Below, one piece after another: positions 1 to 64,000 of a stretch of 64,000 nucleotides of DNA; positions within the stretch are counted from its first letter, which is position 1, and each line of letters opens with the position of its first letter. Where the stretch lies: positions 620,001-684,000 of the forward strand of contig CDROCS010002694.1 in NCBI GenBank assembly GCA_977020255.1, in the 5' to 3' direction. This DNA is from Obrimoposthia wandeli (taxonomy: Eukaryota). Both the position numbers and the translations under genes were made by a program. The notes beneath the pieces were generated by a model. The model ran no database searches and had not been told where the DNA came from. It saw nothing but the letters and a program-made list of their open reading frames with translations.

Positions 1-128
1 GCGAAAATAACTACAGTATCACTTTACCTCTCACAACTACAAATGTAAACGACCCGTGTCATACCCTAACATTTACCACGTGCCCCTTCGGGGCGGGCTT
101 CATTCTTGATCTACAGGCACGAAAAACA
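1..128 (+). repeat. Left subterminal region of element A, homologous (inverted) to element B ~22930-23092
   Basis: GCGAAAATAACTACA at 1 is the reverse complement of TGTAGTTATTTTCGC near 23078-23092. GCTTCATTCTTGA.CT.CAGGCAC matches the reverse complement of ~22950-22972. Confidence 0.8.
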
Positions 129-198
129 GCGGTCAGATCTATATAATTTAAAGGAGAAAAAACAAAATACGAGACAAAATTATTTTTCTAAATATTTA

Positions 199-603
199 TT
201 AAACATAAAACAACATATTGGCTTCACTCAAAGTCCAAAGAGGCTGCATTTCCCCGTCATCAGCAAAATATCCATTGAGACGTATTGAGATATTCCATAG
301 TTCTTCATCTAGAATTGGAGCAATCAAATATCCTAGATCATCTTTAAAATCAAGACTGGGATCAGTTTCAAGCTCGAAACAATTTCCTTCATATACATAA
401 TCAGGAATGTAAAATCCCAAAATATTTTTCAGTTGATCAAAATCAGTTGTTGTTAAAATTTCGATGAGATATTTTTTTTCCACTTTTGATATTTTCACAG
501 GATTCATAACTCGTATAATTTGATGCCTCTTTAATATATTACATAGTTTTCCTTTTGAAATTCTTTCTGGATAATAAAAATTTGCTACACATCTCTTATC
601 CAT
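199..603 (-). CDS. Polinton hypothetical protein (134 aa, MDKRCV...), left copy; carries the W-x-I-x-IRLxGY..PxW motif
   Basis: Open ORF, nearly identical to 15236-15640. TATAAACAT starts 37 nt before this ATG, favouring 603 over 651 as the start. Confidence 0.75.
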   Translation of the reverse strand: MDKRCVANFYYPERISKGKLCNILKRHQIIRVMNPVKISKVEKKYLIEILTTTDFDQLKNILGFYIPDYVYEGNCFELETDPSLDFKDDLGYLIAPILDEELWNISIRLNGYFADDGEMQPLWTLSEANMLFYV

Positions 604-737
604 TCTAAAATAAGGAAACTGATTAAAAACAATGTTTATAAAAAAATACATATAAGATACAAATAAAATACAAATAAAACTGATTATTAAATGAAAGAAA
701 CATAGTAAAACCGATTACAATTTATTACACACAAAAG

Positions 738-1271
738 TTAAGACATAGAAATATGAGCACGTTCAATTTTCCACATAGGCAACTTTGTTCCCATTTCATC
801 TTTCTTGTAACCATAAAGTCGAATTGTTACAGTCCATTGCTTCTTTTTCGGAAACGCATCAATATCAACATATCTTCCATAGTCATCTAGAAATGCTTCA
901 TCGGTTCCTCGGATATAAAATTCGTTCTTATTGAAAATAAAATTCGGAACTGCCTTTTCTATTTTCTGTTTAAGATATTGAAAATCTGGTTTTTGAATAC
1001 CTGATAGATAGTAGCTGAACTTTCTTCTTTCAATTGTCACAGGATTTATTAAAGCAATCAGTTGAGCCTTCTTCAAGAATCTGACTTTGTATTTGAAATA
1101 TTGTTTCACTTCTTCATACATATCCTTATCCGATTCTTCAACATTTCTTCGTCATCGCTTAATACCCGCTGGCTATCGTCCATCGTTGATAATTGTCTTT
1201 GATATGAATGCATTTACTGGGATTTGTCCTCCAATGGCGCATTCTTTTATACTAATTTCTAACAAAGACAT
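738..1271 (-). pseudogene. Polinton hypothetical protein (~177 aa, MSLLEISIKE...), left copy; two in-frame stops near the N-terminus
   Basis: ATG 1271 is in frame with the 738-1121 ORF. Inverted copy at 14363-15101. CCAAT boxes upstream. Confidence 0.7.
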
Positions 1272-1444
1272 GAATCTCATTGGTTAATATAACTAAAGCA
1301 TTGAATTTGATTGGACTATTTTTTTTTCTACCCCCCTCACCCAACACTCAAAAAACTAATTAACCCCATATAACACCCTTTAAAATTGAAAATCTCATAA
1401 TGCTCCCAAAAATGTGAGGAAGGTCCTGGGAGGCCGTTTTAGAT

Positions 1445-1783
1445 TTGCTAGGGCAACAGGATGCCGTCTCACGCCAGGTTCAGCGTGAGAAGGAGGAGAA
1501 ACAGAAGAAAGCTCCGCGGAAGAGGAAGGCTACTGCTTCTATGTCGGGGCCATCAACATCGGCTGCACCTCCTCCCAAAAAGTTGCGGCAACTATTGCCA
1601 AAACCTGAGGGAAGGACAATTGCTACAAAGCAACCGGTGAAGCCGAAAAAGAAACCGGGCCGGCCAAAGAAGAAAGAACCAGTACCGCTTTCTCCTATAA
1701 TACTTAGTCGGAGGGATTTCGACCCGGATGATCCCAATGATGACTTCGTAAAGATGTTTAAAAATATAATTTATAAACATTAG
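1445..1783 (+). pseudogene. 3' remnant of the terminal AT-hook-like gene (KKPGRPKKK)
   Basis: Near-identical to the C-terminal ~110 aa of ORF 21028-21672(-). Homology starts abruptly at ~1451. Confidence 0.8.
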
Positions 1784-2063
1784 TTTCATATGTTTTATTG
1801 TTAATATTTATTTAAATATCATATTTAAGTTAATTAAAATATCAACATGAAAAAAATATTTAATTTTTTCGCCTGTGATTGGACTAATAAGGAATCATTG
1901 AAATATTTTTAGGTTTAAATATAAATGCAATGATTAGTTATAGATTTATTAAACTTTCATTTGATACATAAAAATATATCATTTCATTGCTTGTGATTGG
2001 ATTAGAAATGTCTTAAATTTATATATATAGGTTCAAATTTATTAACTTCTTCATAATTAAAAA

Positions 2064-2396
2064 ATGGAATTCATTAAATTGCAAAGCTTGGTAGCAAAGA
2101 TAGAAGCAAACATCAAAATAAATTAGAAGAAAGGGGACTTAAGAAAGAGGGTCCTCAATCAAAATTTGTATGCTGCTGTCGTGACCGAGTGGAATCGCCG
2201 GGTGGAGATACAGGATAGGAGACTAGCAGAACGACGTCGAATCGTGGAGTGGAATAAGAAGATCGAATTGGAAAAAAGGAAGGTGGATGAAAAAAGAAGA
2301 GAAGATATGGAGGATATTCGGAGGCAAGCAAGAAAAAGAATCCTCCAAATTAAACCGGAAGAGGTCCGTCTACAAAAAAATAAATTTTTTGATTAA
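2064..2396 (+). pseudogene. Charged coiled-coil protein (110 aa, MEFIKLQSL...), one in-frame stop
   Basis: ATG 2064 is in frame with ORF 2166-2396. Homolog in element B at ~20480-20809(-). Confidence 0.7.
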
Positions 2397-2478
2397 TTAT
2401 TTGTCTTTATTGATTAGGTTACATAATTGTCTAAATATTTTACATAATTGTCTAAATATTTTACATAAGCATACTAAA

Positions 2479-2487
2479 TATAAACAA
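2479..2487 (+). promoter_or_regulatory. TATAAACAA motif, 33 nt before ATG 2512
   Basis: Recurrent element-wide motif; conserved in B (20434-20442). Confidence 0.65.
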
Positions 2488-2511
2488 ATTTATATATAAT
2501 GTTTTTGTAAA

Positions 2512-2715
2512 ATGGATAATAAAATTTGGAATAAATTATACATTAAATTATCTCCAGATTTAATGGAAGATTATAAAGAAAATTACTTTTCAGAAAATGA
2601 TACCGAGGAAATTGTTGGATATAAATTATGTAATTTAATTTCGAAATATTTAGGTATGTTTACATTTAATATAATTTAGAGAAATGACAATATATACCAA
2701 TCTTAACATGAAAGA
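2512..2715 (+). pseudogene. Small hypothetical protein (MDNKIWNKLY...); intron acceptor region partly deleted relative to B
   Basis: Homolog of the spliced B gene 20186-20408. Confidence 0.55.
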
Positions 2716-2756
2716 CTGAATACTTTGTTATTTTAATAAATTTTTGATTTTTTCGT

Positions 2757-2765
2757 TATAAACAA
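2757..2765 (+). promoter_or_regulatory. TATAAACAA motif, 36 nt before ATG 2793
   Basis: Conserved in B (20132-20140). Confidence 0.65.
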
Positions 2766-2792
2766 CGGGATTTGCTGCAAATTTAGATAATT

Positions 2793-3279
2793 ATGCAGGA
2801 ATATATCATAGATTTTGAGGCTTTCATTAACAAAAATGGTGATTATATTATAAAAGAATTATGTATTATGGATGTATGCGACGTTTTTTATCCTTTGCAT
2901 TTCATATTTCAAATAGATATCCCGTTTAAAAGTTTAGATTATAAGAAAAAATTTACTAATTTATATAACTAATTATTTTCATTTATTAAAATGGAAAGAA
3001 GGACAAAAGGCTTTTTGTGAAATATGTATTTTCGATACAATAACATCTAATTTTGATATAGAAAATGGAATTTTTTATGTTTTAGATGAAATGGATGGCA
3101 AAAAATATAAGACTTTAAAAAAATATTTTCCCAAATTGAGGTTGAATACTTTAAATATTTCACCTGATCATCTATTAAAAATTCAACAAAATATTTGCTG
3201 TCCATATCGTAATCATGGTGACCATTGCGCATATAAAAAATGTTTAAGTCTTTCTTATTATTACTTGACATGTAGATAA
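2793..3279 (+). pseudogene. DEDD/DnaQ-fold-like protein with C-terminal Cys/His motif (~162 aa), one frameshift
   Basis: IIDFEAF..IIKEL resembles an ExoI motif; C-terminal CCPYRNHGDHCAYKKC; frameshift near 2965. Homolog in B at 19646-20104. Confidence 0.55.
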
Positions 3280-3508
3280 ACAATTCTTCTAATTGGAGAA
3301 ATTCATTATTAAAATTTTACAACTAATTACAAATAAGCCTTTTGATTGGAGGAATAAAAATATTTTTTTAAACCAATAACAGATGAACAGTCCTTCTCAG
3401 TGGAGGGATAAATTCAATTTTTAATCCAATATGAAAAGAGCATGTGTGCATAAATTTTAGTATATAAGCAAACACTTTCTTCATTTAAATCCCCGACAAT
3501 TTGAAATA

Positions 3509-4230
3509 ATGACTATGGTAAGAATCTATACTTATTATTTCCTTATTAATATTTATTATTTCAGATTACTTGTATCCTGTTTCCAGCATATTGTGGTGCT
3601 TCGGCTCCGCATGGAGGAGAGACCTGCATGGAGATAATGTCCGCCTTCTATCGGACAAAGTCTCGCGGGCTTCACTTCTTCGTCTGCCCCTTCTGCAGAA
3701 CAATGGAGGAGAAGGAGTTTCGAGACTTCTTCGGTGAACATCAAGCTCATCTATCCTGTTTCACGGCCAACAACAAGAAGAGAGATATCGTGCAATTGGT
3801 GCGCGATTCGCAGGCCGCTCCAGCTCCAGCTCCAATTCCAGTTGCAGTCGATCAACCCTTTTACGGTCCTGCCATTGGTCCTTCTGTCCCGGCTCCTGAT
3901 TCTGTTGCTGCCCCATCCACTCAAATGACTAACAATGAGTGGATGAATGACATCTCCGAAGAAGATTTTGAGGAGTTGGCACCAGCAACCCAATTCTCGA
4001 ACAATGACTGGATGGAAAATATCACCCAGTCAGATTTCGAGATAGAGCAGCCTCAGTGGAGCGATAACTCCTGGTTGGAGACCATCGAGGAATCCGATTT
4101 CGTCGAGATAACGGACAACAGCTGGATGGATTCCATAAATGAAGAGGACTTCATTCCAGCTCCAGTTGGATTGCCTTCATTAGGTATTTTTTATTATTAT
4201 TTTTTAAAATTGTAATTATATATATTATTG

Positions 4231-4269
<39 letters not shown>

Positions 4270-7200
4270 TTATTCAGGAAATACCGTGATACAATCATCA
4301 TCCGCTACGACAGCTATGCCTCCCCTATTGCGAGTGCCTACATCGATGTTAGCACGCCTTAGAGGTAATAATTAAAAAAATATATATATATATTTTTTAA
4401 TATATTTATTTCAGCAGCATCAACCTCTACAACAGCCGCTTCTTCATCGGAAAGGTCAGCTTCTACCATGCCTACTCCAACTTCAAATGCAGCCTCTACA
4501 ACTGCCACTGTCTCATCATCTGCAGCAGCATCTATTACAGCAGCATCGTCTACACCAGCTGCGATTGCCTCAACATCGGCAGCATCACCAATAGCAGCAC
4601 CTTCAATCTCAGCTGCGTTTGTGTCAATTGTTAATATAAATAGTTGTCTTCCCGTTCAATTAGGGGGAGGTTTGTCAGCGACTGTAGGAAGAAAGAGGCG
4701 AGGCCAATTTCTTAATAAGGTCCCACCAAAAAAACGTAGAGAAAACGGTGCTACTGTAGAGTATCACCTAAATAATAAATATGTTATAGTTAAGGTGCCA
4801 TTAGGAAATGAAATTTTATTAAACGTAGGTGTAGATTCAAATATTGAAAATCTTTTAAAATCAGAAGTGACTAAATTAGGACAGGCTAAGGTTCAATTTT
4901 GCGCAACAGTGCAGTTTAAAAATGTCAATGAGGAAACTAAAACTTGGGTAATTTCACATAAAGCAACTGTTTTTTATGATAATTTTGTAACTGAAATTGG
5001 AAGAAACCTGGATGAAAAAATTGCTAATTATAGCGAGTTAAGTAGTGGATGGACTCTAGTTAGAATTCACGATGTTAGCTTTGTTCTAACAAAGTTCACT
5101 GACATGATATATCTTTCTGGGAGTTCATACATTCCTTCACCTAGATCTCTTCAACTTTCACGTTCTATTGTTAACGTACAAAAACAGTGATAACCTTTGC
5201 TTTCTGTATAGCGTGTTGGCCATCCTCAAAAGGGTTGTAATTACTGAACATAGAGAGCGTGTCAGTAAATATACCCTTTTTTAAATGAATTGCAGTATCA
5301 TGGAATAGATTTTCCTGTTAAATTAACTGCGATATCAAGATTTGAACATCTTAATAACTTGAGTATTAATGTATTCAAATATAATACTGATATCACAATT
5401 AATGTAACAGACGAAGAAATTTTAAAAAATCCTTTTGTAGATGTAATTTATAGGAGCAAAAAAGAGGGGACTCAGGTCAACTTAATTTTGCTCGAACAGT
5501 ATAATAAATTCTATTATGCTGCAATTCCCAGTTTAGATCGTCTTCTAAATTTAGATAATGGAGCCTTACCGGTTAGGATAAGGTGTAAGGGGTGTCATAG
5601 ATGTTTGCATGGATTCCGATCCGAGCTCTCTTACAGCAAACATCTGACATTATGTTCACTGAATCCTGATGACAATACGCTATATAGCATGCCTAAGGAT
5701 AAGGATTTAAAATGCAGGGGTTGGGCAAAATGCATACCCGTGGAATTCAGGGTGTATGCAGATTTTGAGTCAATTTAAGCATTGCACGACCAGTATGAGA
5801 GTATTCGCCTACCGTCTTCGGCAGGACTACTATTCTTAGGCCCCAATATTACACAGTATCATAAATTTTCCGGTACAAATTGTATTTAAGATTTTATGTT
5901 AAAATTAGAAGAATTAGGAACAACAATTGTCAAACCGTGGTATGATCTCAATGCCCATCAAGCAATGATCATGACAAGCATAAACTGGGTTAATTTTAAT
6001 TCTTTTATATTATGTTATTTGTGTGGAACCCAGTCTAAGTTAGTCAGAAATCACGATCATGTTACGGGGCGATACTTGGGAGCGGCGTGCAACCTCTGTA
6101 ACCTTGGCCGTCGTCTCCCTACAAAACCACGAATTCCCATCGTGTTTCATAACCTCAAAGGATATGATTTGCATCATATACTTAAATATGCGTTGGGTAC
6201 ATTAAGCTCTTGGGAAATTTCATGTATACCTCAAACGTCAGAGAAATATTTATCTTTAACTGCATATACTGAATTCTGCAGTTTAAGATTCATAGATTCT
6301 CTTCAGTTTATGAGCGGGTCTTTAAAAAATTTAACGGCATCTTTAAATGCATGGCCAATCACACAGTCAGTGTTCCCAGCTACGGTTAATGATAAGGGGA
6401 TTTTTCCGTATAAATTTGCGAAAACCTATGCAGATTTAGAAAATACTACAGAAATCCCACCCATAACTGAATTTGAAAGTGTAAGTCTTCAAGACTATAA
6501 TGAGGCCCGTACATTTTGGGCGAATAATTGTCGAAATCTTCTTGAATATATGCTTTATTATATGAAGTTAGACATTTATCTTTTAGCTGATGTTTTTGAG
6601 TCCTTTCGTGTAAAGTTTTTAGCAGAAGATGGGCTAGATCCCATGCATTTCTTTAGTTTACCTGGTCTTTCATGGGCAACAGCAATAAAAACTCTTAAAA
6701 TTAATATCGAGTTACTGCAAGATCCCGCGATGTATCAAATGTATGATTATGGTATACGCAGTGGAATGACTTTTGTCAACAAACATCATGTTGTCAAAAA
6801 TCAATCCACGGAGATTCTGTACATCGACATTAATAACAAACATTATGTTGTGCATTGGCGGCTTCTTCAATTCTACTTAAAGTTGGGAGCGAAAGTTACT
6901 CGAATTCATCGTGCTATAAGCTTCAGTCAAAACTTTGTGTTTAAAGACTTTATTGAGAAGAATTCTAGATAACGTAATTTGGCCACTAGCAAATTCGATC
7001 GGGATTTTACAAGTTAAAAAGTAATATCCTCTTTGGAAAAACTGTAGAGGACTTGCGGAAACGTATTTGTCTACGGTTTTGCAATGATGAGCGTAAACTA
7101 ATAACATATACTAGCAAGTACAACTTCAAGCGTAGTTTTACAATTGCAGATGACTTGGTAGCAGTGTTATTAGGAAAACAAAATATTTGACTCGATCGAC

Positions 7201-7787
7201 CGAGTTATATAGGTCAAACGGTTTTAGAAATTTCTAAACTCAGAATGTACGAGCTTCAATACATAGAATTGGAGAAATATCGACGAGAATTCAATTGTGA
7301 GATCAAAATCGCCACTGAGGACACTGACTCTTTCTTTTTAGAATGTAAAAATGTTAGTTTAAATAATCAATTATTACCGGCAATGTTTATGGACAACTTA
7401 TTAGATACCCATAAATATCCCGCTAACCATCATCTACACTCTATGAGTTTAAAGGATATTATCGGGAAATTTAAGGATGAAAGCGAAGGACAGGTTTCGT
7501 ATGATGATTGTATTTACCTACGCCCTAAATGCTACAGTTTACATGCATCTAATAATACATGTTCAATGAGAGCAAAGGGTGTGGAAAGAAACAATCTTAC
7601 ACATGAGGCCTAGCGGAAATTTTATGATACTGGGTGTATTGAAAGCGTTGAGCAAACTAGATTTATTTCAAGAGCCCATCAACTGTATTCCCATAAATCA
7701 ACAAAAATCGCTTTGAGTAGTAATGACGACAAGCGCTTTTGGGTAGAAAAGAACGCTAGCCTGGCTTATGGACACTTCCGAATTTAA
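3509..7787 (+). pseudogene. polB: Protein-primed family B DNA polymerase, spliced (exons 3509-3517, 3565-4183, 4278-4364, 4415-7787), multiple stops/frameshifts
   Basis: Endonuclease VII-like CYLC..HDHVTG..AACNLCN; FHNLKGYD; FIDS; KGIFPY; YMKLDIYLLADVFE; FYKLK..FGK; EDTDS; GKFKDE; RPKCY. Three frame-preserving GT-AG introns (47, 94, 50 nt). An in-frame deletion near 6838 removes the second half of motif A. Confidence 0.95.
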
Positions 7788-8013
7788 ACGGTTTTCATTT
7801 TTTGATTTTTTTAGTTTAGTTTTTTAAAATTTTAGATCCCTATGGCACCTTGACTCTAACTTTTTGTTATTTCAAAACATTTTTTAAGATGGACCTTATC
7901 TTTGCTGACAGATCTCATTGTGATGTTGTTTTTAATAAATGTATTAAAAAAAAATTCGTCTTATGTCTTTTATTATTTTACCCTTATATTTTTAGGGATT
8001 TTAAAAAAATAAT

Positions 8014-8433
8014 TCAAAATAAAACATTAAAAATATTTATTTTTATAACACACTTATAGTTTTGCAACGATAACCATAAAATACATAAATGTCCACAGTT
8101 TCTCGTCGCACGATCCTGATATTGTATCTTGTTGTAAAATACTCTTCTTCGTCCTTTTTGAATAGTCGAAAAAAGTTTGTGTGGATAATACATTGCAAGT
8201 GGATCAAATACATGTATTGTCCACTCTCTAACATAAATAGCTATCCAATGTTCTCCTGGTAAATTCGAAGTATGAGTATTGATAATGTATCTTCCAGATT
8301 GAAAAAATGGAATCATATCAATATGATAAACTCCATTGAATTTATCACCCAAGACCTTCTCTGCTGATTCTTGTACTTGTACTGAACTAAATAAAAATTA
8401 ATAAATATAAATTTTAAAAATGTCTTACTTCAT
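8014..8433 (-). CDS. Adenain-type (Ulp1-like) cysteine protease, spliced (exons 8433-8429 and 8386-8014)
   Basis: GEHW, VFDP and Q...NCGH catalytic motifs. A 42-nt GTAAG..TTAG intron restores the N-terminus MNSVQVQ. Confidence 0.9.
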
Positions 8434-8434
8434 T

Positions 8435-9664
8435 CTATAATATGACAGTTCTGTTTTTATTGATTTGTATTTCGGAATCAAACACTACGTAAATAAGCAC
8501 CGTAGTAGGATGTGTTAAAGCTGCATTGAACTTAATTTCTAGTCGTAAATTTCCATCCTTTGGTAGTTGGCATTGGTTTATATCAAAGTCTGGTGCCAAA
8601 ACAAATGTGAAGAAGGGGCAGCTGCTTTTAAACTCAGTAAAAGAAATACCATTGTTTATATTTTTATCTAGTTGGCCCAAATTCCGAAAAATAGATTGCG
8701 TATAAGCCAAAGCATAAGCGTTACCTTCGAAATCTGTTTTATATGTTTCGCGATAATCAGTATGTCTTGAAAGTGTCACTGAACCTACATTAAGATTGTC
8801 AAATTGAGTTGCATCTGTCGTATAATTTCCTAGAAACTTTGCAGTTTTTTGAAAAGAAATTAAAATGAATTTCGGTAATCTTACATCACCGAAAATTTTA
8901 ACCTTATTAAAAGCTTGTGTACCCGTACCTAAAGAGTAGGATATAAGTTTAGTTTCTCTAATAGGATAACAAGCATTGATTTTTTCCATTCCTATATTAT
9001 GTGCCATTAAAACTGATTGCTCGGTTTTAACTCTCCGAACATACAATTTTGCATCCAAAATATCAAATCTAGGTTTTAGAACGTCTGTGCTTATCAAAGA
9101 AAAATTCCATTTATAACGTTTCAAACGAAGATGTACATTAACACCGGGAATTAAATATTTCGGTTGTTCAAAGAAATTCAATCTCAAAGACCCACACATT
9201 TCGTAAGCTTTAGAACCCGCAATCCATTCTTTGCGAGTTGCGACCGTTTTATCATAACCAATGGTTGCCAAATTAGTATTTTGAGTATCAGTACTATAAT
9301 TCAAAAGACTTTCAATCAAAGCTTTATGAGCATAGGAAGAATTTCCACCTTCAATTTTGACATTATTAAGAGTAACAATGGCATCACTAAATAAAGAATT
9401 AAAGAGATAATTTACAGGTGTTACATCTGCATTTTCATCTAAATTAGTACCATCCCGATTTAATACTTTTATTTGAACATAAAGCAAAGTATCATTCAAA
9501 TCTAAATACTCGCTATTGGAACCATTAATATTAAATTCTAAATCGGTTAAAGTGGTTCCTGAAACTGAGTTAACTAGAAATATTTCTTCAAAGGAAACAT
9601 TATCTACAACTACTTGTGGAAGCGGTTTATCAAAAATACACAATTCAGTTTTGGCGCAACTCAT
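8435..9664 (-). CDS. Double jelly-roll major capsid protein (409 aa, intact ORF)
   Basis: N-terminal CAKTELCIF and C-terminal GNLRLEIKF..AL...TVLIY motifs typical of Polinton MCP; position between core gene and protease. Confidence 0.9.
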   Translation of the reverse strand: MSCAKTELCIFDKPLPQVVVDNVSFEEIFLVNSVSGTTLTDLEFNINGSNSEYLDLNDTLLYVQIKVLNRDGTNLDENADVTPVNYLFNSLFSDAIVTLNNVKIEGGNSSYAHKALIESLLNYSTDTQNTNLATIGYDKTVATRKEWIAGSKAYEMCGSLRLNFFEQPKYLIPGVNVHLRLKRYKWNFSLISTDVLKPRFDILDAKLYVRRVKTEQSVLMAHNIGMEKINACYPIRETKLISYSLGTGTQAFNKVKIFGDVRLPKFILISFQKTAKFLGNYTTDATQFDNLNVGSVTLSRHTDYRETYKTDFEGNAYALAYTQSIFRNLGQLDKNINNGISFTEFKSSCPFFTFVLAPDFDINQCQLPKDGNLRLEIKFNAALTHPTTVLIYVVFDSEIQINKNRTVIL

Positions 9665-10039
9665 TTTGCAAATATTGTTCCTTCAACTTTCTTACGTTTG
9701 TTTATATTGATTTTTTGCTTCTTTTTACTTTTAAATCCACTACCTCCTTGGTTTTTATTTGATTTACGTTTTCTAATCAAATTAGCAACTTCTGGTAAAA
9801 CATTATCAAGTTCATCAAGCGCATGCTTCTTAAAAGTTGGTATTAGTTTATTGAAAATTAGATGAAAGGTAGTCCTTTCCTAATTTTGATATAAACCGCC
9901 CGAGTCTCTTTAAAAGAGGAAAGGCAAATCTACATAATGTTCTAAGCCAGCCAGATCCATATTGTTTACCAACAAAATATGGTAATTCTCCACCTTGTTG
10001 GCTTTAACTATAAGCTTCAATTATTGCTGGATTCGCCAT
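9661..10039 (-). pseudogene. Small basic virion core-type protein (QQGGELPYFVGKQYGSGW...; basic tail); stop and frameshift
   Basis: Q-x-G-x-G motifs and K/R-rich C-terminus; its TGA overlaps the MCP ATG (ATGA). Confidence 0.7.
9698..9706 (-). promoter_or_regulatory. TATAAACAA motif, 42 nt before MCP ATG
   Basis: Lies inside upstream coding sequence. Confidence 0.6.
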
Positions 10040-11081
10040 TTTGTTTTCTTAAATGTATTGTTAAACTTGTCTTGGCCCCGTACGTGAAATCTATTAGTTG
10101 TCCGGAATCATCTCTAATATTTACTTCAATATTGTTTATAGAAAAGAGAGAAACTGGAAGATACATTGGTTGATCTATACACATACCGACAGCGTCCCCA
10201 TCTCTAGTTTCATTTTTAGATATCCATATTGTTCTCAAAAGTGGAACTCGCTGTCCTCCTACAAGAGTTGGTTCTATTAAATTAGTATAAATATATAAAT
10301 GATTAACAGCATTTAAAAGCTTTGCCTTATTTTTAGCTTTTATGGTTTTTATTGTATGGGTTTCAAAGGTATTTCTGTTTAAACCAAGGTTTTTAGCGAG
10401 TTTATCATCAAATAAAACTCGTATTATATTGCTCTTTACTGTAAACGTTATTTTACCATTTTTTAATGTTACACATTTATCGAAATATTCACTACATTCC
10501 TTCTGTATTAATTTACAGAAATTTTCTTCACTATCTAATTTATAATCTTTTGAAAACATTTTCAGTTCCACTACATACTTTGGTATCGTTTCAACTGAAA
10601 ACACTTTTGTTACTCTATCAGGAACATTTTTAAACGATTTAGATGAGGCTATATCAGATCTCTTCATACCTACTACATGTCCACTGTCAAAACCGAATTG
10701 AAGAGCTTCTCTATCAGATCCAAATATAATTTGAATAGGTTTTAAAAAATGTTTTAGTCTATTTTTAAATATGACTTTGTTTTTTTCATATATTACTTTC
10801 ACTTCTTTATCTATACAATTGTAATAGAATTTTCCTTTACTATTAAACCCAATCACAACTGCAGTTGTTTTTTCATGATCAACTTCTTTTGTAAACGAAA
10901 TATGTGAGTTTTTTCTGATAGTAATTGGAGAATAATAAAAGGAAAATTCTGTTAAAGCCGCTTCCCATTCTCCTTGGAGATTTATAGGATTTTCCCAATC
11001 GATAATAAAGCTACTAGCGTTATTATCTGGTTGAGTCTTCGGACATCCGTTACTAGGTAAAACCATATACATAGACTTCAT
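10017..11081 (-). CDS. Minor capsid protein / penton (354 aa, intact ORF)
   Basis: MVLPSN..PDN.ASSF..INLQGEWEAALTE and LYIYTNLIEP.LVG..RVPLLR..YLPV..IEVNIRDDSG motifs. Confidence 0.88.
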   Translation of the reverse strand: MKSMYMVLPSNGCPKTQPDNNASSFIIDWENPINLQGEWEAALTEFSFYYSPITIRKNSHISFTKEVDHEKTTAVVIGFNSKGKFYYNCIDKEVKVIYEKNKVIFKNRLKHFLKPIQIIFGSDREALQFGFDSGHVVGMKRSDIASSKSFKNVPDRVTKVFSVETIPKYVVELKMFSKDYKLDSEENFCKLIQKECSEYFDKCVTLKNGKITFTVKSNIIRVLFDDKLAKNLGLNRNTFETHTIKTIKAKNKAKLLNAVNHLYIYTNLIEPTLVGGQRVPLLRTIWISKNETRDGDAVGMCIDQPMYLPVSLFSINNIEVNIRDDSGQLIDFTYGAKTSLTIHLRKQNGESSNN

Positions 11082-12091
11082 ATTATATTAGATGCTGATA
11101 TTCAAGTTGGATCTGAATAACCATGCCATTTAACATAGTATTGTTTATGTTTACCGGCACCCTTAGATTTTAATATTTTTTGAATCCGGTAAACGCTAGG
11201 TTTATTTGATATTACTTGTAGTTCTTGCTCGTAAAATTTACCGTGAGCGATATTATTGTCAGCATCTTTAATAGTATACATTATTGGATTACTCTTTTGA
11301 TCAATTTTTCTTATACAAAATATTTCATCGCTCCAATTCTGATCAAAGTTATTAATAAATGGAGTAGAGCTAATTTTCGAAATTCGGACATATTCGTTTT
11401 TCTTATATTTAGCTTTTTTAATATTTTCTTTTTATTCCTGTTCAACCAGATATCTATAGAATTTTTTCAACAGGTCTCATTCCCTTGAGACTTCTATGTT
11501 CCGAGTGATTATAGGCATGTATTATTTTAGGTAAAACTTGGATCCATTTATTATTTCCTTCTTTTGTGAAATACTTTTTTATTTGATCTCTTAAAGTACG
11601 ATTAAATCTTTCTACTACAGCTGCTTTATACTGTGAAAACACAGAGTAGTGATTTATATTATTTTGTTTAAATAAAGATTGAACTTGCTTATTATAAAAT
11701 TCTTTTCCTAAATCAGTTTGCACATTTTGTGGAATGTCCTCTTTTAATATTTCTTTAATGGCTTCAAGCATAGCTATTGAAGACTTTGCTTTAACTGGAA
11801 TTGCACGAGCAATTTTTGCTAAATACATCAATACATGTTAAAATATATCGATATCCCTTATTAATGGAAGAATATGGGATCATCTCCATCAAATCCATTT
11901 GCCATAAATTATTAGGACCGCTGGTTTTGTAAGCTCTAGTTGGAAGCTCTCATCGGCTTGTTCAGACTGTAGGCTAACTGGTTGCTCAGCCATTTCTGCG
12001 TTTTCTTGTATTTTTGTTTTGTTCTTTTTGCTAATTTTGAAACTCCGGTGTAGCCAAGTGGATCTTTTGGGTTGAACCATATCTTCTCCAT
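11078..12091 (-). pseudogene. Retroviral-type (rve) integrase with C-terminal chromodomain, frameshifted
   Basis: DDE triad QMDL / QTDLGKEF / VVERFNRTL; C-terminal YRIQKILK..KQYYVKWHGY chromodomain; stop overlaps penton ATG (ATGA). Confidence 0.92.
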
Positions 12092-12149
12092 TACAACAAT
12101 TGGAATAGAAAGATAATTTAAATTTAGGTAAAGAAGGGTTAGCACCCAT
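11889..12149 (-). CDS. Candidate small N-myristoylated protein overlapping the integrase 5' end (MGANPS...NCC)
   Basis: MGxxxS consensus plus CC; CATAAACAA motif starts 33 nt before this ATG. Confidence 0.4.
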   Translation of the reverse strand: MGANPSLPKFKLSFYSNCCNGEDMVQPKRSTWLHRSFKISKKNKTKIQENAEMAEQPVSLQSEQADESFQLELTKPAVLIIYGKWI

Positions 12150-12173
12150 ATCTTTAGCTGATTTTATAAATAA

Positions 12174-12182
12174 TTGTTTATG
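12174..12182 (-). promoter_or_regulatory. CATAAACAA motif, 33 nt before ATG 12149
   Basis: One-mismatch copy at the typical spacing. Confidence 0.55.
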
Positions 12183-12202
12183 AACGTGTCGCAGCTATAA
12201 TA

Positions 12203-12508
12203 CTACTGATAATTGAAGCAACAAACTGGAATAACAGCCCCTATGAAACCACCATTCTGTTTAAGAATAATATTTCGTTTCCTTTTTTTACTTTTTACAT
12301 TAGCAATATCTAGAAGAGTTTTTCTATATTTCTTTAATATATTTTTCCGATTTCCAACTTTTACTCGACCCAAAACTATATTATACAAAACTTCCAATAA
12401 ATCATCTACAACAAAAGATGGAAATGCTTTAAGAATAATCATTCTCTTATGAGAAGAGGCTTTGACTAAAGCTTTAAAATAGGGTATGCTTCTTTGTATT
12501 TTCTTCAT
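12203..12508 (-). CDS. Conserved small basic Polinton virion protein with QNGGF motif (101 aa)
   Basis: Basic helical protein ending ILKQNGGFIGAVIP, typical of Polinton genes between ATPase and integrase. Confidence 0.75.
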   Translation of the reverse strand: MKKIQRSIPYFKALVKASSHKRMIILKAFPSFVVDDLLEVLYNIVLGRVKVGNRKNILKKYRKTLLDIANVKSKKRKRNIILKQNGGFIGAVIPVCCFNYQ

Positions 12509-12535
12509 TTTAATAAAAAAGGTTCAATTTAAATA

Positions 12536-12544
12536 TTGTTTATA
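12536..12544 (-). promoter_or_regulatory. TATAAACAA motif, 36 nt before ATG 12508
   Basis: Contains the stop codon of the upstream 46-aa ORF. Confidence 0.65.
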
Positions 12545-12680
12545 TTCGAAGCCATTTAAGTGTTTTTTTATTTCTAACTACAGATTTGATTAATTTTTTC
12601 ACTTCTTTTTTCTTAATGATTCTTTTTTTTGATTTCTTAGGGTTTGCTTTACGTTTTACTATCAACTTCTTAAAAGGCAT
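12540..12680 (-). CDS. 46-aa lysine-rich protein MPFKKLIVKRKANPKKSKKRIIKKKEVKKLIKSVVRNKKTLKWLRI (below ORF-track cutoff)
   Basis: Manual translation; 21 of 46 residues are K/R; has its own TATAAACAA 40 nt upstream. Confidence 0.7.
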   Translation of the reverse strand: MPFKKLIVKRKANPKKSKKRIIKKKEVKKLIKSVVRNKKTLKWLRI

Positions 12681-12687
12681 TATAAAT

Positions 12688-13334
12688 TTAACTTTTAGGA
12701 TTGTTCTCTATTTGTTTATAAACAGTTACTTCCTTATAATTAAATATGTCGGTTAAAACACGTAAATCATCTGGGCAAGCTTGTGTAAAGTCAATAAATA
12801 TATACCCATGTGCTTGTTTAGCAGCATCGTGGAATGAATCAACTAGAAAGGACTTATTTTGAGGAAATGCCTGTCTGGCCACGAAATCAACAACTGTTTG
12901 ATCTCTAGGATTTTTAAATAAAACTAAGTAATGCACATTAAGATTTCTAGTTCTATGGTGACCTCCTTGGTGAAAAAGATTTTGAGTGATAAATATAACT
13001 GTTACTTCACGATTTCTTGCAATCTTCGTAAATAATTATTAAAGTCTGATTCCTTGTTAGCTTCCTGATACAAATCATCAATTATTATTACATCTTCTTT
13101 TTACAATCTTTCACACCAATTTGCATCAAATCCTTCAATAAATTGTATTCCCTTCAACTTGCAAACTTCTGTTTTGGTTAATCCGCTTTCCCCTCCTCCA
13201 CCATGATGCCAATAAATATTTTTGAAACTAGATTTGAAAAGAGATTCATTTTGCAACAATTTACATACGAAATGTGTCTTTCCACTTCCACTGGGACCAA
13301 CTATTTGAAATACAGCATTATTATTTAGCTCCAT
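12688..13334 (-). pseudogene. A32/FtsK-like genome packaging ATPase; one stop (13101-13103) and one frameshift (~13035)
   Basis: Walker A GPSGSGKT, Walker B IIIDD, ITQNLF, LFKNPRD. Confidence 0.93.
12712..12720 (-). promoter_or_regulatory. TATAAACAA motif, 40 nt before ATG 12680
   Basis: Inside ATPase coding sequence. Confidence 0.6.
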
Positions 13335-13361
13335 TGCATATACTCTTTCATTATTTTAATA

Positions 13362-13370
13362 TTGTTTATA
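13362..13370 (-). promoter_or_regulatory. TATAAACAA motif, 36 nt before ATPase ATG
   Basis: Recurrent motif. Confidence 0.65.
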
Positions 13371-13373
13371 TTA

Positions 13374-13646
13374 TCATAGAAGTTTCCTTATTGAAATGTA
13401 CAATGTTAGAGCTATTGTAGATGAAATACAAAAATTAATTAATGAATATTTGGTTATAATTTTATTTATTTGTGTACGATTTCTAAATTCTCGAATAACG
13501 TGTGATCTAACCAATATTTCAATGTTATCTCTTGTTATATCATTATTTTTTAATTCTGATAAAATTTCTTTACCCCTAATTTTTCCAGAAAATATTTCGT
13601 CGGCAAGACGATCCACTTCATTGTCTCTATTTATAGTATTATTCAT
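13374..13646 (-). CDS. Hypothetical 90-aa protein with hydrophobic C-terminus (possible TM helix)
   Basis: Open ORF with TATAAACAA 33 nt upstream; diverged homologous DNA near 59064-59190. Confidence 0.65.
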   Translation of the reverse strand: MNNTINRDNEVDRLADEIFSGKIRGKEILSELKNNDITRDNIEILVRSHVIREFRNRTQINKIITKYSLINFCISSTIALTLYISIRKLL

Positions 13647-13670
13647 TTGAAACAATAAGTTTAAACGGGT

Positions 13671-13679
13671 TTGTTTATA
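13671..13679 (-). promoter_or_regulatory. TATAAACAA motif, 33 nt before ATG 13646
   Basis: Contains the TAA stop of the TBP-like gene. Confidence 0.65.
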
Positions 13680-14171
13680 GAAAAAATAACAATATGTAAT
13701 AAGATATATTTTCTAAAATCAAATCAACAATGTCTGAATAATCAAAATTTTTCAATTCCAATATCATAACTTTACCACTGGAAAATATATTTACACATAG
13801 CGGTTTAAACTTCAAATAACTGAGAACAGGAAAAATTTCTGGTTCAAACATGCATTCTTCTTTCATTTTCTCTGCAGTTTTAAAAAGATTTATCTGTTTC
13901 CCAAGATTAGCCGAAATCGTGATTGATTGTATTGCAGTGATTCGAATTCCAAATGATAAATTGAACCCAAGTATTGGTATTTTGCATCCCATAACACGAC
14001 AATTTCCTAAAAGAATTAAATATGAAAATAAAAAAACTAACCTGTAGGAAAAATAACAACTGTAAAATTGTCAAACTTTTCCACATATTGTCTCGGCTTC
14101 CTTTCATTGAATGGTAAGTACGAAACATCATCTTCTGTTCTACCTTTATAATTTATATTTACGAGTTTCAT
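13675..14171 (-). CDS. TATA-binding-protein-like factor (153 aa), spliced (exons 14171-14042 and 14006-13675)
   Basis: Repeat 1: MKLVNINYKG...VVIFPTGNCRVMGCK. Repeat 2: IQSITISANL...FEPEIFPVL...VNIFSSGKVMI. A 35-nt GT-AG phase-1 intron joins them in frame. Confidence 0.88.
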
Positions 14172-14198
14172 TAGACTAAATTTGTATTCTTTAAAATC

Positions 14199-14209
14199 TT
14201 CTTTATATA
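14199..14209 (-). promoter_or_regulatory. Canonical TATA box (TATATAAAG) ~36 nt before the TBP-like ATG
   Basis: Reverse strand reads ACATATATAAAGAAG. Confidence 0.55.
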
Positions 14210-14362
14210 TGTCTGAACCTGCTTTTTTATTGCACGTTTCTTGTAATTATCTTGCAAACCTATTATTATTGGATGATATATTTCTTCCAATCAAATTTGA
14301 TTTTTAATATGGATTTAGTCCAATCAAATTCAATGCTTTAGTTATATTAACCAATGAGATTC

Positions 14363-15101
14363 ATGTCTTTGTTAGAAATTAGTATAAAAGAATTCGTCAT
14401 TAGAGGGCAAATCATAGTAAATGCATTCATATCAAAGACAATTATCAACGATGGATGATAGCAAACGGGTATTAAGCGATGAGGAAGATATAGAAATGTT
14501 TGAAGAATCGGATAAGGATATGTATGAAAAAGTGAAACAATATTTCAAATACAAAGTCAGATGTCTTTGTTAGAAATTAGTATAAAAGAATTCGTCATTA
14601 GAGGGCAAATCATAGTAAATGCATTCATATCAAAGACAATTATCAACGATGGATGATAGCCAACGGGTATTAAGCGACGAGGAAGATATATAAATGTTTG
14701 AAGAATCGGATAAGGATATGTATGAAGAAGTGAAACAATATTTCAAATACAAAGTCAGATTCTTGAAGAAGGCTCAACTGATTGCTTTAGTAAATCCTGT
14801 GACAATTGAAAGAAGAAAGTTCAGCTACTATCTATTAAATATTCAAAAACCAAATTTTCTATATCTTAAACAGAAAGTTGAAAAGGCAGTTCCGAATTTT
14901 ACTTTCAATAAGAACGAATTTTATATCCGAGGACCCGATGAAGCATTTCTAGATGACTATGGAAGATATGTTGATATTGATGCATTTCCGAAAAAGAAGC
15001 AATGGACTGTAACAATTCGACTTTATGGTTACAAGAAAGATGAAATGGGAACAAAGTTGCCTATGTGGAAAATTGAACGTGCTCATATTTCTATGTTTTA
15101 A
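14363..15101 (+). pseudogene. Right copy of the ~177-aa hypothetical gene, with a ~198-bp tandem duplication of its 5' part
   Basis: ATGTCTTTGTTAGAAATTAG occurs at 14363 and 14561; 14694-15101 is open. Confidence 0.75.
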
Positions 15102-15235
15102 CTTTTGTGTGTAATAAATTGTAATCGGTTTTACTATGTTTCTTTCATTTAATAATCAGTTTTATTTGTATTTTATTTGTATCTTATATGTATTTTTTTA
15201 TAAACATTGTTTTTAATCAGTTTCCTTATTTTAGA

Positions 15236-15640
15236 ATGGATAAGAGATGTGTAGCAAATTTTTATTATCCAGAAAGAATTTCAAAAGGAAAACTATGTAA
15301 TATATTAAAGAGGCATCAAATTATACGAGTTATGAATCCTGTGAAAATATCAGAAGTGGAGAATAAATATCTCATCGAAATTTTAACAACATCTGATATT
15401 GATCAATTGAAAAATATTTTGGGATTTTACATTCCTGATTATGTATATGAAGAAAATTGTTTCCAGCTTGAAACTGATCCCAGTCTTGATTTTAAAGATG
15501 ATCTAGGATATTTGATTGCTCCAATTCTAGATGAAGAACTATGGAATATCTCAATACGTCTCAATGGATATTTTGCTGATGACGGGGAAATGCAGCCTCT
15601 TTGGACTTTGAGTGAAGCCAATATGTTGTTTTATGTTTAA
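15236..15640 (+). CDS. Right copy of the 134-aa hypothetical protein
   Basis: Near-identical to 199-603(-); TATAAACAT at 15199. Confidence 0.75.
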   Translation: MDKRCVANFYYPERISKGKLCNILKRHQIIRVMNPVKISEVENKYLIEILTTSDIDQLKNILGFYIPDYVYEENCFQLETDPSLDFKDDLGYLIAPILDEELWNISIRLNGYFADDGEMQPLWTLSEANMLFYV

Positions 15641-15920
15641 TAAATATTTAGAAAAATAATTTTGTCTCGTATTTTGTTTTTTCTCCTTTAAATTATATAG
15701 ATCTGACAGATTTTTTATCCTATAAATAGATATTTAACATGTAGTAATCTAAAATCTTTCTTAAAAATAGTAGTAATATATTATTTAAAATCTCGTCTGC
15801 GATAAGCCGCCGAGACCAATATGGATTCCCGTGGTCTTCTCTAACCACTTTTGAGATTCGCAGTAAAATTTTTAAAAATTGTGGTGGGGGGTACCCTTTG
15901 GGTGGAATGGAGACATACAT

Positions 15921-16006
15921 GAAATTTCACTCCACACACATGCACAGTTTTAAAAGACAGAGGAGGGGGGGAGGGGTGTGGATTAGACCGGACACATCCA
16001 CCAACT
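15921..16006 (+). repeat. Right terminal inverted repeat of element A
   Basis: GAAATTTCACTCCACACACATGCAC...GTGGATTAGACCGGACACATCCACCAACT, matching 24018-24098. Confidence 0.85.
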
Positions 16007-19000
16007 TACGTTTTCTAGAATTCTTCTCAATATAGTCTTTAAACACTAAGTTTTGACTAAAGCTTATAGCACGATGAATTCGAGTAACTTTCGCTCCCAA
16101 CTTTAAGTAGAATTGAAGAAGCCGCCAATACACAACATAATTCAACTTGTCTTCATGTGTTAACAATAATTTCTTAACCTTTGAATTAGGTGGGCATTGA
16201 TGAACATGTGCTACTGGGAGATTATCTAATTTATCATGCACATTGGAAGGGATTGTTAAGTCAACCTCAACCAAATAGCCGATGTCTGATGAAACTGTAT
16301 CAACAGTAGCCAAATCTGTCATCAACTTATTCAACTCTTCCTCATCATAAACCCACTTAAAATTGGCATGAGGAAGAGGTTGAGTAAGCGCCCACCCATA
16401 CAAATTATTAATATCAATGTACAGAATCTCCGTGGATTGAATTTTGACAACATGATGTTTGTTGACAAAAGTCATTCCACCGCGTATACCATAATCATAC
16501 ATTTGATACATCGCGGGATCTTGCAGTAACTCGATATTAATTTTAAGTGTTTTTATTGCTGTTGCCAATGAAAGACCAGGTAAACTAAAGAAAAGCATGG
16601 GATCTAGCCCATCTTCTGCTAACGATTTTACACGAAAGGACTCAAAAACATAAACTAAAAGATAAATGTCTAACTTCATATAATAAAGCATATATTCAAA
16701 TAGATTTCGACAATTATTCGCTCAAAATGTACGGGCCTCATTATAGTCTTGAAGACTTAAACCCTCAAATTCAGTTATGTGTGGGATTTCTGTAGTATTT
16801 TCTAAATCTGCAAAGGTTTTCGCAAATTTATACGGAAAAATCCCCTTATCATTAACCGTAGCTGGGAACACTGACTGTGGGATTGGCCATGCATTTAAAG
16901 ATGCCGTTAAATTTTTTAAAGACCCGCTCAAAAACTGCAGAGAATCTATGAATCTTAAACTGCAGAATTCAGTATATGCAGTTAAAGATAAATATTTCTC
17001 TGACGTTAGAGGTATACATGTACCCAACGCGTATTTAAGTATATGATGCAAATCATATCCTTTGAGGTTATGAAGAACGATGGGAATGCGTGATTTTTTA
17101 GGGAGACGACGGCCAAGGTTACAGAGGTTGCACGCCGCTCCCAAGTATCGCCTCGTAACATGATCATGATCTCTGACTAACTTAGACTGGGTTCCACACA
17201 AATAACATAATCTACAAGAATTAAAATTAACCCAGTCTATGCCTCTCATGGTCATTGCTTGATGAGCATTAAGATCATACCACGGTTTGACAATTGTTGT
17301 TCCTAATTCCTCTAATTTTAACATAAAATCTAAAATACAATTTGGACCGGAAAATTTATGATACTGTGTAATATTGGGGCCTAAGAATAGGTGGTGAGCC
17401 GGTAGGTGAATACTCTCATACTCTCATGCTATATAGCGTATTGTCATCAGGATTCAGTGAAAATAATGTCAGATGTTTGCTGTCAGATGTTAGCTTGGAT
17501 CGGAATGACACCACTTACACCTTATCCTAACCGGTAAGGCTCCATTATCTAAATTTAGAAGACGATCTAAACTGGGAATTGCAGCATAATAATAAAAATT
17601 ATTATGTTCGAGCAAAATTAAGTTGACCTGAGTCCCCTCATTTTTGCTCCTATAAATTACATCTACAAAAGGATTTTTAAATATTTCTTCATCTGTTACA
17701 TTAACTGGGATATCAGTATTATATTTGAATACATTATTACTCAAGTTATTAAGATGTTCAAATCTTGATATCGCAGTTAATTTAACAGGAAAATATATTC
17801 CATGATACTGCAATTCATTTAAAAAAGGTGTATATTTACTGACACGCTCTCTATGACACCCCTTTTGAGGATGGCCAACACGCTATACAGAAAGCAAAGG
17901 TTATCAAAGGTTATATGTTTTGTATGTTAACAATGGAACGTGAAAGTTGAAGAGATCTAGGTGAAGGAATGTATGAACTCCCAGAAAGATATATCATGTC
18001 AGTGAACTTTGTTAGAACAAAGCTAACATCGTGAATTCTAACTAGAGTCCATCCACTACTTAACTCGCTATAATTAGCAATTTTTTCATCTAAGTTTCTT
18101 CCAATTTCAGTTACAAAATTATCATAGAAAACAATTGCTTTATTTGAAATTACCCAAGTTTTAGTCTCCTCATTGACATTTTTAAACTGCACTGTTGCAC
18201 AAAATTGAACCTTAGCCTGTCCTAATTTAGTCACTTCTGATTTTAAAAGATTTTCAATATTTGAATCTACATCTACGTTTAATAAAATTTCATTTCCTAA
18301 TGGCACCTTAACTATAACATATTTATTATTTAGATGATACTCTATAGTAGCACTGTTTTCTCTACGTTTTTTTGGTGGGACCTTATTAAGAAATTGGCCT
18401 CGCCTTTTTCTTCCTACAATCGCTGACAAACCTCCCCTAATTGAACGGGAAGACAACTATTTATATTAAAAGTTGAGGTGGAAGGAGCTGCTATTGGACA
18501 TGCTGCCGATGTTGAGGCAATCGCAGCTGATGTAGACGATGCTGCTGTAGTAGATGCTACCGCAGATGATGAGACAGTAGATGCAGCATTTGGAGTAGTA
18601 GCCGACATTGCCGACAAAGAAGCGGCTGTTGTAGAGGATGATGCTGCTGAAATAAATATATTAAAAAATAAATATATTTTTAAAAATTATTACCTCTAAG
18701 ACGTGCTAACATCGATGTAGGCACTCGTGATGGGGGAGGAATAGCTATCGTAGCGGATGACGGCTGTATCACGGTATTTCCTGAATAAAAATAATAATAA
18801 AATATATATAATTACAATTTAAAAAAAATAATCTGAAAAATAATTTTAAAAAATTCTAATGAATGCAATCCAACTGGAGCTGGAATGAAGTTCTCTTCAT
18901 TGACGGAATCCATCCAGCTGTCGTCTGTTATCTCGACGAAATCGGATTCCTCGATGGTCTCCAACCATGAGTTATCACTCCATTGCTCCATCTCGAAATC

Positions 19001-19437
19001 TGACTGGGATATGTCGTTCATCCACTCATTGTTAGTCATTTGAGTGGATGGGGCAGAATCATGAGACGGGAGACAAATCGCAAGACTGTAAACGGGTTGA
19101 ATCACTGCAACTTGAATTGGAGCAGGTGCAGCCTGTGAATCGCGCACCACTTGCACGATATCCCTCTTCTTGTTGTTGGCCGTGAAACAGGATAGATGAG
19201 CTCGATGTTCACCGAAGAAGTCTCGAAACTCCTTCTCCTCCATTGTTCTGCAGAAGGGGCAGACGAAGAAGTGAAGCCCGCGAGACTTTGTCCGATAGTA
19301 GGCGGACATTATCTCCATGCAGGTCTCTCCTCCATGCGGAGCCGAAGCATCACAATATGCTGGAAACAGGATACAAGTAATCTGAAATAATAAATATTAA
19401 TAAAGAAATAATAAGTATAGATTCTTACCATAGTCAT
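16007..19437 (-). pseudogene. polB: pPolB copy B, spliced, disrupted, truncated just before motif B
   Basis: Retains the full motif A (YIDINNLYGWAL). Intron 1 (19428-19382, 47 nt) and intron 3 are conserved; the intron 2 donor is lost. Confidence 0.93.
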
Positions 19438-19645
19438 TATTTCAAATAGTCGGGGATTTTAATGAAGAAAGTGTTTGCTTATATACTAAAATTTATGCAC
19501 ACATGCTCTTTTCCTATTGGATTGAAAAATTGAATTTTATTGAGAAGGATTGTTTATCTGTTAAATGGTCGAAAAAAAAAATTTTATTCTTCCAATCAAA
19601 AGAATTATTTGTAATTGAATGAAAATTATGAATTAGAAGAATTGT

Positions 19646-20104
19646 TTATCTACATGTCAAGTATTAATAAGATAGACTTAAACATTTTTTAATGGTCACC
19701 ATGACTACGATATGGACAGAAAATATTTAACGTGAAATATTTAAAGTATTCAACCTCAATTTGGGAAAACATTTTTTTAAAGTCTTATACTTTTTGCGAT
19801 CCATTTCATCTAAAACATAAAAAATTCCATTTTCAATATCAAAATTAGATTTTATTGTTTCGAAAATACATATTTCACAAAAAGCCTTATGTCCTTATTT
19901 CTATTTTAATAAATGAAAATAATTAGTTAGATATAAATTAGTAAATTTTTTCTTATAATCTAAACTTTTAAATAGGATATCTATTTGAAATATGAAATGC
20001 AATGGATGAAAAACGTCGCATACATCCATAATACATAATTCTTTTATAATATAATCACCATTTTTGTTAATGAAAGCCTCAAAATCTATGATATATTCCT
20101 GCAT
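19646..20104 (-). pseudogene. DEDD-like gene, copy B
   Basis: MQEYIIDFEAF...; premature stop after HLLK. Confidence 0.55.
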
Positions 20105-20185
20105 AATTACCCAAATTTGTAGCAAATCCCATTGTTTATAACGAAAATAACCATTAATCAAAAATTTATTAAAATAACAAAGTAC

Positions 20186-20408
20186 TCAGTCTTTCATGTT
20201 AATATTGGTATATATTGTCAATTCTCCTATGAATATTAAAAGAAATTATATTAAATGTAAACATACCTAAATATTTCGAAATTAAATTACATATTTTATC
20301 TCCAACAATTTCCGGAGTATCATTTTCTGAAAAGTAATTTTTTTTATAATCTTCCATTAAATCTGGAGATAATTTAATGTATAATTTATTCCAAATTTTA
20401 TTTTCCAT
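20186..20408 (-). CDS. Small spliced hypothetical protein (60 aa; 40-nt intron 20266-20227)
   Basis: GTATGT..CATAG phase-1 intron gives MENKIWNKL...KYLGELTIYTNINMKD*. Confidence 0.55.
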
Positions 20409-20479
20409 CTTACAAAAAACATTATATATAAATTTGTTTATATTTAGACAATTATGTAACATAATCAATAAAGACAAAA

Positions 20480-20809
20480 TAATAATCAAAAATTTATTTT
20501 TTTGTAGAAGGACCCTCTTCCAGTTTAATCTGGAGGATTTTCTTTCTTGCTGCTCGACGATTATCCTCCATCTCTTCTTTTTACATCCACCTTCTTCTTT
20601 TCCATTTCGATCTTCTTATTCCACTCCACGACCCTACGTCGTTCTGCTAGTCTCCTATCTTGTATCTCCACCCGACGATTCCACTCGGTCGCGACAGCAG
20701 TATACAGATTCTGATTAAAGACCCTCTTTCTTAAGTCTCCTTTCTTCTCGTTTCTCCGAATGTTTTCTTCAATCTTCGTTACCAGACTCTTCATTTTAAT
20801 GAATTCCAA
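20480..20809 (-). pseudogene. Charged coiled-coil gene, copy B, frameshifted
   Basis: Homologous to 2064-2396. Confidence 0.65.
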
Positions 20810-21027
20810 TTTTTAATTATGAAGAGGTTAATAAATTTGAAAATATATATATAAATTTAAGATTTTTTTTAATCCAATTAAATGATATATTTTTATTTAT
20901 CAAATGAGAGTTTAATAAATCTATAACTTATCATTGCATTTAAACCTAATAAACTTAAAAATAGTATTTTAATATTTCTAAATTTAAATTTAAAATAAAA
21001 AAAATATTAAGAAGAAAACACATGAAA

Positions 21028-22816
21028 TTAATTTTTATAAATTATATTCTTAAAAATCTTTACAAAGTCATCATTGGGATCATCCGTATCGAAATCCTTC
21101 CGACTAAGTATTATTGGAGAAAGCGGTACTGGCTCCTTCTTCTTTGGCCTGCCCGGTTTCTTTTTCGGCTTCACTGGTTGTTGTACAGCAACTGTCCTTC
21201 TCTCAGGTTTTGGCAATAGTTGCCGCAACATTTTGGGAGGATGTGCAGCTGATGTTGAGGGCCCCGACATAGAAGTCATCTTCCTCTTCCGTGGGGCTTT
21301 CTTCTGTTTCTCCTCCTTCTCACGCTGAAGCTGGCGTGAGACGGAATCCTGTGGCCCTCGCGAATCTGGAAGCATTGCCGGTGTATCCAGTTCCGCCAGG
21401 AATTCATCCAATCCAGCTTCATCCCAGGCCATCTTCAAGTTCTGGCTGGTTGTTGGAGATGTAGTCTCCCAAGCCCTGGCCAAATTTGATGTCTCCTGTA
21501 GGCGTCGTTGACTCGGTGGCGGACTAATCTCTATTGGTGAGACTGGGATCCTCTCGTATAGAATTGGCCCGTCGTCCACTGGAGATGGGAGAATCTCCTG
21601 CCGTCCAATCACCGCCTCAGAATAATGGCGAATTGAGGTGCTACATTTTCTTGAGCGCCTCGTCTTCTTCACCTCTGCTCGCTTCGCCCGTTTCTTGGGA
21701 AAATGAGTAATTTCTCCCCAAGTCTCCTCAAATATCTGGACGGGTTCCTACAAAATATTAATAATAATTTACCTCTATGATGGGCAGGTTAGCCTGTTTC
21801 ACCAACTTGGCCTTCTTCTGATGGACCGTGTGGGTTTTTACCCGATGACGTTGCGGTTTCTTAACCGCCGCTCGCTTCCTATCCACCGGTTGAATAGGCG
21901 TCGCCTCTTCGAGAATGTTCTCCATCTATGTGAATTATTAAATTTAATATCTAAATAATTTACCTTAAAATTATCTGGAGACGCTAGGTATCGGAGCTGA
22001 CTCCTTGGCAGCTCCTGGCTCCATTGACTCGCCAAGTACTGCGGTTCAATCAGCCTCTCCATCGTGGTCACTGACGGTGCCAAATCCAATTGAAGTTTCT
22101 GAAAATGAAATTAAAAAACATTTAAAATAAATGTTGTCTAACCTCATTCGTTGCTTTTATTCTCCTAACAGGAGATTTCGGCCTTTTGAATGGTTTAGGC
22201 GTTGTATTTTCCGCTATCGGAGTTGGAGTAGCAGAGGGAGTGGGACCATCCCAATCGTCGGTGAACAGGTGCCACTCGTCCTCGTCCAATTCTACCACCA
22301 TCGAATCGTTGGCTCCTGGGGGTCCGATACTTGGCTGTATCCATTCATCTATGAATGGAGTCCAGTCCTCCTCACCATCCGATGGTACGTCATCGGTGAA
22401 CAGATCCTCGTCTGAGTCTGGTGCGAGAACTTTCTCCGGCTGAGACAGCGGGATCAATTTCCATGGCCATGTTCTCCTTGCTGCTACTGCCGAAGTTGCT
22501 GGACGAGAGGCCTCTGGGTTCTGACGGGGAGTACAGTCTTCCCAATTCTCAATGGAATCCTGACTTGTCAGGTCAATATATTGGGATTTCTGTACCCCAC
22601 CTCTCACGTCCATTGGTTCTTCTATTGGAGTTGCGCTGGTCAATGGGGCTTTTTCTTCCAACAGGTCCGCTCTTGCTGCTGCTTCTCGTTCGCTCACCAC
22701 CGATGAGTCTTGACTAAGTAAGTCAATGGTGGTGTTCGCTGCTGTACTGGAGAGAGATCCCCATACAGTTGAACCTCTGTCTCTTCGTCTAGGTCAACGT
22801 TGTTGTAGAATGGCAT
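21028..22816 (-). CDS. Terminal four-exon gene for a ~560-aa acidic/Pro-rich disordered protein with C-terminal AT-hook-like motif
   Basis: Exons 22816-22143, 22098-21964, 21925-21773 and 21747-21028 are joined by phase-0 GT-AG introns of 44, 38 and 25 nt. One frame break near 22750. Confidence 0.75.
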
Positions 22817-22849
22817 TGTTGATTTATGAAAAATAATGAATGGAGGTGT

Positions 22850-22895
22850 CTTTATATACACAAACAGCTTACTAACCCTCTTTTATTGTCCAATG
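22850..22895 (-). promoter_or_regulatory. Canonical TATATAAAG box (22858-22850) with upstream inverted CCAAT box
   Basis: ~40 nt before ATG 22816. Confidence 0.6.
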
Positions 22896-23114
22896 AGAGC
22901 CTCTTATTCAAATAATTTATTTTTTGTAATGTTTTTTTGTGCCTGGAGTTCAAGAATGAAGCCTGCATCGAAGAGGCAGGCGGTGTGCGGTGTATGTTTG
23001 GGGCTGGGGTCTCACATATGCAGTTGAAAGGTAGGTAAATGAGGTAAATGAAAGAAAAATACTGTAGCTCATGTTTTTGTAGTTATTTTCGCGAGAATAG
23101 ACCCCGCCCCTCCG

Positions 23115-23860
23115 GGGCGGGTGGTGGGCGGCGGGGTGTTTCGGTGGGTGGTGTGGGTGGTGTGGGTGGTGTGTTGGGCTGTGGGTGTTGGGCGGTGGGT
23201 GGTGGGGCGGTTGGGTGTTGGGGCGGTTGGGTGTTGGGCGGTTGAGTGTTGGGTGGTGGGGCCGTGGGTGTTGGGCGGTTGAGTGTAGGACAGTTGGGTG
23301 TTGGGCGGTGGGTGATGTGGGGTGGTGTGGGCGGTGGGTGGTGCGGCAGTGGGTGTTGGGCAGTTGGGTGTTGGGCGTTGGGGGTTGTGGGGTGGTGTAA
23401 GTGGTGTGGGTGGTGTGGGTGGTGTGGTGGTGTGGGTGTTGTGTTGGGCTGTGGGTGTTGGGCTGTGGGTGGTGGGGCAGTGGGTGTTGGGCGGTTGGGT
23501 GTTGGGCGGTTGGGTGTTGGGCGGTGGGTGATGTGGGGTGGTGTGGTGGTGTGTGGGTGGTTTGGGTGGTGTGGGTGGTGTGGGTGGTGTGGGTGGTGTG
23601 GGTTGTGTTGGAGTTGTGTTGGGCGGTGGGTGTTGGGCGTTGGGTGGTGGGGCAGTGGGTGGTGGGCGGTGGGTGTTTGGCAGTGGGTGTTGGGCGGTGG
23701 GTGTTGGGGCAGTGGGTGTTGGGCGGTGGGTGATGGGGCGGTGGGTGTTGAGCGATGGGTGGTGGGGCGGTGAGTGTTGGGCGTTGGGTGGTGGGGTGGT
23801 GGGTGTTGGGCGCTTGGGTGTTGGGCCGGTAGGTGGTAGGGCAGTGGGCCGTTGGTGGTT
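23115..23860. repeat. G/T-rich degenerate tandem array (GGTGGTGTG and GTTGGGTGTTGGGCG units) in the subterminal region of B
   Basis: Directly visible; the plus strand is almost devoid of A. Confidence 0.95.
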
Positions 23861-23984
23861 CGCCCCGAGAGGGGCGAAAAAACTAGGATATTGTCGTCAT
23901 CCCAAGGCGCGAGCGTGGTGGGCGGGAAAACTGTGATATAGTCCGCATCCCGAGCCTTTCGCGCCGTCAGGCGTTTGGGGAGGG

Positions 23985-24058
23985 CCTGTCCTTTAAAACT
24001 GTGCATGTGTGTGGAGTGAAATTTCACTCCACACACATGCACGATTTTAAAGGACAGG
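23985..24058. repeat. 74-bp near-perfect palindrome next to the terminus of B
   Basis: CCTGTCCTTTAAAACTGTGCATGTGTGTGGAGTGAAA|TTTCACTCCACACACATGCACGATTTTAAAGGACAGG; the 42-bp core is perfect. Confidence 0.95.
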
Positions 24059-24098
24059 GGGAGGGGAGTGTGGATTAGACTGGACACATTCACCTACT

Positions 24099-25426
24099 GA
24101 TTACCATTGTATTGACTTCTTATCTCCGGACCCCGCTGCATATAGTGGAGCTGCAATATTTTCATAATCTTTAATAAATCGTCGATAATAGTTTGCCAAT
24201 CCTAAAAAGGATTTTAGTTTTCCGCTACAATCTGGTTTTTTAACATTTATAATTTCGTTGACATTCGACTGATTTGTATGTATTCCGCTTTCTGTTATTG
24301 TATGACCTAGGAATTTTAACTGTTTCTAGCCAATGTAGCATTTATATGGGTTTATTTTGAGGCCTTTTTTTTTTGAATACCTCTCTTAATAATTTATAAT
24401 GTTCTTCTTGGTTGTTACTATAAAGAATGATATCATGTATATATACAATTGTTCCTTTGAACAACAAACCATCCTATATTTTATGCATCAAACTCTGAAA
24501 TGTTGCCTGTGCTGTAACCAACCCAAATGGCATGCGATTGAAACAAAATTGTCCTAATTTTGTACTGAAAGCGATTTTTGTCTGAGACTCTTTCTCTAGA
24601 TCTACCTGATAATAAGCTTGTCCAATATCTAATGTCGTCAATATTTTAGCATCACCTAGACAATCGAACAAGAGTTGTGCATCCGGTATGGGGAATGTAC
24701 ACTTCTTGGTTACAGCATTCAATTGTCTGTAGTCAACATACATTCAAATTGTATTGTCTGGCTTCTTCACAATGACCAATGGCGAGTTCCAAGGACTTTC
24801 ACAACGCCTAATTACATTTACATAAAGTAAATTTTCAATCATTTCATCAACTTGGTTTTATAAATGCATCGGTTGTCGTATAGGATTTTGGCAAATAGGA
24901 TCGGCAATAGTCTCAATCTTATAAGAGACAATTATGGTATATCCAAGATCAAATTTAGAACACATAAATATTTTCCCAAATTCCTCAATATAATGTCCTA
25001 GAATTGAGTCTCTATCACATTTTAAAGAATTACATATTTATCTGTTCTTTCTTTTGAGGAAATCTTTTTCATCATGCAAGACAAGACCAAACTACATACT
25101 TCCTGCAGCTTTATCCCAAATGTTTTAATTGTATCGATTCCACCGATAAATACTGGTTTAATTTCTTCTACAACTATTATTTCCAAAACATTCTCCTTTC
25201 CATTCCATAACACTTTAGTATTAAACCTACCTAAAGGCTGTTGATGATTATTCGAAAAAACTCCACTCAGATATAAATTACGCTGTCTCATTTTGTGACA
25301 TCCTACTTTCTTCCAACAATCCTTACTCATTACAGTAACTGATGCTCCGAAGTCCCACAGCATTTCCACATCTACATCATTAATCTTCATTATACTCCAT
25401 TCACGACCATCATTCTTCATATACAT
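24099..25426 (-). pseudogene. pol: Gypsy protease-reverse transcriptase, disrupted
   Basis: LWDFGASVTVM (degenerate D[ST]G); RT ORF 24474-24743. Confidence 0.88.
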
Positions 25427-25446
25427 CTTTTCATTCCGCTTTGGTT

Positions 25447-26607
25447 TTATATGCTCAATCCCACCGACGAAATATGAGCAATGGGATCGCTCACGTTTCC
25501 CTGATTAACATCATGTATTATCATGTCTTCATTATAACAATTTTCTAAATCTTGATTATTTCCTGTCACTTCTTTTGTGATACAAAGTACTCTTGAAGTT
25601 TGATGTGGGTTCTTTAAAATAAAGCAGCTGTTGAAATTGTGACCTTCTTTTCCACAAATCAAACATTTGTGATTGAGAGGACATTGATTTCGGAAATGAC
25701 CTTTTTCGCCACAACAAAAACATGCTCCTGGCTGAAGTTCTTCACTTTTTGTGACAGGCTGTCCCTTAGCTAAGTTATATTTTCTTTTAGCTATTTGTTT
25801 TAAGAAAAACCTTGGCATTGGTCTCCTATTATTTTGATTTTGGGCGTGTCTATTTATGTATGTTTTTTCTTCATTAACATAATTTCTTTGTTCCTGATGT
25901 ACTGATACTGGGAGTTTTTTCTTATTGTTTGAGAAATTGCAGTTGTCAGGACGGTTGTTTTCTCTTTTTATTGTATTTGCATACGAATTCTGAATTTGTG
26001 CAATCACAGTATTCTTTTTCTCGATTTCGCTGTACACCTTTGCCAACGCATCTATTTCTTCTTTTGGCATCTTTGGTTTTAATAAAAACTGCTCCTTTAG
26101 TTTTTCACTTATTACTCTATATTTAATGAAAGTGTCAGTCAGCTCATCTTTGCTAACATTATTTTCAATCATAGCCTCAACGAGTTTTTTCATTCTAATG
26201 CTGAACGCTGAGAAACGCTCGCCTTCTATTTGCTTCACTATTGCAAGTTCGCAAACTTTGTCAACTAGGGATTTCCTTTCTAGGAAATTTTCTTCAAACC
26301 ATTTTTTGACTTCGATATTTGAATTTAACCTTTCACTGGCATCTTTCCATAATAATCCAGCTTCTTCGGTCAACAGCAACTCAAATGCGTCCCCAATATT
26401 ACTCTGATTTGCTTCAACCCATTATCCTATATTCTTTAACCATTGTTCACCTTCCTTTGAACTCATTCCATCGTATCTTCTTATGTTATACTGGAACATC
26501 ATTCTTTGTTCTTTAGGCATAGTCTCGAGGATATTCTTCTTTGATTGACTTCTCGTCACTATATTTATTTCGGCGTGGTCGCCAGTTATGTATTCTATCG
26601 TAGACAT
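25447..26607 (-). pseudogene. gag: Gypsy gag with two CCHC knuckles, one frameshift near 26400
   Basis: CFCCGEKGHFRNQC and CLICGKEGHNFNSC. Confidence 0.88.
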
Positions 26608-26711
26608 AATTCAAGATTTCGAATTCACAACACAATTTATATTATATTCATTAAATATCAGTTCTTAAACAAATTAATGAAAGTATGATAATTCCGGTTT
26701 CTGATTACATA

Positions 26712-27060
26712 ACTGTTTTACCTTTGCAAGTTCACATACTTTATGAACAATATATTTATTTTCTAAGAATTTTTTCCAATCACTTTTTGACTTAAATTTT
26801 TCCATTATAATGCACCTTCGTCGGACAACATCAAATCAAATGCATCCATGAGTATACTCCCATTTACATCGACCCACTCTCCTATATCTTTATCCATTTT
26901 CGCCTTCCTTTGAACTTGTTCCATCATACTTTCTTATGTTGTACTGCAAAATCATTCTGATCTCTTTTGGAAGAAACTCGAGCATAATATTCTTTGCATG
27001 ATTTCTCGTCAATACATTTATTTCGGCGTAATCGCAAGTTATGTTTTCCGTCGTAGACAT
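26712..27060 (-). pseudogene. gag: 5' gag fragment of a diverged sister gypsy
   Basis: MSTTENITCDYAEINVLTR...VCELAKVKQ parallels MSTIEYITGDHAEINIVTR...VCELAIVKQ. Confidence 0.8.
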
Positions 27061-27299
27061 AATTCAAAAGAGTCAGATTCTACAAACATAATATATTTAA
27101 GATGTATACATGACATTTTATGAACAAATATTCTCGGTAGGATATTTCATGCTTCTGATTACATAACTGGGCTAAAGACCAAGACGAAAAACCTTCATAT
27201 ATATTTATTCAACAACTAAAATAATATCACGGGGATATGTCAACAATGATAAGAAATAAGGCCCAATCTAATAAAATAAAAGTAATGTGTTGATTTTTC

Positions 27300-28600
27300 T
27301 AATTGAAACTCCTAAATCCTCGTATGGGGGCCCCCAACGTTAATTCTGTAGCGATAGGGCTTACAGATGTTTGTGGCCTATCTATTCTTATCTTATTTAA
27401 TTCGAGTCTCAAATCTGAATGTTTTCCTTTTATGTTTTGTGGTTGGTGTTGTGTGTAGATAGTTGTTTGCAATATAACTGGGAGGGCCCTAACCCTAATG
27501 TAGTGTAGTGTAATTCTAGAGTAAATTGAAGTTAAAGTTAGAACAAGTCTGGTTAGAAACCTAGACCAAATGGATGTCAAATAGCCAGAGCCAAACGACG
27601 ATAACAATGTTCCTTCCATATTATTGGGACACAGCAATCCTCAAATACCCTAGTGTTTGAAACACTGTCACGTGGTTGTTCCTCGGCCGACCTATATGTT
27701 AGAGGTGTCTATGTCTATGTGGGTGGTGATTCGTAAATCAACTAGTCGACGTTTTTAGGAAACACTATTATAACAAAGGACTAAAAATTGTTTAACTACT
27801 TCACACAAATAGGAACGTTTTAAACTAACTAGATCACTTCTTTACTCCTAAATGGAGATTACACTTACTATTCTGCTTCTCTGTATAACTTGCCCTAAGC
27901 GTTCCTACACAATTATCAGTTCAACATACTACTAGTTTATAATTCACTAAATACGATTTATAATTCACCAAAATCCAGTTCATAATTCAGTAAAACCAAG
28001 TTCATAATTCGCTAAATTCCCTAAGCACGCTCTTAATCTCACCAATTCAATTTCAGGAAATCGGTTCTGATTCGGATCCCTTGCAATAGTTTTATCCTCA
28101 ATAGCGTGTTTTCAGTCCAATCTCTAACTTCAATATGGCTCAGTTCAATCCCGACAATATATTCAGTTCAATTTATGTTTCCCCAACTTTTTCTGCAAAC
28201 TCGTAACAATTAACTTTCTTATATAGCAAAATTACCTCGGGATAATGTTGGATCTGACTTCTGCTTCTAATTAATTCCTCGCCACTAATGGAACTAAAAT
28301 TGATTCCGCGCGACTAGTTGATTTCATAACAGGTGGTAATTTCTCACCGAACACTTAATTACCTTTTTTCCTTCGTTGATTAATTTTACAATTTAATTTA
28401 TTTATTTTCTGAATTCTATTTCTTTTGGCCCTTTTTACACTGTTCTACTTAGTTTATAAATATTTCTCCACGACCCTTCAAGGTCCTAATTTATTTTAAT
28501 TCAACATTTAATTCTAAAATCAATTTATTTTTAATTTTTTACTTAAATTCATTTCGACCTTTGATTTTAAGGTTAAAATTTTTAGTATAAATAATTATTA
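27300..28600 (-). repeat. LTR/leader-like repeat family, copy 1 (homologous to ~55300-56900 and ~60740-61260)
   Basis: Shared blocks such as GAGCCAA.CGACG.TAAC.ATGTTCCTTC, GACC.TTCAAGGTC and GGGCTT.CAG.TGTTTGTGGCCTAT. Confidence 0.6.
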
Positions 28601-28759
28601 TTATTTATGTTATTTATAATTTTTATAATATTTCTTAATCTAGCAAATGTAAGATTAAAAGTACCATAGAGATTTAAACTTTTATTAAAAAGGTTAATAA
28701 TAAAAATCGTTTAAATTCTAAAGTGACCATTTTTAGCTACTGGTGTTTATCAACATTAC

Positions 28760-30105
28760 CGCTCAATGTTATATAATTATATTTATGAGAATAAAGTTGA
28801 TCGGCCCTAGAAATAAATCTGGTTAGCTTGATGCTTTCAGTATCATAAACTTTCTTATATGCTTCACGTGTAAGATTGTTTCTTATCACACTCTTTTTTC
28901 TCATTGAACATTTATTATTATATGCATGTAAACTGTAGCATATAGGACGAAGAAAAGTACAATCATCATACCAATCGTGATTCTCGCTTTCATTCTTCTA
29001 TTTCCTTATAATATCCTTTAAACTCATAGTGTATATAGTTATTTACGGGATATTTATGGGTATCAAGCAAGTTAACCCTAAACATAACAAGTAATAATTG
29101 ATTTTTTAAACTAACATTTTCAAATTCTAAAAAGAAAGAGTCAATGTCGTCAGTAGCGATGTGTATCATGACCATATTTTTCTAATTTATTATATTGGAG
29201 TTCATACATTCTGAGTTTAGAAATGTTTACAACCATTTGACCTATGTAAGTCGGGAGACACATACTCTGTTATCCTAATAATACTGCTTTCAAATCATCT
29301 GCAGTTATAAGACATCACTTGAAGTTGTCTTCGTAAGTTAACAATAATTTCTTAACCTACGGATATTGATGAACAGGTGCCATTGAAAGATCATCTAATT
29401 GGAGTGATTGTAAAGTGGATCTTAACCAATTAGCCGACTTTTCACGAAACCCTATCAACAGTAACAAATTTGCTATCAACTTATTCAAATCTTCCACACC
29501 AAACACCCACGTAAAGTTGGCATGTAATAGAGGTTGAGTAAATACAAATAATTAACGTATATATCTCCAAGGATTGATTTTTGACAATATGATGTTTGTT
29601 GATAAATTGTATTCCACCACGAAGGATAAAGTCATCCATTTGATACATTGCAGGATCTTGCAGTAATTTGATAATCTTAAGTGTATTTTATTACACTTGT
29701 CCATGACAGAGCTGCCAAACTAATGAAATACAAGAGATCAAGGTCATCCTCTGCTAAAAAAAATTCACGAAAGGACTCATTACATAAGCTAAAAGTTAAA
29801 TGTTTAGCTTCTTATAATTAGGCATATACTATAGGATATTTTGACAATTTCCTCCTAGAACGTTCGTGTTTCAGTAATATCTTTAAAACTAATACACTCG
29901 AATTAAGTTATGGACGGAATTTCTGTAGTATTATCTTAATCTGCAACTGTTTGTGCAAATTCATATAGGAATATCCCCTTATCATTTACCAGGTCAGGAA
30001 ACACTGACTGTGTATAAGCCATACAGTTAAAGAAACGGTTAATTTTTTCAGAAAACCACTAAAAAACTGCAGAGAATCTATAAGTTTTAAACTTCAGAAT
30101 TCAAT
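28760..30105 (-). pseudogene. polB: Third, older pPolB relic with internal deletions
   Basis: Recognisable DSLQF, KGIFLY, D.LQ..YQMDD and motif C IATDDIDSFF blocks. Confidence 0.85.
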
Positions 30106-33100
30106 AATATAGAATTTTCTAAATTGAATTAAAATTTACTATCTACTTATAATAATACGTATTATATAATTACATAATGTAAATTAGTACATATTATATT
30201 ACTATCTTTTGTAACTAGTAGAACGTTTACTTAAACATTTTGAAAACAAGTAGTCAAGCCTGAACATAAGGTATCTCCGTGTTGCTTTGAATCCAACTTC
30301 TGGCAACTGTTTCTTTATTTTCATAAACTATGTTTTAAATACTTATATTAAATAAATAATATTACAACTGTTTGTATTTTTTGTACCTATGTATGCAATA
30401 AATATGTTTACGTACTCAAATACTTGTATGTAATTATTAAAAATTTCCAACTACATGTATTTACTAAGTATTTTACTAAGTAATTTTTAAGTATTCTCAA
30501 ACTTTAACTCGAGTTTTCAGTGTATAAATTTTTAGTTAAATTAATATCACATGGTTAAATACATAATTTAGATATAAATATACAAATATCTTTATAAATA
30601 AACACATTTAAAATATCAAATACTCCAAAGCTCTATCATCAGACTAGATAATTCCAATGAAGCTATATGCACTTAATATAACTGGAAACATTATGATATA
30701 TTATATTCCAAACTCGTCTTTATCGTTTATTTAATTAAAATAAAATATATTTTCAACATTTTTATCATGTTAATCTAAAAATATCTTCATAAATAAAGAT
30801 TTAAAATATCAAATGCTCCAAGAAACTCGTGTCACATTAGCCGATTCTAATAAATATATCATATTGAAATTATATCAATTGCCTATCCAACTAAAAACCA
30901 GTCCTAAAACATTACACCTGTAAAATTATCTTAAATGTATATATAACTTTACACACAGCATTAAAACTTCAGAATATTAAAAGTAGGTAGGCCACGAAAA
31001 CCCCTAAGTTATAACTCTATATAACTTACTTTGTGGGTCTCCATATGAGAATTCTAAAGAGATATTTTAGAAAACCTCACACCTTAAATGTTCAATAAAA
31101 TTTTAAAAAAGTGTATTTTTAAGGAATAATGAAAGTTTTACATTGACTTCAATATTCATTTGATGACGTTTAAAATATATAGAAACAACTCTGAAATGCT
31201 ATCTGTGATAAAATACCTAATAGTTACAATAATAAATAATTATAAGCTTTTGCTTAATAAAAGAGTGATATCTAGAATGAAAATTCAACAAAGTATAAGG
31301 AGTAACTTACATAATATTTTTTAATATTTAAAGCTATTCCTATGATTCAAGTAATATTTTTGAATATTAAAATTAAACCTTAAATAAACATTTTTGAAAT
31401 TTATGAATCGAAAACTGAACACAAAGTATTTGTAAGATTTATGACTTTTATAAGATGTAAACACAAATATAATAAACTTTCTTTTTTAACAAAATTTGTG
31501 AGCTGGTTACTTTTTAGTTACATTAAAATATATTTATTATAAATATTTTTAAAAATAAGCCTTTAAGAATACTTTAAAATGTTTTTCATATTAGCAAATA
31601 TGTTTGACTACAATAATTTTATTAATAAAGCAAATTATAAATTTAATTTTTCTAAATCCGAAATCATTATAAACATCTGACTAATGTAATTTTAATAATT
31701 ATTTGTATTTGACCGATTTAACTTGAATTTTGAACTGTGAAAATCAACACCTGATTGAAAACCGGTTTCGAGTTTTAACTAAAAAATGTTTAGTCTTAAT
31801 TATAGACAAATAATTAAATAATTAAATTCAATATAGATCTACATATATCTCTACAAATCACTTGTGTTAAATTATAAAATCTATGAAACATTTTGCAACA
31901 GATCAGTGTATTCTTATAAAATTTGTTGAGTACGACGAGTACGGAATGAACATAATATGATCTAAATATATTTATTTACGCATAACTTTGTCATATATAT
32001 GTACAAATATATTGTTAAATAAAGGATTTTAAAATTGTGAAAGGCTCATGCATTTTGAAACCAAATAATGGATACCAATAAAATTTGTTGCACTTCATAA
32101 TATTGTAAATTTTTTCAATCTCTGTTTTTAACTTTTTAAGTTTGTAGGCAAGATTGACAAATATTGACGAAGTGTATTGACATTTAAGCAATTGAGCTAG
32201 ATATATATATTTTCGACTTATCCAGATGAGGTGCAAGACTTAATTTGACTTTATTGATATGTGTGCATCCGATTCTATTTACTTACTTCGATGCTATTTA
32301 AAAGTGTAATAGCTAAAAAAATAAATATTCAAATACTTTCATAAATCAAATAAAGCAAAGTTTTATAAAAAAGATTTTTTCAGTTGTAATAATAACTCAT
32401 GTAAATGTCAAAAGAATTTTTAGTTAAACATTAAGCTATATCAGCTATCAAGCATTGTCCATAAATCTATAAATCTAATCTTATCCATAATCTAAAAATC
32501 ATGCAGCTTTAATTTAAAATATTATTATATTTCAATTTCCAGAAATCATTAATTTATTTGATTCAAATTTATTATAAAGTCATCCTGTGGCTTCTATATA
32601 GCTCTTGTTACATCAAGCTCGAGAGAAACATATAAATGAGAAAATTTTTGTGAGAAAATGTTTTAGGAAAAAATAATGTTTTAAAATTTAATTTTTTTAA
32701 AAATCCGATTAATATTAATTGGTTCAATAAAATATCAATTAAGTCAAAATGCCAACGATTGAGCGGTAAGTTCCAAAAAGACCGCGACGACCAGCACTTT
32801 TAGCCGTTATGTTCTTATGGACTCATCAGGCGACCAAAGAGGTCTAATCTTCTATTGTGCAATAAATATTTACATCAAAATAGAAGATAATACAATTAAA
32901 TAAAAGGAAGTTTAAAATATAACTCGTCACAAGAGCCCAGATAGCGGTGTTTTCTCAGACTAGTTTTTCATCTCCTAACCAGCTTGCAAACTGAATTGCG
33001 CCACCGATACGAGAGGGCTGGTGGTGCAATTTAGCACGTGGGTGGCAACGATCAAAGACGGAGAAAGAAGAAATCGCTTTCTCGGGATCTCATCTGGAAT

Positions 33101-34098
33101 TTTTGACATGTTTGCATCTTTGCTATAAAAAGCAACAGTTTGAAACAAAATCACCATTATTAATTTCTAACTAATTATTTGTCATTTGAATAAAAGATGC
33201 CGGAGTTTGATTTATTTGCATTTGAAGAATATCAGACTGGAGAATCTATTCTAAAAATAGTTACATGATATCTGACATTTTCAGAGCGGGAATTATCATT
33301 TGGGAAAAAATTGATAGCATTATTTTTTGGACATATTTTTGGAGGAAATTAATTGTTTTTTTTGGAGCTAATATCCATTATATAGCTACATATGTCATTT
33401 TAGTATTTATATTATTGAATGTTTGTACCTGTATGATTTCGTAACTAATTGTCTTCATATTATTGCACAACAATCTGCATTTTCTCACAGTGCGCTTTAC
33501 TTAAAAAAGCACACAGAAAGAGGACGGCAGATTTTGGTGTTGAATATAATTTGAATAATCATACAGACTTAACAGTATTCATCAAATTTTAAATCCAATA
33601 TTTTTACAAAATATGTATAACATAGCAGAAGTGTGTTAAAAACAATCTCATATTTTAAATATTTTTGAATGATCTTTGTAAGCATAGGAAATGTATGTAT
33701 TGGAAATATCTGGAAAAGTAAACTATTCAGTTCAAAAGAATATGCTGTTTGATATGTTAGATAAGGGGTTTAATATTATATTTGAATTTATTTGACGTTT
33801 AATATTTTTTTAATTATTTGTGCTAATGTACACATAAGAATTTCAATAATGCTTAATAAAAATTTTGTTTATTATATTTTTTTTTAATATGGTTTAAAAA
33901 CAATATTTAAATCATACAAATAATGTTAAATTTTTAAATATACATCAACTTTCCAATCCCAAAAATAAACATATGATAATTTAAATTTTAGTATAATTTT
34001 AATATAACCGATTTCACATTAGATGATTGCCATTAAAAACTCGAGTTCTGATTAAAAAACTTTAAAATATTCAAAAAAATAACAAAAAAAATAAAACT

Positions 34099-37000
34099 AT
34101 GAATAACAGAAAAAGTCGTAACATTAGAAAATGGCAACCGATTGCAATAAATGGTTTAAATTCAGAAAAAAATTGTGAATCGATTTCACACAAAGTTACT
34201 GTAAATCAATATAATTTGAAGAACGAAAATACAATTTCAACATCTTTTGATACTTTAAAAGAATTGTTTCCTCAAATTTCGGATTCGAGTATAAAATTTT
34301 TGATGACTCTTGATTCTCAAAGTTTGAATGACATAATTATTAGTTTATATGATTTAAATCCGAATGAAATTGATAATAATATTAAAGAATTGAGTGGAAT
34401 TGAAAATAAATCAAACTTTGAAGAAAATATTATGAGTGACCAAGTATGTCTATTTATATACAGGATTTTTACTAATTTTAGTACCAATATTGTAAATCTT
34501 GACAAGATTATAGTTCAAAATAGTAGTTTAGCATTTGTTTTTCATAGATTCTGGATGAGCTGGCAGACACTGAGACTGACTCAGAAAGCGAGGATAGTGG
34601 CGTTTCAAGTTTCCCGTCTGTTGAAGAAGAAGCAGTTATGATAAGTCTTGAGAATACAGCAGACGCAGAACAGTGTCTTGTTTTGGGTCGTGTCTTCTTG
34701 GAACAGGCTCACTCCCTCTTTTCGACAGATTGTGGAACTGGAGACATTGACATCGGTGAGAAATATCAACCCAGAAGTTTTAACTATCCTTAATCTTTTG
34801 AGTAATTTGGTAATGTACAATGATTGACGTTACCTATCGCCCATTACTACGTTAAAAAATTTGCTATGGGAATATGAGAATGAACCTCTAAAAATACAAG
34901 TATCATTAATCGCTGCAAATAAATTGAGGTCAAAATGTTTTGTTAAAATAGGAATACGAACATAGGAGACAAAATATCAAATACCTTAAAGTTATTTTAC
35001 ACCTAATCCAACTGATTAGTGCCGTTGTAAAGTCGCTCCACCGGCAAAGTCGGCACTCCATCATATAGTATAAGATGAGATTAATAATAATACATAGTAA
35101 AACTTACCGATAAAAAACAGCATCTATCCAAAATGAATGTTGCCGTGAAAACTGAATAATTAATTACTATAGAAGGCATACAGCCACACACCTACAGGCA
35201 GGAAAAAATTGTTTGTGATTTTTTACTATAGGGTGTGTTAACAAATTGAATAGTGCCGCTTTTTCGATTAAAATACATAGATAATATACCCCTAACGATG
35301 AAAGGATGGTAGTTTAAGAACTATTAAATGTTTTATGAAGATTCGGAGATTAAGTTTTATAATATTATATTTTAAAAAATCTTTAGGACTGACCGTAACT
35401 CCGATGTTAGTCGTTTTTCAGAGAAAATCATAGGAAAATGTAGTTTTCTTCATACTTTAGAATATTCTCTGAGCTCAAAGAAGCCTGGATTGAAGCATGA
35501 GACTAGCTTCTTCTTTTTATAAAAGAGCGCACAGTCAGGGCAATTGTTTGCAAACTATATAAGCAAACTAATAATATCAGCAGGGGCTCCACAGGAGTAT
35601 CAAAATCCAAAAACGGCGGTGAATTTGTTATTGTAGAGGCGGTATCAAAATCCGTACACGACACTGATAGATATGGCTCAATTTCTCGGATCTCACAATT
35701 CAATGTTTGGACAAAGATGACATTTTTGGTTCCTGAGTTCATTTTAATAAAATAATCACCTTTTCTTGTCTTAATCATGTATAATAATCCAATTTAGCTC
35801 TAAAATTATTTAAAAAACACATAAAAAGTACAAACTTACGAGTCAGCGGCACTAAACATATTGCTATCGACTTTGATTAGGTGTAGCTAAAATAGGTCGT
35901 ATGTAAAATGTTTTTATATTGCAAATTAATTTTTTATATATTCTATAAGAAAAAACCTTTTACGTCTGTCTTTTCTAGATAAAGCATGTTATGAGTTTTT
36001 TAATTTGTCAATTTACTGGCCTCGTGTTTTTCAAGTTTTATATTTTTATTGATTTTTACAGGTCAGATGCCACTAGCAATTACTGAAATGGGTTGGCGAC
36101 CGCCTCCCCTGTTGATGCGATCAATTTATCGAGGATTCCTAGAGCACATTGGAGTTCTTGGTCCAGACGAAGGAAAACTTGTTACAGTTAGACATCTGAA
36201 AACAGTGAGACTTTGCAATATATTTGATTATTGGCCGATTATAAATTTATTTCTCATTAAATTAAGTTTACGACCATCTCCTTTTCATCAACATTTTAAA
36301 AAGTATTTCGGTAATAACCAAAACTCAGACCTGTCTTAATGTCCCATTGAATTAGTGTAGCTCCAAAATAACGTAAAATATATTTAATGTAGCATGGATT
36401 TCTTAATGAATATGATTAGATTTTTCTAAATTTAATACAAATTTCCGATGAGCTATTTTGAGTATGCAAAACTGGCGATTTGGGATGAAACAAAAAATTG
36501 GAAATAAGTCAACTCAACATTATCAGTACTTCTAATCATTCGCTTTACCAGATACAACTACGCTCCAAACTTATATTATCATCATTTTCCTTCAGATTAT
36601 TTGAACAGGGAATTTCTATAGATTCGTACCGATATGAATGTGGCTTTAAAATGAAACATTTTTAAAATTCAAAAATAAGCCAGTTAACAGCAATATAATG
36701 GAAACGTTAAATGTAAGTTCCCTAAAAACTAAAGATAACTAATTTCAGATCATAAAATGTCAATTGTAAGAGAAAGAGAGAAAATTGATTTATTCAATAA
36801 TTCCATCAGTCAAGAAAACTTTCCAAAATAGAAACAAATGGCAATGTGCATTGTAGCTGCTTTTAGAGCAACCTATCACTGTGAATCATTCTTTCCAAAC
36901 TAAAAAAAGTTAAATCAAAGTATCGTAACAAGCTACGTAAAAACTACCAATGCATATAAAAAATTCAAAAGCAATTTCCCATAAAATAAAATCGAGTATC

Positions 37001-40000
37001 TAAAATAATTTTTGTCAATTTTATACGTCCTCTATGAATCTGAATTGTCTTTTCAGCTCAATATATGTTTTCGGTTGGAGAACGCTGGTCTAGTCTAAAT
37101 ATATAACCTATAAATATTCATCATTCACACAACAATTGGCCAATCGGCAAAACAAAAAAAATCGATTGCAAACAAAACACGAAAGTGCATATTATATAAA
37201 TTCCAGTCCTAATTGGTCAGTTCAAATTTGGGTTTTTGTGGATTGTGAACATTTGCTGAATCACAATGTACCTTCAAATCTGATAATTACTATTAATTAT
37301 ACATTACGATAACAATCATGGCAGTCATTCAAATAACACTTCTTTTAAATGCAACTTTTTAAAAGTATTCTTATGTTTGTATGAAAAGTAATAGTTGAAA
37401 CATTGTAATGGTTAATTTGTATCTAACTTTGTAATCTTAATTATCTTTTAAATTTATAGGACAGTAAAAACAATTTATTTTGGAGTATGTACTGCAATTT
37501 ATTGTGCATTGTAAGGGAGTTTAAGAACATCGGCCAATTAATTAGGAAAATTTTAATTTTCACAGCCTGAAACCTTTTCTGTTAGCCTATATATAGTTGG
37601 CAGTCTTTCATTTTTTCTAATTTTTCATTCATCAATGTGTTATTGAAAATAAATTCGATTGTAATTCAAAACTGAATATTTATAAAATAGCTGATTTCTG
37701 TTTATACAGGAGTCAACACCATCAGCGTCGGAGTTGACGTCGCTGCGCGAGGTTATGCAGATCGAAGAGGCAGTGGACCGCTCGCTGGACTGTGACAGAG
37801 CTCGCATTGCTCAAGACGAGAATCTGAAGCTACAGCTGGCTGGTCTCGCTATCAACTACCCCGGTTTCTCTGACGCTGAGCTGGAGTTAACCTTCATCCA
37901 ATGCGGGTTAGTCTATACACACTCCCAGTAGAAGTAAATTAAATCAATGATAAAAATACGCCATAAACAAAAAAAATATCTTGGCTGTTCTGACGTCAAG
38001 TTTAGCTAATAAAATTTTCATTGCCATATTATAAATCCTCAAATGTTTGTCCGAACAATTGCAATTTTGACTAGAAACACGTATCCAATATTAAGCATAA
38101 CAGTATAACTCTATCGAGCATATTTTTCTGCGAAAAACGTAAAAAGAGTTTTCCTGCATCAAGTAATTCTCTGCAGTCGTTGCTCATTTAAGAATGTAGA
38201 CAAAATTTGCTTCAACTACATGTAAAATACTTGTATGTTTGGGCATTTTTCGACTTCATTGATTTTTTTATTTTAAGTACACATATTTATTTAAAACATA
38301 TTGAACGACGAGGTAAATTAATTTAGTAGAATCTTGATTATCCGGATTCAAAATTTAATGACTTTGCTTGATCTTTACAGAAGCTATTTGATGAACAGCA
38401 AATCTCTGACTCTTTGTGGGATTTAGATGATTTGTAAAGAAGCAGTGTCATACGTCATATCGTAATATTAAATACATTATTTCCGCTTTTGATTTATAGT
38501 ATTTCATTAATTCTCATTCTCCGGATGACCGCAAACACGGATTAATCTGGATAATCGAGGTGCTACTGTTATTAAAAATACCACAAGTTATTGCCGACCT
38601 AGTTCACCTTAGTGTTGTAATTGATAATTGCTGGCTAATGTTGCACATCGAGTCGATTGTGGTGGAGATCAAAGGTTACTCTTGTTGATTTGTACATTGG
38701 TCAACTTGTAGGTGAGCGACTCGACTCGGAAATTAACGAAGCCAAATTACTGTTTCACGTTTATTGCGACTTCTACTAAAACACAGTCACTTTCACAATA
38801 TCGCCATTTTAGAAAATGTCAAATTTATAGTCAATTTTCTAATTACTTTTAAAACAATATTTTTTAATATCGAGTGAATTCTTTTGTTAAAAGATAATTT
38901 TTATTATAACTCAAAAACACCAGAAATAATGATAATCAAAATCCAAAACTGATTTTTTTACCAGTCTCGACATAACGTCTACCAATGCTGCACTAAAGAA
39001 AAAAGGATTCATAAAAGTGCCCATTTACAAGAAGAAACTGGAACCGAAAGAAGTGTTACAATCTGTAAGAAAACAGAAGGTAAGTGCGATTTGTATCGTT
39101 TAAATTTGTTCAGAATATCTTCGGGTGCATAGTTTATTAATTCATTAAATATGTTGTTTACATACAAAGTTTAAAAGTATCAACACAACACATTATAAGA
39201 TGAATATATACGATTGAGATCGAAAATTTCACGGTTTTAAAACACCGAAATCATCATAATTTTTCTGATGAAAAATGAATGGTTTTGGAAACTGTAAAAA
39301 CCATATAAATAAAATCATATCCTCGACATGAAAGTTGAAAACATTTTTAAAACAAAACCGTGTAATTCAAAGGGTCTGCAAGTGATCGAAGTGTAGAGAG
39401 CATTCCTAATTGCGTAGTAGTTAAATTGTGGATCATTCTAAATAGTGTAAAAATACAGTGATTTTAGATTAATTATTCTGAAAGAAAAGTTGCTGAATCG
39501 TTATTAAATTAACAACAATGACCTAACTTGAACAATAAAGGTGTAAGCTTCAATATTAGGATAGTTTGTTGAAATATTACAGCTGTAAATTGATTATGGT
39601 GTGAAATTCACCGAGTGTATTTTTAAATGTATTTATATATTAAGTTAATTTTAAAAAGTATTCATTTCTAAAAGATATGTTGGCTCATTTAGTGCCTTCG
39701 TCTTTTTATTTTCTTTAAATCTATCTGATACATATGTGTTAAATGTACCCTGAACTTCAAAGTCATAATAAAATAGTAAGATAATGAAAAGTTGTATTAT
39801 AACTATAAAATAATAAAGTTATAAATAGATAAGACAGTTTAATTCCAATGTGGCTTCCATTTTCTGTAGGGCGTATACATTCATCTCCCACAGTTTGATA
39901 TACTTTTACACAGTTCACCGGACAAGATACCAAATTTTGGAATCAACAGTATGTGGATAGGTCATTACACAAACTCCTTGAGCTGCTCCAAATAATTTAA

Positions 40001-41715
40001 CAAATTCCTCAATTTGAGAAATCTAAATTCTTTACAAGTAACGCCTTCTATTGTTAAACGTTGCAGCATCACGATGAAATTATCGATTATAAAAAGTAAA
40101 TTGTGGCTACCCTGAAAATAGATTAAATTAATTATCTAGTATTTCATAATTTTGTATATATAATTCAAATGACTTTTGGAGCTGGTGTGTTTTCGGTCTG
40201 AATACTTATAAATTTTATATATATATATATTTTGCTCACTTCAAACTTTTTCTTAAACTCAACGTTTCCGACTATATAAATGAATAGAATATGTCTATGA
40301 ATTTAATTTTTTTAAATTTACCAAAATATTTTACATTCAGTTTTAAATTGATAAACTTCAAGACAAGATTTGTTCATTCCAGTTGCCATCTTGGCAGTCC
40401 AATATTAGTGTTTTCACTCTTTATTCGCTATTTCATAAGATGGTTAATTTAAAGTTTTTTTTATGATCGCTAATGATCCCATAGAACAAGCTAAAATAAG
40501 GCAAAAAAAATATTTTACAAAATATTGAAAATAAACGACACATTAGAAACAATAATATATTTATTTGTTTTAAAACAAAATGTCAAATTTTGAGATTCTA
40601 AAATGGATATTTTTGTCAATGAAAAATAAGCTTCATTCTAGAGTTCCTGGAAAAGCCCAACTGTAACTATAATTTAAAAAGTTTACAGTATCAAATGGTT
40701 ACAAAAGATGAGATAACGAAGGAATATGAGGGTTGAACTTGAAACATGCATTCAATTATTTAAGTAAGATTGGACAAGCTAGTGTTGAGTCTGAAAGATA
40801 ATTCTCTGTAGATTTGCTCATGCTCATAAAATCACTTCCGTCTAAATGATGAAAGTATCGATAGTTAAGTTTCCTCAAAGCCCACTAAGAAGAACGATTA
40901 ACTAAAAAGGATTATATACAATTAAATAACATTTTCTGATCTAACTTTAGTTTTCAAATTAACTGCGTATTATGTATATTATGGTATATTTTTAATTAAA
41001 CACAATTTTTATACTTTTACGTATACCTTTTTATACCTTTGTCATATATTTCGTTTATTGTCTTATTATTAACTGATAAATGATTTATTATTTCACAATC
41101 GCCTTTCATTATTTTGACACGATATTGAATTAGTTTTGAATTTAGACCCATTGCTTCTCCCTCACATCCTTATTGACGCCTTACAAATCTTACTGTACAC
41201 AGCCGCCAGACTGCACCGAGGAGCCGGAGGAAGACCACGCGGAGCGCATGGCACGCCTTCAAGTGCGCTTGGACCAGCTTCGGGGCCAGCTGCAGCACTG
41301 TCGGGGTCAGCTGGTGCAACAGAGCGCGGGCTCCGGGACGCGACACTACTGGCGGGAACGGCTTGTGGGGTTGGCAGCCCAGGTGACCTGGTACCGACAT
41401 CAGCTGGGCCTGGCGGTGGTAGCGCAACGCCGCCTTGTTCATGGTCTCTTGGAGCTGGACCTGCACCATCTGGGTGCCCGCACCGCTCTCGCCTCTCTCG
41501 ACACTCGTCTTGCCGAGCTTGCCACATCCGACCGCCGCTCTCTCCTGCACGGTCATCATCTCCGCATCATCTGTGGCCGTGGCTTGCACTCCCCAGGTGG
41601 TCGGTCCCGCCTCAAACCGATCGTACGCCGCCACCTCCTGGACCTCGGCCTGCCCTTTCAGCAAAAACTGGACGGTGTCTACTTCGTGCCTCTTAAGAAG
41701 ATTCAGGTCAAATGA
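34099..41715 (+). CDS. Host CUE + Smr endonuclease gene (Cue2/N4BP2/NONU-1-like), 525 aa, six exons: 34099-34443, 34548-34755, 36062-36204, 37710-37906, 38965-39079, 41146-41715
   Basis: All junctions are GT-AG and phase-compatible (1578 nt). CUE-like LKELFPQIS; second CUE/UBA-like LAINYPGF..FIQCGLD; Smr LDLHHL..IICGRGLHS..LKPIVRRHL. The exon 3 donor is the least certain. Confidence 0.8.
36560..36950 (+). mobile_element. hAT (Buster/Charlie-like) transposase C-terminal relic in intron 3
   Basis: AAFRATYHCESFF..LKKVKSKYRNKL. Confidence 0.6.
40600..40900 (+). mobile_element. hAT dimerization-domain relic in intron 5
   Basis: ASVESER.FS...RLNDESID..FLKAH across frameshifts. Confidence 0.55.
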
Positions 41716-44129
41716 GTCTCACCTGCTCTGGTCGCTGTATATATGTGGGATGCTATTTTCTTATATATCCGTATCATCATTATCTCTGGGATCAACCCGT
41801 CGTAACATGATTGGACATGTATCTGATCAAATTCTATTTCAATTACAAACCATTACGCTGTCATTCGTATCATATTCGACTGTATGTCCAGAGTATGTAA
41901 TCAGGGAACATTTATGAAAAAATCTATGGCATGGAAAATAACTAAACAATTCACATTATCATAATGCAACTATTTGGTTTATTGCAATTGTGAAGCAAGT
42001 TTTGGCAAGGTTACATTTAAGAAACATTTGTTGATAACGAATAACGACTATCATCATCTGTTAACAATTTCAAAAAGTAGAATTCAACATCCTAAGCCGG
42101 ACAATCGGTGTCATTTCTAAAATAAAAAGGTGCAAACAATATCTTTGCATTTTAGAAAATTTAATTTCTTACTTTTTATTTTCAATCTTTCATAAAATTG
42201 CTAACTCAAATTGAAGTTAGATGTTTTCATTACAAAGTAATTACAATAATAACAATTAAGCTCATATAAATTGTATTTTAAATCTTTGAGCCATAAATAA
42301 GGTTAGATCTTTCATCAAAGTTTGAAAATGGAACAAAATATTAATTTAGTTTTCTAAAATGTAAAAATTATTCATTTTATTGTAGATATCGATTTTCTTG
42401 CTTACTTTGTTGAATTCTTACTTTATGAAACATCTATATACTTTCATTTATTTGACTACTATCAATATTGTCACTCATTTATTACACTAACGACTGATTA
42501 TTGTATTTTGCATTATTACATAAAGAAATGAAGGAATTATTCACACCAAAAGTGGACAAAACTACTTTGACGGAAGACCACTTTGATTCTACCATGTTGT
42601 TGGTCCTCATTACTCGATTAGAAGAGAACTTATCCTAGTTCCAGTGTCATGAATAAAACTTCCAATATGTTTGTCATGAAATACTCCAAAGAAATATATT
42701 TCAACCTGAAAGTGAAATATTTCTTTTTATACTTTTAATCAATGTTAAAACAATTATAAACGCAATAATGATTACATGTTTTACAAATACAATCTATTGC
42801 AATTTAATTAAAAGCTCATTACAGTTTTATCATGTTTTGTTCATATTATTTTTGTAAGAAAGTACGATCATAATATACAAAAAAATCAATATTTAAATCA
42901 CAGATTTTCTTCAATCACGATGCGACGGATGTTTTTTTCTAATATTTTTTGTTGTTTCGTGTATGTTTGAATTCGTTTTTTGTTGTATTTACTGGATCAA
43001 AGTAAATGTGACAGATTTCATAAACATTGAAAGTTTCAAACATCGGTGTATGTTATTATTGTTTAACAAGTTTTTTGAAGATATAAATTTATGTCTAACT
43101 TTGTTAGACTAAAGCCTTTTTGTAATAAAACTGTTTAAATTTTCAATAAATAAAACTACAACTATTATTTTTCAACTTTGTCTTTGAAGTTAAATAAGCT
43201 CTGAAATGAATCTGCTCGCGTTTGTTTTGATTCAAAGTTATGTTTGATCTAAGCTGTATATCACACTTTATTTATTAACCGTCCTCCTTTTTTGTTGTAA
43301 TCTTATGTATTTTTATAACAAACCATTGTTTATGTATTTCGGATTTGGTATTCGTTTCTCAATATAAGAGATTTTACTGCACATGGCACACTTGATTGAA
43401 ATGACAGATTTTTCTATTTTCTGATTTGTGAGATTGCATGTTGAAGCCTTTGATGGTTGTAGTGGCTCCTAATTTGTAGCAGCTCCAACACTTGCTTCCA
43501 TCTATTTTTATTAAACTTATTAGAGTTCTTTTGTGTGTTTATATTTATTTCAGAGATGATGAACTATTTTTAATTTCTTACTTTGTTACTTTACTACAAA
43601 TATATTACTACAAATTTTGTTTCGATTTTTATTTACTTTTATTGAATATTTTCTAACCTAGAAATTTTCAAAGCATTTGCTATACAATTTAATTGAAATA
43701 CAATGTAATTTTCTATTTTTTCTTTATCAGAGAAAAGGTATTAAAGTATGTCTAATGTTAGATATATATAATATTTTTTTTAATAAATTGAGGCTTTTAG
43801 AACTGGTTTTCTGTACTATTTAATTTTACTTATGAACAATTATAAAGTTATTTTTTGTCAATATTTAGTAAAAAAAATTGTTTTTATTAAATGGTGTAAT
43901 AATAATTTATATTGATTTAGTAGTTTGAGGCTGTTTAAATTTATTTCTATGTGTACACCTTTTGCTTTCAAAACCTTTACACGTATAGTAAACTTGTGCA
44001 GAACAATCAGTAAGTTAATAGTTAAATGCGCCAAGAAGAGTGAAACAATGAGATCCAAATGTACTGTTTTGCCCGAAATCAAAGTCATTTTAAATCATGA
44101 TATAATAAGTTAGCAGATAGGTTCTTAGT

Positions 44130-44880
44130 GACTGCTTGACTTTAGGAATTACTGTTAAGGTTTCGAGATTTCTCGTCTTTTGAACCTCACTTTGCATTAT
44201 TCTCAGCATCATTCAGCTTTGACATTTCTAAGACAGAAGAAAGCCTGTATATGGAACTTTTAGAAATACAGTCAGATTCTATGCTCAAAGTATTTTGGAC
44301 TGAAAATTTCGGATTTCTTTTTTACCTTCTTGAAAAGTATGAAACTTCAGCAAGTTTGCAACGAAGATTATGGCAATGTTCGGTTCTACGTATACATGTG
44401 AACAACTATTTTCCTTTATGAAATCAACAAAAACGTAACAGAGAACAAGTCTAACTGATCAACACTTGTCATATCTAATCAAAGTTGGGACCACTCAGAC
44501 CTTTTAGGCATACATACAAAATATTGTAAGAAAGAAGAGGTGTCAAGTCTTAGAACAAACCAGTAAAAATATTGTTGAGGTATAAATTTTTTTTTTTTCA
44601 TTTTTAATTTTTTTAATACTTTTATTAATTTTGTATATTAAAAATGTTTTACAATCTATAATTTCATTTTTCTTGTTAATTTACTTTATTACTTTGCATT
44701 CATGGCTGTAGCTGAAGTTTATAGGCTATTATTTATATATACTTTGTATGTTTATAAAAAAAAATTTAAATAATAATTTCTCATAAATAACTTTAAATAG
44801 TAGCTACGTGAGGTCCCATACCAACACAAACATAACTATGTGGCCCTTGGGGAGAACTGAGTTTGACATGACTGCTTTAT
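44130..44880 (+). mobile_element. hAT (SPIN/GTF2IRD2-like) 3' relic
   Basis: MAMFGSTYTCEQLFSFMK..RTSLTDQHL; right-end-like GGCCC..GTTTGACATG.CTG. Confidence 0.75.
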
Positions 44881-45771
44881 AGTGAAATGACTTTTTTGAA
44901 CGGCCTATCCTTTTCGTCTCAAAAAATATCTGAGATAAAAGTTATGTGTTTTCTTATGCCTCAGTGTAGTTTTATTTGTTCGCTTATCTATAGAAAAAAA
45001 ATTCTGCTAAAAGCGTAGGGATATTCTCTAATCGTATACGGGCAGAAATATTATTAAAGCGTATAAGGATTATATTTTCCTTATGCGTCTAATTAAAAAA
45101 GATTTTATTATAATCAAGGATGTAAATCAAAATATCAAACAAATTCATTTAGTAACCTTCGAATACTGCCATTCTTAAGATATCAATTTTCTTATAATTT
45201 TCGTTTGACATCAGATTTAATTTTCGGATTGTTTGCCTTGATATTAATTGTATTACTGGTTTCATTATTGTGGTCAGTACTGATCAGTATAAGCATCTTT
45301 TGAATTTATGTTCTGAATCCCTACTACAATTTATCAATGAATAAATAAAAACAATTGTAAAAAATTTAGGTGTCGGCTGAAAATTTTATGAAAAAAATAC
45401 GAAAGATAATATATATCTTGGAACACAGGAGGCACTTTTGATAATAATAAATTCTCAGTTTCTTCGACGTTTAACTCGAAATTAAAGTTAACTACATATT
45501 TTATTTCTTCAAAGCATTTTTAAAATTAAAAAATCAGTTTAAAAATTCAAACTGAAAGTAACTTAATCAATTTTTAGATTTGAAAACAGCATTTTAATTG
45601 TAGAAAAAATGTGTTATTTAATTTTTTAAATATCTGCACTGGTTCAGTAGCATTTAAAATAGACTTTATCAAAAATATCATAAGATCCAATAATAAAAAG
45701 GAAAACATTTGTAAAAATGCCTAAATTTATTTTACTATCATTACTGGTTCAACATGTGGTGGGTCAGTGAA

Positions 45772-46080
45772 TTAAATTAGACCATGGAGGAGAGATGGTA
45801 GAGGAGCTTCTAGTTTCTGAACTTGTTTGACAACTGCAACACCATTGACTTGAGATGAATACAGCTCAGTCATTGTAGGATTGACAGGCGCCATGACGTA
45901 TTGCTTAGATAAGTTGAATAACTCTTCATTGACCATTTTCTGGGCTTGTTGCTTGAGCACATTTAAGTAAAAATTCTGGAAATTGTCTCGATGAAATTTC
46001 CCACATAAATGAGTTTTTCGAACCGAAGAAGAATCATGCGTCAAATACATGTCACAATAGTTGCAGTAATATTTCGAAAC
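45772..46080 (-). pseudogene. SNRPC: U1C (U1 snRNP protein C) duplicate; start codon lost, 3' truncated
   Basis: [30 protein letters not shown]; GTT replaces ATG relative to the 52248 copy. Confidence 0.85.
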
Positions 46081-46179
46081 TTTCAGGTAGATTTTATACT
46101 TCTCAATTTTCAAATTTGATAGTTACATAAGGAAATTTTGAACAAATATTTAATTAAAGTTTTATATGAAATCTAACCT

Positions 46180-46325
46180 GCGATAAGTAGGTGGTGTCAA
46201 TATGGATTCCCGTGGTCTTCTTTAATAACTATTGAGGTCGGATTGGAAATTCATGCACACATGCATTAAATTTTACTCCAAGAAAAACACATAAAATTGG
46301 TAAGGTGGATTAGACTGACACACAT
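46180..46325 (+). mobile_element. Decayed Polinton right-terminal fragment
   Basis: CTGCGATAAG..CAATATGGATTCCCGTGGTCTTCT and GTGGATTAGAC match 15797-15990. Confidence 0.75.
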
Positions 46326-47194
46326 GTGTTAGTTAACATAATAAATCAAAGACTGCAGTACAAAAAATGTTATTATAACAAAAAATATTATTCAAGAAGA
46401 ATATTCCGATTAAATATAATCACAATAAATAATATTTTTCAATTCGGTTATTCTGGTGAATTACAATGTCATCAAATAATATTTTCAAATGAAAACGATT
46501 AAATGTGGAAAAAAAAAGTTTTTAAAATGTTGAGTCAATTTCTTTTTTGTTACTAATATTTGCAGTAAATAGCTACTGCAACAGTATTGGTAATTATGCT
46601 GCAGTCCTGTCAAAAGTCGATCCTTTCCCCAGACTGACAGCTTGGATAAAGACCACAGACAGGGAATGACTGAGTGTGTCCGCAACAGAAGAGACTGTTG
46701 CAGCAAAACTTGACAGAGAAAATTTTCCTTAATTATTATTAATTTCCTTTTAAAAACAGACACACACAAACACATATCAGTGGTGAATGAGTAGTTATAC
46801 GAGTGAGTTATAGTGTGTGAGTTAATACAGATAGTGAATAAAAGGAGTAAGTGCGTGAATGAGTGAGTAGTTAGTGTTTGTGATGCTTGCAGTTTGTGCA
46901 TATGTGTATATTAATGCCATATTCTGGTGTAGATTGACGGCACGTGGTAGAGGGGAAAACTCCCATTTTTAACTCTGGCTTTGCGGGCGTTGAGTTCACC
47001 TTGAAGTTAGAGATAAGCATTAGCCATGCCCCTAAGAGCCTGGCAAGGCGAAACCGGTTAAGCCAATCGGATATAGACAAAAACTTGAAGGACAAATGCC
47101 AAAGTACATTCTACTAATTAACAATTCACTTAATTGGCTTTCCCAATTAAGGGAATTATTAAAACCCAAAAATATGCTCCTTTCAATTATTCTT

Positions 47195-47294
47195 AACACA
47201 TGCACGAAATTTCACTATACACACATGCATAGTTTAAAAAAACAGTGGTAACCCCGGGCGAGGCGGTGAATTATACCGGTCATATCCACTTACT
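47195..47294 (+). mobile_element. Second decayed Polinton terminus
   Basis: GAAATTTCACT..ACACACATGCA..ACCGG.CA.ATCCACTTACT matches the termini at 16006 and 24098. Confidence 0.7.
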
Positions 47295-48976
47295 GGCTTC
47301 TGCATGCACTTGTCTATTCTTTTTTCCAGCACTTCTTATGACTTCAACAACTGGAATCACTACTTCTTAGTTGTGTCTTTTATCTTATACAGCAACAGCA
47401 TACAGTGGTTCCCCTTGGCCTAGCCACTGTCTAAGTGAACACTTTATGCACAAAATATGTCACAACTAAAAATCACAAAGGATATTTGGATATTATAAAC
47501 AGCAATAAGTCTATCTAGAAAGAAACTGTCCCAGTGTCCGGAGCGCTTGACCGTTGTGTGAGAATTGCCACTCTGCTGTCTATGTAAGCAGTTCGTTGCA
47601 GATGACCTCTTCTACAATGCTGTTGTAGTCTGCTCATTCTTTGTCTTCTTCATCGCGCTAACAGCTATCAAATATTTCTCTATGGTCCCCTTCCCTCACT
47701 CTTCAGACTATCGAATATATCTTCCTCACTGGGGACCTATTTATCAATTAACTGCAACCAGACACACATGCACTTCTCTAGCATATTTTTTAGGTGTGTA
47801 TGACCACTATTTAACTATAAATGAATATGTAATGGTATCCAATAATAAAATGTAACGAATCTAATAATATTAAGGGCAAAAAAATCTATTTTTTTAAAGA
47901 ATGAAAATTCTGATAATGAAAAATGAACACTGTTATTTTTTTGTGTCAGCATTTGTAGAAATGGTGCTTTTATTTGAAGGAGAAAAAATCGATAGTCGAC
48001 ATATGAAAGAACATATGCACATACTGCGTCACTCTCAGACAACGAATCACGATGGGCTAATAGTTTCTATAGTCACTGTTGTGCTGCTGGGTTACAGTAA
48101 TGGCCGCACTGTGGAAAGAAGATGTGGGATAGAGGAGTAAGATAAAACCGATAGAGGAATCCGACCAGGGAGATACTTTACCAAATTTTAAATGATGGTA
48201 CTTATAAAAATAATGTTTTTATTCAAGTATAGCAAATTTCTAAAGAAAAAAAATTACCACCTCGAAATCTATAGGGCTTTGAGCTCCAACCTTAATCCGG
48301 CCAGTCAAATGCCATATATTCTATGGGAAACTTAGGAGGGAACCAGTTAATAAGTCTGTATAAATGATACAGATATAATTTTATATCGGTACAATTGTTT
48401 TCTGCACATTGCAGAATTCAGGCATTAACTAGTATATTATAAATTGTACAATATAAACAAAATGTAATAAAATGAATAAAAATTAAAAATACAAACATTG
48501 TTTTAATAATTTTTGAAATTATTATAAATATATATAAACACTGTAAAATTTATACCTTTATTTTTCAAATTCATTTATTAACTGCTATTTCATTATTTAT
48601 TGGATACTTATTGTATTTTAAATTTATATTATTTCTAGTTACTGAAAATAATGAGTATTGAATTTCTTCATGTAATTTTATTTTAAATTTAGTAGTTGAT
48701 ATTTCAACAATTTTACTATTAAAGGTTTAACAAAAGTATACATTACTTATAGTTAAACGTAGATAATTATGTTATATAAATGTTTTATTTAAAAAAACTA
48801 CGTAATAACTCTTTTCATTCATACTTCTTTCCTTTATTGAGAATTAAAATTTTAATTTCAATTTATCCACTGAAATTTTGGTAATTTGTTATAGGCTTAA
48901 AGCCGAAAATCTTTTTTTATTTTTTTTCAATTTAGGATTAAATTGACAGTCAAATTTTACTGATAACAGTTTTTAA

Positions 48977-49343
<367 letters not shown>

Positions 49344-50879
49344 TAATGTTCAGTTATATTACAAATTATTTATATTTTTTGAAAATATCTGAACAAATTA
49401 ATTACATTTAACGTAACATTTTTAAGTTGAAATTTTTTAATTTATTTGTTATTTAGTGTTTTAATTAATTAAATATTATAAATAATATTTTTCGTTGTTT
49501 CTTTAATACTGCAGTTACTTTCGAATGCTCGACCAGTAATAATTAGATTAAGTAAATGTAGTATTTTGATGTTGCTTGATTACACAAATGACATGTTATA
49601 AGTACTGATTGCATATCCACTGAAAAAATCATTCGTTTTTAAAAATAGATTAACAGTTAACAATATAAAGTTTGACATGGTTATTTTAAACGAAAATGGA
49701 TATATTTAAACTTCAAAAAGTTATATAATTGTGAATAAGTAGTAATAATCAATACTATTATATTGCAAATCAAAATAGATTCTCTGATATACTTCATTGG
49801 GTTATTTTATAAAATTTTGTTTGAAAATGTGTCAAGGAGTAATTTTTAAATGATAAGTTTTAATTGGTACCTTTTAAAATAAACATTGAAACCTACCTAA
49901 AAATTAAATTATGTTAAAATTTCTTAACGTTCTAAAAAAAGGATTTATTTTTTGAAGATTTTTGAAGATTTTGTACTGATAGGGCCATATAATGTAGTTT
50001 GTGTATCAATTATAGCAAAGTTATATTTGATTGACTAATGTATTCTTGTTATTTAGCTAGATTTCGATATTGATTAGAACATATTTAAAGTTTTCTACTA
50101 TATTTCCTTATTTTGAGTTTCCGACCAACTGGAGTTAAGTTGGATTGCATATCTCGTAAATAACTATAAATATTTAGTTAAGTTTGTTTGATTTTAATCA
50201 ACCTGCACTTTGAACAACAATACTTTAAGGATATTTTGTTTCTAAAGTTTACTTATAAAACTAGTTAGAACACTAATAGATAATTATTTATGGAGTTTGA
50301 TTGAAAATTTGAAATGTTCGTTAACATTTACATTGTAAATAAAGTTCTCTCATTGGGTAACTCGAGACTCAAGCGTTGACACATCAAAACCGGTGTAAAA
50401 AAGGTATAATTTAATAGTAATATTTATTCAACAACACGTGAATACTTTATTTTAATATACTACGCAGATACACTGACACTCAATCACGAATACAAGGACA
50501 TGGTACTTATATATACGAAATTAATTTCTATATTGACACTCATCAATTAAATACACAATTTTATAGTTTCAAATGTTATTAAAATATTCCAAGAAGTAAT
50601 CATCTCATTTTTCTAACTAAGTTTATCGATTGACTATGGTGTGCAGCCTTACTATGATCGAACTAGTACTATAGACTTACTACGGCTATAAACGATGCAA
50701 ATGTAGATGAAATTGTAGTGGGCTTGACTAGGAGTCTGCAAAAGTCTACTCGATAATCTCAGGAGCTGTTTATTATTCATTTAAGCGATTTAAAGTTGCA
50801 TATATTCCGCGTTAGTTGATACAAATTCAGACAGACAGGTCGAATTTTCTGAGTTTTTTTAGAATTGTATAATACAGAT

Positions 50880-51522
50880 AATATTTAGATAGGGTGTGGT
50901 TGTCAGATGAAGCTTGTTTCAAATTGAATGGTCACCTAAACCGTCATTATTATAGGTATTGGTCATCTGAGACCCCAAGACAACTTTTAAAAATGGATGT
51001 GGATTTACCGTGCATTTTTCGTCATCTGGTATCATATGATCTTTCTTCTTTTTTTGGAGGAACTGTCAATGGTAAAAGATTCCTTAAAATGTTACAAATT
51101 CGAAATACACACCAGTTTAATTGTCAGCAGGACGGAACACCACCGCACTACAGCTGTATCGTTTGAGATTGGCTGACATAAATGTGTTGTCTTGGGAGCT
51201 GTGGTCTCATTTAGTAGCTGGCCTGTTCATCTGATTTCTTTTTATGGGGTATTATTAAGAACTTCGTGTATGCTCAAAAACCTCTAAATCTTTAAGAACT
51301 TAGATAAACTATCGTAGAGCAAACTGTTTATTGCAGATTAACGAAGTGTATCCCACACACAATTAGTAGTTTGGAGATTATGGATACATTCTGCTTAGGT
51401 TGTTTAAAACTGTTTAAGTCTTTTTACTATTGATGTGTATAATATGATTTCTATAATTAGTTGATAACATAAAAGTGTTTTTTAACTTGAAAATCGAGTG
51501 AAAATTTTTTAACACACTGTAT
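50880..51522 (+). mobile_element. Tc1/mariner-superfamily transposase relic with right TIR
   Basis: WLSDEACFKLNG, QQDGTPPH; ends TTTTAACACACTG-TA. Confidence 0.7.
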
Positions 51523-51888
51523 ATACCCATGTTGAACAAATTTAAGGAAGTTGCATTTGACTTATAAAACGTATTTACTAATTTCTCAACAACTGGATAT
51601 GACTATATTATATGGCTGAATTTTGATTATTTACTCGATAAAACAGCCGAAGAATTCAAACTAAAATCAACTTAATCAATACATTTTCGAATTCTTAGAT
51701 TTGAAACCAACATTTTAATTGTAGAAAAATGTGTTATTGTAAAATTGGTTTATAATATCTTTACAGGTTCAGTAGCATTGGAAATAGACTATCAAAAATG
51801 TCATAAGATCCAATAACAAGAAATAAAAAATATATGAAAATGCCAAATTTTATTTACAAGCATTACTGGCACAACATGCGGCATTGGG

Positions 51889-52248
51889 TCATTGCATCGA
51901 GTTTGTGGGGTAGTACATCGAGTTAGTGGGGTAGTGCATTAAATCGGATCCATGGAGGAGAGATGGCATAGGAGCTTCTAGTTTCTGGACTTGTTTGACA
52001 ACTGCAACACCATTGACATGAGATGAATACAGCTCAGTCATTGTAGGATTGACAGGCGCCATGACGTATTGCTTAGAGAAGTTGAATAACTCTTCATTGA
52101 CCATTTTCTGAGCTTGTTGCTTGAGCACATTTAAGTAATAATTCTGGTAATTGTCTCTATGAAATTTCCCACTTAAATGAGTTTTTCGAACCGAAGGAGA
52201 ATCATGCGTCAAATACATGTCACAATAGTCGCAGTAATATTTCGGCAT
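51889..52248 (-). CDS. SNRPC: U1 snRNP protein C (119 aa, intact)
   Basis: [30 protein letters not shown] has all four zinc ligands (C6, C9, H24, H30). Confidence 0.88.
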
Positions 52249-52599
52249 TTTCAGATAGATTTTCTCAGTTTTCAAATTTGATAGTTAAATGAGGAATTTT
52301 TAAACAAATATTTTATTAAAGTGTTTTATGTTTTTAATATTTACGGTTTTAAATGCTCTTTAGTTTATTATATGAATAATATAAGTTTGAAATGAATGAT
52401 AAATTAATCATACGATTTATTTGCAACAATTTAAGAAAAGGATGTCAATTAAAAATTGCATTCATTTTATTAACTCTTAAATCATACGCGTACAGCCTAA
52501 TTTTGTTTTGTTGCATCAAAATTAATTACAGGAAGAAAAGCTACGTTATTTATATCACAGGCCATCAATTTTTGCATTCATTTCTGTAAAAGGGATTGA

Positions 52600-52990
52600 T
52601 AATGAAACGTCGCTTAACAACAGAGTTGTACAGTAATATTTGGCACATCAAAATGAAGATAAACCAGCCGCAGTCTTTCATTTTGGGCGAGAAGTATCAA
52701 GAAAGACAGTTTTACTAATTGTAAGAATTTTATATGAAATAAACACAATTGAAAGAAAGAAAGGCACTCATAATGACATCAGCGAAGGTCAAATTTCTAA
52801 AGAAAATAATAATGTCTGAAAATGAGTCGAGTGTAAGAAATGTGACCAAACGATTTGGATGTTTATTACAACAGGCCAGTAGAACAATTCAGACAATATT
52901 AAAGTGTAAGAAGAAAATACAATGACACATATATTACTAAAGTCATGCATACTTGACGAAGAAAATATTTCAACCTATCCTGTTATCATA
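52600..52990 (+). mobile_element. Possible mariner N-terminal HTH relic
   Basis: Weak resemblance (VSRKTVLLIV..SVRNVTKRFG); heavily decayed. Confidence 0.35.
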
Positions 52991-53039
52991 TTTCTTGCAA
53001 TGTGGTATATTAAGTGAATGATTGAAAGGTCTTCTTGAT

Positions 53040-53700
53040 TTACATCAACGATGGAGAGAGGATTGTCGCCAAAAAATGGTAAGCGAGCAACTTAAACGTG
53101 TACGAGAAAGTCCTGGGTGTCAGCAATCGTTATAAGAAGATAATTTCGACATATGGAAGAAAGACTACGATTGTCATCTTTTATTCAGGAAAAAACAGGC
53201 CCACTACTACGAAAATTTGAAAAATACAAAGCAGCCTATGGAGGAAATAAGCCCGGAAGTTTTGAAAGTCACCATGTCACAGGTCCTTGCACTACCACCT
53301 GTACCCACAACTACAAATAATACAGCACTTACCAGTAAACGCAAAATTCCCGAGAGGAAAAAGAGTGAATCTGAGGGGTGCACCAAGCGTACTCAGATTA
53401 GTGATCTTTTTTAAACTAGAATGCTCAGCATCAGATAGGGTTGGGTATGCCGTTGTCGTTGTTGACATTCCCAAGGTGCTGAGTAATAACATCCACCCTA
53501 GTGAGAGGACCGTGGAACTAGTGATCGAATTCAACACATTGAACGTAGATTTGTGAAGAAACGGTTTACATTAGAGCATAAAAATGCTAAAGACAAACAC
53601 TACAAGCCTCGAAATGCAGACGCTGTTGAGAACCTTGATCTTGCCAAATAGTATCGTGCAAATCCCAAAGAAGCAATTAATCAGATTATGATCGATTGAT
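53040..53700 (+). mobile_element. Possible non-LTR (R2/NeSL-like) pre-RT ORF relic
   Basis: GC-richer disrupted ORF ending LAKYYRANPKEAINQI; no RT domain follows. Confidence 0.3.
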
Positions 53701-53949
53701 ATTCACAGTACACTGAACAGAGGAAACATATTTGGTTTCTTTGAAACTACTACTGAGGGCCATATTAAAATTTTTGTCCTGTCATACCCAAAAAACAGAA
53801 GTGTAAGAAGAATTTAGACAGTAGTTAACATTTATTATTTGACATTGTTTGATTTTTCAAAGGGCATCAATATCTGATCCAACAGTAGAAGTGCCTATTC
53901 TTAAGATACCACTGAGGTAAATATCATTCATTCTGCTTCTATGAACTGT

Positions 53950-55260
53950 ATTAACTTCTTTTATTGGAAAAACATTGTTCGCATCTATATGTACCTCCAA
54001 ATAATCAAACTTATTTCAAAGCATGTTTGTACAATTTGGGATAATTCTGATAGTTCATATAATAATTATAAAATTTTAATAAATCATTTTCTCGGTGAGC
54101 AGTTTACAATTTTTTAAGTATTAAATTTATCTCTGATTTGATTACTATTTCTTTTTAATCATTCACATCTTTAGCCAATTTCATAGCCCACACTGTGGAA
54201 TCCTATATATGTGCTATCTTTCTCAACCGTATTCGTCTGTACAACATAATGTCGTTGGTGTGTTCATCTGTCTAACTGATATTTTATAATTATCTATCAA
54301 ACATACTGTATTAACAATTAGTAGTTCGTATTTTTCTATGATCTCTCGTGATGGTTCGAACATAATTTGTCATTTATCTTCTGACAACGTGTGACCTTGG
54401 ATGACAAATTGTGATCTTTTACCGATTTTTATGGAATTTTCTATAATTACGTCTTTTTGATCTATCTGTCAGTTCGACGTACTATCTTTCAGTCTTGGAA
54501 CTTGTAAATCAATATTTATTCCTTTAAGCTGTGATAGTACATACATTCTAAAAATGGTTGGTTCAGGACAATCTCATAATTCTAACTGGTATAGTGATCG
54601 TATTACATCCTATTATAAATGTGAATGGTAATCTTCCTGTCACTTTTACAGTCTCTGTTGACCGATACCAAGAATTCGTCTGGTTCTGACATTGTTTGTT
54701 TCTGTTCCTCTGTCAATTAAGGCTTCTACTTTCAAATTATTTACTCTAATTATAGCTACTGGTCGCTGTGCTCCATTTACATTTCCCATATGTCATATCG
54801 TATTTATCGAATTGTTACTTTTTGTCTGTCCAATTCCTTTATTTGGAAATGGGAATCTGATATTTCTCACTTGTCAATCTATTACTATTCTTCAAATCGA
54901 AGACGTTGTAATTTCGTTCGCACACCTCAAACATGTTCTTACATGTCTGCAAGGTAGTAAATTTACTTCTAATTTATAATCATGAATACTGCACATTTTG
55001 GGTCTTCTAACATGTATTCTAGTTCATTTACGTACTCTAAGTGCACTCATCTTTTCTAGGTATTCCACGTCCTCTTCTAAAATATTGATTCTCAGCTTGA
55101 TAATCTGTTTGATAATCGGCTCATCATTATATCGTATTTCTTCACTTTGTCGTATCGTTTGATCAGCTTGTCTATCTCTGTATGCAGCATGCCAAATTGG
55201 TGAATCCAGATCTACAATCTCGGAAACTTTATCTTCTCTGACTTGTTTGGCTGTGTTCAT
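53950..55260 (-). mobile_element. Decayed LTR retrotransposon gag-RING-like-protease region
   Basis: Aspartic protease-like KVEALIDRGTETN in frame with the gag-like ORF 55024-55260 across stops; leader repeat upstream. Confidence 0.65.
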
Positions 55261-55299
55261 AACTGACTAATTACTTGTTCTGGTTGTACCTCGTTTACT

Positions 55300-56900
55300 A
55301 AATTTGTCAACTCATTGTTTGTTACTACAATATGTGGTTCATTGTCGAGTTATGTCAAGATAAATAAAAAGGGTCCTAAAACCAATGTAGAGTGGGGTAT
55401 TTAGCCGGTTAGGCTGGTTTAGAGTTTAGTTAAAAAGAGGTCTGGCTAAAACTAAACCGAAATATGTGAACAGAGTCGGAGCCAAGCGACGCTAACGATG
55501 TTCCTTCGGCAATACCAGGGCTCGAAACACCGTTACGTGGGTAGCTTTCGGCTAGCCTATAGATTAGTGGGTCTGACTATTTGGTAGGGTGCTTCTCGCA
55601 AAGATGAATTCTTAATGTTATTTTAATTACTACTTTTATTCTAAACACAAATTCCAAAGATATTAAAAAATGGTTTGGAAACTACTAAAACTCCTAGAAA
55701 AGTAGGAAGACACCTTCACACTCAAGTCTTACTTTGATATTCCTCTTATGGTAACACTTTGCTTTGTGTGAGTTTCACACCATTAATTCAGATACTTTTT
55801 AAAACAACTAACTAAACACTTCCCACAATTTGCTTTAATGTATTTTTAATACGGATAACTGATTACTTTAATACACACTGAATACTTTCACAATTACTTT
55901 CATGCTTTTTAATACGATCCTCACCGATTGCTGTTTTCATTCTTCAATCCGAATTCAAGGCTGGTAGCTTTTCCTCCTTGTAGTTCTTCCTTGCTCGGAT
56001 ATTTTGTTGTCCTACTATTTCCTTTTTAACTAAGTTTAGTTTGAATCGTTGCAATTTCTCCACGGTTCTCTTTCAGCTAACTGGAATTGACTTCCAATAA
56101 TTGACTGTATCCGGTTTAGATAGGTTGCTGGATTGCTGAATTAGATCTTATAGTATGCTATTCTACAAGATAAATAATCGTTATTATATAATAAACTACA
56201 TTTTTCCACAGCTTCTTCTTTCGCTAAATTGTGTTTTTCCGATTTCATTTGAGTCAACTAGCTCTCGTTTCTTTCGCAATTCCTTGTGTCCCGGAGCTCT
56301 TGTGTTATTTCCTCTATCAGCAAGTCGCTCCAAAATCGTATCTAATTATTTCACTGGTCATAGCAAACAATCAATATCTTATATATAAATTTTCTGGTTT
56401 ACCTTTGTGCTGTATAAGCAATGCACGATCGGATGCAGGTTTCGCTCGTCAAAAACAAGCCGTGACGAATTGTTGGTTGACTGGTTTGATTTTCGACGAC
56501 ACCGACTACAGTAATTATTCACCTGTAAGGGTATTCATTAAAACATGTTTTTGAGAGAGACCGACACCGAATCACTTATAGATGCATTATTTAAAAGCTT
56601 GGAAAGGTACTATTATAGGTGAAGCGTGAAATTTTCGGTGACCGGACACCCTTATAGGTGGGACCCCTTATAGGTGAATAATTACTGTAGTGCCTGGTTT
56701 ACTGATCGGAATGCGATCTATATAACTTTATATATAACCTTATCTTCTCTTATCGGTCTCAATATTCTACGGCCTTTTTGTACACTTTTCTTTTATACAC
56801 ATTTCATGACCTCTTCAAGGTCACAATTTATTTAATTTTATTTTAATTCTAATTTAACCTTGTTTGTTTTTAAGGTTAAATTTCCACTATAAATAAATAT
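55300..56900 (-). repeat. LTR/leader-like repeat family, copy 2
   Basis: Homology to 27300-28600. Confidence 0.6.
56509..56687. mobile_element. 179-bp Tc1/mariner-type MITE
   Basis: 23-bp TIR CAGTAATTATTCACCT(G/A)TAAGGG, flanked by TA on both sides. Confidence 0.85.
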
Positions 56901-57869
56901 GTTTTTTATCTATATTTTACTAATTTTTCTAATCTAACAAACATATGTATCACCTTTTCCACTTGTCAATTCAACATCCTACATATCAGCTTCATGCAAC
57001 ACGACTAGAGTGGTCACTTTAAATCCAAAATTATTTCTTTTTTATTCTAGATAATCCATCGTTTCTTAAAAAACAAAGGAAATTTAAAAAATTGGAACAA
57101 ATATTTGTTAGCTATATAAAGTTAGCTATATGCATCACATATTATAGTTATTTTAGTTGATTCTACATGTAAAAACTTTGCAAATAATATTTGATATAAT
57201 AATGCAAACATTTGAAGAAAATTATATGTAAAACTTATACTTCAAATGTTAAATTTGGCATTTAAATATTGTCGGAACAGTTAAAATATTCTAAAAACAA
57301 AAGTACATATATTAACTTCATATAACTATTGATGAAAAAGTCATAAATGAAAGAATAGTGTTCCTAGAATCAATCATACAGCTAAAAGAAAAAGTTTTGA
57401 AATAATTTAGTAAGTAGTTCAAAAGAGCTTCGCAGCATTCGAGTCCAAATCAGCTAATGAGCAAATTGAAAGTTAATTTTGTACTATTAACGATGCACTC
57501 GAAATTACTCTAACAAATAAATTTATCTTACTGTCAAAGAAAAACACCCACAGATATGAAGGGCTAGTAAAATTTACAAAACAGATTTATGAAAAGCGTT
57601 CTGCACTAAAATCCCAAATGGTAGACATCTAATCAAAAATATATAAAAAAGGTTTGAAGCTCTTAAAAAAGAGGGAGATGTGACATAGTTGTTGATCATG
57701 TATGTTGTATGTTTGAATATTGTTCAGATCACATTGAACATAATATCCTCAGGGTGCATATTTGTTTAAATAAAGGAATACCCCGATTACTGCGCTTTAT
57801 AATTAATAAAGATTTTTTATTTTTTAAGTATTTGAATATTTAAATATTTAGAAATTTTGTTTGATTAAA

Positions 57870-58700
57870 TTACCAGTATTTTGGAGAAAGCTTGGATGAC
57901 GAAATCGTAGTTCGAAGATTGGTTTACAAACTGTTTCTGTGGTAAGGTTAAAAGTACTGTCACTCAAAAAATCTTGAACTTAAAATTTTGTTAATTTTGG
58001 ATGATGCTCAGCGGACTTATTGATTTGTGTGAAATCTGAATTTTTTAGCTACCCAATTTGATTTCGTTACTGCAGCCTATTGATAAGGGAGTGATTGCCA
58101 CGTTCAAGGTATACTACTTGCAGAAGACTTTCAGTCAAGCGATTGAAAAAACATCTAGAGAAAATCCAATGAATCTAATATAATTTGGAAAAGCTTTAAC
58201 ATAAAAACGGCAGTTGAAAACATTAATGAAGCTTGGAATGAAGTTACAGAAAGCAACATGAGAGGTGTATGGAAAAATATTATTCCTCATTGTGCAAATA
58301 ATTATCAAGAATTGGAGGTTGGTGTGATTCTTACCATAACAGAAGTAACTGGCCTTAGATTAGACATAGGATTAACTGGAATAGATAATGCAGGTGTACA
58401 AGATTTGCTTCAGTCTCATGGTAATGCTCTTAGTGATGAAGACTTCATTAATAGTGAACAGGAGCTGATGTGCGATTTTCAGAATGTCAAATCTGAAGAA
58501 TATGTTATTGACACAACAATAAAGAATTTACGCTAAAAGAGCTTGACGAAATGTTTCGTGATCTTAAATATCTCAAGCAGAAATTTATAGATGAAGATCC
58601 CGATGTTGATCGTGCAATGAAGGTACGTCGTGAAATAAACCGTGCAATTAGCTCTTTTTAAGTGATTATGACGAAAAAATAAGAAAAAGTCAAAGTAAAC
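57870..58700 (+). mobile_element. pogo/Tigger DDE transposase relic
   Basis: LILDDA, DKGVIATFKVYYL, MRGVWKNI. Confidence 0.8.
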
Positions 58701-59063
58701 AAATTTGCTACAATATTTTTTTTAAATGGCATTTTTTTAAGCACAGGTGGCTACAATAAATAATAGTTTCAAATTCATGTTTCGTTTTAATTTATTTCCT
58801 TCTCAATTCAAATTATTTTTAAAACTTGGCACAAATACTGTATATTTCATACGTTATTGTTCCCATTTATTGTGGGTTCAGTTATGGCGATTTTTCCCTG
58901 CCATAGTAGGGCAGCATTAACCGCAATAATCAGGGTATTCCTGTACTTAGGTAGGATTATATTTTTTATACCTTGTTTTATTATTCATAGGAGAATTGAA
59001 ACTATATTAACATTAACGAGAAAAACTGAATACAGTAAAATATTTTCCCTATTGAAAAGTAGT

Positions 59064-59190
59064 AATGCCAGAGCTACTGTTGATAAAATACAATTTTTTA
59101 ATATTAAATTTTTTATTTTTTATTTGCGTTCGATTTATGTATTCTCTAATAACATGTGATCTAACCGCAATAATCGGGGTATTCCTGTAT
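59064..59190 (-). pseudogene. Diverged fragment of the Polinton 90-aa gene
   Basis: VRSHVIRE..NRTQI shared with 13374-13646. Confidence 0.6.
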
Positions 59191-60739
59191 TTGAGTTTAT
59201 TTGTTAAAAATAGTGAAATAATAATAACCAAATTGTTAACAAAAATGAAAATAACTGCTTCAAATTGTATTTCTAAGTATAGCTGCTCCAAGTTGTATTA
59301 ACCAAGTATAACAAGTATAACTGCTCAAATGCTTCAACTTGTATTTCTAAGTATAGCTGCTCCAAATTGTATTAACATATAATAACAACTAATAATCCGA
59401 TAATTTTATCACGTCAAAATTGTAAAAAGGGAATAATAATAATTGTTTTACATCTTCAATATATATACTCTCGAAATTTGAAAAAGAAAACAGATTATAG
59501 GTCTTATGAAAACGTATTTGAGAATTCAGTTTTAAAAAATTATAAAATTCACATAATTGAGATAAAGTTATCTTTGCGATCTATTTTTAACATACTATAT
59601 TCAGATAAGTTGATTCTGGCAATATATTGCACTTATCTGTATTGAACCTGATATTGTTTCTTTCAGTGATTCTACAAACTGCATTGGTGTAAACTATAAC
59701 CATTTGTCGGCTGCGGGCACTAAATAGGCGTTTATAAATTTGTAAGCCACAAAATGAAAATGTAATTTTTAAAAATAATTTCATATGTTTATTTAGAAAA
59801 TATTTTAGTTAAACTACAAATTCTTTTTAGATACAGATTCACTCAATATGTCACCTGTCACATTTTTAATACAAATGTCTAGTAGACCATCTTTGGTAAG
59901 CAGGACTGCCAATGTGGGATGAATTTGAACCTTGATAAAAAACTAACTTTAAAATAAAATCTCATAATTATTTAATAACGTAGGCGTTGCCACCGCCGAT
60001 ACAGTTCTAGAATTATGCCATCGTCGCTTTCAAAGCTATCGGCACTGTCAATTGTCACCTAAAATAGGTATAAGTTAATTGAAATTATAACAATTTTAAC
60101 AGCTGGCATTCAATTGCTTACCTAAGATGACGCCCATTATTTAGAAATTGGTGCATAAGATGCATTGACATGTCATGAGTTGTATCTCCAGTATCCTGTC
60201 TCCATTCTTGTGTATTTCATTCCTGATCAAGTCTTTTGATAAACCTAAGATTTATTTTTGTATAAATGCAAGATCATTGAAACGATATATTAAGAATTTA
60301 TAGTATAACTTAAATGATGTATGCAATGATTTCAAATACATTTTTCTTTATATAAAGAAAAATGTAATTTATTATAAACTTCTTTTACAGTGTGCTTATA
60401 TTTTTTGAGACAGACAGTTAATAAAAAAGTAAAAATAACAAGTACATGATTAGGAATCAAAGGAAAGAGTTTCCGTAATTTGCTTCTTCTACATTTATTT
60501 ATCTCGGGTATTGCAGTTGATATTTATCTTTCAAGGGCATTAGAATTAGCAAATTGAATATTATCGTAGACTGTTTCAGTAAGTTATTATGATACAACAT
60601 ATACTCGATAGTATTCAAATTTGGACTGTGGTGGGGTCATATAAGGGATTTTTTCAAGTTTTTTTCAAAGATTTTCTTCATAATACACGTACGTACACGA
60701 CTTATGACGGCCTGCTGTACAAAATCGTCTAAATTCAGT

Positions 60740-61260
60740 TTAACAATAGTGTTGGGGTTTCTATATGAAACTACTGGATAGATCCTCAGACGGAGGCCCC
60801 TAATATGAGTTCTATATAAATAGGGCTTGCAGTTGTTTGTGGCCTATTTAGATTTTGCTTACCTGTCTCAATGTCTAATCTGAAGGTTTGTTTTTTGCTT
60901 GAGATTGTGGAGTTGTATGAAGAGCTGTGTATATGACACTGGAAAAATTCCCTTAGTGTGGTGTAATGGATGGAATAGTTGGTATTTTCTTAAGCTCAAA
61001 TACTCGTTCAAAATAACGCTGTTTAAATTGTAGGAAAGCTTTATTATTGAAAACACACTATTTTACGTTTCTAAAAATGACAAACACGCTAATTGCTAAG
61101 TACTTCTTACTTGGCTTGGTTTCCTTTCCAAATTGGCGAATTCTGAATTATTGTCCTCGATTCGTTTATTTTTGGTCCTTATCAATCTTTCAAAATCCCT
61201 TCTAATACTCTCACACTACACACTTGACCTCTTAATAAAATTATAATAGTTTTTTTTTTA
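60740..61260 (-). repeat. LTR/leader-like repeat family, copy 3
   Basis: Matches blocks at ~27320-27390. Confidence 0.45.
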
Positions 61261-62149
61261 TTTTTAACCTTGCTTTCAAGGATTCATTTCACTATATAAT
61301 AATAATTATTTTTGAAAAATTATTAAAATCCTAACAATAGTCATCAAACTTTTCTTTAAAATATTAACATATTTACTTTTAAAAGGTAAATTAGGTAAAG
61401 CCATTAGCGAAATCATAATTTTTACCTCCACGAGATACTATTTTGTCGATGGTGACATTTATTTTCATAATGTATGTAGCATAGTCGTCAGGTACATCTA
61501 AACTGAAAACCTTTCGTCTGAAAATAGTTTTTAACCAATTATGTGAATCATATATCCACTGTTTAATGACATTCAAACTTGTCTTACACTGCATTTTGAA
61601 ATGTATTCTTTTATATTTCAGAATTAGTTTTGATCGTAATAATCGTCTTACTTTACATTTATATGCATTATTATTGTAATTTCTCCCAATTTTCGATAAT
61701 ATTTGCCTTCAACCATTCGTTAATGCGAAAAAAAATTTAATCAACATTTTTATTTGTCTAGAGATTATTGAGTATGGATTAATTTCTTAAATGGATTAAT
61801 TTCTTAATATCTGTTGCTATCAGGTCTTAATTGTATGATTATTAATCTCGTCGATTTTGGAAACATTCTAAAAAAATATAATAGTCTAAATTATAAATAT
61901 ATTTAAAATCAGAAATGCAATCTAAACAAAAATATTCTACATTTGATTTTTAAAATTTTGGAAAATTTCTGAAATATTATTTAAACAAACTACTATTATA
62001 TTGCTGTTATTATAGATTATATATGGAACCAATTAGTATTATTTTAAAAAAAATTAAATAATAGGTGTGTCAAAAAAACTTCATCGGGGTATATATCAAG
62101 CCATTGCAAATATAGGACGCGGTACAGTATAGCCAAAATATATTTGTCA

Positions 62150-62452
62150 AACTTACTAGGCTTTAACTATTATATTGTTGAAATTTAACTTTAATGTGAA
62201 ATTCTAACAATTTTTAGTCAATAGTGAGATAATCGTCGTATAATCGTCATAGATAAGCATTCAATTGTTTAAATATATATCTAACAAAAACAAGTGCATC
62301 CTTTCTGTCGCGTTGAAGAAGATCATCAAATCGAAGTAATTTCTTTATGTGGAGAAACATTTCACGAGATATGGCTGCACTTCAAAAATGAAATCCATCT
62401 CGATCATACCACAATTTTGAGGCAACTCCGTTTTTGGAATAAAATTCACCTG
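62150..62452 (-). mobile_element. piggyBac transposase relic
   Basis: LW..DG..AAISREMF..I..LLRFDD..R. Confidence 0.7.
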
Positions 62453-62949
62453 TAAAAATACTTTTTTATCATTTAAGAATCAAATAACGTACCCAATAAT
62501 ATAATAATGGAACACCAATGAGCCGTTAAAATTATAATAAATATAATTGTACATAGTAAAACATAACTAAATAATTTTAAATCGAAAAGCAAAATATTTT
62601 TTTAAAACTATAAAATATATATGTTTGGGGTGTCATCCCCTTGAAATATCAAAAGTATAAACATCAAAATCTTTTCAGATAACTTTATTGGACACAAACT
62701 TTCATAATTCTAATTGACAAACTTTCAACATAAATTCATATTAAATTTTGTTTTAATAATTATTTACTGCTAAGTAGTATTATTCCAACTATTGCCTCAT
62801 CGCAATATTTATTTTATAATTATTAAATGCATTATGCATTTATACATAATTAACATATAATGTATATTAATACATTATATAATTAAACAGTTCATCTTAA
62901 ACAATATATATTTTTATAAAAGAATCATAATTATATTCTTCTACATTTT

Positions 62950-63800
62950 TTACACAGTAATTTAGAAATTCTTTTCGTTGTGGAACTTATAATACTGTCT
63001 ATTGTTCTTTTATTGATTTCGGTCCATGCTGTGAATAATTTGATAAACTAGATAAATAACCGTTGAATGTTATTTGTCTTCTAACAAATAGTTTTGATAT
63101 TGACCAAACATTCTCCATGGGATAAATGTCAGCTGAGTTAGCAGGCCAGTCAATTCTTATTCCGGTGAAATTTTTAAAACCTTGAGTTCAATAACTTCTG
63201 TTTGATGATGCATTTTCCATATAAATCCAATTTGTTTTCGGATCACTTTTATCATTATCATTTATCATTGCAAACTTTAACACAACTTTCAGAATACATT
63301 TTTCAGACAAAATACGTAACTTAGTAAGGTCTCGTCCAAATAGCTACCCAAAATATTCAATCTACCCCAATGTCCTTGTACCAAGGATAAAATAATTTCT
63401 TCATTTTGATCGTTTTCAGATCTTATCCAAACTTTTATTCTCTCATATTGTTTCCATAACACAACGAATGTTTAGTCACCTCAAACTTATATACCATTGA
63501 TACTAGATCACTCCACATACAACGTGTCATTGCCCAAATTAATCTACGATACTTTTGTTTTATTAAATCAAATTATTTTTTTTACGTTTTGTGTTGTAAA
63601 ATTTAGCTTCATGTAAATGTCGTCTTATGGTTTTCATAGAAAACGTATATTAAAAGCTATTTGATCTTTAAGAACTTGAAAAACCATCAAAGAATTTATA
63701 TTGATTGTTCTGACAATTGCCATATTGCATCGTTGTGAGGTTTGCCTAGGTCTGCTATATTCTATCTTTTTATTTAATACAAAAAACTTGTATAATAATT
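62950..63800 (-). mobile_element. Tc1-like transposase relic
   Basis: DWPANSADIYPMENVW resembles the Tc1 WP.QSPDLNPIEN.W motif. Confidence 0.75.
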
Positions 63801-64000
63801 TTGGATTTTTCTTTTGATGATTTTTTGCTCTATGTTACTTTCATTATTTTGTAAATCTTAATTTGTCCCATTTGGAAAACCCGTTTGATTAAATATTTTG
63901 ACATCTAAAAAGAAATTGTTACATTAATAAAATTTAAAATTTATGAAATCAATAAAGTACAGATTATTCATACCACTCAAATATTATAATCATTTTTAAC

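Follow-up and report, generated by a model that had tools for sequence, protein, structure and literature searches.

Whether, and how, animal Polintons pass from silent transposons to particle-making viruses is a long-standing open question. The locus described here raises two more specific ones: what is the short box that recurs before the start codons of a Polinton, and which factor reads it?

A Polinton/Maverick element with its own TBP-like gene

The window, that is, the whole 64-kb stretch of DNA that was analyzed, comprises a Polinton/Maverick (element A, 123..15716, unstranded), a partial element B, and host flank. Element A was delimited by Pfam matches, terminal inverted repeats (TIRs), and its genome copies, which are very numerous in the same genome (93-97% identity). 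Its long TIR arms, at 123-1141 and 14698-15716, match at 98% and reach to ~1318 and ~14316, respectively. Its open reading frames match DNA_pol_B_2, rve, Pox_A32, Peptidase_C5, DJR-like, and TBP, although, among the 21 window ORFs searched, only DNA_pol_B_2 and TBP passed the curated cut-off; several genes are frame-broken, which accounts for the lower scores, and intact homologues are found in three related loci (L025, L040, and L141). The gene set is that of a Polinton/Maverick: pPolB, retroviral-like integrase, packaging ATPase, protease, and capsid genes.

The TBP-like gene (13675..14171, minus strand; PF00352, E 6e-11) has two exons separated by a 35-nt GT-AG intron (14007-14041), while L025, L040, and L101 carry it in a single frame of 144-149 aa. 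The GT-AG introns point to transcription by nuclear RNA polymerase II (Pol II).

Copies of the box in the window

The first-pass annotation had reported a noncanonical TATA motif 33-42 nt before most viral start codons, and every site on its list was recovered at the given distance. On the plus strand, perfect copies are located at 2479..2487 (33 nt before ORF 2512) and 2757..2765 (36 nt before ORF 2793; 15/22). ORF 2793 is a conserved gene and may be exonuclease-like, judging from a motif read by eye. On the minus strand, perfect copies are located at 13671..13679 (TATAAACAA; 33 nt before ORF 13646; 10/10 aligned copies), 13362..13370 (36 nt before the packaging ATPase ATG at 13334; 12/14 non-redundant ATPase starts have a box at 30-60 nt), 12712..12720 (40 nt before the small basic ORF 12680, within the C-terminal YKQ codons of the ATPase gene), 12536..12544 (36 nt before ORF 12508, overlapping the upstream stop codon; 12/14), and 9698..9706 (42 nt before the major capsid ATG at 9664, within Ile-Asn codons of the core gene). 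One-mismatch copies precede the MG-start ORF 12149, which leads into the integrase region (CATAAACAA, 12174..12182, minus; 33 nt; 8/11), and both copies of the TIR gene, whose ATGs at 603 and 15236 each have TATAAACAT 37 nt upstream (632..640, minus, and 15199..15207, plus). Another CATAAACAA (11141..11149, minus) lies within the C-terminal codons of the integrase gene, 68 nt before the minor capsid ATG at 11081; it has weaker codon-level support in its frame and is followed by ATGs at +13, +20, and +25, the next being the minor capsid start. The partial element B has boxes at 20434..20442 and 20132..20140 (both minus), 34 and 36 nt before an ATG.

Two further perfect copies are more distant. 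The one at 10132..10140 (minus) is embedded in minor capsid Ile-Asn codons, 101 nt before the core gene ATG at 10039, and many relatives have a box in the equivalent place, 95-109 nt before the start. The other, at 8652..8660 (minus), lies inside the major capsid gene, 227 nt before the protease ATG at 8433. It was rejected as a protease promoter; because ATGs intervene at +87 and +104 and only 3/61 distinct capsid genes retain it, this copy is probably a codon by-product.

Overall, nATAAAC is found 33-42 nt before 10/15 defined element A starts (two of which belong to the same TIR gene) and at 68 and 101 nt before another 2/15, and is missing within 110 nt of the remaining 3/15; the background is 24/579 ATGs. 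The 64-kb window holds 12 perfect copies (nine in element A, two in element B, and one in host flank). Markov models of orders 1-4 predict 0.74-1.22 for element A (the earlier rough estimate was about one perfect copy per 16 kb), and all perfect element A copies (9/9) are on the coding strand, as had been claimed.

Position, orientation, and sequence of the box in relatives

Among 232 non-redundant, homology-defined starts in relatives, sense ATAAAC does not occur 20-30 nt before the ATG, occurs 59 times at 30-39 nt and 32 times at 40-49 nt (91 in total at 30-49 nt), and has a distance floor of 31 nt, while antisense copies number at most three per 10-nt bin. A box at 30-60 nt is present in only 100/232 starts, including 3/24 protease starts; the window's protease has none within 110 nt. 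The conserved core is (T/C)ATAAAC(A). Of the 9-mer originally proposed, nATAAAC(A) is the core and the ends vary, with the first T present in 75/100 cases and the last A in 62/100. Between -62 and -24, TATAAAC was counted 76 times, TATAAAT 10, TATAAAA 4, and TATAAAG 4; the C at position 7 of the defining core does not fit the canonical TATAWAWR. ATAAACA occurs 89 times in sense and twice in antisense orientation, which gives the fixed orientation and bounded distance of a TATA-position core element. No clear YA peak, as an initiator signal, was found at +18..+39 downstream of the boxes. The motif is a non-random, positioned element, with the limit that p values overstate independence because homologous sites share codons.

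The same counts bear on whether the box is read by another host factor, be it a Forkhead protein or one of the host's divergent TBP paralogues, which we regard as improbable. Forkhead proteins recognize RYAAAYA in either orientation, with GTAAACA as the usual preferred site, and ATAAACA agrees with this consensus, as the first-pass annotation had pointed out; the fit is nevertheless poor, since GTAAACA occurs 0 times, GTAAATA once, and ATAAATA 11 times, against 89 for ATAAACA, and since two antisense copies, a fixed distance, and a fixed orientation are untypical of a Forkhead site. Divergent TBP paralogues do exist in the host, and TTGTTTA, the reverse complement of the box core, is found within 110 nt of the picked ATG in 8/16 host histone upstream regions (three of the 16 with mis-picked ATGs). 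The histone motif, however, has the opposite orientation and often reads TTGTTTAA, and its counterpart TTAAACA occurs 0 times in the Polinton windows.

Selection at the codon level

Where the box is embedded in Ile-Asn codons, the choice among synonymous codons can be counted. When 30-60 nt separate an Ile-Asn pair from the next start, the spelling is ATA AAC in 40/46 cases (4.3 expected); for pairs at 61-110 nt it is so in 43/71 (7.5 expected), whereas pairs elsewhere conform to codon usage (37/359; 31.4 expected). YKQ-frame sites at 30-60 nt show no excess (18/38; 15.2 expected). Judged by these codon counts, synonymous codons are selected for the box in the Ile-Asn frame, so that the enrichment survives the codon-aware background against which the first-pass annotation had asked it to be judged.

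Upstream ATGs provide a second measure. Out-of-frame ATGs after distant boxes occupy 43/1186 positions at offsets 8-32 but 4/2335 at offsets of at least 36, and those before box-less starts occupy 24/2080; their near disappearance from 36 nt downstream is expected if transcription starts near +30. Position, strand, codon-level selection, and upstream ATG loss support the earlier core-promoter reading well, as far as sequence comparison can.

These data also make it very improbable that the motif is a signal for the upstream gene's 3′ end or a by-product of conserved Ile-Asn and Tyr-Lys-Gln peptides. UAUAAA is a poly(A) signal variant, many copies lie at the end of an upstream gene, the YKQ-frame copies use default codons, and the 8660 copy looks like a by-product. 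Distance, though, is limited by the downstream ATG; many boxes lie inside the upstream reading frame, and cleavage there would come ahead of its stop codon; boxes also precede first-in-unit genes (the TIR gene, and L040 at 1990 and 1145); and the convergent polymerase and protease ends at 7787-8014 carry AATAAA without a box. A peptide by-product does not account for an Ile-Asn codon choice ~9-fold above expectation near starts only.

Two promoter classes

The TBP-like gene, whose ATG at 14171 was absent from the earlier list of starts, has a canonical TATA box, TATATAAA, 38 nt upstream (14202..14209, minus), a candidate early promoter. Another canonical TATA box, TATATAAG (3461..3468, plus), lies 48 nt upstream of the putative pPolB exon 1 (ATG 3509) and overlaps the TATAAGCAA at 3463 (46 nt) that had been counted as a one-mismatch copy of the motif. 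The latter belongs to the canonical box and was discarded as a copy; because the polymerase TATA box had been lumped with the motif, the existence of two promoter classes was missed. Counted by eye, TBP-like genes have a canonical TATA box at 30-60 nt in 7/13 lineages, lack one in 6/13, and have a stand-alone ATAAAC box in 0/13; the L040 polymerase gene is preceded by the box, not by a canonical TATA. TBP-like and polymerase genes lie mostly behind canonical TATA boxes. In the host control (7 actin and 16 histone rows; tubulin and HSP70 matches were left out, most being bacterial FtsZ/DnaK-like genes in the assembly), actins have a canonical TATA box in 6/7 and ATAAAC in 0/7.

The box co-occurs with a rewired mini-TBP

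Equal occurrence of the motif in Polintons lacking the TBP-like gene had been named as grounds for abandoning the earlier reading. In a TBP-less Polinton group from the same genome, with no TBP-like match inside four TIR-bounded copies, the box was found at 1/125 starts, a contrast of one clade with one clade, and de novo k-mers yielded only A/T runs ending in TAAAAATG. A further case is a single element, L087, in which a different motif, TTAAGC, is present in 8/19 upstream windows (0.69 expected; corrected p 7e-4) and the TBP-like protein is different as well (24% identical). Three of 145 distant TBP-like proteins are closer to that of L087, too few to define its surface. Searches with capsid, TBP-like, polymerase, L087 capsid, and ATPase queries gave no confirmed loci among viral contigs, nor were any confirmed in a phage collection; genome contigs gave three further loci.

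The AlphaFold model of the TBP-like protein (pLDDT 94) has a TBP fold, with Foldseek TM values of 0.66-0.80 to TBP folds and only the two C-lobe helices. Most homologues are 144-165 aa long (search range, 78-342 aa). Across 120 homologues, three of the four DNA-kinking Phe residues and the EPE stirrup are near-invariant, the fourth Phe is Pro in 120/120, and at several saddle positions a hydrophobic residue has given way to a conserved Asn, Arg, Cys, Ser, or Met (N-lobe mapping by eye), several of these non-canonical residues being near-invariant. By residue conservation, the DNA-facing surface of this mini-TBP is both conserved and rewired. The window's own family has Ser for an otherwise conserved saddle Arg in 8/9 copies and retains the box. 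From the co-occurrence, the one motif change, and the conserved non-canonical residues, we infer binding of the box by the element's own TBP-like protein.

Host TBP/TFIID could instead read the box as a weak variant of TATA in a true core promoter, its weakness alone delaying these genes until template number rises, with the mini-TBP as a decoy or helper. The title of PDB 1QN3 describes wild-type plant TBP crystallized on the C(-25) adenovirus variant TATAAACG, indicating that a host TBP is able to hold TATAAACG, and the accessible text of one study reports Hoogsteen pairing for TBP on this variant (PMC4402545). Moreover, a distance floor of 31-33 nt would suit any TBP, introns imply host Pol II, and the first box position tolerates T or C. 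Yet host TBP should take many weak variants, and TATAAAC outnumbers its alternatives 76 to 10, 4, and 4 across hosts and at 28-62% capsid identity; the box is missing in the TBP-less group, the L087 motif differs, and the saddle of the mini-TBP, though altered, is conserved. We therefore consider host TBP an unlikely, though not negligible, reader. The (T/C)ATAAAC(A) box, which precedes most packaging and capsid genes in a large Polinton group, often 31-45 bases before the ATG, is probably a late promoter box at the TATA position, with the element's mini-TBP as its reader.

A proposed early-to-late switch

Under the mini-TBP reading, host TBP and Pol II would first use the canonical TATA boxes of the TBP-like and DNA polymerase genes. 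The 145-150-aa mini-TBP would then bind the ATAAAC box through its rewired saddle, recruit host TFIIB through the retained acidic stirrup, and, late, activate the ATPase, core, and capsid genes and most accessory ones from predicted start sites ~30 nt downstream of the box. The mini-TBP is predicted to prefer TATAAACA over TATAAAAG. Where genes are tightly packed, the final codons of the preceding gene contain the box. We see about even chances for the broader proposal that this clade runs an autonomous early-to-late cascade on a single 150-residue protein, which would be the smallest viral TBP known; its saddle and the box would co-evolve (ATAAAC and TTAAGC lineages), giving natural orthogonal TBP-TATA pairs.

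Such a short, testable promoter code makes the passage from transposon to virus tractable: it predicts start sites, sorts early and late gene sets, and points to a single small protein as the switch. The cascade, if real, would amount to strong sequence evidence for a virus-like lytic program in these Polintons, with a herpesvirus-like early-to-late switch reached independently. The system would also be, within the open-access literature searched, the first specificity-shifted TBP system found described beyond herpesviruses and giant viruses. A natural altered-specificity TBP would be useful for studies of TATA recognition. The box also aids annotation by flagging true start codons, and accounts for the conserved Ile-Asn at protein C-termini.

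Comparison with known systems

Virophages, along with PLVs (Polinton-like viruses), carry promoter motifs in common with a helper giant virus (e.g., mavirus and CroV), which serve the helper polymerase. The present element resembles them in having a conserved motif upstream of most genes, but its own TBP-like gene and introns suggest use of nuclear Pol II with no helper involved. Its pPolB, integrase, ATPase, protease, major and minor capsid genes, and TIRs agree with Polintons, Mavericks, and adintoviruses as described in the accessible portion of Starrett et al. 2021 (PMC8502044), which does not contain the word "promoter" and describes no motif or two-class scheme; no published description of the ATAAAC motif was found in the open-access literature.

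The mini-TBP shares with cellular TBP the fold, three of four intercalating Phe positions, and the stirrup, and differs in having two C-lobe helices only, one Phe replaced by Pro, and an altered saddle; over TATAAAC, its box is identical to the C(-25) variant of the adenovirus major late promoter (PDB 1QN3).

The closest parallel is late transcription in beta- and gammaherpesviruses, in which, according to the accessible portions of these reports, a TBP mimic (KSHV ORF24, EBV BcRF1, or HCMV UL87) acts with a TATTWAA box (PMC12529657, PMC6541308, PMC8360532, PMC4922670). As far as those portions go, both systems place a noncanonical box at the TATA position of structural genes (in herpesviruses, ~30 bp upstream of the start site), have conventional promoters on early genes, rely on host Pol II, and encode a TBP-fold protein whose saddle is more polar and rich in Asn; ORF24 lacks the acidic TFIIB stirrup that the mini-TBP retains. 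The Polinton box, ATAAAC, is altered in its 3′ half and does not match TATTWAA; its putative reader is a stand-alone protein of 145-150 aa without Pol II-binding or C-terminal DNA-binding domains; and none of the 21 window ORFs has a Pfam match to the partner activators, of which herpesviruses have five. The herpesvirus-type mimic, by comparison, is large, has a Pol II-binding domain, and binds the box, and the genes it serves are expressed late and in dependence on replication. Thus, with a TBP-fold protein encoded by the element itself, the mini-TBP and its box may work like the herpesvirus pre-initiation system without being a member of it.

Motif copies in the window

Element A, at window 123..15716, is a Polinton with terminal inverted repeats (TIRs), encoding pPolB, an integrase, an ATPase, a protease, capsid proteins and a TBP-like protein. 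It is decayed and belongs to a very large family, with copies that are 93-97% identical. Every (T/C)ATAAAC(A) box reported in the first-pass annotation was found at the distance claimed, and the asserted sense orientation held for 9/9 perfect copies (TATAAACAA) in element A, compared with 0.74-1.22 copies expected under Markov models of order 1-4. The window contains 12 perfect copies in total, with two more in the partial Polinton B and one in host DNA (one in 41,000 nt of host flank). Box sites are mostly kept in ten copies of element A, which at 93-97% identity is weak evidence.

Element B is inverted and adjoins A (window 15716-21400); a GC-rich tandem array with a 14-15 nt unit lies beside it (23119-23880), and 28800-30100 holds a polymerase fragment that is more diverged (75-83% identity). 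Nesting of Polintons in one another is frequent in the O. wandeli genome. The right TIR of element A carries a 198-nt tandem duplication (14363-14758). A conserved short ORF with an MG start and a CC pair (11889-12149, and homologues) lies upstream of the integrase or is fused to it, and the nearby box points to the ATG of this ORF, not to the integrase core.

Box position across relatives

Relatives were collected through capsid alignment (80 metagenome loci at 28-62% identity, plus 3 more loci), and 20 copies from five further families of the same genome were added. Of the 80 metagenome loci, 37 contain the perfect 9-mer, with 93 copies on the capsid strand and two on the opposite strand (a hand sum, with some loci redundant). 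Starts were set by homology without use of the motif (496), and 232 were kept after removal of near-duplicates, starts with <70 nt upstream, and the divergent relative L087. Upstream of these, sense ATAAAC was absent at 20-30 nt and occurred 4 times at 10-19 nt, 59 times at 30-39 nt and 32 times at 40-49 nt, followed by 9, 10, 22, 13, 27 and 14 occurrences per 10-nt bin from 50 to 109 nt; antisense ATAAAC reached at most 3 in any 10-nt bin. The 100 of 232 starts with ATAAAC at 30-60 nt include those of the ATPase (12/14), PZ-like (12/14), MG-start ORF (8/11), ORF-2793 homologues (15/22), major capsid (15/29), core (12/40), minor capsid (9/30), protease (3/24) and TBP-like (1/12) genes, and many of the other starts have a box at 61-110 nt. 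Among the 100, the core is preceded by T in 75 and C in 16 and trailed by A in 89.

A Forkhead factor, the alternative raised in the first-pass annotation, or a host paralogue might read the box, as the reverse complement of its core is present at host histone genes; this is nevertheless quite improbable, given 89 occurrences of ATAAACA versus none of GTAAACA and the strict orientation. In the regions upstream of the histone genes (L187-L210), sense TTGTTTA(A/T), that reverse complement, occurs in 8 of 16 distinct regions, mostly 35-60 nt before the ATG, and may represent either a T-rich splice tract or a promoter element of the host.

Selection on the DNA sequence

Many boxes fall within the final codons of the preceding gene. 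Codon choice was compared with expectations from each locus's codon usage in a subset of loci (51 of 104, hand-picked against redundancy). Ile-Asn was written ATA AAC in 40/46 cases where the following start lay 30-60 nt away (4.3 expected), in 43/71 at 61-110 nt (7.5 expected) and in 37/359 elsewhere (31.4 expected). The Tyr/His-Lys-Gln frame showed no excess at 30-60 nt (18/38 versus 15.2 expected) and a modest one at 61-110 nt (31/39 versus 17.8). Thus, enrichment under a codon-aware background stood for the Ile-Asn frame, but not for Tyr/His-Lys-Gln at 30-60 nt. This excess in codon usage indicates that the DNA sequence of the box is itself selected, including the site 101 nt before the core gene ATG. 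The perfect copy at 8660, inside the major capsid gene and previously noted 227 nt upstream of the protease gene, is not conserved (kept in 3/61). That the box is a poly(A) signal or peptide by-product is scarcely credible, since this explanation fails both the position and codon tests.

Predicted transcription start and introns

Downstream of 76 boxes located 58-112 nt from the start, ATGs occupy 72/1900 positions at offsets 8-32 versus 24/3719 from offset 36. When the count is restricted to out-of-frame ATGs and leaves out 4 rows whose start is uncertain, the figures are 43/1186 and 4/2335 (from 36), compared with 24/2080 before box-less starts. The depletion is the firmer half of this pattern, because conserved codons inflate the early counts. 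The break tracks the box rather than the ATG and, together with the 31-nt floor on box distance, fits a predicted start site ~30 nt downstream of the box, with leaders down to a few bases. No initiator signal was seen downstream of the box.

The TBP-like, protease and polymerase genes contain GT-AG introns, with splicing inferred and the TBP-like intron backed by intronless relatives; these point to probable nuclear Pol II transcription. The introns are very short (~35-47 nt), at window 14007-14041 (TBP-like), 8387-8428 (protease) and 3518-3564 (polymerase). The TBP-like frame is broken at the same place in several O. wandeli genome families and unbroken in L101-L104 and metagenome relatives.

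Two promoter classes and contrasting Polintons

Neither the TBP-like gene nor the putative first polymerase exon of element A is preceded by the box; both have a canonical TATA, TATATAAA at -38 for the former and TATATAAG at -48 for the latter. A count by eye over 13 lineages gave 7 in which a canonical TATA precedes the TBP-like gene by 30-60 nt and none with a stand-alone box; the sole TBP-like start scored with a box is a family-A copy, in which a canonical box is followed by C. Polymerase first exons with a visible start have a canonical TATA in 5/7; E131 has a near-canonical TATA and L040 a box. L040 also encodes a gene resembling a ubiquitin-conjugating E2 (222-719, read by eye). Host actin genes have a canonical TATA in 6/7 and ATAAAC in 0. 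Many tubulin and HSP70 matches among L211-L270 are bacterial FtsZ/DnaK-like genes (G000 assembly), and the assembly therefore contains bacterial contigs.

A second Polinton group in the same genome has a PF21738 capsid and spans ~12-15 kb (L144-L183, L302-L311). The proposed comparison with TBP-less elements bore out the association, as a box precedes 1/125 starts (15 gene classes, 20 related copies), although this group is one lineage and counts as a single contrast. In 11 of its copies, searched over 20-30 kb and four of them TIR-bounded, TBP-like matches occur only in neighbouring first-clade insertions. Starts in this group read as an A/T-rich run ending in ...TAAAAATG, similar to poxvirus late promoters; by analogy, a helper virus in the cytoplasm may be involved.

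L087 is a near-complete 20.5 kb Polinton (28% capsid identity) whose divergent TBP-like protein is 24% identical to that of L040. It has no TATAAACAA; in this one element, TTAAGC, extended to (C/T/G)TTAAGC, occurs in 8/19 upstream windows versus 0.69 expected (Bonferroni p 7e-4), at looser distances of 23-94 nt.

The candidate reader

The predicted fold (pLDDT 94) of the TBP-like protein (mini-TBP) from the relative L025 resembles known TBP structures, with E 5e-10 to 3e-7 and TM 0.66-0.80; of the helices, only the two of the C-lobe are predicted. Across 120 homologues (119 listed plus P0001), F40, F101, F117, P102 and the EPE stirrup hardly vary, and the same is true of the non-canonical residues N6 (118/119), P25 (120), R46 (119), M48 (119), S70 (118), R105 (118), C113 (120) and N115 (119), which map to DNA-facing positions of cellular TBP, with the N-lobe mapped by eye. 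The L087 protein departs at several of these. Ser at 105 in 8/9 copies of the element A family is a point against a strict one-to-one residue-box code. Host loci L184, L186, L300 and L301 carry a canonical-looking TBP repeat and divergent TBP paralogues.

The box is a real, selected promoter motif, with mini-TBP as its candidate reader. A two-step cascade is probable: host TBP would bind the canonical boxes, yielding mini-TBP and polymerase, and mini-TBP would then read ATAAAC together with host TFIIB and Pol II. The main rival, that host TBP itself reads ATAAAC as a weak variant, has a precedent in PDB 1QN3 and is considered rather unlikely compared with the cascade.

Comparison with known systems

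No description of the box was found among the matches listed from largely open-access literature on Polinton, Maverick and adintovirus promoters, on TBP in Polintons and on TATAAACA. Starrett et al. (PMC8502044) name TBP only in a figure legend. According to PMC12529657 and PMC6541308, a herpesvirus TBP mimic reads a TATTWAA box located ~30 bp before the transcription start. By membership tests, the Polinton pair falls outside that family; as reconstructed from sequence, its box and mini-TBP would nonetheless work alike with the herpesvirus mimic and TATTWAA.

Follow-up and report, generated by a model that had tools for sequence, protein, structure and literature searches.

A split TBP gene in a broken Polinton

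The window, i.e. the whole stretch of 64,000 nucleotides from Obrimoposthia wandeli that was analysed, contains on its minus strand a gene for a small TATA-binding protein (mini-TBP) that extends from an ATG at 14171 to a TAA stop codon at 13677-13675. Exon 1 (14042..14171; 130 nt, corresponding to 43 codons plus 1 nt) encodes strands S1-S4 of the N-lobe, and exon 2 (13675..14006; 332 nt) the last part of this lobe together with the complete C-lobe and its E-x-E stirrup. Between them lies a putative phase 1 intron of 35 nt (14007..14041, GT...AG), located within the Gly codon following the repeat-1 Phe, whose removal would give an ORF of 154 codons including the stop codon, i.e. a protein of 153 aa. 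Exon 2 alone matched the Pfam TBP profile PF00352 with an E-value of 6.4e-11 and 42.4 bits (cut-off 22.9) as well as 35 distinct TBP sequences of the PDB (best E 8.6e-11). Exon 1 had no match in Pfam; its alignment with the first 43 columns of the intronless family resulted in an hhalign probability of 98.5 (E 1.7e-15). The initial annotation, which had proposed a 153-aa TBP gene in two exons, is thus confirmed, as all four motifs it had quoted are present and exon 2 carries the PF00352 match. The window copy differs from its family at one near-invariant position and sits in a broken element, the ATPase, integrase and polymerase genes being in pieces.

Upstream of the mini-TBP gene a canonical TATA box, TATATAAAG (14201..14209, minus strand), is located 38 nt before the start codon and is probably an early promoter read by host TBP. 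Downstream follows a block of genes on the same strand that is accompanied by copies of a seven-base box, YATAAAC. The first box (13673..13679), which overlaps the mini-TBP stop codon, lies 33 nt before a 90-aa ORF (13374..13646) that gave no Pfam match and separates TBP from the packaging ATPase (12691..13334), identifiable by its Walker A motif. The following boxes lie 36 nt before the ATPase start (13364..13370), 40 nt before a basic ORF of 46 aa (12714..12720) and 36 nt before the gene of a small basic protein that we take to be of the PW type (box at 12538..12544, gene at 12203..12508). A CATAAAC box (12176..12182) is found 33 nt upstream of a small ORF that lies ahead of the retroviral-type integrase (11105..12091), for which rve scored E 7.7e-4, below cut-off, on a fragment, and another one (11143..11149) 68 nt before the putative minor capsid gene (10017..11081), which has no Pfam match and was assigned from its position and its homologs in metagenome loci. 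A YATAAAC box (10134..10140) within the last part of the minor capsid gene precedes a small PZ-type gene by ~100 nt, and the box at 9700..9706 lies 42 nt before the gene of the major capsid protein, a double jelly roll (8435..9664). The latter and the adenain-type protease (8014..8397, minus strand) were identified by synteny and homology, their Pfam scores being below cut-off (PF21738, E 0.0015, and PF00770, E 0.025, respectively). Two further boxes, at 8660 and 8582, cannot be clearly assigned to a gene. The mini-TBP gene had been described as being directly at the head of an ATPase-to-capsid block, which holds here with the restrictions that the 90-aa ORF intervenes and that the position varies among elements: besides its place before the ATPase, TBP is also found behind the protease or in divergent orientation to the ATPase.

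Divergent from TBP, two paralogous genes of 135-150 aa (14694..15640, plus strand) encode candidate ssDNA-binding (SSB-like) proteins, and the second one has an in-frame ATG 37 nt downstream of a box at 15199. A 198-nt tandem duplication (98%; 14363-14758) separates TBP from the first SSB-like gene. The clusters nearest to these genes in the Atlas consist of unnamed NCLDV proteins, one of them carrying Pox_I3 in 12%, and SSB-like genes stand beside TBP in 17/85 loci. In four loci (L049, L055, L059 and L062) an AT-rich stretch after a GT ends in AG directly before the SSB-like ATG, which suggests a second intron upstream of this gene. Farther upstream lie a broken and truncated remnant of a protein-primed PolB with an EndoVII-like insert (15930..18456, minus strand; PF03175, E 3e-12) and a broken gene (19733..20140, minus strand) whose ATG is preceded at 36 nt by a YATAAAC box. 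This gene has no Pfam match; on account of a motif it is presumably a nuclease and is called exonuclease-like here. Long open homologs of PolB and integrase are found in L049, L053 and L088. A second exonuclease-like copy is present in the window at 2793-3276, and both Polinton groups have kept the gene, in many cases immediately ahead of TBP; as a guess, it may be the gene labeled 'MAEL' in Fig. S2 of PMC8502044. PolB, integrase, ATPase, protease and capsids are all found in the window, and in the accessible part of PMC8502044 PolB, rve integrase, ATPase, protease, and major and minor capsid form the gene set shared by Polintons, Mavericks and adintoviruses.

Other features of the window lie outside this block. 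Positions 123-7632 and 14316-21367 correspond to each other as a partial inverted second Polinton copy with arms of up to 1019 nt that are 87-98% complementary; the blocks of the copy at 123-7632 are out of order, and the region is made up of nested, rearranged remnants. An LTR retrotransposon has left traces (Gag, aspartyl protease, reverse-transcriptase-like) at 24100-26420, and an ORF with a U1 zinc finger (U1-C type) at 51889-52248 has a 300-nt duplicate, 95% identical, at 45782-46081. Among TBP elements elsewhere, an E2 ubiquitin-conjugating enzyme, RING fingers and KilA-N occur within or flanking the element (L053:225-719, L075:1710-2168, L088:13315-13893, L099:7052-7909).

The 35-nt intron was assessed by comparison with other members of the family. 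P0001, the closest homolog outside the genome, is a continuous protein of 157 aa through the junction motif and 50% identical to exon 2, and two intronless families of the own genome (L130 type, 144 aa, and L243) are ~50% identical. An intron at the same codon and in the same phase, unrelated in sequence, is present in two other divergent families of the own genome (L141, 39 nt; L143, 38 nt, and L146, 36 nt, the last with the donor GA) and in one metagenome locus (L075, 40 nt). We surveyed 50 window-family copies of 58 examined, the others not spanning the gene or being duplicates; among the 49 mappable sites of each kind the donor is GT in 47 and the acceptor AG in 48, and the intron length is 34-40 nt. 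Per copy, 1.9 indels per 100 nt were counted in the intron versus 0.05 and 0.08 in the exons, a contrast that is inflated because the copies were chosen by exon similarity and T runs abound in the intron. Alternatively, the 35 nt might be a frameshifting insertion, the gene of the window family being dead and the protein being made only by the intronless families. The genomic copies do decay roughly neutrally, and 35 nt is shorter than all three host introns read for comparison (43, 47 and 48 nt). However, the recurrence of the codon and phase in three other divergent families, the preserved splice sites, the indel contrast and the conservation of both exons against other families make this explanation extremely unlikely. 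The recurrence at the same codon in divergent families also upholds the intron claimed by the initial annotation, and we strongly infer that it is spliced out of the mini-TBP transcript. For four runs of a single sample, whose kind is not on record, none of the 15 joints listed falls on the 35-nt intron; with 213 more joints outside it, this list is uninformative on splicing. The intronless L130 family has AG-GT, a typical intron insertion site, at the codon where the other families carry the intron.

Distribution, phylogeny and fold of the Polinton TBPs

Counting a 22-nt word from exon 2 across the 1.35 Gb of the genome gave 5,465 occurrences, against 0 for the control. Searching 1.84 billion representatives with P0001 gave 665 clusters at E 0.001 and 98 at 1e-10, with ordinary TBPs among the lower-ranked matches. 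An alignment of 46 of these clusters led to 98 metagenome loci, all retrieved via the TBP gene, of which 80 were kept. Core Polinton genes are present in 42 of these, 23 have only exonuclease-like or SSB-like genes and 15 have none, so that another Polinton gene stands beside TBP in 65/80; 14 of the 15 loci lacking one are shorter than 2.1 kb. For the 32 loci of at least 3 kb the respective numbers are 26, 5 and 1, i.e. 31/32 have a Polinton context. TBP is therefore present in many related Polintons, which contradicts an isolated capture. Searches of IMG/VR yielded a single, spurious match in a picorna-like RNA virus with P0001, five large-virus TBPs and no family member with the TBP alignment, and no relatives with the ATPase and capsid alignments; a phage collection returned no match.

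In the main TBP tree, calculated from 43 of 99 rows, all 19 sampled family proteins fall on a single branch (100/100), whose stem measures 1.5 changes per site and which is separate from the three host TBPs and seven other eukaryotic TBPs. A larger quick tree of the 99 rows agrees, with 67/67 family proteins grouping together (SH-aLRT 96). Long-branch pull is possible in the TBP tree. A clade of the window protein and the three host TBPs was rejected with p-AU 1.2e-6, a value that is inflated as the host genes themselves are not one clade. The nearest rows outside the family are unlabelled, virus-like TBPs on long branches. Grouping with host TBP would have spoken for a capture, and a recent one from this host is ruled out by the separate clade in the tree. 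Because the proteins form one clade, have Polinton neighbours in 31 of the 32 longer loci and are encoded by more than 5,400 genomic copies, the sequences indicate that the mini-TBP gene is not a recent host capture. Comparison of window exon 2 with nine other families gave dN values of 0.35-0.49 at dS values from 1.49 to saturation; the ratios of closer pairs among the other families reach up to 0.43, and that of one near-identical pair is 1.0. The host genome itself contains at least four TBP-family genes (L117-L126; G000 C238, C968, C60, C1092), two of them conventional and arranged head to head on C238 and the others divergent, including an intronless one in two copies.

The fold was assessed with a model of the homolog P0001 rather than of the window's own protein. 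The model, based on the 46-sequence alignment, has a pLDDT of 96 and superimposes on residues 66-240 of yeast TBP with a Z-score of 13.3 and an rmsd of 2.6 over 150 residues; Foldseek agrees. In a fold search 38 TBP entries scored at least 10.9 and the next fold 7.1, in line with the TBP of two pseudo-repeats proposed initially. Among viral proteins the best fold matches are NCLDV TBPs (E 1.9e-8), and herpesvirus entries are weak fold matches. The N-lobe of the model has all strands, an H1 of only four residues, and a linker replacing H2. A long form of the protein (160-170 aa), which by its sequence appears to keep the N-lobe helices, is found in nine loci (L086, L088, L091, L095, L098, L099, L101, L105 and L106) and, wherever the context is visible, belongs to PLA2-bearing elements. 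The short forms nest inside the long forms, which suggests stepwise shrinking.

We mapped 39 short and 28 long forms on conserved eukaryotic TBP by sequence alignment, using yeast TBP residue numbers, which gave one consistent offset. Phe116, Phe190 and Phe207 are conserved in 67/67 proteins, Asn69 in ~90%, and Pro191 is kept. The Phe99 column is gapped in 67/67, and Asn159 is replaced by Ser or Thr. The residue count given at the outset (three of four Phe kept, the Phe99 equivalent missing, the repeat-2 Asn changed to Ser) holds. Further substitutions affect Val71 (Asn in 87% of the short and 61% of the long forms), Val122 (Arg, 100% and 96%), Thr124 (Met, 100% and 96%), Val161 (Thr) and Leu205 (Asn, 100%). 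Positions 194, 203 and 205 are unlike cellular TBP in most short forms; mutation of these positions changes the specificity of yeast TBP (PMC1636458, accessible part).

The equivalents of Glu186 and Glu188, the TFIIB-contacting residues of cellular TBP, are kept in 97-100%, and H2 positions 134-139 are gapped in 82-95% of the short forms. As far as the accessible part of PMC7221094 goes, the two C-lobe glutamates are assigned to TFIIB binding and the basic cluster of N-lobe H2 to TFIIA, TAF1, Mot1 and Brf1. The helix carrying this cluster is absent in the model and alignment of the short form; in the long form it is present and not basic. Of the marks of a canonical TBP, the family lacks the set of four intercalating Phe, the pair of central Asn (69 and 159), the H2 basic cluster and the grouping with host orthologs, and it has the two TFIIB-binding C-lobe glutamates. 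The TFIIB profile PF00382 matched 12 times genome-wide, in exon-sized frames, versus more than 5,400 TBP copies, and Pfam scans of TBP neighbours revealed no TFIIB, although a very divergent one could escape; because of the mere 12 matches in the genome we regard the elements as being without a recognisable TFIIB. Residue mapping over the 67 family proteins thus upholds the suggested change of the DNA-binding face and indicates that this face is re-tooled, that the helix for host regulators is lost, and that the TFIIB glutamates are kept.

The YATAAAC box and its readers

We counted the box in non-redundant 80-nt regions upstream of the ATG in TBP-bearing elements. YATAAAC precedes 22/24 ATPase, 21/23 PW, 11/12 major capsid, 7/8 PLA2, 4/5 protease, 9/12 exonuclease-like and 8/15 minor capsid genes, and it is also found before genes that are not obviously late (integrase 7/18, SSB-like 4/14, polymerase 2/10). 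For PZ genes the count is 1/9 within 80 nt and 9/9 within 120 nt. Shuffled controls gave under 1 per gene class, and the reverse strand of the upstream regions contained no box. An unbiased count returned ATAAAC as top six-letter word, present in 78 of 97 regions with 8.4 expected. Position 1 is C in 24% of the sites, and position 7 is a fixed C. For successive genes of the window block the distances of 33, 36, 40, 36, 33, 68, ~100 and 42 nt amount to 33-42 nt before the start codon in most cases.

The TBP genes themselves have a different upstream region: YATAAAC was found before 1/58, and a canonical TATA before 33/58 versus 11.6 in shuffled regions (maximum 20), the other 25/58 having no canonical TATA within 80 nt. 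The words TCAT(A/T)A and TCACTT, which presumably are initiator-like, are enriched just before the ATG of TBP genes (58 loci).

The box is directional, as ten TBP-bearing blocks (67 kb) contain 101 sense and 5 antisense copies. As control we used a second Polinton lineage of the same genome, picked by Pfam capsid family, in which no TBP-like frame was found, the only matches in 200 kb being nested TBP-bearing elements. Six copies of this lineage (50.5 kb) have 3 and 11 boxes on the two strands, and YATAAAC occurs in 0/80 upstream regions, a count from a single lineage with redundant copies. The lineage (L205-L244) encodes a PLA2-integrase fusion, an A32-type ATPase, a PF21738 capsid and an adenovirus pX-like protein. 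A distant capsid query on the own genome gave matches of unassigned family at 30-33% identity.

Two trivial sources of the box were rejected. A poly(A) signal does not account for it, as C or T precedes in 95%, the spacing fits the downstream ATG, and the box is also present before ATPase genes divergent from TBP (e.g. L092). Codon constraint is ruled out as well: Ile-Asn is coded ATA-AAC in 16/29 cases near ORF ends versus 12/95 elsewhere, and boxes within coding DNA thus appear to be kept at the DNA level. As the spacing is TATA-like and most genes have no other enriched TATA, the box is probably the core promoter itself.

The main rival to a dedicated reader is that host TBP itself reads YATAAAC as a deliberately weak TATA box, e.g. 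only post-replication, with mini-TBP acting as a decoy for TFIIB or host promoters. Cellular TBP can use TATAAAC, since TATAAACG retained 27% activity in Arabidopsis, i.e. with plant TBP (PMC10005294, accessible part), and one PDB entry (1qn3) is a complex of wild-type TBP with a C(-25) TATA variant. The two TFIIB glutamates, which are kept, would be required by a decoy as well, and one of the four DNA-wedging Phe is lost. However, the DNA face is replaced rather than decayed (Arg122 96-100%, Met124 96-100%, Asn205 100%), the C at position 1 in 24% of the sites and the fixed C at position 7 are both poor for host TBP as far as the accessible parts of PMC10005294 and PMC1636458 go, and the TBP-less lineage of the same host is without the box. 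We therefore consider host TBP unlikely to be the reader. For a direct comparison of mini-TBP and host TBP, TATAAACA, CATAAACA and TATAAAAG would be suitable oligo sequences.

The sign of the effect is a separate matter, as co-occurrence and strand bias are compatible with either sign. Bound to the box, mini-TBP might repress virion genes while the element is integrated or be architectural in replication or packaging, and the loss of the H2 surface could block TFIIA and co-activators too. The TATA-like spacing, the general lack of another enriched TATA, by which the box is probably a core promoter, and the conserved TFIIB contacts argue against such roles, which are quite improbable.

A proposed late transcription factor and its relation to known systems

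The gene, its fold (on the homolog), its clade, the box and the distribution of the box are computational observations: mini-TBP is a real, widespread and conserved Polinton gene with a matching promoter signature. Our preferred reading, to which we assign a probability of roughly 0.6, is that mini-TBP is a Polinton-specific late transcription factor that uses host TFIIB and Pol II. The initial annotation had already suggested a late-gene factor, and this is supported because the box lies before virion genes, not before TBP and not in the TBP-less lineage; the link between mini-TBP and YATAAAC is a correlation, with a single TBP-less control lineage of 80 redundant regions.

In a first step host TBP and Pol II would transcribe the mini-TBP gene from its ordinary TATA box, and the host spliceosome would remove the intron. 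In a second step mini-TBP would bind YATAAAC[A/G] before virion and packaging genes, as suggested by co-occurrence and residue changes. In TBP-DNA complexes it is the N-lobe that lies on the downstream half of the box, where the largest protein changes would meet the fixed C, so that the N-lobe, with no Phe99 and with Arg 122, Asn 71 and Met 124, may read C at position 7, Arg 122 being the likely reader. In a third step the intact stirrup of the C-lobe would recruit host TFIIB and Pol II, turning on the virion genes, and loss of N-lobe H2 would remove the docking site of Mot1/BTAF1, TAF1, TFIIA and Brf1, freeing mini-TBP from eviction and inhibition.

Virophages share late promoters with their giant-virus hosts, and mini-TBP might likewise bind the box on behalf of the RNA polymerase or TFIIB of a helper large DNA virus. 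The nearest non-family rows of the tree are virus-like and unlabelled, the viral fold matches are NCLDV TBPs, and the neighbouring SSB-like genes resemble NCLDV proteins. On the other hand, the spliceosomal intron of four or more families implies that mini-TBP is transcribed by Pol II in the nucleus, its acidic TFIIB signature is near-invariant versus ~40% in large-virus TBPs (PMC7221094, accessible part), and the number of more than 5,400 copies suggests that the elements spread independently of a rare helper. A helper virus is thus highly improbable, and both this explanation and repression are less likely than reading of a weak TATA box by host TBP.

If mini-TBP is the late factor, elements usually treated as transposons would have a regulated virion-producing phase, which bears on the question of how Polintons express their capsid genes and whether a true virus phase exists. 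A dedicated factor and a seven-base promoter make this question testable, and early and late genes could be called from sequence. We consider the odds slightly better than even that a large Polinton group has a two-stage transcription programme with the smallest known stand-alone TBP, in which an orthogonal mini-TBP/YATAAAC pair works on host TFIIB and Pol II, has shed the surface for host regulators and is independent of the herpesvirus late system. For TBP itself the family would be a natural experiment, a core of ~145 residues without helix H2 and with a predicted change of specificity.

The statement that no description of TBP as a Polinton gene was known needs a qualification, as the accessible part of PMC8502044 (Starrett 2021) has TBP as a label in the legend of Fig. 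5, on an adintovirus-like map in the section on non-animal datasets. It stands insofar as TBP appears in the accessible text only as this label, with no family, function or promoter described, and no TBP was found in the searchable part of the supplement. We found no TBP or TATA term in PMC10748475 and 10.64898/2026.06.19.733378, no TATA or 'transcription' term in PMC8097293, and no Polinton term in the searchable files of four supplements of PMC7221094. No paper on a Polinton TBP family or the YATAAAC box was found in a search whose coverage excludes most subscription journals and Repbase.

With cellular TBP, TRF and archaeal TBP (PF00352) the Polinton TBPs share the two-lobed saddle fold, Phe116/190/207, Asn69, Pro191 and the TFIIB glutamates. 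They differ from the cellular core in being ~25 residues shorter, with H1 shortened and H2 turned into a linker, in the loss of Phe99 and the exchanges at positions 159, 71, 122, 124 and 205 (Ser/Thr, Asn, Arg, Met and Asn, respectively), and in forming a separate clade on a long stem. The TBPs of Nucleocytoviricota are also virus-encoded and do not conserve the N-lobe basic cluster; these viruses, however, have their own TFIIB and polymerase, and the first TFIIB glutamate is conserved in ~40% of their TBPs as opposed to 97-100% in Polintons (PMC7221094, accessible part).

By analogy, the system that mini-TBP most likely works like is that of herpesvirus ORF24. Like Polintons, beta- and gamma-herpesviruses are nuclear DNA viruses without an RNA polymerase of their own and have a variant TATA before virion genes. 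KSHV ORF24, as described in the accessible part of PMC12529657, is a TBP-fold protein that acts at variant TATTWAA late promoters and has a polar DNA face, similar to the Polinton pair. According to the same part, ORF24 is large and multidomain, binds Pol II directly and needs five partners, and it keeps all four Phe and is without the TFIIB glutamates; the Polinton TBP is the opposite, with the glutamates kept. It is a bare stand-alone domain of 145-170 aa and not a member of the ORF24/BcRF1/UL87 family. Pfam scans of its neighbours, which include several small ORFs without a match, revealed none of the vTA partners (ORF18, 30, 31, 34, 66). If our reading is true, Polintons would represent, independently of herpesviruses, a second instance in which a nuclear DNA virus relies on a TBP mimic for its late genes; their design would be the opposite of the herpesvirus one, as the TFIIB contact is kept and no large complex is needed.
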